Assembly: GCA_900617105.1 (NCBI GenBank) | Contig: UYFQ01000132.1 | Location: forward strand, 1 to 64,000 | Length of the DNA stretch: 64,000 nt | Source: Hydrurus foetidus | Taxonomy: Eukaryota | Direction of reading: 5' to 3' | Shown: positions 1-64,000 of the stretch, in pieces | How the letters are laid out: the number at the start of each line of letters is the position of its first letter | How positions within the stretch are numbered: position 1 is the first letter of the stretch | The notes under the pieces: generated by a model | Databases searched by the model: none | What the model was told of the DNA's origin: nothing | The model's input: the letters and a program-made list of their open reading frames with translations, nothing else | Program-made: the position numbers and the translations under genes

Positions 1-95
1 TTCTCTTCTCTTCTCTTCTCTTCTCTTCTCTTCTGTTCTCTTCTCTTCTCTTCTCTTCTCTTCTCTTCTCTTCTCTTCTCTTCTCTTCTCTTCTC
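1..95. repeat. (TTCTC)n intronic microsatellite ahead of the splice acceptor at 108-109
   Basis: Direct pentamer tandem repeat. Confidence 0.95.
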
Positions 96-109
96 TCTTC
101 TCTTTTCAG

Positions 110-3100
110 TACTAGCAATCTTACACCACGCACATCGGTAGATGCATCATGGTATGGATTTTTCCCTCTCAAAAGCAAGAAGAATGTTACTTCTACTGAA
201 TTGAAGGATAGTCGAAGCATGCAAAACTCCGAAAAGGATAAAATTTGTAAAATTGGTAATACTGATAGCAATGACAAGAATGAGGAAAATGATATAAATG
301 TTGAGAATCGAAAGGGTAGTGATAGTGCAATTTTTATGTCCAACGATTTCGGAGTTGTGCTCCAAAATTTTCTATCCAAGGTACAGCAATCAATGTCACA
401 CTTAATCCAGAGACTGCTACTACTATTTTATTTATTTTTATTTTTAATTATTCTTATCTTATCTTATCTTATCTTATCTTATCTTATCTTATCTTATCTT
501 ATCTTATCTTATCTTATCTTATCTTATCTTATCTTATCTTATCTTATCTTATCTTATCTTATCTTATCTTATCTTATCTTATCTTATCTTATCTTATCTT
601 ATCTTATCTTATCTTATCTTATCTTATCTTATCTTATCTTATCTTATCTTATCTTATCTTATCTTATCTTCTCTTGTCTTATCTTATCTTATCTTATCTT
701 ATCTTATCGTATTTTATCGTATCGTATCGTATCGTATCGTATCTTATTTTTTGTAATCTGACTTTACCATCTATATCATTATCAGCAATCAGATCAGATG
801 ATGGTACCAGAAAAAATAAAAAATAAAATATCATCTCCAACAAAAAAATTCTCTGCCTCTTCTACTTCGTCTTCCTCAACTGGTTTGTATACTCCTGAGA
901 TAAAAGGAGAACCAATAATAAAGAATAAAATGGTAGAGAGCGAATTTTTGAAAGTTGAGATAAATCAAAATCAGTCCAATGATATTAAGTTTCAAATTAA
1001 AAATGAAGGTATATTCGAAATTAAAAGAGAAGAAGTGATTGAAAAAGCAGAAAAGGTCGAAAAAGAGGTAAAGAAAAAGGTTGAGAAAGAAGTAGAGAAA
1101 GAGGAGGTTTTCCGCCCTTTGGGTCCTATAGCTTTCATGCAGCTGCATGCAGGGATCCTGGATCTATCAACCTCATATGATTTCTCCAATGCTGAGGTGA
1201 CTGTTGATTTAATTGTGCCCGGATATTCTTTTTTATTATTGTCACTTTTATTTTTGTTTTTAATTTGATTATAATAGAGTGGTTGCGATTTTCGTTATTT
1301 GACCTTTTTTTTCAAATATTCAAAAAAACCCGAAAAAATATTCAAATATTCTTGAATCCCCCACTCAAAATAAAAAAAAGTCGAATCCGTCAAAATGTGA
1401 AATTCGACTTTTTTCATTCCGTGAAAATCACTGATCTCATTTTTATTTTCCCTGAGGGTTGAATTTTCCCTTCGCAACCACTTTGGGAGGGCATTTGAAA
1501 AGTTGAATATTCAAAAAGTAAAAAAGTCAAATAACGAAAATCGCAACCACTCTAATTCTCATTTTCATTTTATTTTTGTGTTTGTGACTATGCCCATGTC
1601 TATGTCTGTCTTCGCGTTATTTTTTTTACAACTTTTTTTTGCTCTCTTTTAAAGATCTTTCGTATCTTATTTTACAAATAAATATTATCATGTCATGTAG
1701 GTGGACTTGGTGTCTTCAGTTCCATCTAGAATCCCTTTAGGGAAACCTTCTCTATCCGAAGTGCTGCAGCTATTAAAAAGGAGTCACCATCTAAATCAAT
1801 CAAAATTGCAAAAAAAAAATAGGAAAAGCAGATATGGACGTAAAAATGCGAAAAATAAGAACAAAAACAACAATGACAATTATAATAATGAGAACGATTA
1901 CAATGATAATAATGGTAGTAGCACAACTAACAACATAGATCTCATCATGACCACAAATGATGTGATTGATAATCCTATTACATTTGCTGATGATTCGACA
2001 AACAAGGAATTAAATGAATTAGAAAAAATTAAATTGTATTTTTCTGCAGTTGCAGAACCGTGTAAAGGGTGTCAAAAACATTACAACCGGTTAGGGATCA
2101 GACCTTGGACTCTGATTCCAGACGAAAGTAAGAACATGAAATACAATGAAAATGAAAATGAAAATCAGAATGAGAGTGAACATAAGGATAAATCGAAAGA
2201 TAGATATTCAAGTCAAACGAATATTCGTGATGAGAACTGTGACAATCAAAACGAAGTGAAACGTGTAAGTACGATTAAAAATGAAATTGAATTTGGTCGG
2301 AATGAAGGAAAACTTAAATTTTCTGCTGCAGATTATACCGGAAGGTACGGTATAGTTAAACCGGGTGATATATATAGTGCAGGGTACACTCCAACAAATA
2401 ATAGTGACGTGTCAATAAATAAGAATGTCGAGAATATTCCATTTCCTATTCCTATTCCTATAACTATTCCTAGGAACGTTCTTTATGGTTTGCAAAGATG
2501 TCGAGAGATTCTTCTTAGGAACTCACACTTGCTACCCAGGTAGCAAAACATTTTTTGCAAAATTTTATAATATTGGATTGTTTTTGTTTGGTGCATTTTG
2601 TTGAACTTGAAGTTGAAGTTGAAGTATGGCAATTAATTTCTTTGCTACAATTAATGTCTTCTGTCTATCTGCCTGTCTGTCCACTGTCTGTACTTGATGA
2701 TTTTTTAACGCACTCCATTCTTATGATCTCATTTTCTTTTTCTTTTTCTCTTTCACTTCTTTTTTTCTTACAAGTAAAGAAGTGTAAATCATTTTAAGAC
2801 GTGAAATTTCAAAAATTTCAATGCTAACATAATTTGACTCATTACGATAAATAATCTGCCATCTTTTATATGAATCGTTTTCATCAAAGACGCTAGCGAT
2901 TTGAATATCACAATGTGCATCTAAGCATGATTGTATCTTATTTTTAAATTTTTTCAATATTTTTGCGATTTGAAGAGCACTGAGTCACGAAGATACTCTA
3001 CTAGTTCAACCGACAAGTATAAGTGGGGGAATAGAGATTGGATATCTAGGTATCGTGTTGTGTTGTGTTGTGTTGTGTTGTGTTGTGTTGTGTTGTGTTG

Positions 3101-6100
3101 TGTTGTGTTGTGTTGTGTTGTGTTGTGTTGTGTTGTGTTGTGTGGTGTGGTGTTGTGTGGTGTGGTGTGGTGTGGTGTGGTGTGGTGTCTTGTCTTGTCT
3201 TGTCTTGTCTTGTCTTGTCTTGTCTTGTCTTGTCTTGTCTTGTCTTGTCTTGTCTTGTCTTGTCTTGTCTTGTCTTGTCTTGTCTTGTCTTGTCTTGTCT
3301 TGTCTTGTCTTGTCTTGTCTTGTCTTGTGTGGTGTTGTATCGTATTGTATCATGTATTGTATTGATTGTATTGTATCTAGTGATCAGATTTTTACCTTTG
3401 CAAGAGATCGTTTCTGTGGTCTCGTAAAATGTTAAGAAATGGATGGTCCAATGAAAGGACTAGTACATTATTTATCATTCTAAATTAACAAATTATTCAT
3501 CGTTATTAATGATCAACAACATCAAATCATTTTTGCAGGTTATTTTTTATCACATTTCATGCCCGAAGAAAGTTGGACAGAGCACTACGAGAAACACGAT
3601 ATATTAAGATTGGATTGTTCCCGCTATATATGGCCTAAACTAAGCTTTATTCGAAAATGCGCTACACTAAGTAATTTCGGTCAAGAAAAAAAACTGTTAA
3701 TTGAAAAAAATAAAAATAAAAATTTCCAATTATCGGACGGCAATAATATGACATCTGAAAAATATGTCAACTATCCACATAACAAAGAAAATGTCAAATA
3801 TTCAAAAATATCTGGATTACCAATATGCGAAACAATTTCCGAAGATTTTTTATTTGAAAAACGAAGAAATTCACAGGAAAGAAATGATTTGAGAAAACAA
3901 TTTTCCGGTGAAAAACGGCCAAGACGTAGCGGCCAGAATGTTCTTTACTCAGACGATGAGGTTCAAGAAGATTCTTCGGAAGATGATGATAATGGGATGT
4001 CCTTGTTCTTTAGGGTATGTACGCAACCGTTATCTGTACGTGCGCAGTAAGTTATCTAGACGTCAATTCTTCACAAAAAATCTCGAAAGCAACTGACTGG
4101 AATACATGAACAACTTAATCATGCATCACTCGCTCTCTCCCACTGTCACTCTTTCCCTTCCTCCCTTTCTCTCTATCTTACTCTCTCCTTTTTCTTCCTC
4201 CCTAAACCCTTCCTCATCCCCTTTCCCCTTTGCACTCCCCTTTCTCCCTCTCTTTCTCCCTCCCTTCTTCCCTCTTTCTCTTTTATAGATGAAGAACCTG
4301 GCTCTGATGCAGTTGGACGTGCAGTCCAGAATGCTCACTTACGAAACAAACAAGGCAAGAGCGATTAAGTTTGTTAGGAACCTCACGCCACACATCAAAA
4401 CATACACGAGACTGCTATCGCATTCAGACACAGCGCACACAGCACACACAGAGAAACACACAGAGGCACAAACGGAGGAAACTTTATTCTGCACTAAAAA
4501 ATCGACAAATAAAAAAGCTAATAAGGATATTTATGACAGGACTCAAATAAATAAGAATGAAATGGCTCCCCAAATATTCGATAAAACAGCATTGCATCAA
4601 TCCGAAAAATCAAACACACTAAATTCAGTGGATGAGTCTTGTACCAAAAAATGCGCAGACCTTGAACCATCTAATTCCGACAAAAAGGAACAGAAAAACA
4701 GCTACAACTCTGTTTCCTCTGTACCCTGTGTTGAAGATTATTGTGAACGAGAAAAAGTCGTGAATTGTTCTGCAAAGGAAATGTGTCTGTGCTATCCGGT
4801 TGCGTGGAGTTTATTGTCCTCTTCCTGCCTATCGAGAGGTCAGCTTGTTCTATATTGCACATCTCTTTGATTTTGCCTGGTTTTGATTTTTTGTCTATTC
4901 CCCCTCTCATCATTCTCCTTTTCATTTTCATCTTCCTCTTCATCTTTCTCTTCATCTTTCTCTTCTTCCCATTTCTCTACTTTCCTTCATTTCCTTCATT
5001 TTTTTCACTTCTTTCATCTTATTTTGCATACTAGTTATCCATTTCTCTTCATCTCCATCCTCATCCTCGTCCCATTCCTCCCGAATCCTTCTTCTTATGC
5101 TTAGGAGCCCATGGAGTTGTTGTCCCTCACTCCATATGCTCCGATTGCTGCAACGTGAGAGAGGTACTTTGATGATAGCTAGTTAGTCGACTATTGTTAC
5201 TGATCGTCCCTCTTTAACTCTACCTTACTTTCTATTTCTTCTCTACTTCCTTTTTTCTACATTTCCTATCTACATTATCCTCTCCCTTACCCTCTTTCAT
5301 TCCCTCTCCTTCTCCTTTTCCTTCTCCCTCTCCACCTCCTTGTTATTGTTTTTCTTTCCAATCTCTCTTTCTACATTTGTTACATTATCATTGATAAAAT
5401 TTTCCCTTGATACAAATTTCTGAAACCCCACAATCGCAATTTACGGTTTTGAATTCTAGGGTTATACAGAAATTTTAAATTTCGAGCTTGGCGTTTTATT
5501 TCACTCGAAACCTGGTAAAGAATACAGGGCACTGAACCCCCTCTGCCCCACACACAACACACACAACACATACCACACACACAACACACACAGTTCACAA
5601 CACAAGGAAATCAATAAGGCCGAGAGAGTGGACAAGAAGGAGACTACTGAAAATGCCAACAACCTTAACTGGAAGATCGGTAACGATGCTGACGAAGTTG
5701 GCCGTGTATCCCGTGAATACGGTATGATTATACTGCCATTTCCGTTTGACCTGTGTGGAGGAAAGCCGTACTATGAGGAGGATGAAGGGCGATTCACGCA
5801 TCGACCCTTCATCAACGGGAGTGTTAAAGAGGTGCGTATTCGGATGCCGTGAATCGTATATTGTAATTTGTAACTGTTATTTTGAATACAATTAGACGAT
5901 GTATTGAATTCATCTATACGGTATCTGATACGTGAGTAGATCGTGCACCTTTCTATATCTTCCCCGCGTTATTGTAATTGCTCTCATGTTGTCATATTGC
6001 TACTCCTTTTCTACAGTTTTATCGTTTTTACATTTTCTTGTATTATCCTCCTAATCGAATTCTTGACATTTCATGAGAATTCGTGTTTTGTGTATAACTC

Positions 6101-6775
6101 TAGGTGGCAAAATACGGATCTCAACTGAACCTTCCGACAGAATCTCCGATGGAACATTCCGGATCTCAAAGCTGCTCCGATTTTGGATCGCAAAGAAGCC
6201 AGGAACATTCCGAACAGTTTCTTCCGAATACTTTTTCTCCCATCAAAATACGTGATTTCGGACAATTAGAATCATCATCAGTTTTTACTGATTTCGAAAC
6301 AAATGAAAATGATAAATTTCATTTTGAAAAAGTTTTATCATCTCATGAGAAACTCGATAATTTCATTTTGAATTATCAGAGGAGTACGGGATATTGTTCG
6401 GCAGAAATAAAAGAAGAAAAACCATTGAGAAGATTCAGCACAATTCGGAAATCATTTCGATCATCATCAATTCTTTCCGATTCTAGTAGGAAGTGTTCTA
6501 ATAGCTATAGTGAAGACAATAATAAAGACTCTATGATAACCGTTGACGAACACTGCAGTAGTGCAAATAATTTCTATAGTCCAATAAAATCTGGATTGAC
6601 CTGTACAATGAGAACAACTGATAGCATCGACAAAAGAAAGGGAAAAAGGAAAATCACTTATCCGGAGTCTCCGGCCACCCCTGTAAAACCTTTTCAACGC
6701 GAACTGCATCGAAAGACAAGCGCCGAGTCGGATGTCGAGGGATCGCCTTCATTCGCTTCTGACTTCATGTGCTGA
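110..6775 (+). CDS. TDP1: Tyrosyl-DNA phosphodiesterase 1-like protein with large low-complexity insertions; 5' end lies upstream. Approximate exons 110-380, 786-1196, 1701-2539, 3539-4014, 4289-4838, 5105-5163, 5460-5831, 6104-6775
   Basis: TDP1-like motifs in the expected order: TSNLT, NDFGVVLQNFL, YDFSNAEV/DLVSSVP, PHIKTYTR (second HxK), AWSLLSSSCLSRGAHG (cf. TSANLSKAAWG), NFELGVLF, LPFPFDL..PY..RPFIN. GT-AG junctions checked at 4839/5104, 5164/5459 and 5832/6103 are phase-compatible. Confidence 0.75.
453..745. repeat. (TCTTA)n grading into (TCGTA)n intronic microsatellite
   Basis: Direct tandem repeat; source of the spurious ILSYL ORF tail. Confidence 0.95.
1275..1554. mobile_element. 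~280-bp MITE in an intron, TIR ~34 bp starting TAGAGTGGTTGCGATTTTCG
   Basis: TAGAGTGGTTGCGATTTTCGTTATTTGACCTTTTT at 1275 and its near-perfect reverse complement ending at 1554. No 8-bp TSD; the terminal TA may be the TSD. Confidence 0.85.
3055..3375. repeat. Compound pentamer microsatellite (TGTTG)n-(TGTGG)n-(TGTCT)n-(TGTAT)n in an intron
   Basis: Direct tandem repeats. Confidence 0.95.
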
Positions 6776-7389
6776 TACTTATATTTGAATCATTTTGATA
6801 ATCTCGTCTCCACTCTTTCTGTTTTTTCTTCATATATGTATCCCTGGTAGGAGAAATCAGCATTTACTCAACTTCCGCTTGAGTGTGTATGACCCACTTA
6901 AGAAAAGAGTTCAGCTACATTCTTCAGAATCCATAATGAATCTTAACTCTCTGAGATTGATACGGAAATAATTGGTTCGTATACGGTATTTACAATCCTG
7001 GGCCTACTTGCAGACCGAACACTCTATTGACGACGAGATTGAAGATCAATAACTAGAGATCGTAGTTAGTAAATGATGTGGTATTTCGCCGTTACCCGCA
7101 ACTGAGCTCAACCAAGAATAAAAAATGAAGAGATTACGGTCGAAATTACATTAGAGAGCACTGTCGAATGTCCAATACGATACGATACGACACGATACGA
7201 TGCCGTTTATATGTTACGATGAGAGTATATCATATGTGATGTGAGGTCCATACAAGGCCTCACATTGGCTACTGAACTCGACTAATACCGACTTGACACA
7301 AAGTACTCAGTGTTGCTCCTTTACCGGAGGTGACCTCTGCTTGTCAGTCGGACAGGTCACCATCACAGGAGCTACGAAGCTACTCATAT

Positions 7390-10733
<3,344 letters not shown>

Positions 10734-10887
10734 TTAATTTTTATTCGCATACGAGCCCATGAAAATCCCCTACAGGGGGACAAATGAAACGACATCATGA
10801 CTCATGACTGATGACTCATGACCTACGACCTACGACCCAGACCTACCTACTAAAACCACTTCGAAAAGCAATTATATGTGTGCCTAA

Positions 10888-11134
10888 GGGCCATTGTTAT
10901 CGAAAGCTCAAAATCCGAATATCGGATTATCCGATTATCCGATATTCGGATTTCTGCGAAATCGTATATTCGAGTAGGACCCTATTATCCGAAGCCCATA
11001 TTGGAGCAGCGGATAATAGGGTCTATATTCGAGCACGAACGAATATAGACGAATATAGGTGTACATGCATATTCGGGTTCGTTGAGTGTATAATGTATAT
11101 TCGGGTCGGATATTCGTTTCGATAATAATGGCCC
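10888..11134. mobile_element. 247-bp PIF/Harbinger-type (Tourist-like) MITE
   Basis: 18-bp TIR GGGCCATTGTTATCGAAA / TTTCGATAATAATGGCCC with 1 mismatch, flanked by TAA on both sides; internal ATATTCG/CGAATAT repeats. Confidence 0.85.
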
Positions 11135-13771
11135 TAATCCAGTAAAAGTTGAAAATATATTCAACTAGTAGAAACACGAATAATCAGAGTATAATCTGTA
11201 CCGTGTGTAGCAAGCACATTCCTATCCATCAAGCACATTCCGCATTGTTCATAACACAAGACTCAATCTCCTTCGAATAGTCATTGGGACATCACATGAA
11301 CGTGTGCCATCTGTCAGCCATGACCATCTTCATACAAAGTCTCTCCCAATCATCTCCCAAATGGACGATTTTTTTCAGAACCTTAAAGCTGCAAGTAGAT
11401 CGCAGGCTACCATCGATAATTACGCTAGGAGAGAAAAGCAATTCTTTCGTTGGCTCAAAATTGAGAATCCCTCCTGTTGGAATGGTGATGATGTTATGCC
11501 TTCATTAGAAAGAGTTACTTCAGTAATGATGTGCAAGTTTATTTCAGTTCAGTCACTTATTGTGTCGACAGGAGCGATGAAGAGTTACTCTACTCCAGAA
11601 GGCCACCATTCTATGTTTGTAAATCTTTTTGGTCGTTTAAAAGTTCAATTACCAAAAACCTTCGAGAAAGAGTGGACTCAATTCTCAAAGGGGTACCGGA
11701 ACAAAGTTGCTGAAAACATCTCAGATGGAGTTACAACTACTGCTGGATCAGACAAGATTACATTCAACGAGTACAAAATGTTAGCTGCGCATGCAGCAAA
11801 GTCGAGCACTTTCTACGCTCACGGCTTTTTGGTGCTGGGATGGAATCTAATGGCAAGATCAGGTATCATTGGCCTGAAATTGTTTCAACTCTTACTATAT
11901 TTATGTCAAATCGCTAATACATTTGGTTTTACATTAGGGAGTACAGGAGACGTTAAGTACGAGCATTTACGTATGAATGGTGATCACATCATAGTGGTGA
12001 TCCCTCGTCACAAAGGGGATCGGTGTGGTGAGAATCCCACAGAAAAAGCCCTATTCTCAAACCCAACATGTCCAGAAATATGCCCTTTTCTTATGCTGGG
12101 AATTGTTTTGTTATCAAGAGAAATTTATCGTCCGCGCGATAGCATTATTCTCGGGACCAAGCTGGGTGAGAATATTAACTTATGGTTGAGAAGTGTCGCA
12201 ACAGCAACAGCTGAAGATGCTGATGGTGCGGTTGTTGGAGTCAATAGTGCTCATCTGACTTCACACTGCACCAGAAAAGGGTCCACATCATATGTTGTGT
12301 CTCTACCAGGGTTAAGCAATGTCATTGCTTGTTGGTTGAGAGCAGGGTGGCAGCTTGGTGGAGTCCTACCAGCATACATAACTGTCGAATCGGGAGGCGA
12401 TCAAACGGTTGGGAGAACAGTATCTGGATTGCCATCCGGTGGAATCGATTTCACTTTATTATCTGCGAGATTCAAGCCAGATGCAGCGATTGATTGGACT
12501 GGCATTGTTCCAAACTATGACTCCTACCCTGTGGATTTCCGTTTTATTGTCCCGTACTTGGTGGCAGCGGTAGTATACCACGCAGCTTGGATAAAGGACT
12601 ACCTACCTGAGAATCACCCTATCTTCATTGGACGCTGTTGGCGATCTGGTGCACAGATCAGCTTAAATCATTTCTGCTAGCACCATCTAGAATGGCATGC
12701 CATCAAACAGGAATGGTGGCTACAGGCATACCTCCACTGCATGCGTTCATGAATCAACAGCAGGACAGTAATTCAGCTATTTTATCTGCTATTGAACAGC
12801 ATAGCAGAGCAGCGGTAGAAAACACAAGGTCACCAATCGGTATGTGAAGCACATTGCTCTATCTGCGAATGAACTTGTAAACCACAATCACTATCATACT
12901 TCATCCTCTCAGATATCAGATTGGACAAAATTGAGTCCCTATTGCAAGAGACTCTGGATGCAGCAAAGAATTCGACATTCACTTGTTCTTGTTCCTCAAG
13001 CACAACATCATCCATAGTACCTGCTGTCAGCACTGATGCGATGGCCGCTGGAGGCGCTCGCACATGGCATTATGGGGGGAAACTACACAGAGTCCCAGCG
13101 GGTTTCAGGATGTTGACCAAGATATCACTACAAGCTCTGCATCAACTCTGGTACGACGGCATCGAGATCGAGAGAATTTGCCCTTTCCGGCTCCTGGACG
13201 GCAAAGATGTACACAAAGATGACAGAAAGCACCTTTCATCTGCGAAAGCTTTGGTGCTTGAAGTTGACAAGTTTTTGCCTGTTGGATTTAGGGCTTCAAG
13301 TTCGTCGGACAGAGATGTGGTCTGGGGCGGGGCCTAGGACGTTGGAGCTGATGTTGGTGGGCGGTTAGTGCAAGCGGTGGGCAAGGAAGGTGGTAGTCGG
13401 TGGAATAGACTTGTGTTAGTATCTTACAGTTGAGTATATACAAGTGATGTGTACGCTAAGTGCTCTCACGTCATATATGGAACTAAGACCTAAAAGTGGA
13501 ATCTGGGCGTAATATACCTATTGTACCTAGTTAACCTAGACACATTGTATCCCCTTAGGAATGCAATAAGGCTACACTACCCCTTCTTCCTTTTTTGAAG
13601 ATCTTTGATATGATATACAAAAAAAGAAAAAAAGAAAAGATATGTAAAACATATATGAGATATAGATGAAACGATTATGTCAGACTTTTACTGACTAAAC
13701 TCTCCAAAAAAGACCCGTAGGTAAAAAAAATAGGAGAGAATCCTCATGGATAAAGTTTCAAATATATTAAG

Positions 13772-15097
13772 TCATCGATGTTGCTTATTGATTAATTTAG
13801 TCATGTTATTATGACGTAAATAATCATGAAGTTTATCAACATCACGAAGACTTGAGTAAGGTTCCCAAGTGTTTTTGTCTGAAGGGTAATTTAACCATTT
13901 GACTAAAAACTCTATGTGGGTACGTTGGTGTTTGCCACGATGATCAAGAATGTCTTCAACAAAGTATTCCATGTGATCACGTCGTGCAACATCCAACGGA
14001 TTTGTGATTGAAGGGTCAAATAGAAACGGTTTCATTGCAGAAACATGAAACTCTGAAGTTTTCTGAGTGACTAGATCATATAGTGTATAACGCGAATTTT
14101 CGCCACTAACGACTTTTAAGGGACCTCTCCAATGCGTGTGAAGACGTGAAGGAGGAGAACCATCGCGATAGTGTACTAAGACATATGAATCTTTTGGATA
14201 CTCGATATGTTGAGAGATTTGAGACTGACTTTGATGAAGCAAATCTGTACGAAGAAGTTCTTTAGCAGAAGCTTTGAGGAGACTATCTTGTGTTTTGATT
14301 AGATTGCTTAATCGTTTTGACAAAGGTTTGTCATCAGTAACAATTCGCTCAGCAGGAGGTAAAAAGATACCTCTGTCGAGTTTAAGTACATTTCCGAAAA
14401 GAAGTTGTGAAGCTGATATCTTCAAACGATCACTGTGATTAGAATTTATAATTCTTTGCACAAATGGAAGTGATTCTTTATAGTCTTCTAGTGTGACATT
14501 ATCAAATGTTAATGCACGAAGATGTCTATTAACTTCTTTATTCATGCGCTCAACAATAGCATTTTCTTCTTTAGAGTATGCTAAAGTAAGACAATGTTGA
14601 GTGCCGATCAGAGTTAGAAACTCTTTAATTACTTCGGAAATGAAGTGTGGCCCATTATCAGAACGGAGTTGAAGAGGTGCGCCGAAACGACCGAAATGTT
14701 GCAAGAGGCATTTAGCTGTTGAAAGTGCAGTAGCATCTTCTGTATGAAACAGTTCAACCCATCTTGTGAACGTATCGATAATTACGAGTACGTACCCGCC
14801 GTCTGGAAACGGTCCTATGAAGTCTATGTTAAGGCATTCCATAGGTGTGTAAGTAGAAGTCGAGAAGCCATGAGCATGTATTGGTATCTTTAACATACTC
14901 ATCTTCTGACAACACGAACAGTGATCTATGAAGTACCTGACATGCTGTCGCATATATTGCCAATTTTCATTTCTATCTCTGAGACGTTTTATAGTACGCT
15001 CGAGGCCGAAATGACCAACTTGTGAATTGTGCAGTTTACTGATTTTATCATACTGCTCACGTGTTAGTTTAAATTTTTCAATAGTATTAGCAGACAT
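13772..15097 (-). CDS. Gypsy integrase plus chromodomain (pol 3' part, frameshifted from RT-RH near 15120)
   Basis: H..GHFG..C..C zinc finger, IDFIGP/SDNG/ERMN DDE core, GPY/F-like WRGP, YFVEDILDHR..FLVKWLNY..NTWEP chromodomain. Confidence 0.93.
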   Translation of the reverse strand: MSANTIEKFKLTREQYDKISKLHNSQVGHFGLERTIKRLRDRNENWQYMRQHVRYFIDHCSCCQKMSMLKIPIHAHGFSTSTYTPMECLNIDFIGPFPDGGYVLVIIDTFTRWVELFHTEDATALSTAKCLLQHFGRFGAPLQLRSDNGPHFISEVIKEFLTLIGTQHCLTLAYSKEENAIVERMNKEVNRHLRALTFDNVTLEDYKESLPFVQRIINSNHSDRLKISASQLLFGNVLKLDRGIFLPPAERIVTDDKPLSKRLSNLIKTQDSLLKASAKELLRTDLLHQSQSQISQHIEYPKDSYVLVHYRDGSPPSRLHTHWRGPLKVVSGENSRYTLYDLVTQKTSEFHVSAMKPFLFDPSITNPLDVARRDHMEYFVEDILDHRGKHQRTHIEFLVKWLNYPSDKNTWEPYSSLRDVDKLHDYLRHNNMTKLINKQHR

Positions 15098-17202
15098 GAT
15101 TGCATCAGGAGTATATTCCTGAGGAAATCAACCATGTTATTGCGACAGAGTCGAGACATCGAATCAGCTATATTATTGTTAGGTCCAGGAATATATTCAA
15201 TGTTAAATGAATATTCAGATAAGGCCATAAACCATCTGACAATCATTGGATTTGAATTTTCCTTTATGTATAACAAGTTACGATGGTCTGTACGTAATGT
15301 AAACGTACGATCACGTAATAGCGATTTTAAATACGTGCACGCATAAAAGATAGCATATGCTTCTTTCTGTATGACTGCCCAACGAAGCTGAGCTTTGTTG
15401 AGTGACTTACTAACAAATGCTATGGGCGTCTCCTTTCCGTCAACTAACTGGAAAAGATAGGCACCTACACCATAGTCCGATGCATCAGTGTGCAAGTATA
15501 TCGGATCGGTGTCACTTAGAAAGTGCATAGTCGTGCATTTAGAAATCTCAGATTTGATCAAATTGAATGCTCGAAGAGCTTCTATTGTCCAAGTTATTTT
15601 CTTATATTTATTGTAGTTAAGCAACAACTGGTTCATTGGATATACAACAGTTGAAGCGTTTCTAACAAAATCGTGAAAATAATTAACCAATCCTAAAAAA
15701 CTTTTAAGTTGTTTAGATAGTACTGGTTTAGGAAAATCTAAGACATTCCGTATTTTTTCTTGTGACATTCTTAGTCCTTCAGCAGAAAGAACTTTGCCAA
15801 CATAATCTATCTCGGCGTAGCCTAGATAACACTTATTCGGTTTAAGGAATATTTTGTGTTTTCTAAAGCGTTCAAAAACAAGACGAAGTCTAGAAATGAG
15901 TTCATCAATGTCTTTACCGAATACATTGCAATCATCAATATACATTTCGCATATAGAGTATATCAACCCTGCTAGCACAACAGTCGTCATGATCTGTTGG
16001 AAGTAGGAGGGAGCTTGTTTAGGCCCAAAGGGTAAACGAGTAAATTGATATACTCCGCAGAATAGTATGAATGCAGTATAAGCGCGTGCAGCGAGTGTAA
16101 GTGGTGCTTGATGATATCCTTGAGTAAGGTCAAGTACAGCAAATATTGTTGCTCCATGTGCACCTATTCGACGCAACATCTCACCGATGTGTGGAATAGG
16201 ATGTGATGTATCTTCGGTACAATTGTTTAAGTTCCGAAAATCAATACACATACGCTTAGTTCCATCTGATTTTGGAACTAATAAAACTTGGCTATAATAT
16301 GCCGCGTTTGATTTTTCAACAATCTTATGTGTTTCAAGCTTTGTGATTTGACTTAAGATGTCAGCTTGATCAACTATTGATTTTGTCCATGGAGGTTGCC
16401 TATTTTTAGAGACTTTCCATTGGCTATCATTGACATTAAAGTCAAAAGGTGGAATATCAGCAGGAGTATGTGATAGTTCACTACTGAATATATCCTCAAA
16501 TTCGTGTACTAGTATACGTAATTTATTTTTTAGTTCTTCATCACCTGCTAAGTGTATTAGCGAGAGCGGGTCTGAATCAGGGAATTCATCCATCCAAGGT
16601 GAAAACGAGTCCTTGATCGAGTCGTCGATTTCGTCCTCATCAGGTGGTACTGCTCCAAAGAGTCTATCTGACTCTTGGATTAGCGAGGCTAGAATAACGT
16701 GTGTTTGGGCGACTGCCGGTTTCACCTTTTGGGTTAAAGGATCCACTTTTGGGGAGCCTTCGGAGGGTTGCAAATTCTCCTTAGGCAGACAGCCACACGT
16801 TATGTCCACATCTTCAGAAGTTAAAACTTCTTCTAACGGAACAGTGCCTGATGAAGCATTGGCGGATATTTGATCCGGGAATCGTGAAAACAAATTCAAT
16901 TCACGAATTGTTTTTCGTCCGATTACAAGATCGAATTTGGAGTCTTCTAAAACATAAGCCGTGATTGGAAAAGTAAAATAATTATTTATATCATGGCAAA
17001 AAGAAGAAAGAGTTAAGTCTATAGTATCAGAGATATCATAACAATGATTATCTAATCCACTACAAACTCTACACAATTTATTATTAGTATTAGAAATAAA
17101 TTGAGTTAATTTATGTGAAAGTATGGTGCGGCGATTAATAAAGTTGCCAGCGAAAGAGCCGGTGTCCAGAAGAGTAAGTACTCTATCACTTTTTCCCAAC
17201 AA
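15064..17202 (-). CDS. Gypsy pol: aspartic protease, reverse transcriptase, RNase H
   Basis: LLDTGS, RMCIDFRNLN, LDLTQGYHQ, LPFG, YIDD, TDASDYGVGAYL, TDHRNL, ADSMSR. Confidence 0.95.
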   Translation of the reverse strand: MLGKSDRVLTLLDTGSFAGNFINRRTILSHKLTQFISNTNNKLCRVCSGLDNHCYDISDTIDLTLSSFCHDINNYFTFPITAYVLEDSKFDLVIGRKTIRELNLFSRFPDQISANASSGTVPLEEVLTSEDVDITCGCLPKENLQPSEGSPKVDPLTQKVKPAVAQTHVILASLIQESDRLFGAVPPDEDEIDDSIKDSFSPWMDEFPDSDPLSLIHLAGDEELKNKLRILVHEFEDIFSSELSHTPADIPPFDFNVNDSQWKVSKNRQPPWTKSIVDQADILSQITKLETHKIVEKSNAAYYSQVLLVPKSDGTKRMCIDFRNLNNCTEDTSHPIPHIGEMLRRIGAHGATIFAVLDLTQGYHQAPLTLAARAYTAFILFCGVYQFTRLPFGPKQAPSYFQQIMTTVVLAGLIYSICEMYIDDCNVFGKDIDELISRLRLVFERFRKHKIFLKPNKCYLGYAEIDYVGKVLSAEGLRMSQEKIRNVLDFPKPVLSKQLKSFLGLVNYFHDFVRNASTVVYPMNQLLLNYNKYKKITWTIEALRAFNLIKSEISKCTTMHFLSDTDPIYLHTDASDYGVGAYLFQLVDGKETPIAFVSKSLNKAQLRWAVIQKEAYAIFYACTYLKSLLRDRTFTLRTDHRNLLYIKENSNPMIVRWFMALSEYSFNIEYIPGPNNNIADSMSRLCRNNMVDFLRNILLMQSCLLILLKNLN

Positions 17203-17387
17203 CGGCTCCTGTGAAAGAGGAGAGATGTAAAAAGGGATCAGCTCTGGATCATCGGAGAGAGTAGATGATGAGTTGAGGTTGCATAGTTGCCTACCTTTGT
17301 GTTTCTTCGAAGGGTGTGTCGAATCTGCTGTTGAAGTAGCAGACCTTGAGACGAAGAAGAGGTTGTCTTACTCAATGAACTTTTGGA

Positions 17388-18614
17388 TCAACTCAGATGA
17401 CCCTCAGAGTTGATATAGGGGGCGTCTGTACTGTTATAGTACGGAGACGAAGTGTAGAAACACGTGGCGACTATATGGCCGAGTCTCCCACAACCTGTGC
17501 ACATAGGTCGTGGAGGCCTATCAGACTTTTCAGCCTGCACAGATTGCTCGTCTTCTCGTTGACGCTTTTTGATTTGCGAATCAAGAGAAGAGCGAGGTTG
17601 GGCTTTGATCTGGCGAGAGTTATTGCCATACACAGGTGTGACATCAATGAAACGCAAAGCATCAATTGATTCACGAAGTTTTGCTAACTGCGCCAGCCAT
17701 ACGAATCGAAAGTCTTCGATCGTGATGAGTCTAGGCGTAGTGTCGTCAAGACAACGTTGTAACACTGCTCTCCAATTGACAGGTTCGACTGGCAACTTCT
17801 CGATGAGAATTTTTGTTGCCTGAAGTTGGAGAGCAGGTGTCACATCAGGGAAGGCATCAACAATATCTGCTAAAAGCTGATCTGTTTTATCTTCGACTGA
17901 TTTGTTCTTCAGGTCGAATTGAAGTGCGACCTGAGAAACTGTTTCAATGAAACTCAGCTTGTCAGTACGATTGACAGCTGATGTAGGAATTGTGAGATTT
18001 AATTCTCTACAAAACATTTGATTCGTCCAATGCTTCCAACCGTTACACGCATCACGACGAGTTGGATTCGTCGCGAATTTACGCTTGAGAAGCGTTGTGA
18101 ACGATTGATGGTTCGAAGCATGAACGACATCAATTGGTCGAAACGGAGTTCCATTTGAAAGTAGAACCTCCGTAACTCGTAAGACTTCCTGTCGAGAGGG
18201 CACGGCGCTCAACTTAGGAGCTCTCTCACCCGTTTGCACATAGTGCTGAGGTGGTGCCATCGAACGTGGAATCTCAGCCGAAGCTGGTGTCGCAGACGAA
18301 TCTGGTGTCTCAGCCGAAGCTGGTGTCTCAGCCGAAGCTGGTGATAACGTTAGAGCGGATAAAGCAGATAAAACAGGAACATCAATGACAGACGAGACCG
18401 CAGGCTCCGAATTCCGCTGAGGAATCGGTGCAGACAGGTCGCCGGCGGGGTCCTGAGCCGCAGGTGGCCCAGGAGACTCGATGTTATCTCCTCCACGATT
18501 GTGGTGCTCCTCGTAACGTTGTCGGAAGGCGACGGCGACAGCTCTAGGGGGCTGTCGTTGTCGGCGAAGGGAGTTGATGGTGCTAATCCTCTTGTCCTGG
18601 CGTCGGAGAGCCAT
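17388..18614 (-). CDS. Gypsy gag
   Basis: First ORF after the 5' LTR; CCHC knuckle CTGCGRLGHIVATC. Confidence 0.85.
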   Translation of the reverse strand: MALRRQDKRISTINSLRRQRQPPRAVAVAFRQRYEEHHNRGGDNIESPGPPAAQDPAGDLSAPIPQRNSEPAVSSVIDVPVLSALSALTLSPASAETPASAETPDSSATPASAEIPRSMAPPQHYVQTGERAPKLSAVPSRQEVLRVTEVLLSNGTPFRPIDVVHASNHQSFTTLLKRKFATNPTRRDACNGWKHWTNQMFCRELNLTIPTSAVNRTDKLSFIETVSQVALQFDLKNKSVEDKTDQLLADIVDAFPDVTPALQLQATKILIEKLPVEPVNWRAVLQRCLDDTTPRLITIEDFRFVWLAQLAKLRESIDALRFIDVTPVYGNNSRQIKAQPRSSLDSQIKKRQREDEQSVQAEKSDRPPRPMCTGCGRLGHIVATCFYTSSPYYNSTDAPYINSEGHLS

Positions 18615-20528
18615 TGTCTTCGACTGTCGGAAATGAGTGATGGGATTTGAAATTGATGGAGCGGAGAAACGAATTTCTCACGAAAAAAAGCTTCGGTATC
18701 GACCGAATATCGATATTGTGGTCTGGGGCGGGGCCTAGGACGTTGGAGCTGATGTTGGTGGGCGGTTAGTGCAAGCGGTGGGCAAGGAAGGTGGTAGTCG
18801 GTGGAATAGACTTGTGTTAGTATCTTACAGCTGAGTATATACAAGTGATGTGTACGCTAAGTGCTCTAACGTCATATATGGAACTAAGACCTAAAAGTGG
18901 AATCTGGGCGTAATATACCTATTGTACCTAGTTAACCTAGACACATTGTATCCCCTTAGGAATGCAATAAGGCTACAGAGATGCAGCCTTCAAAGTGGCT
19001 TTTAATTCGATGGCATCATCATTTGAATTACCTACCAATGACTTATTACAGAAAAGAAAAGCTCTCGAAATCACTGCTTACACAACACTGTACACAAAAT
19101 TTTATCTACCTAGCAAGAAGAACAAGGAATCTCATCCGTCTCATCCAGCTTAAGCTAATTATACTTATCTGATATATATTAACTCATTTTTACTCAATGC
19201 TACTGCCGTGCACCTTACTTCTGACCGACGAAAATATTTACTTTACAGCGTAAATCTTAACTACATGATCGACTGATGTATTCAGAAAGGCACAATGATT
19301 CTCTCGGCTCATTTATGGCTACAATCACGGTGACTTTTCGCATAGGTTAACAATCACGGTACTTCCAAAGTGCGGTTTACAAAACAGAGCTCACTGTTGA
19401 AAGAGCATTAGATAATTAATTAACATCATATATTGTCTCTGTATGACATCGAAGGCAGAGAATTTGAGATGAAAGAACGAGACATGAAGAAAATAATCAT
19501 ACAATTCGTGAAGTCTCTGATTCAGCCTAATAGCGTAAGGGATAAGTCAGATTATCAAGAGGCAACGATAGAGAATGATGATAAATGTGCTTGGGGATAA
19601 GAATAAAAACGTCGGTAGGAGCAAATGTGGCCGCGGTCGATTTGGCGAGCATCTCAACCTCATATCCAAGAGTTCTTCACACTGGATATTTAAACTATTG
19701 CCTCTCCGAGTGCAACAGATGGCACAAAGTGGTCATCCCAGAATGATGTAGAAAGCTGCGTGCCAAACGAGATCCCTTCAAGGAATTGGTATTCCTCCCA
19801 AGAAAAATTTGCCAGAGTTTCCCCCGTTTCCTGATAGGGAGCCAGGAAGGAAAATATGAGTTACGAGAGAAGGTTGTGTCGCGCAGTCAGTCTTCTATTC
19901 CGAAATGACAAGTCGATGGAGAGTAGGACCGAATCGTCGTCGCAGTCGCCACTATCCCCGGAATCTATGGACGGACGCTTCAGATAACAGTTCCGAACAG
20001 AGGCAGCACAGTCCAATTTTGGCTTCCAAGGCTCTGCTGTGACGGAGAAAAATGTCACATAAAGTTGGTCCTATTTCGACAGGATCCTCAAAATTTCAGC
20101 CCCATCGGTGAAACTTTTATTGTGGAAGTTGTGTCTATTGTGATCGCTGCGGAGAGACATCCGCGAAATTGAGAGCAGCAGCGCAGAGTACCACCAAAGT
20201 TTGAGTGTGGAGAAATTTTTGGACCCAGGGCTGGAATCTTTTCAACTTTTTCAGAATTATGTACATAATTTCAATTGTACACCACATAATTCCTCACTTA
20301 ATTTCCTCAAAGTTGAACGATTTTTTCAACTCTGGCTTGAAAAGTCGACTATTTTTCAACTTTTTCCGCTTATGTAGAGCTTGTGGCCGGTGCCTTGGCC
20401 GACCGGTCATCTTTTTGATGACCGGCCAATCTGCACCTACCATATTAGGGGTAAATCTACCGAAATATAGGGTGACTTTCCAGAATTTTAGGGGTAGCTC
20501 ACAAAATTCTCGTACTTTTGGGGGGTTA

Positions 20529-20697
20529 GGCTACAATTCACGGGAACGCTAAAAAGTTTTCCCATATAATTATTTTATGGTAAGGTTCGAAATTTACCCT
20601 AAACTACCCCTTTATATGGGAAAGTTTCCCTTTTTCCGCATATTTTATGGCAAAAAATTATATGGGAAACTTTTTAGCGTTCCCGTAAATTGTAGCC
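20529..20697. mobile_element. 169-bp Harbinger-type MITE, copy 1
   Basis: ~42-bp near-perfect TIR GGCTACAATTCACGGGAACGCTAAAAAG..., TTA TSD on both sides; second copy at 54254. Confidence 0.92.
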
Positions 20698-21324
20698 TTA
20701 TTGCACGGTTTTGGGTACCGTCAAGTGCCTGATTTTTTGTATTTTGTTTGGGCGGTGGACGGTCGAAAAGTGGAAGTAGAGCCTTGTCAGTCAGTTATGA
20801 TAGGGATATCAACAACCTCATCTGTTATCATAGCACAACTTCTGAAGCACTCTAAAGTAGCATATCTAGTCTTTTGCGAAACCTGGCTAGGAGTCTTGAA
20901 TTTCTTGTCGCTGCCGGCGAAATCTGCTCGAGTGAAGTCTGCTCTTGGAACTCCTTGGGAACGTCGACAATCAATTTCAAACTTTGATAGCACCTCTGTG
21001 AACGAAGAATTCATCGCGCCAGAGTAAGGAGTCGCAGGAGCATAGAAATGCCCTTGAAGCATCTGTTTCTGCAATTACGTCGAGAATGGCAACTAATCTG
21101 AGTTCTCGACTCTTAATTTTAGGATGCGAGCTGTTCTCAAGTTTTCTTCACGTGGGAAAGGCACTTTTGCTCTCAGGAGGGATCTGAAAGTTCTGAAGAA
21201 CACTGTTTGTGATGTGGAAAGGGATCCTAACAATTTGTCTGGTTAGTCCACGAGAAATATTATGGCATTTGGCTGCTTTTAAAGTACGCAGTGTAAATAT
21301 CGCAGAATTCGAAATACTTCTCAA

Positions 21325-21720
21325 ATGCTTCGCGGAGAAATTGAAAATACACCATGCGCAAACATTCTAATCCAGATATTTAAATGTACAGACTCTAATT
21401 GTTTTCGGATCCTGGCGCCGACCAACTTAACGCCGCAGGATCCAGCGTCATTCGACCCTGGTGCGCACATAGGGCATGTCAGCAGAGATGCTGCTCAAGT
21501 CATGAGTGACTTCATGGATGACTCTATAGATATGATTTATGAGAATAATACTTACGGGCACGGCTTCATTTTTGTCTGTCGATTGAGGGAAGATACAAAT
21601 CATACTGCTGATGGATATGCTATTGATGTTGTTGTTCTTTCAATTAATTCCGATTCTTGGACTGACTTATTCGTGACTGTCTTGAGAGAAAAGGGCATTT
21701 TTTGCACAAAATTGAATTAA
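21325..21720 (+). CDS. Small ORF inside the pogo-like element, possible HIRAN-like domain
   Basis: 131-aa ORF; DSNCFRI...HIGHVSRDAAQVMSDFMD resembles the HIRAN pattern D.NAI.V...IGY/HVPR..A..LA..LD. Confidence 0.4.
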   Translation: MLRGEIENTPCANILIQIFKCTDSNCFRILAPTNLTPQDPASFDPGAHIGHVSRDAAQVMSDFMDDSIDMIYENNTYGHGFIFVCRLREDTNHTADGYAIDVVVLSINSDSWTDLFVTVLREKGIFCTKLN

Positions 21721-21748
21721 ATACACAATCACTTTGAATGTCACGCTC

Positions 21749-24521
21749 TTAATTATCTATTTCCCCTTCCATTTCTCTGTTATCTTCTTCATCTTGGTTC
21801 TCTTCTTCTTCAATTCTGTCAATACTTTCTATGTACCGCGCGTAAAGCCCCCTCTCAAAATCAATTTCTTGATTGGCATCTGAGAATTCATCAGCCACAG
21901 TTTCACTCTCAAAATCTAATGTGCCCTGTGGTATGACAGGTAGTGTTCCAGATGAGGCCGCTTTCTCGTACGTGACGAAAGTGGGTGGCACTGAAACATC
22001 TTGTGACTCCTGCGGTAAAGTTCCTGTCTTGATAAATGATGCGTTAATGCATCTTTGGAATTTTTCCTCTGTAAACTGTTCTTGGAATAATAGAATAAGA
22101 TCCTTCATTCCCTCTAACATCGTAGGTTTTGTTGGGGAAAATTGAACGTTCCTACGCTGATCGAGTGGGAACTCCATATCAGCTAGTCTCTCCCTCTTAA
22201 ATTCCTGGAAGCTCTCATATAGTCTCATTGCCCTCTTGTTCTTGATGTGGGCTTTGATAGGTCCGTTCACAACCAGATCCAGTACATGTTTGGGGGTAAA
22301 AATGCGACATCTACCATTGTTTCAGCGATAACACTTTTGACACTGCTTGTTTTGTGGCTTCCACAATTGTCGCACCATATCATTAATTTGCCGAATAGCT
22401 CCTTAATTGGCTTCATCACTAACTCAAACCACATGACCATCCTCGTTGTGTCATTCCAGGCTTTGAGTTGGCTGGTGATCACATGGCCAGTGACCGTATG
22501 CCTAAGGTACGTACATCGATGTAGAGCTGTGACACCTTTGATAGTTAGTTCTTTTTCCCATACGCTTATTTCCCAACCATCTTGTGCTGTGAATCCTTTT
22601 TTTTGAAAAGCTTCGAGATAACTTTCATTCTTGTTTGATCCGGCCTTGCTTCAGAGCTAACCGAGTGCTTGATGATCAGCATCAAGGGAGCGAATTTGCC
22701 CACAGCGTTCACTGCTATCACTGCAGTAATGCGCAGCTTCGTATTTGAAATTCCGATGTTCGTGGCTCGCTGCTGGTCAGTGGGACAGAAGATGTGGGTA
22801 GGTCCGATGGAGTAAGTGAAGGCTGTTTCGTCGAAGTTATAACAGGTGTGCGGTTCATGACTTTTTTCGACGTACATACTTTGGCCTATTTTCATTATTC
22901 TCACTATTTCTGCATCTGTTGGAAGATTTTTATCATCACACGTTATTTTTCTTCTCGACATCCCCCCACGTTTTAAGAAATTTTGCACCCACTTGTTGGA
23001 AAAAGTCAAACTGCTTATTTTGTTTTCAGCACACCACTTCTCACTTTCCTGTACGCTTTTGGCGGCAGTAATCACGATAGCGTAAGAATATGTGACATTC
23101 AAAAGCACTCTGACAACATCGTTCTGTGGAGCATAACATATATTTGAGATTAGGTTAGTTTAGTTCTGCCGAAGAATACGTTACACTTGTCAGATATTTG
23201 TTACCTTTTCAAAAACAGTTAACATTAATTTTCCCCAAACTTCTTTTTCAAAAACTTCAGTTAGTTTGGGTCCTCTTGTTTTCTTGTTTTGATCATTTAC
23301 TTCATACCATCGAGTGATCGTTCTAGGACTAACATTTGAATAATATACATTTTCCTTCAGTAGTGATGCAGTAGTTATCGCGGCTAATCTTTCACATTTT
23401 TTTAATTGTCTTTCTCTAGCAACTTCAAGAACCACTTGGAATAGAGCTAGAATCTCACATTTATCATCCTATGTAAAGGTGATATATTTAACAGCAAAAT
23501 TTGATGCTGCTTCAACGATTCGATCTTCATCTTCTAGGTTTATTACATTTATGTCTTCGTCGCTTTCTTCGCCAGATTCTTCTTCAAATTTATTTACTTC
23601 GTATTCTTCGAAATCACTCCTATTTCTTTTTCTTAACTTCTTCACCGCCGATTCTAAATAAAATAACGCATGTTTGTCCCCAAAGGACTCCACTGCAGAA
23701 AAAAGAACTTTTTTTGTACTGTTGTAGATCGCTTTAGATCCAAGTCTATTTGGCGATTTCCTCACTTTATACTGTTTTGTCATAAATTGACTGTTATTTG
23801 TTGATGCATGACTAACATCTGTTGGAGGTGATTTTTGAGAGTCTTTTATGGGTGTTGGATTTATAGCCAACGGTAGGTATAATGTACCAAATACTGAACA
23901 CGGTGTGCCATGAATCGACTTCTCGTACCCTCCTAGCATCAAAAGTCTATTTCTTACATTCAAGATCTCTTCCAAAGTTTCAGTGTCACTCTTTTGCTCA
24001 CTCAGACTTCGGTGTGTTCCAAATTTTATCTCTATACTTCTCCTGGATTCTCCAAGGTCGAAGAATTCCAATGATTTCTTCTCATCCTGATACATTTCTA
24101 TCGCTGTGATGCCCCACTTAGACAAATGCCTTTTGAAAAGCAGCAACCCTTGCTTCAGTGCTACTGGATTCAAATGGTAGTTGGGGTGCATGGCTCGCGG
24201 CAAACTGTTCAAGATTTCTGCAATTTCCTCTGCACTCCATTGGTAATTAGTGTTAACAACATCAACACTATGACAAATAACGACTATGGCTACCATGAAA
24301 GCGCAGTAGTCAACGGTAGGGCTGTAAGTTTTGAGGTTCGCCTTCATTTCTGGACGGTTTTGAAATCGCTGTAATGTAAATTCGCTACAATTCCTTTCCG
24401 AGACTTCCACTGATATTCCCTTAATAGATATAATAAACTGTATGTCGCCGCGGTGGCGCAGTCTGTAGGATAACTCTTGACGAGAAATTTGCCATGATCC
24501 TCGCAGCCACAAAAAAAGCAC
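21749..24521 (-). pseudogene. Disrupted DDE_1/CENP-B-type transposase
   Basis: FSNKWVQNFLKR HTH, NFDET, WCDNCGSH, FLPPNM..VLDLVVNGPIK catalytic motifs. Intron 23124-23204, in-frame TAG at 23469, frameshift in the T/A run near 22600, apparent deletion near 22287. Confidence 0.88.
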
Positions 24522-25707
24522 GAGATTTTGTAAAGTCCGATTCAGAAGTGGATCAGAAGCGAAATCGCGAAACGCTTCAGATTCAAATTAAAGACTCCTT
24601 GACTTAAAAGGATCAATTTTCAGAGTTAGAAAGCATCCTTTATTGGATGTGCTGTGAATGATGAATGTTCGACATCAATGAAACATCAATGGTGATGCCC
24701 AATACTGTACAGAGGTCGTAATTCCAGAAATAAAAACACAAAAATAGGCACTTGACGGTATTTGAACCCCTTACACGGTTTAAATCATTGGCCGGCCGGC
24801 CAACCAGCCAATGGCAGAAATTTTAGGCCGGCCTGTTGTGATTTGTGGTCTCACAAGGGCATACGTATGTGCCAGTACGGCTGGTCACAAGCTCCCCACT
24901 GCTCTCTCCGAGGGCTCTTTACTGGTCGCAATTCGTTTGCGAGAGAAGAGTTGGAATCGGCTACGAGATTGGGTTAATTAGCACTGCCACAGTGCAGTGA
25001 TCGCAAGTTGTCAACGTTGTATTGGTACCAGTTTTAGTGTCTCTAGTCTACGTGTGTATGTCGTATGTCAGGCGTTTGAATCAGCATGTACGTACGACCT
25101 AGGGTTCATTCAATACGGATAATAGCATCACAAGTTGTATTTTGTATATCAGTGTGTATTTAGTATATGGTTATTTTATATGATATTACTACACACCCCT
25201 ATGATGTGTTGTTCGTATTTAATATCAAGGTTAATATAAGTGGCTATATTTTCTAATAGATTTGACAATTAAAATTTAATTCAAAAATGTTCAGGCAATT
25301 CAAGGTGTTCTTATGTCTTAACTTATGATCACCGGAATATCACGTCGGCGTCGTGTACTTATCGATCTCTGATCAAAATAATTGCATATATGTTGGTAGA
25401 ATGTAGTAGAAATAGAATGAGTTGATGTTTGGAGTTTTCATCTCTGGTCTTCAGTGTTCGCGTCTTGAGTGTTCAGGTCTTGAGTGTACGTGTCTTGTAA
25501 GTACGGATCTCCAATATGACAGTCTTGAGTCTTGAGTGTTCAGGTCTTGGAGAATGATGTTGTAGGGTAGAAGATTTCGAACGGAAAAATAGAATCGATT
25601 CAAACAGAACATAAATATTATACAATGCATAGGGTTGATTTTTGGCCGAAGTAGTAGGAAAGATTTCGGAAAAGCGTAGGTAGAAGAAAAATAATGGAGT
25701 GGAATAC

Positions 25708-28700
25708 TCAGGTGATGTTGAGTAGTAAATTTCTTAGAGCTCTGAACTGCTCTCCTTGTAGGGGTTTGGTCAGCATATCCGCTAACATCTCTTTTGTCGG
25801 TTTGTAGGTCACTTGTACTTCTTTATTTTTTATCCGGTCTGTCAAGAAAAAGTACCGGATGTCTACATGTCTTGTCCGTTCGCTGTTGGATCTCCCGTTG
25901 GTTATAAGTTGGATTGTTGATTTGTTGTCTTGGAATATGATGGCTGGTCTGTTGGCGTATCCTTGGGCTATGATGAAGTAGCGGGTCCATAGTATTTGAT
26001 TCGCTGAATCACTAAGTCCCACTAACTCCGCCTCCGTACTCGACTTAGTAGTAAGTTTTGAGTGGAGCTCTTTGCATAGATGGATCCTCTGCCTAGGGTG
26101 ATGGTGCTTCCAGTGTGGCTCTTCATGTCTTGATGCACCCCATATGATGCATCTGTATAGGAGATGACAGTCAATGGATCGTCAATAGTGAGGGTGAGAC
26201 CGAGGTCTCGGGTACCACGTATGTACTGGACAGTACGTTCCAGCTTCTTCATATCATCCGTCTGGGGCTTCGTCACTCTCTTTGTCAAAAATGCTACCGG
26301 CGTTAAGATATCCGGTCTTGATCTTTTGCTAAGATAAAGCAACTTGGCTGTAATGGAATGAAAGTATTCACGAGCAGAAGTGGTTAACAATGGGTTAGTC
26401 GCTTCCGGTAAAACCGAAAATAAATCCGGCTTAGCCGGTGTAGGTGACACCCCTAGAATGTCTTTACAGTCTTCTAGCAGCTCCTTGATAAATCCTTCCA
26501 TAGTTATAATAACTTTTCCAGCTGTCTCAAAATTGAAGGTCATACCTATGTAATTAAGTACTTTTCCTCGATGTTTTGTTAGTCCAGGGTATAAGTTTTC
26601 AATTTCATCAATAACATAATCAACATGTTTTTCATCACAGCAAGTTATCATCATGTCATCAACGTGGATTATTAGTGTAGTTTGTTTATTATTAGATTCA
26701 GTTCTGTTAAACACACATATGTCATAAGGGTTTACAGTATACCCTAACAATGATAAGTCATGTGAGATTTTATCATACCATAATTTAGCAGATTCTACAC
26801 ATCCATACAATGCTTTTTCAGTTTAACAATGCATGTGCCTTTATCATTAACATATTTGGTATATGATTTATCAATAGATATTAACACTCCAGTCAAGTAT
26901 TTATTCAGTCGCATATATACAGTGTGAGTGCCCTCTAAAGGCATATCACTATTCAAAAATGCACCAGGAAAATCAATTGTAGCTATCGATCTACATTCAT
27001 GGGCAGCAATTGAAGCAACAATAAACACGCTAGTAGTACTAACAGTTGGTGAAGATCCATTGTCATATATATCTCTGTCTTGTAAGTGGCCTCCTGCTAC
27101 TAATCTAGACTTAAGCTTATCAAATTTACCGTCCGCCGTATACTTATCCTTTAAAAACATGCTACTAGTTATGATGTTGCTTCGTTGAGTCTGACTAAGA
27201 GAGCTGATCAACACTCCCTCCCAAACATCTTTTTCACACATCTGTTGCATTTCTTTTCTAATGGACTCTACAGCAATATTGCCTAACTTATCAATGCCAT
27301 CTTTAACAGTCATGTTGAAAGCATATGAAAAATTGGTGGATGGTACATGATTCACAGCACTACATCTTATAGTGTAATTTCCTCTCCTAGGAACCCATCT
27401 GCCTGGTTTATGATTTCTAGCGCTACGTCTCAAAGCAGGCTGTTCTATCTCAGGCATTGCATCGGTAAGTACGTCATCAACAGCGTACGTATTATCAATA
27501 ACATCATGTGGTTGATATGGTGTAAGTACATCATCTTCAGTGTGCACATCATCTACATCAGGTGTAACATATTCAGTCAAAGTATCGTCATACTCAACTG
27601 GTTCAATATTCACATCATCAGTTCCTGTCTGTGTGTAGTCAAAATCATCTTGATTATTCATGTCACTCATATCATTAATGTCAGGTACATCGGATATGAT
27701 ATCAATTTCGTTTATGTCATTCATCATGTATGGAACGGGTGCATCATGCTGTACGTTCATTTCATCAACGTATGAATCATCATACATTTCATCTGTGTGA
27801 GGTGTCACTGCATGGCTGAATCTACGCATATTTTTGTTATATATATTTTCATCATCATAGTCAAGTCCATCATCAACTATCACACGCTTATTCTGTTCAA
27901 ATATAGGTTGACTAGCATTATTATTTTTGTTAATGTTTCTCTTTTCAGATAATCCATTAATGTAAGTTATGACTTCATCAGGCATAGGTAATGATGTGGC
28001 TTTTGTACGTTTCACTATCTGTACGTTATTGAGTAACATGTAATACCAAGATCCCTCAAGGTTGCCTGCACTCATCAGCTCGATAGCACCTGAAGTTCTG
28101 GCTTTATTACTGTTATCAATATTGTCAGAATGTACTTGCACGTAGTCACCAAAACCATGTTTCAGTTCTTTATCTACGTTAATCTTTCTACCGTATAGTT
28201 TCTCCCTAGGGCTAACATAGTCAACAGTGTTCCTTGTCGGAACTAACACTATACGGTTAACAGCATATCTAACTAACCATCCTTCTAACTTCTCAGTTAA
28301 TTTAAAAGGTAGTGTGTTAATAACTGCTCTAACTCTCTCTTTAATCTGTCTTATCTTACGCTCAACTACTGTGACTGCCTCTCCTGCACCTGTCGTATCT
28401 AGTGCAGTACCTATACTAGCTAACTTAGTTTCAAACCAAACTGAATTGATCGCGCCTTCACCATCAACTCTAACTAAATCTAATTTGAAACCATACTTAG
28501 TAATATGTCTAATATCGCTCTCTAGGCTAGTCCATAGTGTGAGGTTTGTTCTATTATTTAACTTATTTACCATAACATATTCTAATGGCTTAACAACGGC
28601 AATTAAAAATGGGTTGCCGTTAACAAACATTATGTCTATGTACATTATCTGTTTTAAATCTTGTATGTTATCTAACAGAGGTTGCTCATCTTCAACCTGT

Positions 28701-29530
28701 GCCTGATGGCTTGGCGTTTTGCCCTTTAGGGAGCCCAAGTCAGGACCCAAGATATCCAATGACCTAACTACATCTTGGGCTGTAATGTTGCTATTGACTA
28801 GTTTACCTTGACCTATCAGCTTAATTAGCTGACCTGGACTAACGTAACCTAATTTCCTCTGATATTCTCTAGCTAACTCAGCCTGTTTTACCTGTCTAAC
28901 TGTATACTTTTTCGTCTTGTCGTTCACAGTAGTAACTAACATTAACTTAGGTTTGCTTACCATAGTGTTCAAGTTACATATATATATATTATATTTAATA
29001 TCCCTATTGAAGTAATACCAACATCCGCCTCTTTTAATTTGCAAACTGTAAAAATCACCTTTGCTATCATACTTCACTGAGTGACTATTATTTACCATAT
29101 TTGCAAAAGACAAAATGTTTGCTATACAGTTAGGGTCATAGTAGACTACTCCAAAATCTGTCCTCCCGCACTCTGTGATCGTCAATGGCTCTCCTCAAGT
29201 GTTTACTCCATTAACGACCATAGGTGTATGTGCAGGTACTATATCATAGAACAGTGTGTCAGTCCTAAACACTGATTCGCCAGCACATGTATCAAGCAAC
29301 AGCAAATCATCACCAAACACTTCAGGATTGTCAGTGATATCTATGCTAAATATGTTGCTATCTACGGTTATCGTGTCCGTCTCTATCTCAGAATCTTGAT
29401 CATCTATATATTTAATTTGTACATATCTAGAAATGCGTACGTGCTTGTCAATTTTATCCACAACATCAGTCACATCATTATTAACATTACTAATCATGTC
29501 ATCATGTAAAGAATCATATAACTGACTTAC
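25708..29530 (-). pseudogene. Copia-1 pol (PR-IN-RT-RH) with an in-frame TGA at 29195 and frameshifts near 26815 and 26057
   Basis: LLDTCAG protease; IDIMF/DGEGA/ERKIR integrase; KSRLVAGG, DFPGAFLN, LYGCVES, HVDD RT; TDASY, SSTEAEL, QDN, ADMLTKPL RNase H. Confidence 0.92.
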
Positions 29531-30765
29531 TTTCCCTTTCCTTTGCCGGGCGGTGTCGTGGATTTTCCACCGGGGCTCTTGCCTCCTTCGTCTCCCCAGT
29601 ATTGGGCTACCGTGTCTGCGGGGTCTCCCCTGCACTCGTAGGCCAGGTGGCCGAATTTTCCACAGTTGTTACAAGGGCCTCTCTTGTACCCCTTGGGTGG
29701 TGTGGCTGATGCAGTGTAAACTGCTGCGGTAGCTGCAGGAGATCCTTTCTCGCTGCTGTTGCTGTCGGGCGAGTCTATCCCATCCCTCACCCACCTAGCG
29801 CCAGGCGCGCTCTTCCCGTTATGTCCTCCGGGGTATCCTCCGCGCCCTCCTTTCTTTCCTCCTCTCCCAGTCATGGAGAAGGCATTGGCTCGTTCCATAG
29901 CACCCGGTGAGTTGTTCAATATCTTCGTTGGTCTGAACTTCGACGCTTCGTTGTAGGACTCCTCTAGACTGTCTGGCCATATCTTCAGACTATTAATATA
30001 AAAGTTTTTGAACTCCGAATAGTAGTTGTTAAGTTCCAGTATGAACTTTACTGCCATTCTCCCTTCAGGATATAGATCATCTAACCCCGTCCTGCCAGCC
30101 GCCTCAAACGCTTGTTGGATAGCGGTGAGGGCTGACTTAGTGTTGGTCAGGTACGTACTTAAATGCTCGTGTGGTTGCATGACTAAATGATCATATCTCT
30201 GTTGGATATTATGCATTTGGTGCTCCGCACCAAGTGTTGAGTCTCCAACGTGAGTAGCAAGGATGGCTTGCATTAATTTCCTAGGGTCCTGCTCTGATTC
30301 TGCTTGGACTCCTACGTTGACTTCCTTCACTCTTATCTTTGAATTTTCGGACATCTGTCCGACCATTGCTCCATAGAGATTCTGTTTGTCCTCCTCTAGC
30401 TTTGATCGAGCTTTTATGTGCTCTGCTTGCTCAAGTTTCCATATATCCCTGTCGTCCTGGCTTGCTCCATCTCCAGGTGGTGGTGGTGTAGCTAGGACTG
30501 GGTAGTCGCCTAAAGTGCCGTCTGCACCAAATATAAGACTAACTTTAGACTTAAAAGTTGTCATGGCGTGCTCCTTCATCTTTCCCATGAACTTAGTTAC
30601 AGCTCCAGGGACAATGTCCTTTCCCGGTTGTAAATCTAAGTAAGTTCCAATTGACGGGATGTTTCCTTTAATGTGGTTATTTGCGCCAGCTCCTCTGCCA
30701 CGGTTACCAAAATATCCTCCTCCTTTGCCACGTCCTTGTGGTGGAGGGTTTCCACGCCCTTTCAT
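29527..30765 (-). CDS. Copia-1 gag
   Basis: ATG 40 nt from the 5' LTR; CNNCGKFGHLAYEC knuckle; RGG-rich segments. Confidence 0.88.
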   Translation of the reverse strand: MKGRGNPPPQGRGKGGGYFGNRGRGAGANNHIKGNIPSIGTYLDLQPGKDIVPGAVTKFMGKMKEHAMTTFKSKVSLIFGADGTLGDYPVLATPPPPGDGASQDDRDIWKLEQAEHIKARSKLEEDKQNLYGAMVGQMSENSKIRVKEVNVGVQAESEQDPRKLMQAILATHVGDSTLGAEHQMHNIQQRYDHLVMQPHEHLSTYLTNTKSALTAIQQAFEAAGRTGLDDLYPEGRMAVKFILELNNYYSEFKNFYINSLKIWPDSLEESYNEASKFRPTKILNNSPGAMERANAFSMTGRGGKKGGRGGYPGGHNGKSAPGARWVRDGIDSPDSNSSEKGSPAATAAVYTASATPPKGYKRGPCNNCGKFGHLAYECRGDPADTVAQYWGDEGGKSPGGKSTTPPGKGKGK

Positions 30766-32678
30766 AGTTGCAATGTCGTATTGCAATCTATGAAGTGCTA
30801 ATTATGTTGTGATTTGTGGTCTCACAAGGGCATACGTATGTGCCAGTACGGCTGGTCACAAGCTCCCCACTGCTCTCTCCGAGGGCTCTTTACTCGTCGC
30901 AATTCGTTTGCGAGAGAAGAGTTGGAATCGGCTACGAGATTGGGTTAATTAGCACTGCCACAGTGCAGTGATCGCAAGTTGTCAACGTTGTATTGGTACC
31001 AGTTTTAGTGTCTCTAGTCTACGTGTGTATGTCGTATGTCAGGCGTTTGAATCAGCATGTACGTACGACCTAGGGTTCATTCAATACGGATAATAGCATC
31101 ACAAGTTGTATTTTGTATATCAGTGTGTATTTAGTATATGGTTATTTTATATGATATTACTACACGGCCAGGCCGACGCCTGATTTGGTCGTCGGCCACA
31201 AGCTCTAATTATATGAGTATAGACCTGCGTAGGGGCATAGGCATATGCGCATATATATGCAAACGGAAAATAAGCCTATATATGCGCTTATATAAGCAAG
31301 ACCTAATTACATATGCAAATTACTATAACAGGCCTAATGTGGATTAGTATATGAACCCAGTACAGAATACAGATTTATATGTACAGATTTTTTATATACA
31401 GATTTTTTACAGATCCTGCCGCTAGTGCTGAAGGAGCCATGCATGATGACGAGGAAGAGAACTTAGAGATCGATTTCGAGTACGATGTTCCTGACTTAGG
31501 AAGAGACGTATTAGCGGCTCTACTGGCTGCAGCTGGTGTGCAGGAGCATGGAGATTTTGGAATGTGATGGCCTTGTTCGAATCGATAGTTCTGCTGGCCG
31601 CAGCTAAAGTGCAGGAAATATTAAGATTTGAAATGTGACCACCTTGTTGTAATCGATTTTAATGATCTAGCGTATTTGTCTCAATGTATATAACGTACAA
31701 CACTGGTCACTTCAATCGACTATCTTTTCTGATGCGACTTACATAAAATAGACTTTACACTCTATTCCTCAACTTTGAGCCTCTCGATCGCGATCAACAA
31801 TCACAAACCCAAGATGACGGCAGAGCACATTGATTTCTTCAGATGCTGGACTTCTGACGATTGATTTCTTGTTCGGAACGCTCTAATTATCAGGTAAGAG
31901 AATCGCAGGGTGCTTTGAGCAACCGAAACCTTATTCCTGTGGATCGCAAAAATCTCAATCAGAGACGAGTTTTTCTGATGCCTCGATTTGATCCCCCAGA
32001 TTAATCGAGGTCGTCTGATCAGACAGGATCGATCTTTGAGGTGTCGTGATGGGGCTGCGAGTGGATTTCTTTCCCTTGAAGGTGTGAGTAATGACATTTT
32101 GCCGATTGTGTCATCACATTGGGTGCATGGTTTTTAGCGACTATTTTGTCGTGTGCCACAGTCAATTAATTGATTCAGCTGCTGCCTCTTTGCACCTGAT
32201 ATGCTGTGGGGTCTTGAACGAAGTCTGTGAGCTCCAATCTGCTGAATCTGTCGTCCCTAGAAATCGGCAGCTTCTTTTTTGACCATCTCTTCTCTATATC
32301 TCTCCTTCTCCAGTTCTTTCATCAAGGAATGAACCCTCTTTGACTGCGGTACGAAGTAGGTGGAGATGTTTTTCATCTTCTTCAAGTTGCTTGACCACTC
32401 TGCTATGAATATTACTCCTATGCATGGCTCATCGCACAGCTCAGGAACGTGCATGGCTCAAGATGGCATCATTTCCTGAGTGCCGATGCACGGGTATAGG
32501 ATAATTTGAAAATCTTGAGCATCCGATCCTGAGCTATCCGAGCTTTACGTTACTCTCCGTATAGTTTCTATACGGTACTTCTCACTCCTCAATGCATATA
32601 TTTTGCATATATATGCATGACCGGATGAAAAGTGCATATTGCCTATATATAAAAAGATTTTTTTGCCTATGCCCCTTC

Positions 32679-35600
32679 TGTTGGAGAATCTTTAGGTTCC
32701 TAACACTGGAGTGAGGAACGCGGACCTTCAGTCTGGAGATTCGAATACCAAGGCTTGTGAGATGAGACTCTTGTTATCAATATTCACTTGTTAATTTGAC
32801 TGTGCCTCATCCCTACTGAAGCCCTGAGTCCCCTTTCAATGCAATGATAAATTCAAATCTTACTCTACTGTTGAAGTACGGTGATCCAACCAGGTCCATA
32901 CATCTTCACCACGTATGCACACACACACACACACAGGTTAATCCGTATGCCGCTGTACGAATGCATAAGTACACATAATGTGTTCGTGTCATGAACTCAG
33001 ATATATCCAACACACCCCTATGTCACCACACATTTGTTCGCAGTTTGATATTCAAGCATTCGTTTTCTAATAATATTTAATAGTTTAAGCTAAGTCTTTG
33101 TCTGGCCACCCCGTGACCCCATATCTCTCCGATTTGTACTGCGCTCCCTGGAGCGGTTTGGTCAGCATGTTTGCATACATGTCCTTTGTCCCGAGGTGCA
33201 CGACCTTGGCCTCACCCATGTCGACTCGCTCCTTCAGCCAGAAGTACTTGATAGAGATGTGTCTAGTGCGCTCTGCCGCTGACCGCCCGCGATCGATAAG
33301 TGCCATGCATGACATGTTGTCTTCGTAGATAGTCACTGGTCCACAGGAGTGTCCTTGACCTATGATGAAATTTCTGACGTGTAGAGCTTGGTTAGCGGAG
33401 TCAGACAGCGCCACCAGTTCTGCCTCCGTACTCGACTTCGTCACGATCTGCTGCTTCGCAGATTTGCAGTGCACTGCACCCCTGCTTCCCACCACGATAC
33501 AACTACCAGTGTGCGATCTTCCGTCCGGGTGCACTCCGTACGCTGCATCTATCAGGACGCTCACAACTATCCCCTTGTCTCCTGGAGCGAATATTATCCC
33601 GCGTTCTCTCGTCGCCCAGATGTATCTCATCAGCCTGTCCAGTTTCGCTAGGTCGTCCGTAGTGCACTTCGTCACTCGAGTGGCGAGGAAAGCCACGGCA
33701 GTCAGACAGTCCGGTCTAGCTCGCTTCGCAAGGTACAACATCTTCGCTACTTGTCTGTGAAAAATGACTCTTTGTTCCTCGGTTACCTCTGCGATGTCTG
33801 GTCTCACGTCGAATAGTCCCTCCGTCGCTGGTGTTCGTGCACCCTTCACCGTCCCTACTTCCTTCAGCATGTAATCCACGTAGCCTGTCATCGATACTTT
33901 CGCTACACCTGGTGCTGTCAGGTCGAACACCATTCCAAGGTAGTTGACGACAGGCCCGTCTTTTCTCGTGATCTCGCCGTATCTCCTCTCCAGTCCGGCT
34001 GCTAGCGAATCGATCATGTCCGTATCCGTGCTTGTGATCATCAGGTCGTCTACGTGGATAGCTATGGAGCACTGCACTCCGCGAGCACGCATATGTCGTA
34101 TACATTCGATTTGTACCCCAGATTGTGTAGGCTCGCTCTGAGGTTCTCGTACCATAGTGCGGCTGATTCCACACATCCATACAAAGCCTTGTCTAGTCTC
34201 ACGACGACGCATCCCCTATCGTCCATGAACTTTGAATAGTGTGGTGCAAGCTTTACCATCATTCCTGTCATGTTCTTATCTAGTCTCATATGAACCGTGA
34301 GTCCGGTGTCCATGTCAGCGTTTAAATATGCACCACTGATGTCTATAGCTGTCACTTTGCGACCTTCGTGCGCTGCGATACACAGCAGGGTAAATACAGA
34401 GCTGGTTCCCACGGTTGGTGCGGACAGGTCATCGTAAAGCGTCTTGTCCTGCTGGTCGCCGCCAGCCACAAGTCTAGCTTTGAGTTTCTCAAATTCTCCG
34501 CTCGCAAGGAATTTCTCCTTTAAGAACATACTCGATCTGATTATGCGTGCCTTCTCCTCTCTTGGAAGTCTCTGCACGTCCACGGGTGTCCACACTTTCT
34601 TCTCTATCATTTGGCTGAGTTCTTTCATTATCACACACTCTGCGTCCTTTCCTCTCGTACGCAATGCCTCATTCACCGATATGTTTAGTACATACTCTGT
34701 CCAGTCTCCACCTGCTGAGTTGTAATTACGTGTGAGGAGCGCCGCCCCTTGTCTGTCTCCTCTGAACATGTTCATCAGCTTCTGTCTAGGTATCACCATG
34801 TGTCCGACTGACGAGTATCTGTTCTCTTCATCGAGTGTTTCGCTGTTTTTCTCTGTAATTTCTGTGCCTATTGCTCTGTTCTCCCCATAGTCCTCGGGGA
34901 CTCCTTGCTCATCAGCGTCCTCGTGTGGAGATGCACGTGGTTGACCTACTGCGAGCTGTCTGAAACTGCTCATGAGATCTTCCATTTCGACCGCTTTCGG
35001 TTCTACACGCACTCTCTGAGCAGGCACCATGTCATCCACGTAGTTCGACTCTTCGATGTGCAAGTCATCCTGCTGAGTCTCACCCACATCGTCCATCACT
35101 TGGTCCGTTTCGCAGTATATCAGTTCCTGATTGTGATTCGCATCCATAAGAGACACCGATGGATCAACCCCATTGTTCACCTCTGCCACCATAGTCTCGG
35201 GTAGACCGTTTCTGACGTCCCCATCTTGCTCGAAGGTCACAGTTCGTCTCACTAAATCATCCTTCCCTTTGACTCTCCCATCAGCCAGTGCTAGCTCGTT
35301 CAACTTCTTAATGACTGACTCGGGCATCGGCATGACAACGAATTGATCTCTGTTGACGAGCTTCCCTGTTGCTAACGAGAGCATTCTGACAGTCCCGGTG
35401 CGGTTCCCTAGTGGGAGCATAGCGACGCAATCTTCTGTTCTCGATTTGAGTGTCGCATCCGTGTTCGGCACTGTGCATTGCACGTAGTCGCCGAACGAAC
35501 ATCGGAAGTCTCTCTTGCCATCTGGTTTCCTTCCTATAAAAGCCTCTCTTGGGCTGGGACCCCATTCCCGATCCCCCGCGGGTTCATAGTTCAGCCTTGA

Positions 35601-38254
35601 TACTACGTACAGTACGCACATTGCGATACCTACGCTCGATAATGTAAAGGGAAGATGATACGACACGTATGCACGTAACCTTTCTTTAATTACTCGAATC
35701 CTCCTCTCTACTCTAGCAACGTGTCCACCCGCACCGCTGATATCGACATCGACTCCTAGCTTCCCGAGTTCGTCGACTAGCGTAACTACAGCTCCCTCTC
35801 CATCGCTCATGATGACTGAGGTCTTAAAGCCTTGGGATCCTAGCACTCCGAGGAAATGGGCTACTCCTTTCCTTACATGCTCTGCTGATCTGCTCGACTT
35901 CTTGAGCACCAGATTGTTCAGACTATATGCTATAGTCAGTCCTAGTGGAGTTGCCAGACCGATTAGAATAGCAATTTTGTCTATGAACATAATATCGATG
36001 GCTAGCACCTGATCCTTTTGGACAATTTTCGCTTTGATCGTCATATCAGCTGTAGCAGTCGCGCGTTTCGTAGTCTTTCCCTTAACGGAAGCCATATCCT
36101 TCCCCCAAATTGCTTCAGCGATCTCAAAATCCCTCGATGTGATATCGAAGTTACTCCCGGAGTTAATGATAGACATCGCCATTCCAATTGTCGGAAATCC
36201 CATTCGACTCATCAGCTCGCGCGCTGATCTCGCGCGACCGATTTCCCTCTTAGTGAACGCTCTCAAGTTCTGCTCCACTGTCGTTACCATCGCTGTCTCG
36301 TTCTCGATACTTCGCCAATCGCAGGAGTAGAACCTTCCTTCGCTACCAGGTAAAGTCTTCCGACCAAATCTGTAGATGTTGTCGCTATCCTTCGGCTGCA
36401 ACGTGAAGCAGTCATCCTCGTGCTCGTAACGTATCGTAGCTCCAGCATCTACCTGCGACGCAAACGATAGGACGTTAGCAGATGCATCTCCGCTGTAATA
36501 CACGGTCGCGAATTCTCCAAAGTCTCCTTCACTGTCGACAGTAACACCCCCACCAGTCTGGATTCCACTTACTTTGATCGAATGCTCCGCCTTGCGTATC
36601 CCGGTTAGTAAATCCTTATTGTTGAAGATGTTCAACGATGCCTCATTGTCTAATAGGACGTCGTATTGCGTGAACAGGCACCTTTCGCACGATGTGATGA
36701 GTGCAATTCCCCATCCTCCTTCATGACTTTCGTCGTCACTGTCCGGTTCACATTTCGTCACGTGGACTTTGTCAACTACTGATTTTCTGTTGGGGCAGCT
36801 TCTTGCGATGTGCCCCTTTCCTTCACAGGCGTAACACTCAACGTCGGCTAGCGATTTCTTTTTGGTCCCTCCGGTCTTCCCGGCTTGTTTCTCGGTGTCT
36901 TTAGAGATAGTGACGTGAACTTCCTCTGTTACTAGTGCGGCCCCTGAGGGTGTCGGTTGCTGTTCCTAGGGTGCTCCACCAATCCCTTGCCAGCGTGACG
37001 CTATACGGTATGCTCGTGCGAGTGTGGGGGGGTAGGCATCAGCCTTGTGTCTCAAGGCGTCGTTGTTCATGGCTTCGGTCATGACCCTGTAACGTTTCTG
37101 ATCAAGCTTCCCCAGGAAATCTAGTGCGCGCAGTGAATCGGTGATCTTCGTGACTCCGACTGCGTCATTGGCTAGCACCTGCTCATCAAATCTTGCTTTG
37201 AAAGTGTTGATGAACTCCCTCTCCCCTTGCCTCATCATCCCGTACTTACACTCTTGTTCGTGTCTGTTGACTTCTCTCATCGGGTCCGAGTCCCCATACA
37301 TGTGGGTGAGGTGTGTCTTCCTTATGAGCGTCCAGAGTAGTACACAATCCAGTGTTAGGTACGCGGTTTGGTAGTCATCCTCTTCCTTAACTCTGCTCTG
37401 TGAGCTCGGTGACATCCGCTTCCACATCATCGGGAAAACCGTACGTTCGTTTTCTTTCTGAGTCTTGAGGTCTCTCTGCCTCTGGATGTAGTCCTCTTCT
37501 CTGTATTTCGCTCTCGAGCGTTCCGCGGCTTTGCGTCGCCTTTCGTTTCTAACCTCTCTCGCGGCGGATCTTGCTGGTTTACCCGCGGCGTAGGCTAGGC
37601 GTGCAGCTGCTTCTGCTGGTGTCACTGCTGGGGGTTCATCTTCTTCATCCCCTGGAGCGTCTGGTTCCGATTCGGACGTCGAGTCTTCTGACGACGATGC
37701 GTCTGGATATTGGATAATGTTCCTTGGGAGTTCGTATCTCACGTCCGTTGTGAAGAACATCCCAACTATGCCGTATAGTTCGGTGACTATAGTTTGCATA
37801 TTCTCTCGCCATTTTATAGCGTTGTTGAATTTGCCGTATTGAAGGATGCACTCTTCAGTGCTTTTCAAAGCTTCGACGGCGCGTTTTGGAGGCATGTCAA
37901 TGCCGACGACAGTCAAATTATGTTGGAGAATCTTTAGGTTCCTGACACTGGAGTGAGGAACGCGGACCTTCAGTCTGGAGATTCGAATACCAAGGCTTGT
38001 GAGATGAGACTCTTGTTATCAATATTCACTTGTTAATTTGACTGTGCCTCATCCCTACTGAAGCCCTGAGTCCCCTTTCAATGCAATGATAAATTCAAAT
38101 CTTACTCTACTGTTGAAGTACGGTGATCCAACCAGGTCCATACATCTTCACCACGTATGCACACACACACACACACAGGTTAATCCGTATGCCGCTGTAC
38201 GAATGCATAAGTACACATAATGTGTTCGTGTCATGAACTCAGATATATCCAACA
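32679..38254 (-). mobile_element. Copia/Ty1 LTR retrotransposon, family 2
   Basis: 334-bp LTRs 32679-33012 and 37921-38254 (TGTTGGA...TCCAACA, 1 difference seen), 5-bp TSD CCTTC, PPT-like CATAGGGGTG. Confidence 0.97.
33085..37895 (-). pseudogene. Copia-2 gag-pol, a single frame broken by TAG at 36966 and a small deletion/frameshift near 34085
   Basis: Frame continues through the TAG into a CYACEGKGHIARSC knuckle, LLDNEAS protease, IDIMF/SDGEGA/ERRIR integrase, KARLVAGG, LYGCVES, HVDD, KSSTEAEL, ANMLTKPL. Confidence 0.92.
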
Positions 38255-38405
38255 CCTTCACAGGTATAGACTGTATGACTGTATCACGACTAACGAAGGA
38301 GTGGATTGGCACACAACACTCAACAATCAACATTGTTCCTTCGCAGACTGCGACCTTATCTGCACCGTGTCAGGCATCTTGCTCCTGAGCGGAGGTGTAT
38401 GTGAA

Positions 38406-38948
38406 ATGCCCGCGACTGGAAAAAGTAAGATGCACAACAAACTAATGAAATCGAAGGAGGTATTTAAATCTGCAGTGACCATCGGTAAGGTGAAGTCCTC
38501 TGCACCAAGTCAATCACTCAGTCGCATGAAACCCGTTGACATACAGCTCTTGCAGTTAAAAGAAAGAGAAATGAGGAATGGGAGGAGAAAAGTAGCTGGG
38601 AAGGCTTTACCTGTAGCACAGAAGTTACAATTGCATCCTTCAATCCTAAATTTAGGTGCAGTGCAGGGGGCACAACCCTTGCAGCATTTATCACTCACTG
38701 ATCTTCTATTGCAAGGTGAGGGGAGCATTCAGCCTCCTAATAGTGCCGAGCATGAGGTTTCATCTGAGTACAGCGGAACGAAGAGTAAAAACGCGAACAT
38801 GTTCGCAGAATTAAGTGATGATGAAAATGATGGTACAGACAGACCCCTTTTTGAACTGAAGCCATCACTGCTGTCGGTACCTTTTGCAACCCAGAGAAAC
38901 ATACAAAGCAAGGGGGATGTGGATCCTGATGATGACGAAGACTTATGA
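38406..38948 (+). CDS. Hypothetical 180-aa protein, basic N-terminus and acidic C-terminus
   Basis: Intact ORF MPATGKSKMHNK...DPDDDEDL with coding-like composition; no family recognised. Confidence 0.6.
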   Translation: MPATGKSKMHNKLMKSKEVFKSAVTIGKVKSSAPSQSLSRMKPVDIQLLQLKEREMRNGRRKVAGKALPVAQKLQLHPSILNLGAVQGAQPLQHLSLTDLLLQGEGSIQPPNSAEHEVSSEYSGTKSKNANMFAELSDDENDGTDRPLFELKPSLLSVPFATQRNIQSKGDVDPDDDEDL

Positions 38949-39849
38949 GCCTAGTTATCCAAGACGATTTTCTCATCGTTCAACGTTCAAAATACTCTTT
39001 GGATTTCTACCGTATTTCTTCGTCTGGAAGCTTTGCATTAATGCCTGCAGATCAGCGATGATTCAAGGCTTTCAGATAAAGATAATCATGGCCGACGTCA
39101 TCGAAAGATCTGGCTTCATCCTCATACAATGCACGGGATGAGATTTTCAGGACAGTCTTTGCTTTGTTGATGCCACACACTGCAATCAATAAGTAAACGG
39201 GGTTCAACAAAGTTTTAAAATGAGCTTTACATGTTTGCATAATTTCCTTAGTCAAAATCTCTCTTAGGCAACATTACATCGACCCGTTGCCCGTGCATGA
39301 CAACTATGGCACTGGAAGCTCTTTCCAAGAGACCTCAGGTTAGAAAGGCAGCGAGAAATAACTCCCCAAACGCAATGTGCAATACTTTGCATTACACCGA
39401 AGGACAATCTCAACGAATGTATTGATAGTTGAGATAACTCTTTGTTGTTGTGAATTCCTCCAATCAACTTCTACAGAGCTTCTCCACGTTTTTTTACTAA
39501 CACTAAATAAAAGTCAACTATTGCAAGTACAAATTTCTGCAAACATACGCGGTTATCAAAACTACAGCATTACGTTGCTGTATTCCCGGAGTCTCATATC
39601 AATGTAATACTTAAAACATACCAAACAGACAAAGATAGGAACGGGAAACAAAAAAATATCCTTCTACTTCGTATCCTCGGCCGTTTCGCACTTTCGGTTT
39701 CGCTTCCGATTGAAAAAAAGAAGAATCTTGCACCTCGCATCAAACAAAATTGGTAGTGTTTCAGTAATTAAAGATTAAACTGAAGGCAGCTCAGAGCCGT
39801 AGCACAAAAATCAACAGCAGCGGAGGATTCTGGGCATAGTATTTTTGGG

Positions 39850-41802
39850 ATGACTGATTTCATCTACGGATCCACGGAGCATCTGCCCAATCTCCCTGGC
39901 TTTCGTCTGAGGAAGAAGATCTCCACACCAAATGCAGCAAAAAGAGTGAAAATGTTTCGTATTGTGGATGGAGCAGTCTTTCCGAAGGATCTCACGCTGC
40001 CTAACATTGATGTGAATGGAGGCGAGTTCAAGGGAGAACAATCAATAATGGCTCTTGGGCAAGGAGGAACAACGTCTTTGATCTCAAGACCTCAATCCAG
40101 AGCCCTTGATGTGAAGTACATAAACGTGGTCCTCAACTTCTTCGCTCACTTCATCCAGAGAAGCCCAAATGGTTCCATAGAACTAGAGGGGAAAAGCCGC
40201 AAAGTAAATATTTACTTCTACACTGAAGATGGGACGATGAGTATTGTTGAGAGACCTCAATTGAATAGTGGCATCCCACAAGGAACTCTGTGCGCCAGGG
40301 CTGTCGTCTGGAAGCGTGATGGCAATCCAGTCACTGAAGAGGACTTCACGATGGGAGAAGCTCTGGATATATTCGGTCAGACGTACCATATCACTGATTG
40401 TGACCAGTCGACTAGAAGATACTACCAGCGATCAGCAAATGGAAACCCCGAGGTTAACCAGAGCTTCCAAGGCACATTCAATGCATCATCTATGTCGCAG
40501 GCGCAGATTGCTGCAACTGCGTTGAAGTCAACTTTTGAGAGCGACGACTTCGGGTATTCCACGAAAGTTCCTAAGGATGAAGGAACGTGGGGCCAACACA
40601 GATCGAAGAAGAACACGGACAAATCTTTTATGGAAGCTAAATTAGGCAATACAGTAAACAACTCGGGCAGAGATGGTTTCATGAAATACGGCAAGAAGAC
40701 TCTGAAATTTCGTTGTGTATGGGACAATACTTCTATGTTGTACGGTGATATGGTGGAGTTTTCTTTGGTATATTTTCTCTCCGACGACACAGTTGAAATA
40801 TTTTCTGCTTCAAACAGTGCAAATTGTTCAAAAGAACAATTCTCAAGACTCTTACAGCGCTCAAAACTACCAAAGAAATTTGGTGTTCAGTCCATAGGGA
40901 ACAACTGCAATAACACGGGAGTGGAGAATGTTTATTACCATTGGACAGATTTCTATATTGGATTAGACATGGACGTGTACGCACGAAACTTAAAAATCAT
41001 CGATGCTGACCCTGCAACAAGAGTATTCTACGATAATTACGATATTTCTCTTGCACTTAGAATGGAGCAGGAACTTCCGGTAGCTACTGTACATGAAAGA
41101 GAGGTACCCCCCTCAACGGGCTTTGGATCGGAAGAGGATTCTTTAAGATCATGCCACGGGCCCCTACAGCCCGGACCACCCCGCATTAAAAAATTGGGTG
41201 AGAATAGGATGTTGACTTTTTTGTGTATTCTAGAGTCTGGTGGGGAAGATACTGCACACAGACGATTTGTGCTGACTTATTATCTCCAGGATCAAACATT
41301 GAAAGTGGAGGAGAAACCGGTGAGAAATTCTGGATTTGTAGGAGGGGTGTTTTTATCTCGTAGGGTTGTTCAGAATAAAGTAGGCGAGTCTGTCACTGAG
41401 AAGCACCTATATATCGGTGCCTTAGTGTGGGCGTATAAACACGAATTCCGGCTGTTGGAGACGGATGAGGTAACTCTGCGATGGCTGGAAGATAAAGGGT
41501 TACCATTGTCCAACTTCTCAGTGATATTAAAAAAACTCACCAGTGATAAAAGACTTTATTCCGATGCTGTAAATGGCAATCTTGCTGCAAAATTTGAATT
41601 AAAATCACTCTCAGATAATATGGTGACAAAAGAGACACTACTGGATATTCTTCGTTTGTACTGCCCACTTGGCGATAAGAGGGATACACTGACTCAGCAT
41701 GAAATGATTTCTATCATTCGCGCTATTGGTGACAGAAAAAATACTGTAAATTATAAGGTATTAATTGAGCAAATAATTTCACCCTCTGCAAACGATCAGT
41801 AA
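39850..41802 (+). CDS. EFHC1/EFHC2 (Rib72)-like axonemal protein with three DM10 domains
   Basis: Three repeats of L.F...Y(F/Y)..D.T..I/V.E (NSGIPQG, YFLSDDTVEIF, RNSGFVGGVFL); PPSTGFGSEEDSL motif; 650-aa single exon. Confidence 0.93.
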   Translation: MTDFIYGSTEHLPNLPGFRLRKKISTPNAAKRVKMFRIVDGAVFPKDLTLPNIDVNGGEFKGEQSIMALGQGGTTSLISRPQSRALDVKYINVVLNFFAHFIQRSPNGSIELEGKSRKVNIYFYTEDGTMSIVERPQLNSGIPQGTLCARAVVWKRDGNPVTEEDFTMGEALDIFGQTYHITDCDQSTRRYYQRSANGNPEVNQSFQGTFNASSMSQAQIAATALKSTFESDDFGYSTKVPKDEGTWGQHRSKKNTDKSFMEAKLGNTVNNSGRDGFMKYGKKTLKFRCVWDNTSMLYGDMVEFSLVYFLSDDTVEIFSASNSANCSKEQFSRLLQRSKLPKKFGVQSIGNNCNNTGVENVYYHWTDFYIGLDMDVYARNLKIIDADPATRVFYDNYDISLALRMEQELPVATVHEREVPPSTGFGSEEDSLRSCHGPLQPGPPRIKKLGENRMLTFLCILESGGEDTAHRRFVLTYYLQDQTLKVEEKPVRNSGFVGGVFLSRRVVQNKVGESVTEKHLYIGALVWAYKHEFRLLETDEVTLRWLEDKGLPLSNFSVILKKLTSDKRLYSDAVNGNLAAKFELKSLSDNMVTKETLLDILRLYCPLGDKRDTLTQHEMISIIRAIGDRKNTVNYKVLIEQIISPSANDQ

Positions 41803-42911
41803 AGAAAAAATCACTACATACATACATGTGCGTGACTTTTATTTTTCTTATACTCACGCATTATGTCAGGTGTAAAGATCAATTAGTCGTAATGCGGTTC
41901 AAGCTGATTATTCTGTTAATTTGTAGAGAAGTTAAATCGTTTAGAAACTCGACATTTAGTATGAAGATCTTAGAATTTACTAAAATCCATATATTTGATG
42001 ATTTTCTTCTCATATGTTTTGGATTATTATGTTTCTGCTTACTTATTAGAGGTTGTTAAAGTCGAATTTAAGTCGCGGACAAAATATCTCTTCTTGTTAT
42101 CTCTTGTCTGCCTACATTTGAGGATGTACAATATGAATGAAAGGCAAATAATGGTAATATGGTAAGCGCGTCAATAACAAATCGATCAAAAATGTCTGAA
42201 TTAATTTTGAAAGCGGTACGCCAGAGATGTTATCAAACTAATAATGCCATGCATATTCGCTACTGCATGAGAATTGTTTTTAATATCAAATGGGTTTACA
42301 AATATTCTAAGAATTGGAAATATTTTTTATCAACATAAGTTGAGACAACAAAAATCATTCTCGCAATTGTAACTATCGATAGCGGATGAGTTACGAAATG
42401 CTATGCGGATTGGGTAGTATAGTTTGAAAGTGCTGCACTAAATGATCGCAACATGTTGCGCTTCAGGATTCCGTTTAAAAGGAAAGGGGAGCTTTCATTG
42501 GATTTATGACGAATAATGATGAACACCATGATCAAATAGCAGAAATAGCGAGTATGCAATTTGTTGGTCGATTGTGTTTCTGTTCACTGCGTATGCTCGA
42601 TCCGAAATTCGGAGGGATTTCCGGTTCGTTCCGGCTTCCGAAGAGGAGTACCCGGTATACTTCGCTAGGCATCGCGTGCATCGTTTGTGGGCGTGTCTTT
42701 CAGTTTTTAGTTTTTAGCCTACGAGTAGGGTGAACTTCACCTGCTGTGGAGGGAAATTTGTTGCTGGCATCGCGCTCCGATTGCGGGAAAAATAAATCGC
42801 CGTGTTGGGAGCGCATCATCATTTCAATTTCAGCAACCCTGGAGGTCTACCAGGTCGAAACGAGGAACTTCGCGCGGAGGAAGTCCTCTAACGATCTGTT
42901 GCATCTGAGTC

Positions 42912-43783
42912 ATGAAAATGAACCGAAACAGGAAGAAGTCAAAAATTTTCTCCACTGTTGAGAAGAGCGGATGTGATGATTTGGGAAGGAGTGACAGCAG
43001 TAGCTCAGCGCATCACAGTGTAGACAATGACGAAGACAGCAACGTCGATGTTGACAGAAAAGATTCCTTTATTAGCATCCGCAGGATTAGCATTTTATCT
43101 ACACTCAAAGATCGCTTTTTCAACATGATATCGTCGCAGGTATTTCAGATGTCATGATTGTTGCATCCAGAAGTTTTTAATTTGATCATTTGGCGCTTCT
43201 AATTTAATTGCACCTCAGAGAAGTGGATGTGATCTCGAGGTGGACTGTCCACCAGTGCCATATTTAGGCAAGAATATTGAAATCGATCAGATGATTCTAA
43301 GAAATAGAACTTCCCGCGAGAATTGTGAGTCAGTGATAGAGGCGGTGTTGGGTAGCGTATCAGAATCTGTGAATGACGTCATGTCAATAGTCGTTGTAGA
43401 CCACCAAGAAGCACTCCTAATCGTGAGTGTTGTTTCAAAAACCATCAGCACTGATGGGAGGAATATCATAGGAATGAATGAATTCAATGCGAAATGTTCT
43501 GCAGACACACAGTCACTACTGAAATTGAAAAAATCTATGACGGACGGTATGCGCAATAACAGTTCAACAATATTTGTCGAAGACTGACGAGAAATACAGA
43601 ATACAAAATCGAACAGAACATCGTCGAGAGTTACCACTGCAAAATGGACTCAAAAGCATATTTCACACTTGTAGAAAGTAGATGAGTTCAAGTTCTGACG
43701 CATTTTTCGCGCTGCTAAATGGATGAAAATGATCAAACAGGATTAAAATGCAGCAAATAGAATGCGAGAGAAGCGGGCAATGG
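42912..43783 (+). pseudogene. Unknown two-exon ORF (intron 43140-43218), stop at 43587, with a coding-like frame containing further stops beyond
   Basis: In-phase GT-AG junction; no recognisable domain. Confidence 0.3.
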
Positions 43784-44614
43784 TGAGGGTTCTGAGCCAA
43801 AATCATCCAAATTTGACACGGAATGGATAACCATATCGATGATAATCGTCCATTTCAGATATGTAGAGCATAGAACGAAATACTATTTTCGATAATTCCT
43901 GAGCTAGCCCCTTTAGGGATGAAGAATGAAAATAGCTGTTAACAATTCAGTAGACATCGGTACTAAAAAGAATAAGCAGTTGCAGTGATCTGTGCTAATC
44001 AGAACAATTATATTTCCTGAAATATGCACTAATTTAATTTTGAACAATGTGATGACGTTTGGACACTTAAAAGTCAGTAGGATAGAGAATAGAGATGTAC
44101 ACTTAAAACTTACATGCACTGTAGTAACTGCGTCACTTGAAAGAAAAGAAGAATAAATTATAAATTACCCTCCTTTAATCCCAGCGCTAGACGCAAACTT
44201 CCTCATTATTTTTATTTCTCATTTTTCATTTATAATAATGATTCCTTGTCAAAGTTGGATCAGTAGTTTTTACGAAAGGTTTCACTCTGTTGTCTAGTGC
44301 TATATCTTTAGTCTGTCTTATTTGGCATGATAAAATCTTCCATTACTTAAATTTTCATTTCATACCCTGAGTCAGTGAGAAAAACACAAAAATTTTAGAG
44401 AGTGTCTTGTACTATTTAAATGTAATACATTAAAAACAGTTGTCAGACAAAAAAAGATTTTTATTCTACTATGAAAGTTCTTTTTTTTTAAATAAATTAA
44501 AAGTTTGAAATGATTTTTGTTGAATACAAATAAATCATTTATCTTCTTTACATATTCAAAAATGCTGAATTTAAAAAAGGTTGAAATTCACCAAAAAGTT
44601 AAAGAAAGAAGTAA

Positions 44615-47600
44615 TTATTTTTTGCTCAATTTTGATAATGTATTTAAAAATATTTTTCTAAGTCGACAAGACTCTTTATTAATTTTTGAACCGACTTGAT
44701 TGTATAAATCACAATTGTCAAACATCCGTGTAAGATCGCCAGCAATATCGTCAATTGATTGATATCTTCTTGTCGAGATTTTGGTCCTATTATTGAAGGA
44801 AATTAAGAGAATTTTCAGTAATTTTAGTCTAGCATGATAACAATAAGACAAATTTAACACTATCTCAAGATGTAAATAGCAATAATGTTCACGATGGGGT
44901 ATTACATTAGCGTAGAGAAATGACAAGTTTTAAATTAATATCATGTAGTAGCACAGAAGACGAAAAATAAATAACACCGTTTTCACAACACATATTTCAC
45001 TACAGATACGATAGCTTTACATAATAAAAAAATGCTCACTTGACGGTTTCTAAATCCATAGGATGCAGTACTATATCCGAGTAGCCCGGTGCCTCTTCAT
45101 CAGTCACAGCCTGAGCGAAGAAAAATTGTTTGTCTTCTTCTAGTATAGTGGAGTAGAGAAGGAGCATGTCTGATTTGGTGGCCGGATCCAACCGGTGATA
45201 CTGTATATTTTTCGTGTCGGATAAAAGAGATGCAGAAGAAGAAGAGGAGGAGTAGGAAGAAGAGGAGGAGGGGGTAGCTGTGGCGGACTGCAGTGTTGTG
45301 CGTGCTGTAGGTAGTCTCCTGAGTCTCTGTCTATCTCCACCTTTCTCACCACCTCCATTACCACTACCGTTAATAGCAACTAAACCTGTATGATTCTTCA
45401 GTGACGTCACTGACGTCACAGGGGGACCCTGGATCCGATGCCGTACCTCTCTTTTACCCAAACCCCTTCTTCCCTTCACCTCTTCTTCATCTTCCTCTTC
45501 ATCCCGCTGTAAGTGTCTATTATGACCAGCTGACTCTCTTGTGCTTTTCTCTCCTCACCTCCTCTTTCATCGTCTTCTCTGCTTTCTCTGACTTTTGACC
45601 ACCGACGACTTTGTCTTTCTCCTTTCCTTCTTTCTTCCTCTCTTGATGATTCTCATTCGAAAGTTTCCTCGATCCGACGAGTGATTATGATCCTTTACCT
45701 TTTTTCCTTTATCCTTCTCTTTCCTTCCCCTCCGATTTTCTTTTGTTTCCGCTCCTTTCCAGAAGATTTCGGCTTTGATTTTACCGGTCATTTCCGGAGA
45801 CTCCGCATTGGCATCTTCGATCTCCTCTTCATCGCCCCCATTCTCCTCACCATAACCCCTTTTGTCCTCACCGTTTGTTCCTCCAGTCGAGTCATAGACA
45901 AGTTTCTTCTCAACACTTCTCCTTCCATTTCTACCTCCACTTCCACTTCTTCTCTCCCCACCACTCTGTCCCTCTTCTACCGACACCCCTCCCTTATTTC
46001 CTCTCGTTCTGCCCTTAGAAGAAACAGGACTTGAAGTTGAACTTGAAGTTGATGACTCACTCTTTCCACTTCTCCTGCTCGATCGTATTTGTGTGGGCTC
46101 TTCATTCTGATTGGGCAATGAAAGGGCACGTGTGCGTGAGGAAGAAGAAGAACTTGGATCTGTAATTCCGACATTTCGACCCTCTCTGCTGATCACGAAT
46201 TTCAAAGATCCAGAATCCTCCCTGGATTTCAACCCTCTAGGGACAGAGGTGGAATCGACTTCTGGAAGTAAGTCCAAGTTCTTGTTTTGCGTTCTTCCCG
46301 GATTGATTGAAAAACGAAATCGTTTGGATGGCTGACCATTTTCATCTTCATTTTCATTTTCATCACCATCAATATCTTCATCATTTTCTTTGTTCTCATT
46401 CTCATTTTCGTCATCGTCATTATTGCCGTTCTTTTTTTTGTCATTATCTTTTCGACGCTTAATGTTGCTTATACGCAGAGTTAGATTAGAAGACGATCCA
46501 TTTCTCTTCCCTCCTTCTTCCTCATCTTCCTCGTACGCTCCCTCATCATTCTCATTTTCATCCTCATTTTCCTTCTTTCTAATGGAGTCGTATTCGTCTT
46601 CATAGTCATCGTTATGTATATCAGGTATACACATTGCATCACCATCACCATCACCATCAGGCGGAACAAAAGAAGAAGAAGAAGAAGAGGAAGAGGAGGA
46701 AGATGAAGATGAAGAGGAGGTTGTACTGGATGTACGTGCACCATGAACTATACGGCTCAATGCGGCCACACACTCCCCGGCAGTCACGGTTATAGGCGCT
46801 CCCTCTTCATTGTACGTCAGGCAATTGGTGAATATCTGCTGAATATCAAAATCCAGTGCTGCCACCTAATATCGGTAGTAATCATCAAAAGTAAAATATC
46901 AAAAGTAAATCAATGAAATAAGAAATAAGCAGCTCTTTGCATGACTGTATACGTTTCAAAAACATACTCATACGTACACACGTACGTACCTGTCGGTAAT
47001 ATTTTTTGAGCAGTCGAGATCGGATGAGATCTACGTACATCGGCACCGGGATCTGAGATTCCAGAAATTTTGTGTAAGAAAAAATATGACGTAAGATTAG
47101 AAAAATGAGATAAGATTAGATTATTAAATAGAAAGCAGAGGTAAGATAAGATAAGTTAAGATATTGGATTCAATAAGATAAGATCAGATAAGATACGATA
47201 AGATTGGATTAGATTACTGAGCAGTGTGAAAGGGATGGGAGGGAATGTGGGTTAGTGATGTGTGTGAATCAAATACTAATTCCGATCAAATTTTGCACCA
47301 AATACGCATGTCAGCCATAGCCTACTTAAAGGTCATTAAAGATAGACAAAATAAAAAACAGCAACAAATATAAATAATTAAGTAAATAGCAAAATAAATG
47401 AATGAATGAATAGATAAATAAATGACCAAACAAACAGATAAACAAAAAAAAAATCAAATCGGAATAAAATAAGGAATGATCAAAGACCATGATATGACGT
47501 GTACAGTTGGCAAATATCTTGTATAAAATGTGACGCAATAACGGACAAATTAAATGCAGTACTTACGATTGAATAATAACTGGAGAAAACTATTGGATCG

Positions 47601-49499
47601 ACGGAGAACTCAAAAGGGCTAAAATCTTCTTGTCTGTCATTCATCAAAACACCGATTTCCCTCTCAATTCGTATAGCTTCGTTGCGATCAATGGTAGGGG
47701 GGGAGAAGGAGGGGTGGTTCAGCTGTTGATGCAGTGAGCTGTCAGGATCAACTATCAGTGTCGCCTCCCACGGCCCGAGTCTCTGCAATTCTCCTGTATC
47801 CCACAACACTTCTAGCGCTTCCCATGGGGACTGAGGCCAATCCGGGGACGACTCAGACAACACAACAACGCGCCCTCTATACCGCGTCATGTTACTCCCA
47901 CTTTCTTCTTCTTCTTGTTCCGTTGCTTTGTAATCTGCCGTTACTTCCATTCCTGCCCTCCAGGGACTTTTCATCGCTTTCGCGAATGTGTGATAGGGTA
48001 CTAGGAAATCAGGTGCATCGTCCCAATTACGAATGTCTACTGTGAAAGAATGCTCTACTTTATCTTTGTGTCTACTAGCCCTAGCAACAGCAAAGTCCAC
48101 TTGTAATAATCCGGTATTTTGATGCAACTTCCATTTATCAGGTACTCGTAAGATTACCAGCGTAATAGATGCTACAACGGATTTACACCTTCTCAATTCG
48201 GCTGTGGGTGGGAAATCATAGGATAGACCCCGTACCTCACATTCCACAATGGGATATCTTCCTGTGAAAGAATTCCAGGGCGGCAATCTTCCACGTGAAG
48301 GAAATTCTGATAATAAAGAAGAATGACCCTGAGGAAAGTACACAACTCTATCGCCCATTTGCGGACAGTATTGATGTGAATATTGCTCTTCGCCTAGTAC
48401 CCAATCTCTGTCTATTGGCGTGCCTGTCGGTACCACCCATCTGCTTCCTGGTAAATTTTTTGATATTGATATTTTTGGTTTTGTAGGTACGTACGTACGT
48501 GTGTCGAATTCCGTATCTAGATCCAAGATCTCATCTGATATTTTGTAGGTAGTTTTTTTCACCCGCTGACTCCTCGACACTTGTTTTTTTATTCTTTTTT
48601 GCCGTATTGCTTTTTCATCGTCATCACTGCCGAACATATCAATTGTATTTTCTTCGTCTGTATCGGCTGAACTTTCGTCACTATCTTCAATTTCCATTTC
48701 CATTTCCGTTTCACGGATTCTTTCTGTTCTTCTCAATAAACGGTTTCTTCTACTCGATACACTCGCATGCGTACTTGCATTCTCGTTCGGTCTTCTTAAG
48801 GGACGTTTTGACTCGGGCTTGTTTCGATTTCTTTTATTAAATTTTCCCGATTCGTTTATTTCCTCTCTGTCCCAGTCACTCTCTTTATCTTCTTCACTGC
48901 TTGACTTATACGTAGACCGGTCTCCATAGCCGAGGAATCTTTCTTCTTGAAGTGGTCTCAAATCAGATATCGTCATCACCCTACCGGACATACCGGACAT
49001 ACCGGATCTACCGGAATTTCCCCCCGCACTTTTTCTCTCCCATTCACTCGGGAAGGAACCAGCACCAGACCCTGGACCAGTGATTCCAGAATTCACAACT
49101 TCAAATGCAGTAGAATTGTATTGCTTCGCTTGTCTTCCTCTCAGTCTATTGCGCTTAAATGTTAAAAACATTCTGTCCATGAGTTTTCCGACTTTTAGTG
49201 CGGCAGTTTTTTGAGATTCTAGTAATTGCAACACATTTTCTTTCGACATTGCGGATGGCCCGTGCATGCGGAACTTGGGTTGACATTCCAGAGGCGTCCC
49301 GTCCACTCTACATAGCGGACCTAGAGGGGCTTCATGTATTGGCAGTTGAGTTCCTACATCGATAGCAAAGCCGTCAGCTCCCCTGTGAAGTGTGCAGTGT
49401 GGAGATGTGGTGGAGTGAGTAAGTACTATTGTATTAATGTGAGTGTGTGGAGGGTGGTGAGGCAGGGTGTGTGTGTATGTAGGGGGAAAGGGGGGAGTG

Positions 49500-49531
<32 letters not shown>

Positions 49532-52500
49532 CGCATGTATGTATGGTGTTTTGGCAGATTTCGTAAAATGCATATTAAAAAATGGTACTAAATAATGGCA
49601 AAAAATTCAAAGTTTGGTAACAAAATAAAATATCTTAAATGAAATCATGTTTTGCATCTTGTCTTCTATGCGACGTAATGTAAATGCAGAGAATATAAAA
49701 GGCACGTACGTACATCATAATGTCTTGATAGTCAGTTGAGTAATATTGCTCTGGTGCCACGTCTTTAAATCTGGACGGATCATCTAATCCGAGGATGGAA
49801 ACTCTACCGAGAGAATCGGTTACGGCCAGTCTCGATCCGTCAGGTGAAAAACTTGCATCGTGAATTTTAATAGTATCCTCTTCACTTCCTAAATATGGAT
49901 GTGCAAAAAAGTAACTACTTAATTTCTCTTCATTTTCTGTATCCCATACAGCTACAATTCCGTCATCGCCACCGGTTAAAACAACAGCCGGGTCTACCGG
50001 ATGGGGATACAGAACATTGGCCGTAACCGTGCTAACACACGGTATAACCCGTAAAAGATCTCCGGTAACAGAATCCCAGACTTTAAGTCTTGTGCTAGCG
50101 ATTATTTTCAAATGTTTGATATCACCTCCCACCTGAACGCTTTGCAGTGTAACCACTCTCAGATCGTTCTTGGTCCAACATACACTGTTAACATGAGCTT
50201 TGTTCTTCTGTCTGTTTGCAGTCCTTCTCGACCCTCTGCTCACACCTGAAGAGGAAGACGCCTCTTCGTCATCGTCAGCCATCACCAAGACAATGTGATC
50301 ATTTTTACTAAAATCCTTGATAAACGACCATATACGCACTGTCCCATCTAGTAAGCTGCCTGTAACAATGCGATCCCCCTCATTGCTGAATCGCAAGTCT
50401 GTCACACCGGATACATGCCCCTCTAAGCGTGGTAACATATGGTCTGAAACACGTTTAATTCTTTCCAACTCCCTGGGACTAAAAGCGCCTTTTAAAACCC
50501 TGTACGCCTCATCGTCATACACCGGATAATTCTTCAACGGATTCCCAACCCTCCCTCCTGTTGTGTGCTTACCACTCCCGCTTGAATTATCTGTGCTGAT
50601 CGCACCGTATCTCCACAATCGCACAATGCCATCCTCACACCCCGTCGCTAGTACACCTCCTAAAGGACTGACATCCAAACACTGTACTTTAATTCCCTCC
50701 TCCCCCGCCACGGCCAACATAGTATCCCGTATATGCGGTAAAACCAGTTTATGCAGATTTTCTGGAAATTGGCCCAAGTTCCAGTCAAATAACCCCGGAT
50801 TGAAATTATTAGCTGGGTCAGAAATACCGGATCTTACCGGAATCTGCACGGATATGTCGGGTGATTCCTTGATTTGACCCAGGGCCTTCATACTGTTTAT
50901 GTGATATGTACGTACTGAGTGATTTGAGATGTCCGTTACACCATTACCATTGCTGCCGTTCCGATCATCCGCAGTGCTGATGTGGCAATCATTATTACTT
51001 TCTTTTGCGTTTTTATTGGTATCGGTGGTGTCGTTGCCGTTGTTGGTGTTTATGTTACTGTCACCGTTTCTCATATCAGTAACATCGCTGGTATCGATTA
51101 AAGAAGAAGGAAAAGAAGAAGAGGAAGAAGATGATGATGATGAGGAAGAAGAAGAAGAAGAAGAAGAAGAAGAAGAATGATGATGAGAAGAAGAAGAAGA
51201 AGAAAAGATGATGATGAGGAAGAAGAAGAAGAAGGAAAAGAAGATGAGTCTCCAACGCCATTCTCGGAACATTCTGCAGTCAGTGACGCAGCGAAAGACG
51301 TGGCGTACGAATCAAGGGGGGACTGAGGCCCTGGGGTATTCTCTCTGACGTCACTAACATTCTCGTTGGAATCATCCGGTATCAGTGTCTTGTAATTCGG
51401 TTGAATCCGGTGCATTGGGGCGGGGGAGGGGTTGAAGTTGTGGGGTTGATGTGTGTATGTGCTGTGCAGTGGTCTAACTGCATCGATCAAGGGGACATCG
51501 CCAGGCTGTAGATTTAGAAGGGAAGAAAGATCCCATACAGTGCAATTTCCTTCATCTCCCACACTAGTAAGAGCACAATTTGTTTTGTCGAATGCAATCC
51601 AATTAACTTGTTTGTCTCCATGCTTCAACACCTGAATGCATCGACCATCTCGTAATCTCCATATTCTTATGACGCCAAGAGTACATGCTGATGCGAGTAG
51701 ACTGTTATCAGGACTCAAAGCAATGATGGAAATGAAACCGTTATGTCCTCTGCATGTCAGTGCTAATATTCCTTTTTCTATATCCCAAACTTTTATCAAA
51801 TAATCGTCCGCACCAGTGATTGCGAATCTCCCACTGCCATCTATGATCACGCAGTAAGCGGGATTTAATGCATGCCCACTAGCAGTCCACAGAAGTTTGT
51901 AATTATACGTCATTTTTTTTCTAAATCTTTCTGCAGAATTTTTCATTGCCATTCCACTTCCTCGAATCTGACCCAAGTTCCACTTAGTCAAACCCAGCAT
52001 GCGATTATTAATAAAATTCAATCCACTGTCGATGCATCCTCGGTACTCACTGGACGATAGGCACCCGATGTACGCCAGTTCATTAATCAGTCTGAGAATC
52101 TCGGCCGTATTATTTTTAACGAAAACGGTGTTTTCCTCCAGAGCTAGAAGAACGCTCGCCAGTTCTTTCTTTTGTCCAATATCTTTTAAAATCGGCCGCA
52201 TATTACTCTGTAACACGACGCACTCTTCATCATCGTTTATTAATTCTACTTGTTTTGCTGTTTCTGATTCATTGTTTTCAGTACTCAATGTTTCTTCTCC
52301 AGCATTTACTTCCTTCTTAAGATGCGCCTCAGCGCTACGTAACTTCTCATTTGTGACTTTATAGCTCCGCAATTCACTGTATAAGTCAGCGAGTTTGGTC
52401 ATATTGGATCGGAATGCCTCTCGATGACTCGGTTTGGCATTGTCGTAGACACCGTGAAGGGGCTGTAAAAGGGAAGGTACTCTTCCCATGGTGTCTCCTC

Positions 52501-52849
52501 TCTGAAGTGCAGCAGTCACCACTCGTAGATGCTGGATCAGCTGATCAGCAGGAAGTCTGCTGAACTTCTTATCTAGATCCTCCATTGTAACATCGCGCTC
52601 TTGCCCGTCCCACGAGTGTATCGTCCCAAAAGACGTACTCGCTCTCTGAAATGATGTAGATTCGTTAGAATAGTATCGCTTTCGTTAGAGATTTCGAAAG
52701 GTGACGACTTCTGTGTGCGACAAACAGTAACTCTTCTCAGATGAGTGATAACAACTCACCGCTTCTTTCTGCAATGATGCGGATGTTTCACTGAGGTGGC
52801 CACATGATCGCAGCAGTGTCGCCACGAGATACAGTGTTTCTGCGTTCAT
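44615..52849 (-). CDS. Bromodomain and WD repeat protein (BRWD/PHIP family), multi-exon
   Basis: N-terminal ETLYLVATLL, WD40 repeats (ITGADDYLIKVWD, GHVSGVTDLRFS), YCPQMGDRVVYFPQGH, SPWEALEVLWD, two bromodomains (IFTNCLTYN; APGYSDIVLHPMDL..MFDNCDLYN). Confidence 0.9.
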
Positions 52850-54253
52850 CCCAAAACGATGGAAATTGCTGCGGTCAATATTTATTTCGCGAATGTCTCA
52901 GATATTTCTTATTTCCCCGAGGAGGACGAAGAAGCCACTCCTGCTCATCTGTGACTTGTCTGCATGTCCGCGTGGAGATGTGATGCACCAAAGGAGTTGG
53001 AGATTGGAGAGTGGAGACGGATCATCCCGTTTTTCAAATATTTCTGCCATATTTTTGAATTTTTGTTTTATTTTTACACACAAAATTGAAAACCTCGCGA
53101 CTTTTTAAAATTTCGAATGAGTTTTGAATGATTAATTACATAAGTTCAGTTTGGTTAACGTTGAAGAGCGTTGGCTCATTAGTAATTGCTGGGATGAAGA
53201 GTGGCACTGACGTGCGATTTGAATTTCGATCGATGGATGATAATCACATCGTAAACGCTTATATCGAATATCGCTAAAATTAGTAGAACGATACGGACAC
53301 AAAATGTGAGGCGTTCATCTGTAGCAGTTGTCTTGCAAGAAAATCATCAAATCCATATGTTTTCTTATGATTTCAAATTTGTAGCAAACTAACATTGACA
53401 TCCTGCAAATAACCGAAGGTGCATCTCCTGAAGAAGTTTCTTGCATCGCGCAATAATGATTTCTCACTATTTCATGCTCAGAATTCAAAGTGACAGCGGG
53501 TTCTGAATTCTATTTACAGACTTCAGTTCTAAAATGGAACCAGAACCCAGAATTCGAACCTCGGACCCTACTACTGAAAAATTCCGACAAAAAAATCTGT
53601 GTGTGTGCAGCGTACGTACTGTACAGGTTGAACGTTTCTGTTTTTTCTTTTTTCCTCTGGAGGTTTCCGTTGGAGTGAGGTAGGAGGGAGGTGCTTTAGC
53701 ACAATGAGTACTGGACACTAACAACACAAACAGTCTGAAACCAGTCTGTAGTAAATGAGGAAACTATCAAGGCTCATGAATTATGAAATGCGAATCATTT
53801 GGTGTCACTGCGTATTTGTTCCATTTATAATTTACAGCTGAAAGTACAGTAAATTGAAGCGCGGTGATTAACACCATAAATGAATAGAATTGAATTCCAA
53901 GCATCCTACCAATGTCAACCTTACGTGGCTGGATGCTCCTTTAAGATGACAGTATTGTGCAAGTCAAAACAAGACAACACTTTTGAGGATTTTCTTGAAG
54001 CATATTTGACGAATATAGAGTGAGAATCGTTGTTCTCAGCGGTAATTTTTGAAAACAAAAAAATGGTATTCCTGTTTAGTTTTGACTTCGACAATATCCC
54101 TTTGTTCTCGGAACACTGTGAGCAATTTGAATAAGCATTGTGACACATGGCAGTACACGCTGCACTGCTCAAATTTGATTGTGAATATCATCTGGTCGAA
54201 GATGCTCACTACACCTTGCTTCTTCTCGCATACCCAAAATTTCACGGAAATTA

Positions 54254-54422
54254 GGCCACAATTCACGGAAACGCTATAACGTTTTCCCGTACAACTATTT
54301 TACGGCAAGGTTCCAAATTCGACCTAAATTACCCCTCTTTATGGCAAAATTTTCCTCTTTCCACATATTTTGTGGCAAAAAAACACAAGGGAACTTTTTT
54401 AGTGTTCCCGTGAAGTGTAGCC
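54254..54422. mobile_element. 169-bp Harbinger-type MITE, copy 2 (diverged)
   Basis: Same length as and colinear with 20529-20697; TTA TSD on both sides. Confidence 0.88.
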
Positions 54423-55407
54423 TTAAACGTTAGTTTCCGTACGTGCGTATCATATTTGACTAATAAAGAGCGGTGAAAAATGTTTTCTCAATTAAATCTA
54501 GTGCAGTAATTTGATTTTCTAATTTAATCGTCACCACGACAATGCATCGCACCACATCATAGAATTGCTTCCTCTTTATAATCGCCTCTTGTCTTCGAGT
54601 TTCAACTTTTATTATTTCATTTCGTTTTCATTTTAATTTTCGTCTTTTGTCTGGACCAATTCTGAAATAAAAAAAAACTCATTTTATAATTTGTTTTTTT
54701 AACTCGTGTCTAATTTTTTAAGATATCGTTATTTGATAGGGTTAAAGCGTCCGAAATAGATATCTCAAAATAAGTCTACTGTACCAAATGTGCGCTAACA
54801 AAAATTTTCTGAAATAATGCTTCCCTTCATTATTTCAAACATCAGATAAATTGTAACTTTAACTGTATCGTCATCATTTAACTGCCGTTTTATCAAATTT
54901 TAAAATACGAAAAATGTATGCATGTTCTTGAATAAATCAAATAATAGTGGTGATATGTATCGTGTAGCTCGCCTGATGAGATAAGCGCTTTTCCATTTTA
55001 TATTTCATGCAGTATTCCTCTCCGTAATTATGAAAAACAGTTCGGAAAAAGCTGTGATTTTTATCAACAATTTAGTCCGTCATCAGCACACTATTCTTTC
55101 CTTGTGTAATCACACTTTGTCGATACAGTGCGACATTTCGTAAATATGACAAGTCGTGATTTAGTATGATGTTCCGAGAAGAAAGAAAAAAAGAAAGAAA
55201 GGAAGGAAGAAAGAAAGAAAGAAAAAGGAAGAGAAAGAAAGAATAAGAAGTGAATTCGTCTTCTTCCTTCTTTTCGGTCATCTCTCAATCTAATACTCTC
55301 CTTTCTGATGTTTTCCGTGTTCTCTTCGACAATTTCATTCCAACTCCTGAAATTTCCTAATCAAACCCTCATGCAACTCTTGAAATTTAGTACTTCATTC
55401 CTCTATT

Positions 55408-58400
55408 TTAGTACAGCTCTCCGACTTTACCCTCCCCGAAAACGTTCATTGCGATGACAACATCCTTCATTCTGTCGAACACATCCATGACACGCAGCTT
55501 GAGCACCTCGTTCTCATTATCGTCTTTTTCATCAACTTTTTCGTCATTTTTTCCATCACTTTTCTCTATTCCATTCTTACTCTCAACAGCACCACTTGTT
55601 GTTTTGTCATTCTCGTTATCAGACGAACCATCTTCATCACTTCTCTCTTTCTTTATTTCGATAACTGACCCATCTGCTGCCACCTCCTGCACAACTCTGT
55701 CTCCATTCCTTTCAATTTTCACAGATTTCACTCCTTTTTCACCAATATTCATTGAAATCGGTAGATGAGGATTTAACAGTTCTGGTGAGATTTTCGTGTT
55801 CCTTCTCTTGCCAATCCAAGGCATAGCTTTTTCGATAAATTGTGTTGGTTCTGGAGAGAACATTGCTACCCAGTCGTATTGAACTAGTCGGGGTACAGGA
55901 TCTGTACGTACGTTGCAATGTACGTTATTATGTGCATTTCCGTATAGAATTTTAATAGTCATATGAAAATTTGAAAATTTGGTAAAGTTGACACCTTCGA
56001 GTAGTACGAAGACAGCGAAACGAACACCAATAATTTAAAGCCTCCCATTGGAATAATGACATATCAGATTAGGGATACATTGACACTTCAAAATTAAAGC
56101 AAATACGAAAAAAAAACAAAAAATTCAATAAATCGGCAAAACAGCCTTATTTATTAAAATACGGTAGAAGTATCCCGTACCTTCCGGCTCTTCCCCCATG
56201 GAGAGAATGATTCCTAAGAGCACTGCGTATCCGGTTGCGCTGGTTCCTCTTGTAATGGGCGCGTAATTCACCCAGTAGTAGAAACATTCCAGGGCTGTGC
56301 GAGTAACGTCTGCAAGGGGGAGAAAAGAAGAATGATAGTGATGAGAGGAAGAAGAGAAAAGAAGAATGATAGTGATGAGAGGAGGAAGAGAAAAGAAGAA
56401 TGATAGTGATGAGAGGAGGAAGAGAAAAGAAGAATGATAGTGATGAGAGGAGGAAGAGAAAAGAAGAAGAGAAGAGGAGCGGAAGATGGTGAGGAGAAGG
56501 AGAGGAGGAAGAAGAGAAGAAAAAGAGGATGCTGGTGATGAGAAAAAAGAAGAAGAATAGGAGGAATAGGAGGATAGGGAGAAAGGAGAGGAGAGCCAGA
56601 GCATAAAGTCTTGATACATCCTTAACAAAAATCTACCCAAACTGACCGTTTTTGGCTTGTTGAATTTGAGAATCATTTTCCCCTCCATCTTGCTTCAGTC
56701 CGTACAATCTCAATAAAATACGTTCTAGTCGTAAGAATGTTGCAGCTAATTCTTCTTGAAATGAAATTGTTCTGTCGTGCGTACTTGCAGAACAAATGCT
56801 GAAGTCAAATCCCTTTGGGGAAGAAATTAGAATTAATTTTGAAATCCGTTAATGTAATTTCCGTGATGTAATTTTCAAGGGGGTGGAAGTGGTGATGTTG
56901 AAGAAGAAGCGCTTGCAAATTAATCAACAAAAAATAGAAAATTGTATAAAGAAAAAGAATACCACAATGCAAAGCTGCAAGTTTCCTAGTTGTAAGTCAT
57001 GAACATTCTTTTCAAGAGTACTCGCATGAGCAGATTTATTTACTATTTTATAGCGTAGTTCTTTGATTGTTAAATCCCTCTCATAAGCATGATGTTCTTG
57101 ATTACAGAGGAGAAGAGGGGGGGGGGGGAAGAAGAAGCCATTTACGCCTATTTTAATGGATTCTCAACATCCGTAGAAATCAAATATGAAAGTGTGATTC
57201 CACAGAAAAGTGTCTAACAAAGGGGTACAAGCCATTCTTGTGATGTCGCCCATCAGAACACTATCACACGTTGATGCAGATGACATCTGTTATCAGGACC
57301 CTCCTACACAGTATCACTTCAGCCACATATCATGTCATGTCAGTTACACCCAATGCAGGCCTTGTCATATCACATAAATCATCTTGAGAATGTGAAATAT
57401 CTCATTTGAATCATTTTGGAGATTCGAACCGCTTACCTCTCCTTCCGCTTTCATCAAAGTGAGCCGAGTGCCGTTCAGCGTGACACCTTCGAAAACAATA
57501 AAAAGTTTATGAAGATTTCGAGTTAAAGCTCTGAATTTTTTATTCGTTAGGATAAATTGTCTTAAAAATGAAAACGAAAATGAAGAAGATAATAATTATG
57601 GAAAAAGAAATGAAAATTGAATAAGTGATCGTAATAAAAAAGTCAAGAGTGAAAAGTGGTGCACACGTGCTTATTTGTAATCTTCAACTATGGTGACATC
57701 GCTGCATAGAGTTAAAATGAAAATTCCGAAATTTCCCTGAACGTCACTGTCAATCGATATCTTCCATAATCAACATTTAATAAATATAAAGTACAACAGA
57801 AGGGAAAATAATAAAGAAGAAGGTATGGATGGTCGACTTAATTCACCTGGTGCTATTATGCTTTGCACGGGTAGGACTTGGTAATATCCTCCCCCCACTA
57901 TGTCGAATAGTTCGTGGTGTTTTGTGGCTTTTGAAACTTTTTTCTTCGCGTATTGAGAAAGTTCAACATTTTCGTCCCTAAAGGAAGTGAAAAGGAGAAG
58001 AAAGACAAAAAAAGCGAGGAAGAGAAATAAGTAGAATAACAAGAAGAAAAAAAGAATAAGAAAAAAGACATGGAAAAAGGAGCAAAGAGAAGAAGAAAAG
58101 AGGATGGTCACCGAAGTGTTCATGGTTCGTAGTTATTGATCCAGCTATTGGCATTGAAAAAGCAATTTTTTTTAAAGGAAGATTGGATTAGGGTGCTGAT
58201 ATGAATGCGCGCCGATTTCTTCCTTTTTGCTTTTCGATAATTATCATCAACAAATGTAATTAAAAAATCACTTTTACAGTAGTGTTTCTTTGAACAGTAA
58301 AGAATGAGAAGAGTCCAAGTTATGTGATTAAGCAGGTGAATTATCCACTATGTTTTATCAAGCATTGAGCGACAATTAAAAATAAATATAAATCACATAA

Positions 58401-60676
58401 ATCATCAATAATATTAAGAAAAAAACATTTATAAAGTATAACAGACTAAAATTTAGTATGAGACTCACTCTTCATTGCAGTACCCACGGTGCTCTAGGTT
58501 ATGTTTCGTGATATTGAAGGCCCAGTCATTGTATGTGTGATATCTCGTGATTTTTTTTGTACCAGCTACCATAAAGGTATCTGGGAAAAAACAGGGAGAA
58601 TAATTTTGAGGGAAAACAATAAGGTAAAATAGAGAAAGGTACGATTGGAGAAGGGGGAGAAAGTGAAAATAAGGATATAGGGAGGTGAAGTAGGGAAGGG
58701 TGGAAGGAAAGAGGAAGTAAGGGGAAGAAAGAGTGAGGTAAGACGAGAAAGGGTGAAGGGGAGAGTGAACAGGGGTGATGTGTAGAGGAAAGGGATGGAG
58801 AAGGAAGAACAAGGTAGACTAGACAAAAAAAGTGCGACGAATACAAAGAAGCAATACCACTAGTGCCATTCAATGCAGAGCAGCACTTATTTCAACCAAT
58901 ATTGAGGTACAGAGAAAATAAAAACTCCGAATAATGTCGAATTGTGTAACTCATGAGCCCATCAGAGTTAGTACTTCTCACAGCTGGGTTTCAGTATTCA
59001 ATGTTCAACGCAATAAATAGAAAGTGGATAAGCAGTGCTAAGAGGACAGCGGCTTACTTAGTCCTACTCTCTTGCTGTTCAGCTCGGGGAGATTCATCCT
59101 GAAAGTATTTGAGTGTGTGTGTGTGTGTGTGTGTGTGTAGGGACGGGGGGAGGGGAGGGAGACGATGTGTTACGGTCAGTAAAAGAGGGAAGAGAAGTGT
59201 CGACAAGAAAAGGGGATTGAAGGAAAAGAAATAGAAGAGAAGAGAAAGCAGAAATTCGTCGAAATATTTGTTGTGAGTCCGAAAGGTATGTGTTCGAAAA
59301 ATAATTTTATTCATAATGCACGTACGTCACTACTTTAAATAGAACATCAAAGAGGAAATCTCAGGAAAATTATTCCCAGGAAAGTCTCTTCTAATCCTAC
59401 AATGGAATGTTCCCTCATCAATTTTTAAATAAAGTGCTCTGAGGGAGTATGTCCTCATCCTACTTATGCTGCATCCTAACAAGAAAATCTTTCGACTTCT
59501 TTTCTGATCTATTCTTTTCTCTTCTTCCTATCTCTTCTCTTCTTCCTTTCTCTTCTCTCGTCCCTTCGTATCTTTTCTTTTTTACATTTTCTCACCTGTC
59601 CAGCCAGTACACTACGTCCATGGGTTCGCTCAGTTGTCTCCATCGCACAGCAGTGTCGAACATGTCTCTCCAGCCGAAAATATGATGACCTGATTTGTGA
59701 TGGAGGGGAGAAGAGATTAAAATAGAAGAGGACAAGAAAGGAGGGAAAAGCTGATCAGAAAAATAGGAGAGAAGAGAGATAAGATGAAAGGAAAACAGAA
59801 GTAAGAAGTGCAGATATGAGAAAATAAAATAGCATCAGTACTGTAGGAAGTAAAGTATAGAGGTGACGCAGAGTGAAAACAGAAGTAAGATAAGTGAGGA
59901 GAGTGTGAAAATCGTGGAGAGGCGGTGATATTGTATGGGAGCAAGACAATTCAATAATATCTCGGATAAATAGAGTGGAAGATGAGGAGGTAGAAGAGTT
60001 ATGAAAGACATGATCTTATTCAATATTTTACATGCATTAGAGTGTGTGCTGCCGATAATACACTAGTACTAAATTACGATAACGATGGCATCTTTATCTC
60101 TGAAATGACATCAAAATTTCTTGCTTTAGTAAGCTATACTATACCAATGGAATTAAAAAACAAATTAAATGTGATGCTCGGTTAGCTCAGTATCCGATCA
60201 CATCGTACTTGCCTGTGTACTTCACACTTTTTTCAGAGAATGTTCTCCAACCGATATACGGAGTTTGACTCGCACTTGCATCACTTACTGGTAGACCGAA
60301 CTAGGTGGAGAGGAGAAAGCAAGAGGAGGATTAGACGTGTTGTATTTGTTATCAATGTAATATGATAAAATAAGATAAAACAGGATAAGATAGAATAGGA
60401 TAAGATTTAACAAGATGAGATGTGATCAGACAAGACATGATAAGATGTGATGAGAAGATAAGATGGGATGACACGAAGAAAGATGAGATGCAGCATAAAA
60501 TGTGATGTGATTTAATATTTTAGTTTTTATCACTGCATCAACTCATCACGCGGGAGTTTATTCGCACTGAATGGCATTGAGGTGTAAGCGTAGCATGTAA
60601 GTCAGTGTATCAGTCAGTCAGTGTATCAGTCAGTAAGTCAGTCAGTGTATCAGTCAGACAGTCAATGTATCAGTCT

Positions 60677-60707
<31 letters not shown>

Positions 60708-63700
60708 ACCAAAGGAGTGATTCATAAGATATCCTCACCTTGTTCTCATACAACAGAGTAATGTGCTCGTTTAAACTCTGACTAATCTGTAATACCGCCA
60801 GACCAAATTGTCGATGTTGACGTTGATTTGGTAAAAAACCAGGATGATCTAACTGAATAAGTTTCGCTGTATCTTTCGTAGCGTGTAACAAATACTCAAT
60901 TTTTTTTCCATTTTCAAAATCGAATATTTCCTCATTTTCAATATCATCAGAATTCATTTTTTTCGCCCCATACGTTCTGTAACTTTTGTATGATTTTTTG
61001 TTTGGTATAACGAAAGCATCATGTTGGCTCATGCCATGTTTAACTTCCATCCTTAAGTCATCATCGAAATTATACGTTTTGAGCGATTTCTTTTCTCTGT
61101 ATATATAGTAGTACGCCATTTCTTTACGAAACCAAACGTGATGCACTTTTTCGACTAAAATTGTGTCGAATGCTTTTATAGCGGCCGCATAATCACCTAT
61201 CAAAAAAACGGACAATTTAATGTTCATTCATTGGACAAATAAATATTCATTATAGATGCTATAGTGACATGCGTGAAAAAATAAAAAATAAAAAAAGAAA
61301 AAATAAATAAAAAATAAATAAAAATAAATATATAAATAAATTAATATACAAAAGTGGCAAGAAGCGTAAAATTAAAACTAATATAATAAATCACGAAATA
61401 ATCAAAAGGATAGGACTGACTAAAAACGTTTTGCACACACGAGTAAACACGTACGTATTTCTTACCAAGACAAGTGTAGCACACCCCTATTAAAGATGCG
61501 ACCACATGATCGACTTTCTCTTGCGCTGCGGTAGCTTTCTGCAGATCAATCAGAGCTCTGTTAGGCCATCCCAGCGTGTGCTTCAGTAACCCCCTGTAGC
61601 CGAATGCGTATTGGTAGTTCGGTTCTATTTGTATCGACTCTTCAACCAATGGCAGTGCGGCCTCCCAGTCACCTATTGCAAAAAACAACGTTAAATAGAG
61701 AAGATTTCTATTTGTGTATATAGAGGGATACGACATTATTTAAATTTCTTGTATACAGATACGTAATATATGTATTTTTTTCAAGAATTATGGTCACGAC
61801 TAGACAGCATTATCTAAAATATTCGTATAAAATGCATTTCTTACGAATATGAAGCTGTGTATGTATAGTTCTCAGCAGTCATTTTCATGCACGAAAATGT
61901 GATATTCAAGTCAAGTTGTGATCGCGACAATAAGTGCCATTACATAGACATATCATTTAATAAATATTCTATTCTATCTGTGAAGTAGCTGCACATCCCA
62001 CAGTCTTACTCGAATATGGTAACTAGATTATACGGATATGAGATATCATAGTGACAAAGTAAAATATATCTAGAAAATAAAATATAATGATGACATGGAA
62101 AAAAATCACACAAAAAAATAAATGCATCTAGAAAAAAAACGATAAAAAATACAAAATAATTAAATACCATATTCCATCAGCACAGCGGCAAGATCCATTA
62201 AAATCTCCTTGGACCTTGCACCCAATTCAAGTGCATCTCGTAGAACTTTGACACTTTTCAAGGGTTCACCTAATTCTTTATAGGCCTTGCCAATTCGACT
62301 TAATATCATAGTTTTGCTATTCTCTCCTTCTGGAATATGTTTGTCAGTATTTTTGTTTTTTTCGTTTTTATAATATAATTCCAATGAATTTTCAAATTCT
62401 TGAAGTGCGTATTTGAATTTTTTTTGTACAAAATATGATGTACCCATCATCATACGTACGTTCACTGTCTCCCCACCTAGCGCTATTATACGTGAATATG
62501 ACTCTATACTCGTTTTTAAATCCCCTGTGGCAGTGGCCACTTCGGCTCTTCTAGAGTGACCATCTATATGTGCGTCATTCCATAATATCATTTCGTTGAA
62601 TATGGCTAATGATTCAGAATATAGTCTCGATAGCGCTACTATACTCCCATGCCCTGTTTTCATTGTCAAAATGTATTGGTTAAAGTTCGTGATAAGATGA
62701 TAGATAATAAAAATAGAATTTATCATTTAGGATGTGATAAAAATAATTGCGTCATTCAATATATATGAAACGATTTCATTTTGAAAAACGAAATAGCATC
62801 AATGTATTCGCCGGTTAGCATCAAAGTTTGATTCTGTGGTCTTGCATAGCATCGTGATAAAATCACAGTCACGTATATTGTCAGAGTCATGAAGATATTT
62901 CATACAAAAATTCAATGCGTATGACAATGCTGAATACGTCATATGCATCAGACATAAACCAATATTCATATCACAGTGAATAAATTTTTTAAAGAAAATA
63001 AGAACCTCAAAAAAATTTAGCGGCATGAAATTTATCTTATATAACATAGGAACATTCTAATTTTTATGAAAAGAAAAATATTACTTCAAGGCGATAATTG
63101 TAGTACGGGAGCAGAATAAAATGGTTCCTGTTTGGTATGGGGGCTCCATACCAAACAGGAACCATTTCACTCTGCTCCCGTAATACAAGCCAAGATATGA
63201 CTTTCAAGCGCTTTCATACATTTTCTGTAATAAATGTAACTCACCAACAAATGCTCTGGCGCAAGGATTCATTTCACTTCCGTTTGAATTGCAATCAGAT
63301 GCCCACGGATGATTATCCCGGACATGCCGTAAGAACAATCCGCTTTCACGGTATATTTTCAACACTTCACTAAATATTGCAGTAGTTGTTTCAATTTCTT
63401 GAAAATGCATGTACATATGAGCAGCCGCCAGGAGGTAGTCTAATTCGCCCAATACGCTTTTGAACTCCCATCCTATTGCGATACCAAGCAAAGACTGTCT
63501 GACTGTAGGAATCGGAATTCCTTTTTTTTCCAAATTTGCAAGATAACGATTTGAACTGGAGATTTTTTTCGAATTTTCATTTTTCAAATTTTCGTTTTCA
63601 ACTGAGTCAAGTGCAGAATCCGTGTATTTTATGATGAGAGATTTTACACGGATGGTAGCTGCCTCAATTGTCAAAAATCCAGACTTGGATCTTGGACTAG

Positions 63701-64000
63701 ATTCCAGATTAATATTTTCATTTTTGTTGTTCTTGTTCATTTCTTTTTCATCAATCAATAAATTGTTGCCTCTTTTTTTCGTGTTTGATTCATCTATTCT
63801 ACTATTTTGTTTTTTTCGCGACAATGCTTTTCGTCTTTGAAGTTCCTTTCTAAAACGCTTCATGTTCCTTCTCCTTCTTCTTCTCCTTCTCATGCGAATT
63901 TGTTCCTCGTCTTCTTCTTCTTCTTCTTCCTCCTCCTCCTCCTCCTCTTCTTCTTCTTCCTCCTCCTCCTCCTCTTCATCTACTTCTTGTGATTTTTTAA
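55408..64000 (-). CDS. TTC13: TPR protein of the TTC13 / SRFR1 family, multi-exon, 5' end beyond the window
   Basis: TPR-like exons 60740-62660; PGFLPNQRQHRQFGLA; FGWRDMFDTAVRWRQLSEP..VYWLD; RYHTYND; YYWVNYAPITRGTSATGY; VQYDWVAMF. The leftmost-transcribed exon frame is open to the window end. Confidence 0.8.
56321..56467. repeat. 34-bp intronic minisatellite, about 4.3 copies
   Basis: Unit AGAAAAGAAGAATGATAGTGATGAGAGGA(A/G)GAAG. Confidence 0.9.
60600..60707. repeat. (TCAG)n / TCAGTGTA intronic microsatellite
   Basis: Direct tandem repeat. Confidence 0.85.
63098..63188. repeat. 91-bp near-perfect palindrome in an intron
   Basis: Arms of about 43 bp with 3 mismatches around a 5-nt loop. Confidence 0.9.

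Follow-up and report, generated by a model that had tools for sequence, protein, structure and literature searches.

To our knowledge, the only experimental demonstration of reverse transcription primed by an element's own RNA comes from a Gypsy element, and among Copia elements such priming has been predicted for a single plant lineage. The Gypsy element Tf1 primes with its own first 11 bases after a cut by RNase H (PMC7175516), requires three duplexes to do so (PMC10085805), and its primer site has been found copied onto cDNA ends (PMC11042837). In the plant TAR lineage of Ty1/copia elements (Houba, Osr-1), self-priming has been predicted for 89% of 203 elements, the criterion being an LTR complement of at least 10 nt that starts 0-5 nt past the LTR (PMC6317226); the statement in the initial annotation of the present DNA that no self-priming Copia had been described does not hold in view of this prediction.

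The window, that is, the whole 64,000-nt stretch of the Hydrurus foetidus contig analysed here, carries three LTR elements, all on the minus strand: E0 (13316-18977), E1 (24834-31164) and E2 (32679-38254). E1 is a recently inserted Copia LTR retrotransposon. Its 360-nt LTRs differ from each other at 1 position and end in TG...CA, and it displays the further features of Ty1/copia elements, namely, a target duplication, a purine tract and an integrase ahead of an RVT_2-type RT/RNase H. Its parts are as follows.

30805-31164, minus strand: 5' LTR of E1, 360 nt, TG...CA, with 1 difference from the 3' LTR.
24834-25193, minus strand: 3' LTR of E1, from comparison of the LTR pair.
31165-31169, with the second copy at 24829-24833, minus strand: 5-bp target-site duplication GGCCG on both E1 flanks; contigs joining both flanks exist.
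25194-25200, minus strand: polypurine tract AGGGGTG adjoining the 3' LTR; the same tract occurs in E2 and similar ones in relatives.
29527-30765, minus strand: gag ORF, 412 aa, with a zinc knuckle (Pfam; 50 homologues).
25708-29668, minus strand: pol, with protease, integrase, RT and RNase H in that order (RVT_2 match and integrase-like region).

The gag and pol genes of E1 overlap in different frames, and pol is disrupted by an in-frame TGA (29197-29195) and by changes of frame at two places, near 26800 and 26100. Pfam searches of 16 ORFs detected the zinc knuckle of E1 gag, RVT_2 downstream of the E1 integrase-like region, RVT_2 in E2, and RVT_1, rve and a chromodomain in E0. Rve had no match in E1 among these 16 ORFs, and its integrase is labelled from the conserved D, D and E residues and Atlas clusters; the protease and RNase H are what we take them to be from their motifs and position. 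Based on this domain content, E1 and E2 are assigned to Copia and E0 to the chromodomain Gypsy elements. The sequence around E1 (24790-24833 and 31165-31200) is GGCC-rich. The flanks of E1 are joined in contigs of all four sequencing runs, which means that unoccupied E1 sites occur; the insertion target may be repetitive itself.

On the minus strand, the 5' LTR of E1 ends with CACAACA at 30805 and the next letters are TAATTAGCACT (30804-30794), while AGTGCTAATTA is found inside the LTR at 30956-30946.

30946-30956, minus strand: predicted self-primer, LTR positions 209-219, running from the A of a CA dinucleotide; exact complement of 30804-30794, with a putative start at 30956.
30794-30804, minus strand: primer-binding position right after the 5' LTR, without TGG; exact complement of 30956-30946.

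The complement is exactly 11 nt long and its 3' end pairs with the first post-LTR base, so that the initial annotation was correct both on the missing TGG and on the exact match to the element's own LTR. Of 20,000 dinucleotide-shuffled E1 LTRs, 3 reach 11 nt at offset 0, and 23 do so when offsets 0-5 are allowed. By the self-priming criterion of PMC6317226 (an LTR complement of at least 10 nt, 0-5 nt past the LTR, no TGG), E1 counts as self-priming, with 11 nt at offset 0. No tRNA genes were found within the 64-kb window. In contigs covering 30300-31300, neither arm contains a variant among the 40 listed of 257 variant places, a sample too partial to count. Some E1-like contig variants match E1 in the arm region and at the LTR end but not in the loop between them (joints 30810-30931 and 30814-30928), and in others the similarity breaks off at 30958-30959, which is 2-3 nt upstream of the arm; with sides of only 20-23 letters, these joints near the arm are a hint.

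E2 represents a separate Copia family, its Pol being 31% identical to that of E1 and its gag barely alignable. It too has a complement in its LTR, of 12 nt, with letters unlike those of E1 and again ending at the first post-LTR base, and is likewise self-priming by the criterion of PMC6317226.

38034-38045, minus strand: predicted 12-nt self-primer of E2, LTR position 210 (1 of 20,000 shuffles).
37909-37920, minus strand: primer-binding position of E2, right after its 334-nt LTR; exact complement of 38045-38034.

In E2, gag and pol share a frame with a single TAG between them (36966-36968), which represents either read-through or a mutation, and the zinc knuckle lies past this stop. E0, taken as a negative control, has neither an LTR complement (best 4 nt) nor TGG. 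At its primer-site position (18706-18717, minus strand) lies a perfect 12-bp palindrome, which takes in the final A of the LTR and has a hairpin directly behind it, an arrangement resembling the Conserved Hairpin Site described for GalEa Copia elements (PMC5445492), although E0 is a Gypsy element. Elsewhere in the window, an inverted repeat at 63098-63188 has 43-nt arms, a 5-nt loop and 93% complementarity.

Relatives were collected via integrase alignment, using the best 77 of at least 275 confirmed metagenome stretches and 2 genome-contig loci; a gag-based metagenome scan and two viral scans yielded no relatives. Of the resulting 81 sequences (79 loci, E1 and E2), 51 extend 1,700 nt or more upstream from the integrase anchor and form 44 families, 42 of them environmental; the remaining 30 were too short and were omitted. 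Each family is represented by the member with the longest repeat. LTR ends predicted from the terminal inverted repeat alone were in the wrong place in many loci, and this approach was dropped as the main rule. A family was accepted if its longest perfect inverted repeat upstream of pol was at least 10 nt and started at the CA end with an offset of 0 or 1. Because the terminal-inverted-repeat rule is unreliable, most family LTR ends depend on the repeat itself, and the CA test is the independent part of the rule. The longest inverted repeat reaches at least 10 nt in 39 of the 42 environmental families and at least 12 nt in 31; it begins at the CA end (offset 0 or 1) in 32, and both criteria hold in 31. 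In control windows of the same length from the integrase region, the maximum is 10 nt (2/42) and a CA start is seen in 5/42. One locus, L015, has two LTR copies that set its LTR end at position 178 independently, and a 14-nt complement starts at 179. The paired length in the 33 accepted families (31 plus E1 and E2) is 10-16 nt, with 14 nt in 14 families and a single outlier of 33 nt.

Nine of the 11 families outside the rule either carry a perfect arm of 9-16 nt at an LTR end of variant form or have an arm of 9 nt. The other two are L037, which starts ~78 nt before its primer site and so has probably lost its LTR arm by truncation, and L035, where the match is imperfect as judged by eye. LTR ends other than CA (CT, TA, CG, GA), with the perfect boundary arm kept, occur in L057, L049, L019, L020, L027 and L030; the LTR of L057 starts with AG and ends with CT. 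The 33-nt perfect arm belongs to L033 (288-530), where the outermost 16 nt of either side fold into a hairpin; it could have arisen by plus-strand copying past the primer or be an assembly artefact. In L009 (1-14079), units of the element follow one another head to tail, separated by single LTRs, reflecting either a collapsed circular assembly or a tandem insertion of the Tf1 type. L001 and L002 are eukaryote-type Copia contigs within two bacterial metagenome-assembled genomes, likely due to binning contamination.

The arms differ between families in sequence. The first ten nucleotides of the primer site comprise 29 distinct 10-mers among the 33 accepted families, mostly very A/T-rich; none of the 33 has TGG at this site, and 10-nt matches between non-cognate sites and LTRs occur in 12 of 1,056 pairs, mostly between sister families. 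A/T-rich arms, together with the many relatives that are collapsed short-read contigs and the odd 33-nt arm of L033, might point to a chance match or an assembly artefact. However, the shuffle, integrase-window and non-cognate controls speak against this explanation, as does the presence in the window of two independent full-length elements, E1 and E2, each with target duplications, and its probability is negligible. The feature of E1 is real and lineage-wide.

The same diversity bears on tRNA priming. The E1 site has an 8-nt match to what is presumably the anticodon arm of tRNA-Ile, which we count in favour of priming by a host tRNA half. According to this alternative, already raised in the initial annotation, E1 would be primed by a tRNA-Ile half in the manner of the Bianca elements of plants, 92% of which have this predicted primer (PMC6317226), and the LTR match would be incidental. 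However, the 8-mer is present only in E1 among the 33 families, the closest relatives of E1 in the tree have other letters, each matched by their own LTR, and one tRNA cannot serve 29 different 10-mers. Priming of E1 by tRNA-Ile thus appears very unlikely.

The pairing itself is of one type. When G-U pairs and mismatches were allowed over the first ten positions in 42 families (the 33 accepted and nine added by hand; 2 of the 44, L037 and L035, were omitted), 416 of 420 positions were Watson-Crick, 4 were mismatches and none was G-U, a result to be read with the caveat that the families entered through perfect repeats. Among decoys, the best helices at 200 sites, 287 of 2,000 positions were G-U and none was all Watson-Crick. 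Furthermore, in five alignable sister elements 70 of 70 cells are paired, and 4 of 14 pairs have changed on both sides and 0 on one side; the corresponding test of paired cells gave 1 of 500 shuffles, with the qualification that the sequences are related and the structure was taken from these sequences. L009 and L010 differ by one double change between the arms, and L019 and L022 by a matched 1-nt length change in both arms. Arms that are exclusively Watson-Crick would fit a primer site copied from the primer rather than selection on RNA shape alone. Nevertheless, the duplex might be a structural RNA involved in packaging, dimerisation or control of gag translation, with priming by another, unrecognised route: it is located in the 5' leader, typically 16-75 nt upstream of the gag ATG, and folds in most predicted leaders. 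Selection on shape, however, should allow G-U pairs and any endpoint, whereas no G-U is seen in 420 positions and the arm starts at the first post-LTR base; moreover, no TGG is left for a tRNA. We consider a purely structural role improbable.

Folding of the E1 leader from 30956 gives pair probabilities of 0.81-1.0 within the primer helix, with 0.39 for the first pair. Two further structures are predicted in E1.

30807-30827 (30827-30822 with 30812-30807), minus strand: small predicted U5 stem TTGTGA/TCACAA in the predicted fold of the E1 leader; not shown to be general in relatives.
30762-30793, minus strand: predicted hairpin right after the primer site, containing the gag ATG (30765); z -3.5 in E1, z < -2 in only 3/33 families.

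The first of these is the stem near the LTR end that had been noticed in the initial annotation. Across families, the mean pair probability of the primer helix exceeds 0.8 in 25 of 33 predicted leaders and is near 0 in four. In a simple duplex-energy test, pairing of the U5 end with the loop is better than in shuffles in none of the 33 families, E1 included, and pairing of the post-primer-site sequence with the loop has z < -2 in 7/33 families, E1 not being among these. The three-duplex pretzel of Tf1 was accordingly rejected as a general feature, as the flanking duplexes are found in 0/33 and 7/33 families and neither in E1. The original description of E1 as Tf1-like stands for the central duplex and not for the two flanking ones.

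The lack of a conserved pretzel is also what would be expected if the primer were a short RNA of its own, made at the start site of any LTR copy as an abortive or processed transcript, in which case neither fold-back nor an RNase H cut would be needed. The range of paired lengths, 9 to 16 nt, and the 8 of 33 leaders in which the helix is not the favoured fold are consistent with such a primer, which also predicts Watson-Crick-only arms. On the other hand, Tf1, the sole characterised case, uses RNase H cleavage (PMC7175516), and in the 42 scored families the primer has its 3' end precisely at the LTR boundary, for which a duplex-guided cut would be simpler. We therefore regard a separate short RNA as unlikely and favour a primer folded back from the element's own RNA.

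The position of the arm within the LTR is consistent with a transcription start. The LTR arm begins no more than 1 nt from the A of YCA, the initiator consensus, in 24 of 33 families (background 9%), and no more than 1 nt from the A of CA in 28 of 33 (background 17.5%); at their predicted starts, E1 and E2 have GCA and not YCA. In 11 families the A of YCA or CA adjoins the paired stretch without being part of it, which might mean that the base next to the cap is not copied.

Overall, judging from these sequence comparisons, a primer derived in some way from the LTR is highly probable for the E1 lineage, and it is likely that E1 dispenses with a tRNA and primes reverse transcription by fold-back and cut, using the 11 bases predicted to begin its own RNA. 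Transcription would start at or beside 30956, and the 5' end of the RNA would fold onto 30804-30794. Cleavage behind base 11, for which the element's RNase H is the probable enzyme by analogy with Tf1, would leave a 3'-OH, from which RT would extend the primer directly into the terminal CA of the LTR. Plus-strand synthesis would then copy the primer into a new primer site, and we infer that the arms stay Watson-Crick-perfect and change together because of this copying. The RNA that supplies the primer may be the same molecule or a co-packaged copy, between which the sequence cannot distinguish. Compared with the initial annotation, the self-primer reading has gained E2, the 31 of 42 environmental families, the double changes, the Watson-Crick-only arms and the initiator-like start, while the start and the primer remain predicted. 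We lean slightly towards a broader scenario, in which the whole deep Copia radiation, comprising the diatom elements and the sister group with E1 and E2, has dropped tRNA priming in favour of a pretzel-free self-priming that originated independently of Tf1 and plant TAR. The site would be rewritten in each cycle from cap-proximal bases, and the co-evolution of the arms would result from copying and not from compensatory selection.

Self-priming Copia elements are not new on paper; for the diatom-related lineage we found no paper on self-priming, in a literature search outside of which lay most subscription journals and the Repbase and GyDB entries. If true, a second and very diverse self-priming Copia radiation would mean that the switch from tRNA was repeated or is old, and either would be relevant to the idea of self-priming LTR precursors that has been put forward (PMC3601003). 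The self-complement, if it is a primer, predicts transcription starts from DNA alone, and it would explain missing primer sites in the tRNA-based annotation of such elements. It could also provide a Copia system for testing the mechanism, e.g. in the stress-induced elements of Phaeodactylum, if the feature is shared there.

The integrase region of E1 matches diatom proteins (Epithemia, Attheya, Ditylum) at 28-30% identity, as well as Atlas clusters of eukaryotic integrase-like proteins. A quick integrase tree of 52 rows without an outgroup groups the three named diatom proteins within one 16-row clade (support 99) and places E1 together with seven loci and three homologous proteins in a different one (99); the partner of E2 is L059 (96). 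Elements with a self-complement are spread throughout this tree, including the grouping with the diatom proteins. The CoDiI and CoDiII Copia elements of diatoms (Maumus et al. 2009) share with E1 the Copia order, a similar size and the distance from canonical Copia; E1 and E2 both lie outside the clade of named diatom proteins in the quick tree, which has no CoDi reference rows. A term search of the main text of the CoDi paper returned no mention of tRNA, self-priming, a primer site or Tf1 (PMC2806351).

Fungal GalEa Copia elements, like E1, lack a tRNA primer site, but their site as described is a local palindrome with a hairpin for which the authors found no LTR complement, whereas the complement of E1 is in its LTR (PMC5445492). 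TAR elements, compared here by description, are a plant lineage with mostly one ORF, whereas E1 has gag and pol in different frames and its named relatives are from diatoms; no named TAR proteins are among the E1 matches listed. Tf1 and Tf2 of S. pombe, which represent the Tf1/sushi group, are Ty3/gypsy chromoviruses, whereas E1 has its integrase before RT, an RVT_2 domain and no chromodomain found, and is thus not a member of that group. Self-priming of Tf1 was shown by experiment, whereas that of E1 is predicted from sequence. What the two have in common is a post-LTR site that is perfectly complementary to a segment of the LTR, is 11 nt long and takes the place of a tRNA site (PMC7175516, PMC10085805).

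Follow-up and report, generated by a model that had tools for sequence, protein, structure and literature searches.

The Ty1/copia retrotransposon E2, located in the 64-kb window (the whole stretch of DNA that was analysed, 64,000 nt), carries directly behind its 5′ LTR a primer-binding site (PBS) that is perfectly complementary to an arm within the LTR itself, and this complementarity recurs across the E2 clade while the letters on both sides change freely. The pairing is real and clade-wide with self-priming as its most likely reading, and we put the probability at about 0.75 that the E2 lineage primes reverse transcription in a Tf1-like manner, using the 10-12 bases at the 5′ end of its own RNA in place of a tRNA. 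Experiments have demonstrated self-priming for Tf1, a Gypsy element; for one plant lineage of Copia it is a prediction only (PMC7175516, PMC6317226). If the reading holds for E2, a protist Copia clade would self-prime without the Tf1 structure, which would make tRNA-free priming either common or repeatedly evolved and would bear on the proposal that hairpin priming preceded tRNA priming (PMC3601003). The clade would further offer dozens of natural primer/PBS pairs for testing RNase H cutting of an RNA-RNA duplex, and its arrangement explains why PBS finders based on tRNAs would overlook elements of this type.

Anatomy and classification of E2

E2 is a Ty1/copia LTR retrotransposon, with TG...CA LTRs, a 5-bp target duplication, a polypurine tract (PPT) and a Copia-type reverse transcriptase (RT; RVT_2, E = 1.4e-14), and RVT_2 was likewise found in 21/21 aligned relatives. 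A profile search of E2 gave no chromodomain match, and its RT is not of the Ty3/gypsy chromovirus type. Pfam and PDB sequence searches gave no match for an integrase in E2; a D, D, E motif conserved in the alignment of relatives and a weak structural match (the best hit of a low-confidence model, pLDDT 41, is RSV integrase, E = 0.0095) suggest that the region upstream of the RT is a putative integrase. The two LTRs differ from each other at one site (37944) and both contain the arm, the RT is frameshifted near 34085-34215, and contigs from two public DNA runs differ from the E2 copy at both this frameshift and the in-frame stop closing gag. Relatives do not have that stop and form single ORFs of about 1490-1650 aa; 44 relatives have a single ORF of more than 1480 aa. 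The E2 copy is young but broken, and the mechanism proposed here is that of the family and not of this copy. Named chrysophyte proteins are among the matches of the adjoining host gene (38-46% identity), which makes a chrysophyte or a near ochrophyte the probable host.

Table 1. Positions of E2, its parts and the sister family E1 in the window
Feature	Position	Strand	Remarks
E2, LTR retrotransposon	38254-32679	-	LTR pair and 5-bp target duplication
E2 target site duplication, GAAGG	38255..38259; other copy 32678-32674	-	
E2 5′ LTR, 334 nt	37921..38254	-	TGTTGGA...TCCAACA, 7-nt terminal inverted repeat
E2 3′ LTR, 334 nt	32679..33012	-	second copy of the arm at 32803-32792 (offset 5242)
E2 LTR arm, predicted self-primer	38034..38045	-	ACAGTCAAATTA; LTR nt 210-221; perfect PBS complement
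E2 PBS	37909..37920	-	TAATTTGACTGT; abuts 5′ LTR; start not TGG
E2 U3/R hairpin (predicted)	37990..38070	-	38070-38061 with 37998-37990; encloses the arm once upstream sequence is attached
E2 U5 stems (predicted)	37928..37984	-	GAATCT/AGATTC (37984-37979/37933-37928), GTTCCT/AGGAAC (37961-37956/37943-37938); not kept in L102
E2 gag, 309 aa	36966..37895	-	ATG 13 nt past PBS; closed by in-frame TAG
E2 zinc knuckle, protease-like, integrase-like region, RT, RNase H-like region	33085..36965	-	
E2 PPT	33013..33022	-	CATAGGGGTG; directly before 3′ LTR
E1, sister family	24834..31164	-	LTRs 31164-30805 and 25193-24834; target duplication GGCCG
E1 PBS and arm	30804-30794; 30956-30946	-	

Pairing of the PBS with the LTR in E2 and E1

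The preliminary description had placed the E2 PBS and its LTR arm at the positions in Table 1 and had called them a perfect 12-nt complement, and on re-reading both letters and coordinates were exact. The PBS TAATTTGACTGT follows the LTR end TCCAACA (37921) without a gap, the arm ACAGTCAAATTA pairs with it at offset 0, and the pairing ends at 12 nt on either side. We took as test statistic the longest perfect complement that starts directly after any CA and has its partner upstream, and as null 500 dinucleotide shuffles per region (LTR plus leader), or 28,000 shuffles over 56 regions. A rule blind to pairing, which placed the LTR end by the longest terminal inverted repeat, was dropped; it was noisy and often chose sites in gag or in the middle of the LTR, and we therefore tested every CA position against shuffles. 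None of the 500 shuffles reached the 12 nt of E2.

In the sister family E1, which adjoins E2 and whose RT-RNase H is 46% identical to that of E2, AGTGCTAATTA/TAATTAGCACT pair over 11 nt at offset 0 in the register of E2 (11 nt in 0/500 shuffles). As described beforehand, GGC precedes the arm in both families, and their LTRs cannot be aligned (best blastn E 0.6). The 10-nt PPT sequence is identical in the two. Taken by themselves, E1 and E2 would be weak evidence of covariation, because their arms cannot be aligned. The position of the arm at LTR nt 209-210 in both families was considered and set aside as a coincidence, with U3 lengths of 54 to 350 nt among relatives.

Pairing across related elements

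Using a full-length alignment as query, we collected 101 loci, namely 78 from metagenomes (out of the best 80 of at least 553 confirmed) and 23 from genome bins. The latter (L079-L101) are loci of these eukaryotic elements in bins labelled bacteria, presumably as contaminating contigs. Scans of viral contigs confirmed no relatives, nor did a metagenome scan with gag only. After removal of 30 loci shorter than 2.5 kb, 15 in which no region separates pol from gag or precedes gag and 2 in which it was too short, 54 were scored; their RT-RNase H is 36-56% identical to that of E2, and none belongs to E2's own subclade. Pairing was detected at P ≤ 0.05 in 41/54 and at P ≤ 0.01 in 33/54, and the 43 positive sites (these 41 loci, E1 and E2) are spread across the whole RT-RNase H tree, a quick, unrooted tree built without outside references. 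Their arms are 9-25 nt long and, in 40/43, lie 63-221 nt from the LTR end. The preliminary description had read the two window families as natural covariation pointing to conserved self-priming, and the relatives support this: a scan of related Copia elements for the PBS complement inside the LTR was positive in these 41 of 54 loci, with differing letters, and the complementarity is not absent from intact relatives.

A chance origin, or a recurring copying error that leaves a functionless inverted copy, might gain from AT-rich arms, which match more readily, and from five loci that reach only 9 nt (P 0.06-0.10). The shuffle test nevertheless largely refutes a chance origin already, as pairing of at least 10 nt occurs in 36/54 scored loci and in 1.1% of the 28,000 dinucleotide-preserving shuffles; the register is moreover fixed and the arm stands in both E2 LTRs, and we regard this explanation as extremely improbable. 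Thirteen loci miss P ≤ 0.05, which counts against the self-priming reading. Among them, L008, L020, L023 and L056 have 9 nt at an AACA end (P 0.06-0.07), in L005 and L073 a variant LTR end is followed by 10 and 11 paired nt, L050 matches at 15/16 nt, L089 is nearly identical to L090 and differs by one change, L041 appears to pair over 15 nt when its two LTR copies are combined by eye, and the region of L032 contains no LTR. Inspection of L021, L027 and L031 gave no convincing pairing, and L017 and L025, counted as positive, are doubtful for their long loops and odd register. Two branches of the tree stand out in other respects. L012, L062, L075 and L094 form one, in which L062, L075 and L094 have the LTR end TATCA and a PBS starting with CTT and still pair over 14-15 nt; L010, L051, L057, L058 and L063 form another, with the longest arms (14-25 nt).

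The PBS letters bear on whether a tRNA is involved. No positive PBS starts with TGG (0/43), as that of a tRNA-primed Copia element would; the first base is T in 19, C in 15, G in 5 and A in 4, and the arm follows it. Half-molecules of tRNA, as in Bianca, Osser and FunCo1, are a known primer in Copia with sites that are not TGG-initial (PMC6317226, PMC5445492), and if such a fragment primed here, the LTR match would be secondary; PBS positions 2-4, mostly AAT (34, 35 and 32 of 43), could be taken in its favour. We consider this very improbable, since the 43 positives hold 42 distinct PBS 10-mers, which is incompatible with one tRNA, and since single-base indels move both arms together. A search with Rfam over 30600-38400 gave no tRNA match (only two weak, unrelated matches), and no tRNA genes were found within the 64-kb window.

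The pairing could instead be a structural element that serves packaging or dimerisation or regulates gag translation, with priming by something else. The gag ATG is close to the PBS in E2 (Table 1), in relatives it mostly lies no more than 60 nt from the LTR end, and the PBS starts are partly palindromic (AATT), as is the hairpin site of fungal GalEa (PMC5445492). The right arm, however, begins exactly at the LTR end (AACA stands directly before the PBS in 31/43), where a primer must end for a correct LTR, no alternative primer site is visible, and a downstream hairpin partner of at least 8 nt was found in 0/43, so that we rate a purely structural role as rather improbable.

A compensatory change in a close relative

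The sole close relative of E2 with DNA, L102, has an LTR that can be aligned with that of E2. One base is gone from both of its arms (CAGTCAATTA/TAATTGACTG), the outermost pair is lost, 10 pairs are kept, and its U5 has diverged from that of E2 while the arm pairing persists. As judged from the aligned letters, this two-arm deletion is the most direct compensatory change that we found, and it adds to the support for self-priming from the 41 loci. In the predicted U3/R hairpin, 9/9 pairs are kept in L102, 2 of them through a change on both sides, in a comparison of two sequences only. The nested stems that the preliminary description had drawn in the loop fared unevenly: all six words are present and GTTCCT/AGGAAC and GAATCT/AGATTC are predicted with probabilities of 0.99 and 0.84, whereas TTGG/CCAA reaches only 0.06. 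As a conserved part of the mechanism the stems fell away, as they are not kept in L102 and the E2 loop folds no better than shuffles (z -0.7).

RNA start site and predicted folds

The outer edge of the arm lies at or just after CA in 34/43 positives compared with 12% in shuffles, and at TCA in 25/43 compared with 3.9%; we take this motif to resemble a YCA initiator. Because the edge falls on CA/TCA clade-wide and folding predicts the helix only when the RNA begins at that edge, we infer that E2 transcription starts at 38045 or 38043, the A of a CA, with L102 slightly favouring 38043. In an E2 RNA starting at either position the arm-PBS helix has a predicted probability of 0.96, and the probability is at least 0.5 in 38/40 folded loci. 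Once at least 25 nt of U3 are attached, it drops to about 0 in E2 because U3 pairs with R, which weighs against self-priming in E2 insofar as the model hangs on the start site. Across the clade, masking of the arm by U3 is marginal (helix probability below 0.5 in 16/39 loci with native U3 and 8/39 with shuffled U3; Wilcoxon P = 0.048). The R-U5 loops have only a little more structure than their shuffles (mean z -0.9, 9/40 at z ≤ -2; upstream controls, mean z -0.4, 3/37 at z ≤ -2).

In RNA data from two runs on a single sample (6% of either run was read), with the sense direction set by the strand of the adjoining host gene, the host gene was covered and no sense depth was seen over 37820-38119; the E1 LTR had 0 and 4 reads in these runs, none of them sense. 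Over 37820-37930, 8-9 RNA reads run antisense to E2; their source is a related family with a match to the gag start and the PBS region and a differing U5.

By the self-priming reading, transcription would start at the outer edge of the arm, and the 5′ end would fold across a loop of about 110 nt (R-U5) onto the PBS, as the predicted fold suggests. By analogy with Tf1, the element's RNase H would then cut after ...AATTA (38034/38033) and free a 3′-OH, from which the RT would copy U5 and the rest of R before the usual jump to the 3′ R. The RNA expected on minus-strand strong-stop DNA would be ACAGUCAAAUUA or its last 10 nt. One protein feature speaks against the reading: the last acidic position of the RNase H is N (YAN.LTK) in E2 (33130-33150, minus strand) and in 20/21 aligned relatives, and D in E1 and the relative P0119.

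The arm might also be the primer without any Tf1-like cut, if it came as a ready-made 3′ end, such as a short abortive transcript, a 3′-processed R end or the end of the second packaged RNA. Such a supply would agree with the variable arm length, with the missing pretzel (see below), with junction flanks that are neither consistently paired nor unpaired in the predicted folds, and with the E2 arm end, which reads AATTAA and which we take to resemble a poly(A) signal. The initiator-like edge and the cis helix in 38/40 loci suit a folded 5′ end better, and folding predicts that U3 masks the arm copy at the 3′ end in both E2 and L102; we hold a ready 3′ end to be unlikely, yet the least improbable of the alternatives.

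Comparison with known systems

In Tf1, the RNA's opening 11 bases anneal to the PBS and RNase H cleaves between base 11 and base 12 (PMC7175516), and Tf1/Tf2 of Schizosaccharomyces pombe, Tj1 and the Tf1/sushi group are Ty3/gypsy chromoviruses that self-prime without a tRNA site (PMC7175516, PMC4600332). E2 resembles them in a PBS that abuts the 5′ LTR and is complementary to a stretch of about 11 nt inside the LTR, taken as the RNA 5′ end, and in having no tRNA site; it differs in its Copia RT and the missing chromodomain match, and its clade, known from sequence only, in the variable arm length. Two duplexes flank the central one in the Tf1 'pretzel' (bioRxiv 2022.12.06.519325). In a search for ungapped duplexes of this type, 0/41 loci were significant on the leader side and 8/41, E2 and L102 not among them, on the U5 side (Wilcoxon P = 0.015 without and 0.10 with G-U pairs), and in this search the three-duplex pretzel around the PBS was not found in the E2 lineage, which tells against a route like that of Tf1 in its details.

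Self-priming is not a new idea for the Copia superfamily, since it is predicted in 89% of 203 elements of the plant TAR lineage (Houba, Osr-1; PMC6317226). By their description TAR elements share with the E2 lineage the Copia type, the predicted self-priming, a 5-bp target duplication and mostly one ORF (PMC6317226), but were described from plants, whereas the host of E2 is probably a chrysophyte. The diatom CoDi elements (Maumus 2009; 'Branch 1' with GalEA in Llorens 2009) are likewise Copia elements of a stramenopile, again compared by description only, and no named reference stands among the 240 matches listed for the E2 lineage; the main texts of PMC2806351 and PMC2774666 mention neither primer binding nor self-priming. 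Our literature search, in which subscription journals and GyDB/Repbase were thinly covered, found no report of self-priming in stramenopile Copia. Fungal GalEa Copia elements carry a Conserved Hairpin Site in place of a tRNA PBS, a 9-nt motif of conserved sequence with first motif CTAATTAGT and an inverse partner 12-41 nt downstream, for which no LTR complement was found (PMC5445492). The E2 lineage is similar in its lack of a tRNA PBS, and CTAATTAGT recalls the TAATT start of its PBS; unlike GalEa, it has its partner upstream in the LTR and a free sequence.

Beyond E2 itself, we tentatively propose, at a little under even odds, that a large and old stramenopile Copia clade, in chrysophytes as well as diatoms, self-primes as a rule and independently of Tf1. 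Its mechanism would be simpler, with no pretzel and with a primer of 9-25 nt of any sequence, defined by nothing more than the start site and an NAAT junction. Some families may in addition use a U3/R hairpin to conceal the spare primer copy at the 3′ side, leaving the true 5′ end as the only one able to pair.

Other elements in the window

A young Ty3/gypsy chromovirus at 18977-13316 (minus strand; RVT_1, rve, chromodomain) lacks a TGG site as well as any LTR complement longer than 4 nt. Its PBS position (18717-18692) holds the 12-nt palindrome AATATCGATATT, which includes the last A of the LTR and overlaps the hairpin TTCGGTCGATACCGAA, an arrangement that recalls the fungal GalEa hairpin site. 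A 489-aa ORF at 11211-12680 (plus strand) gave no Pfam match; its motifs look to us like those of a Crypton-type tyrosine recombinase. Broken pieces of a pogo/Tc5-like transposase (weak HTH_Tnp_Tc5) lie at 21749-23159 (minus strand), a partly palindromic, MITE-like repeat of 175 nt occurs in two copies (20526-20700 and 54251-54425), and 63098-63188 contains a 43-nt inverted repeat, also MITE-like.
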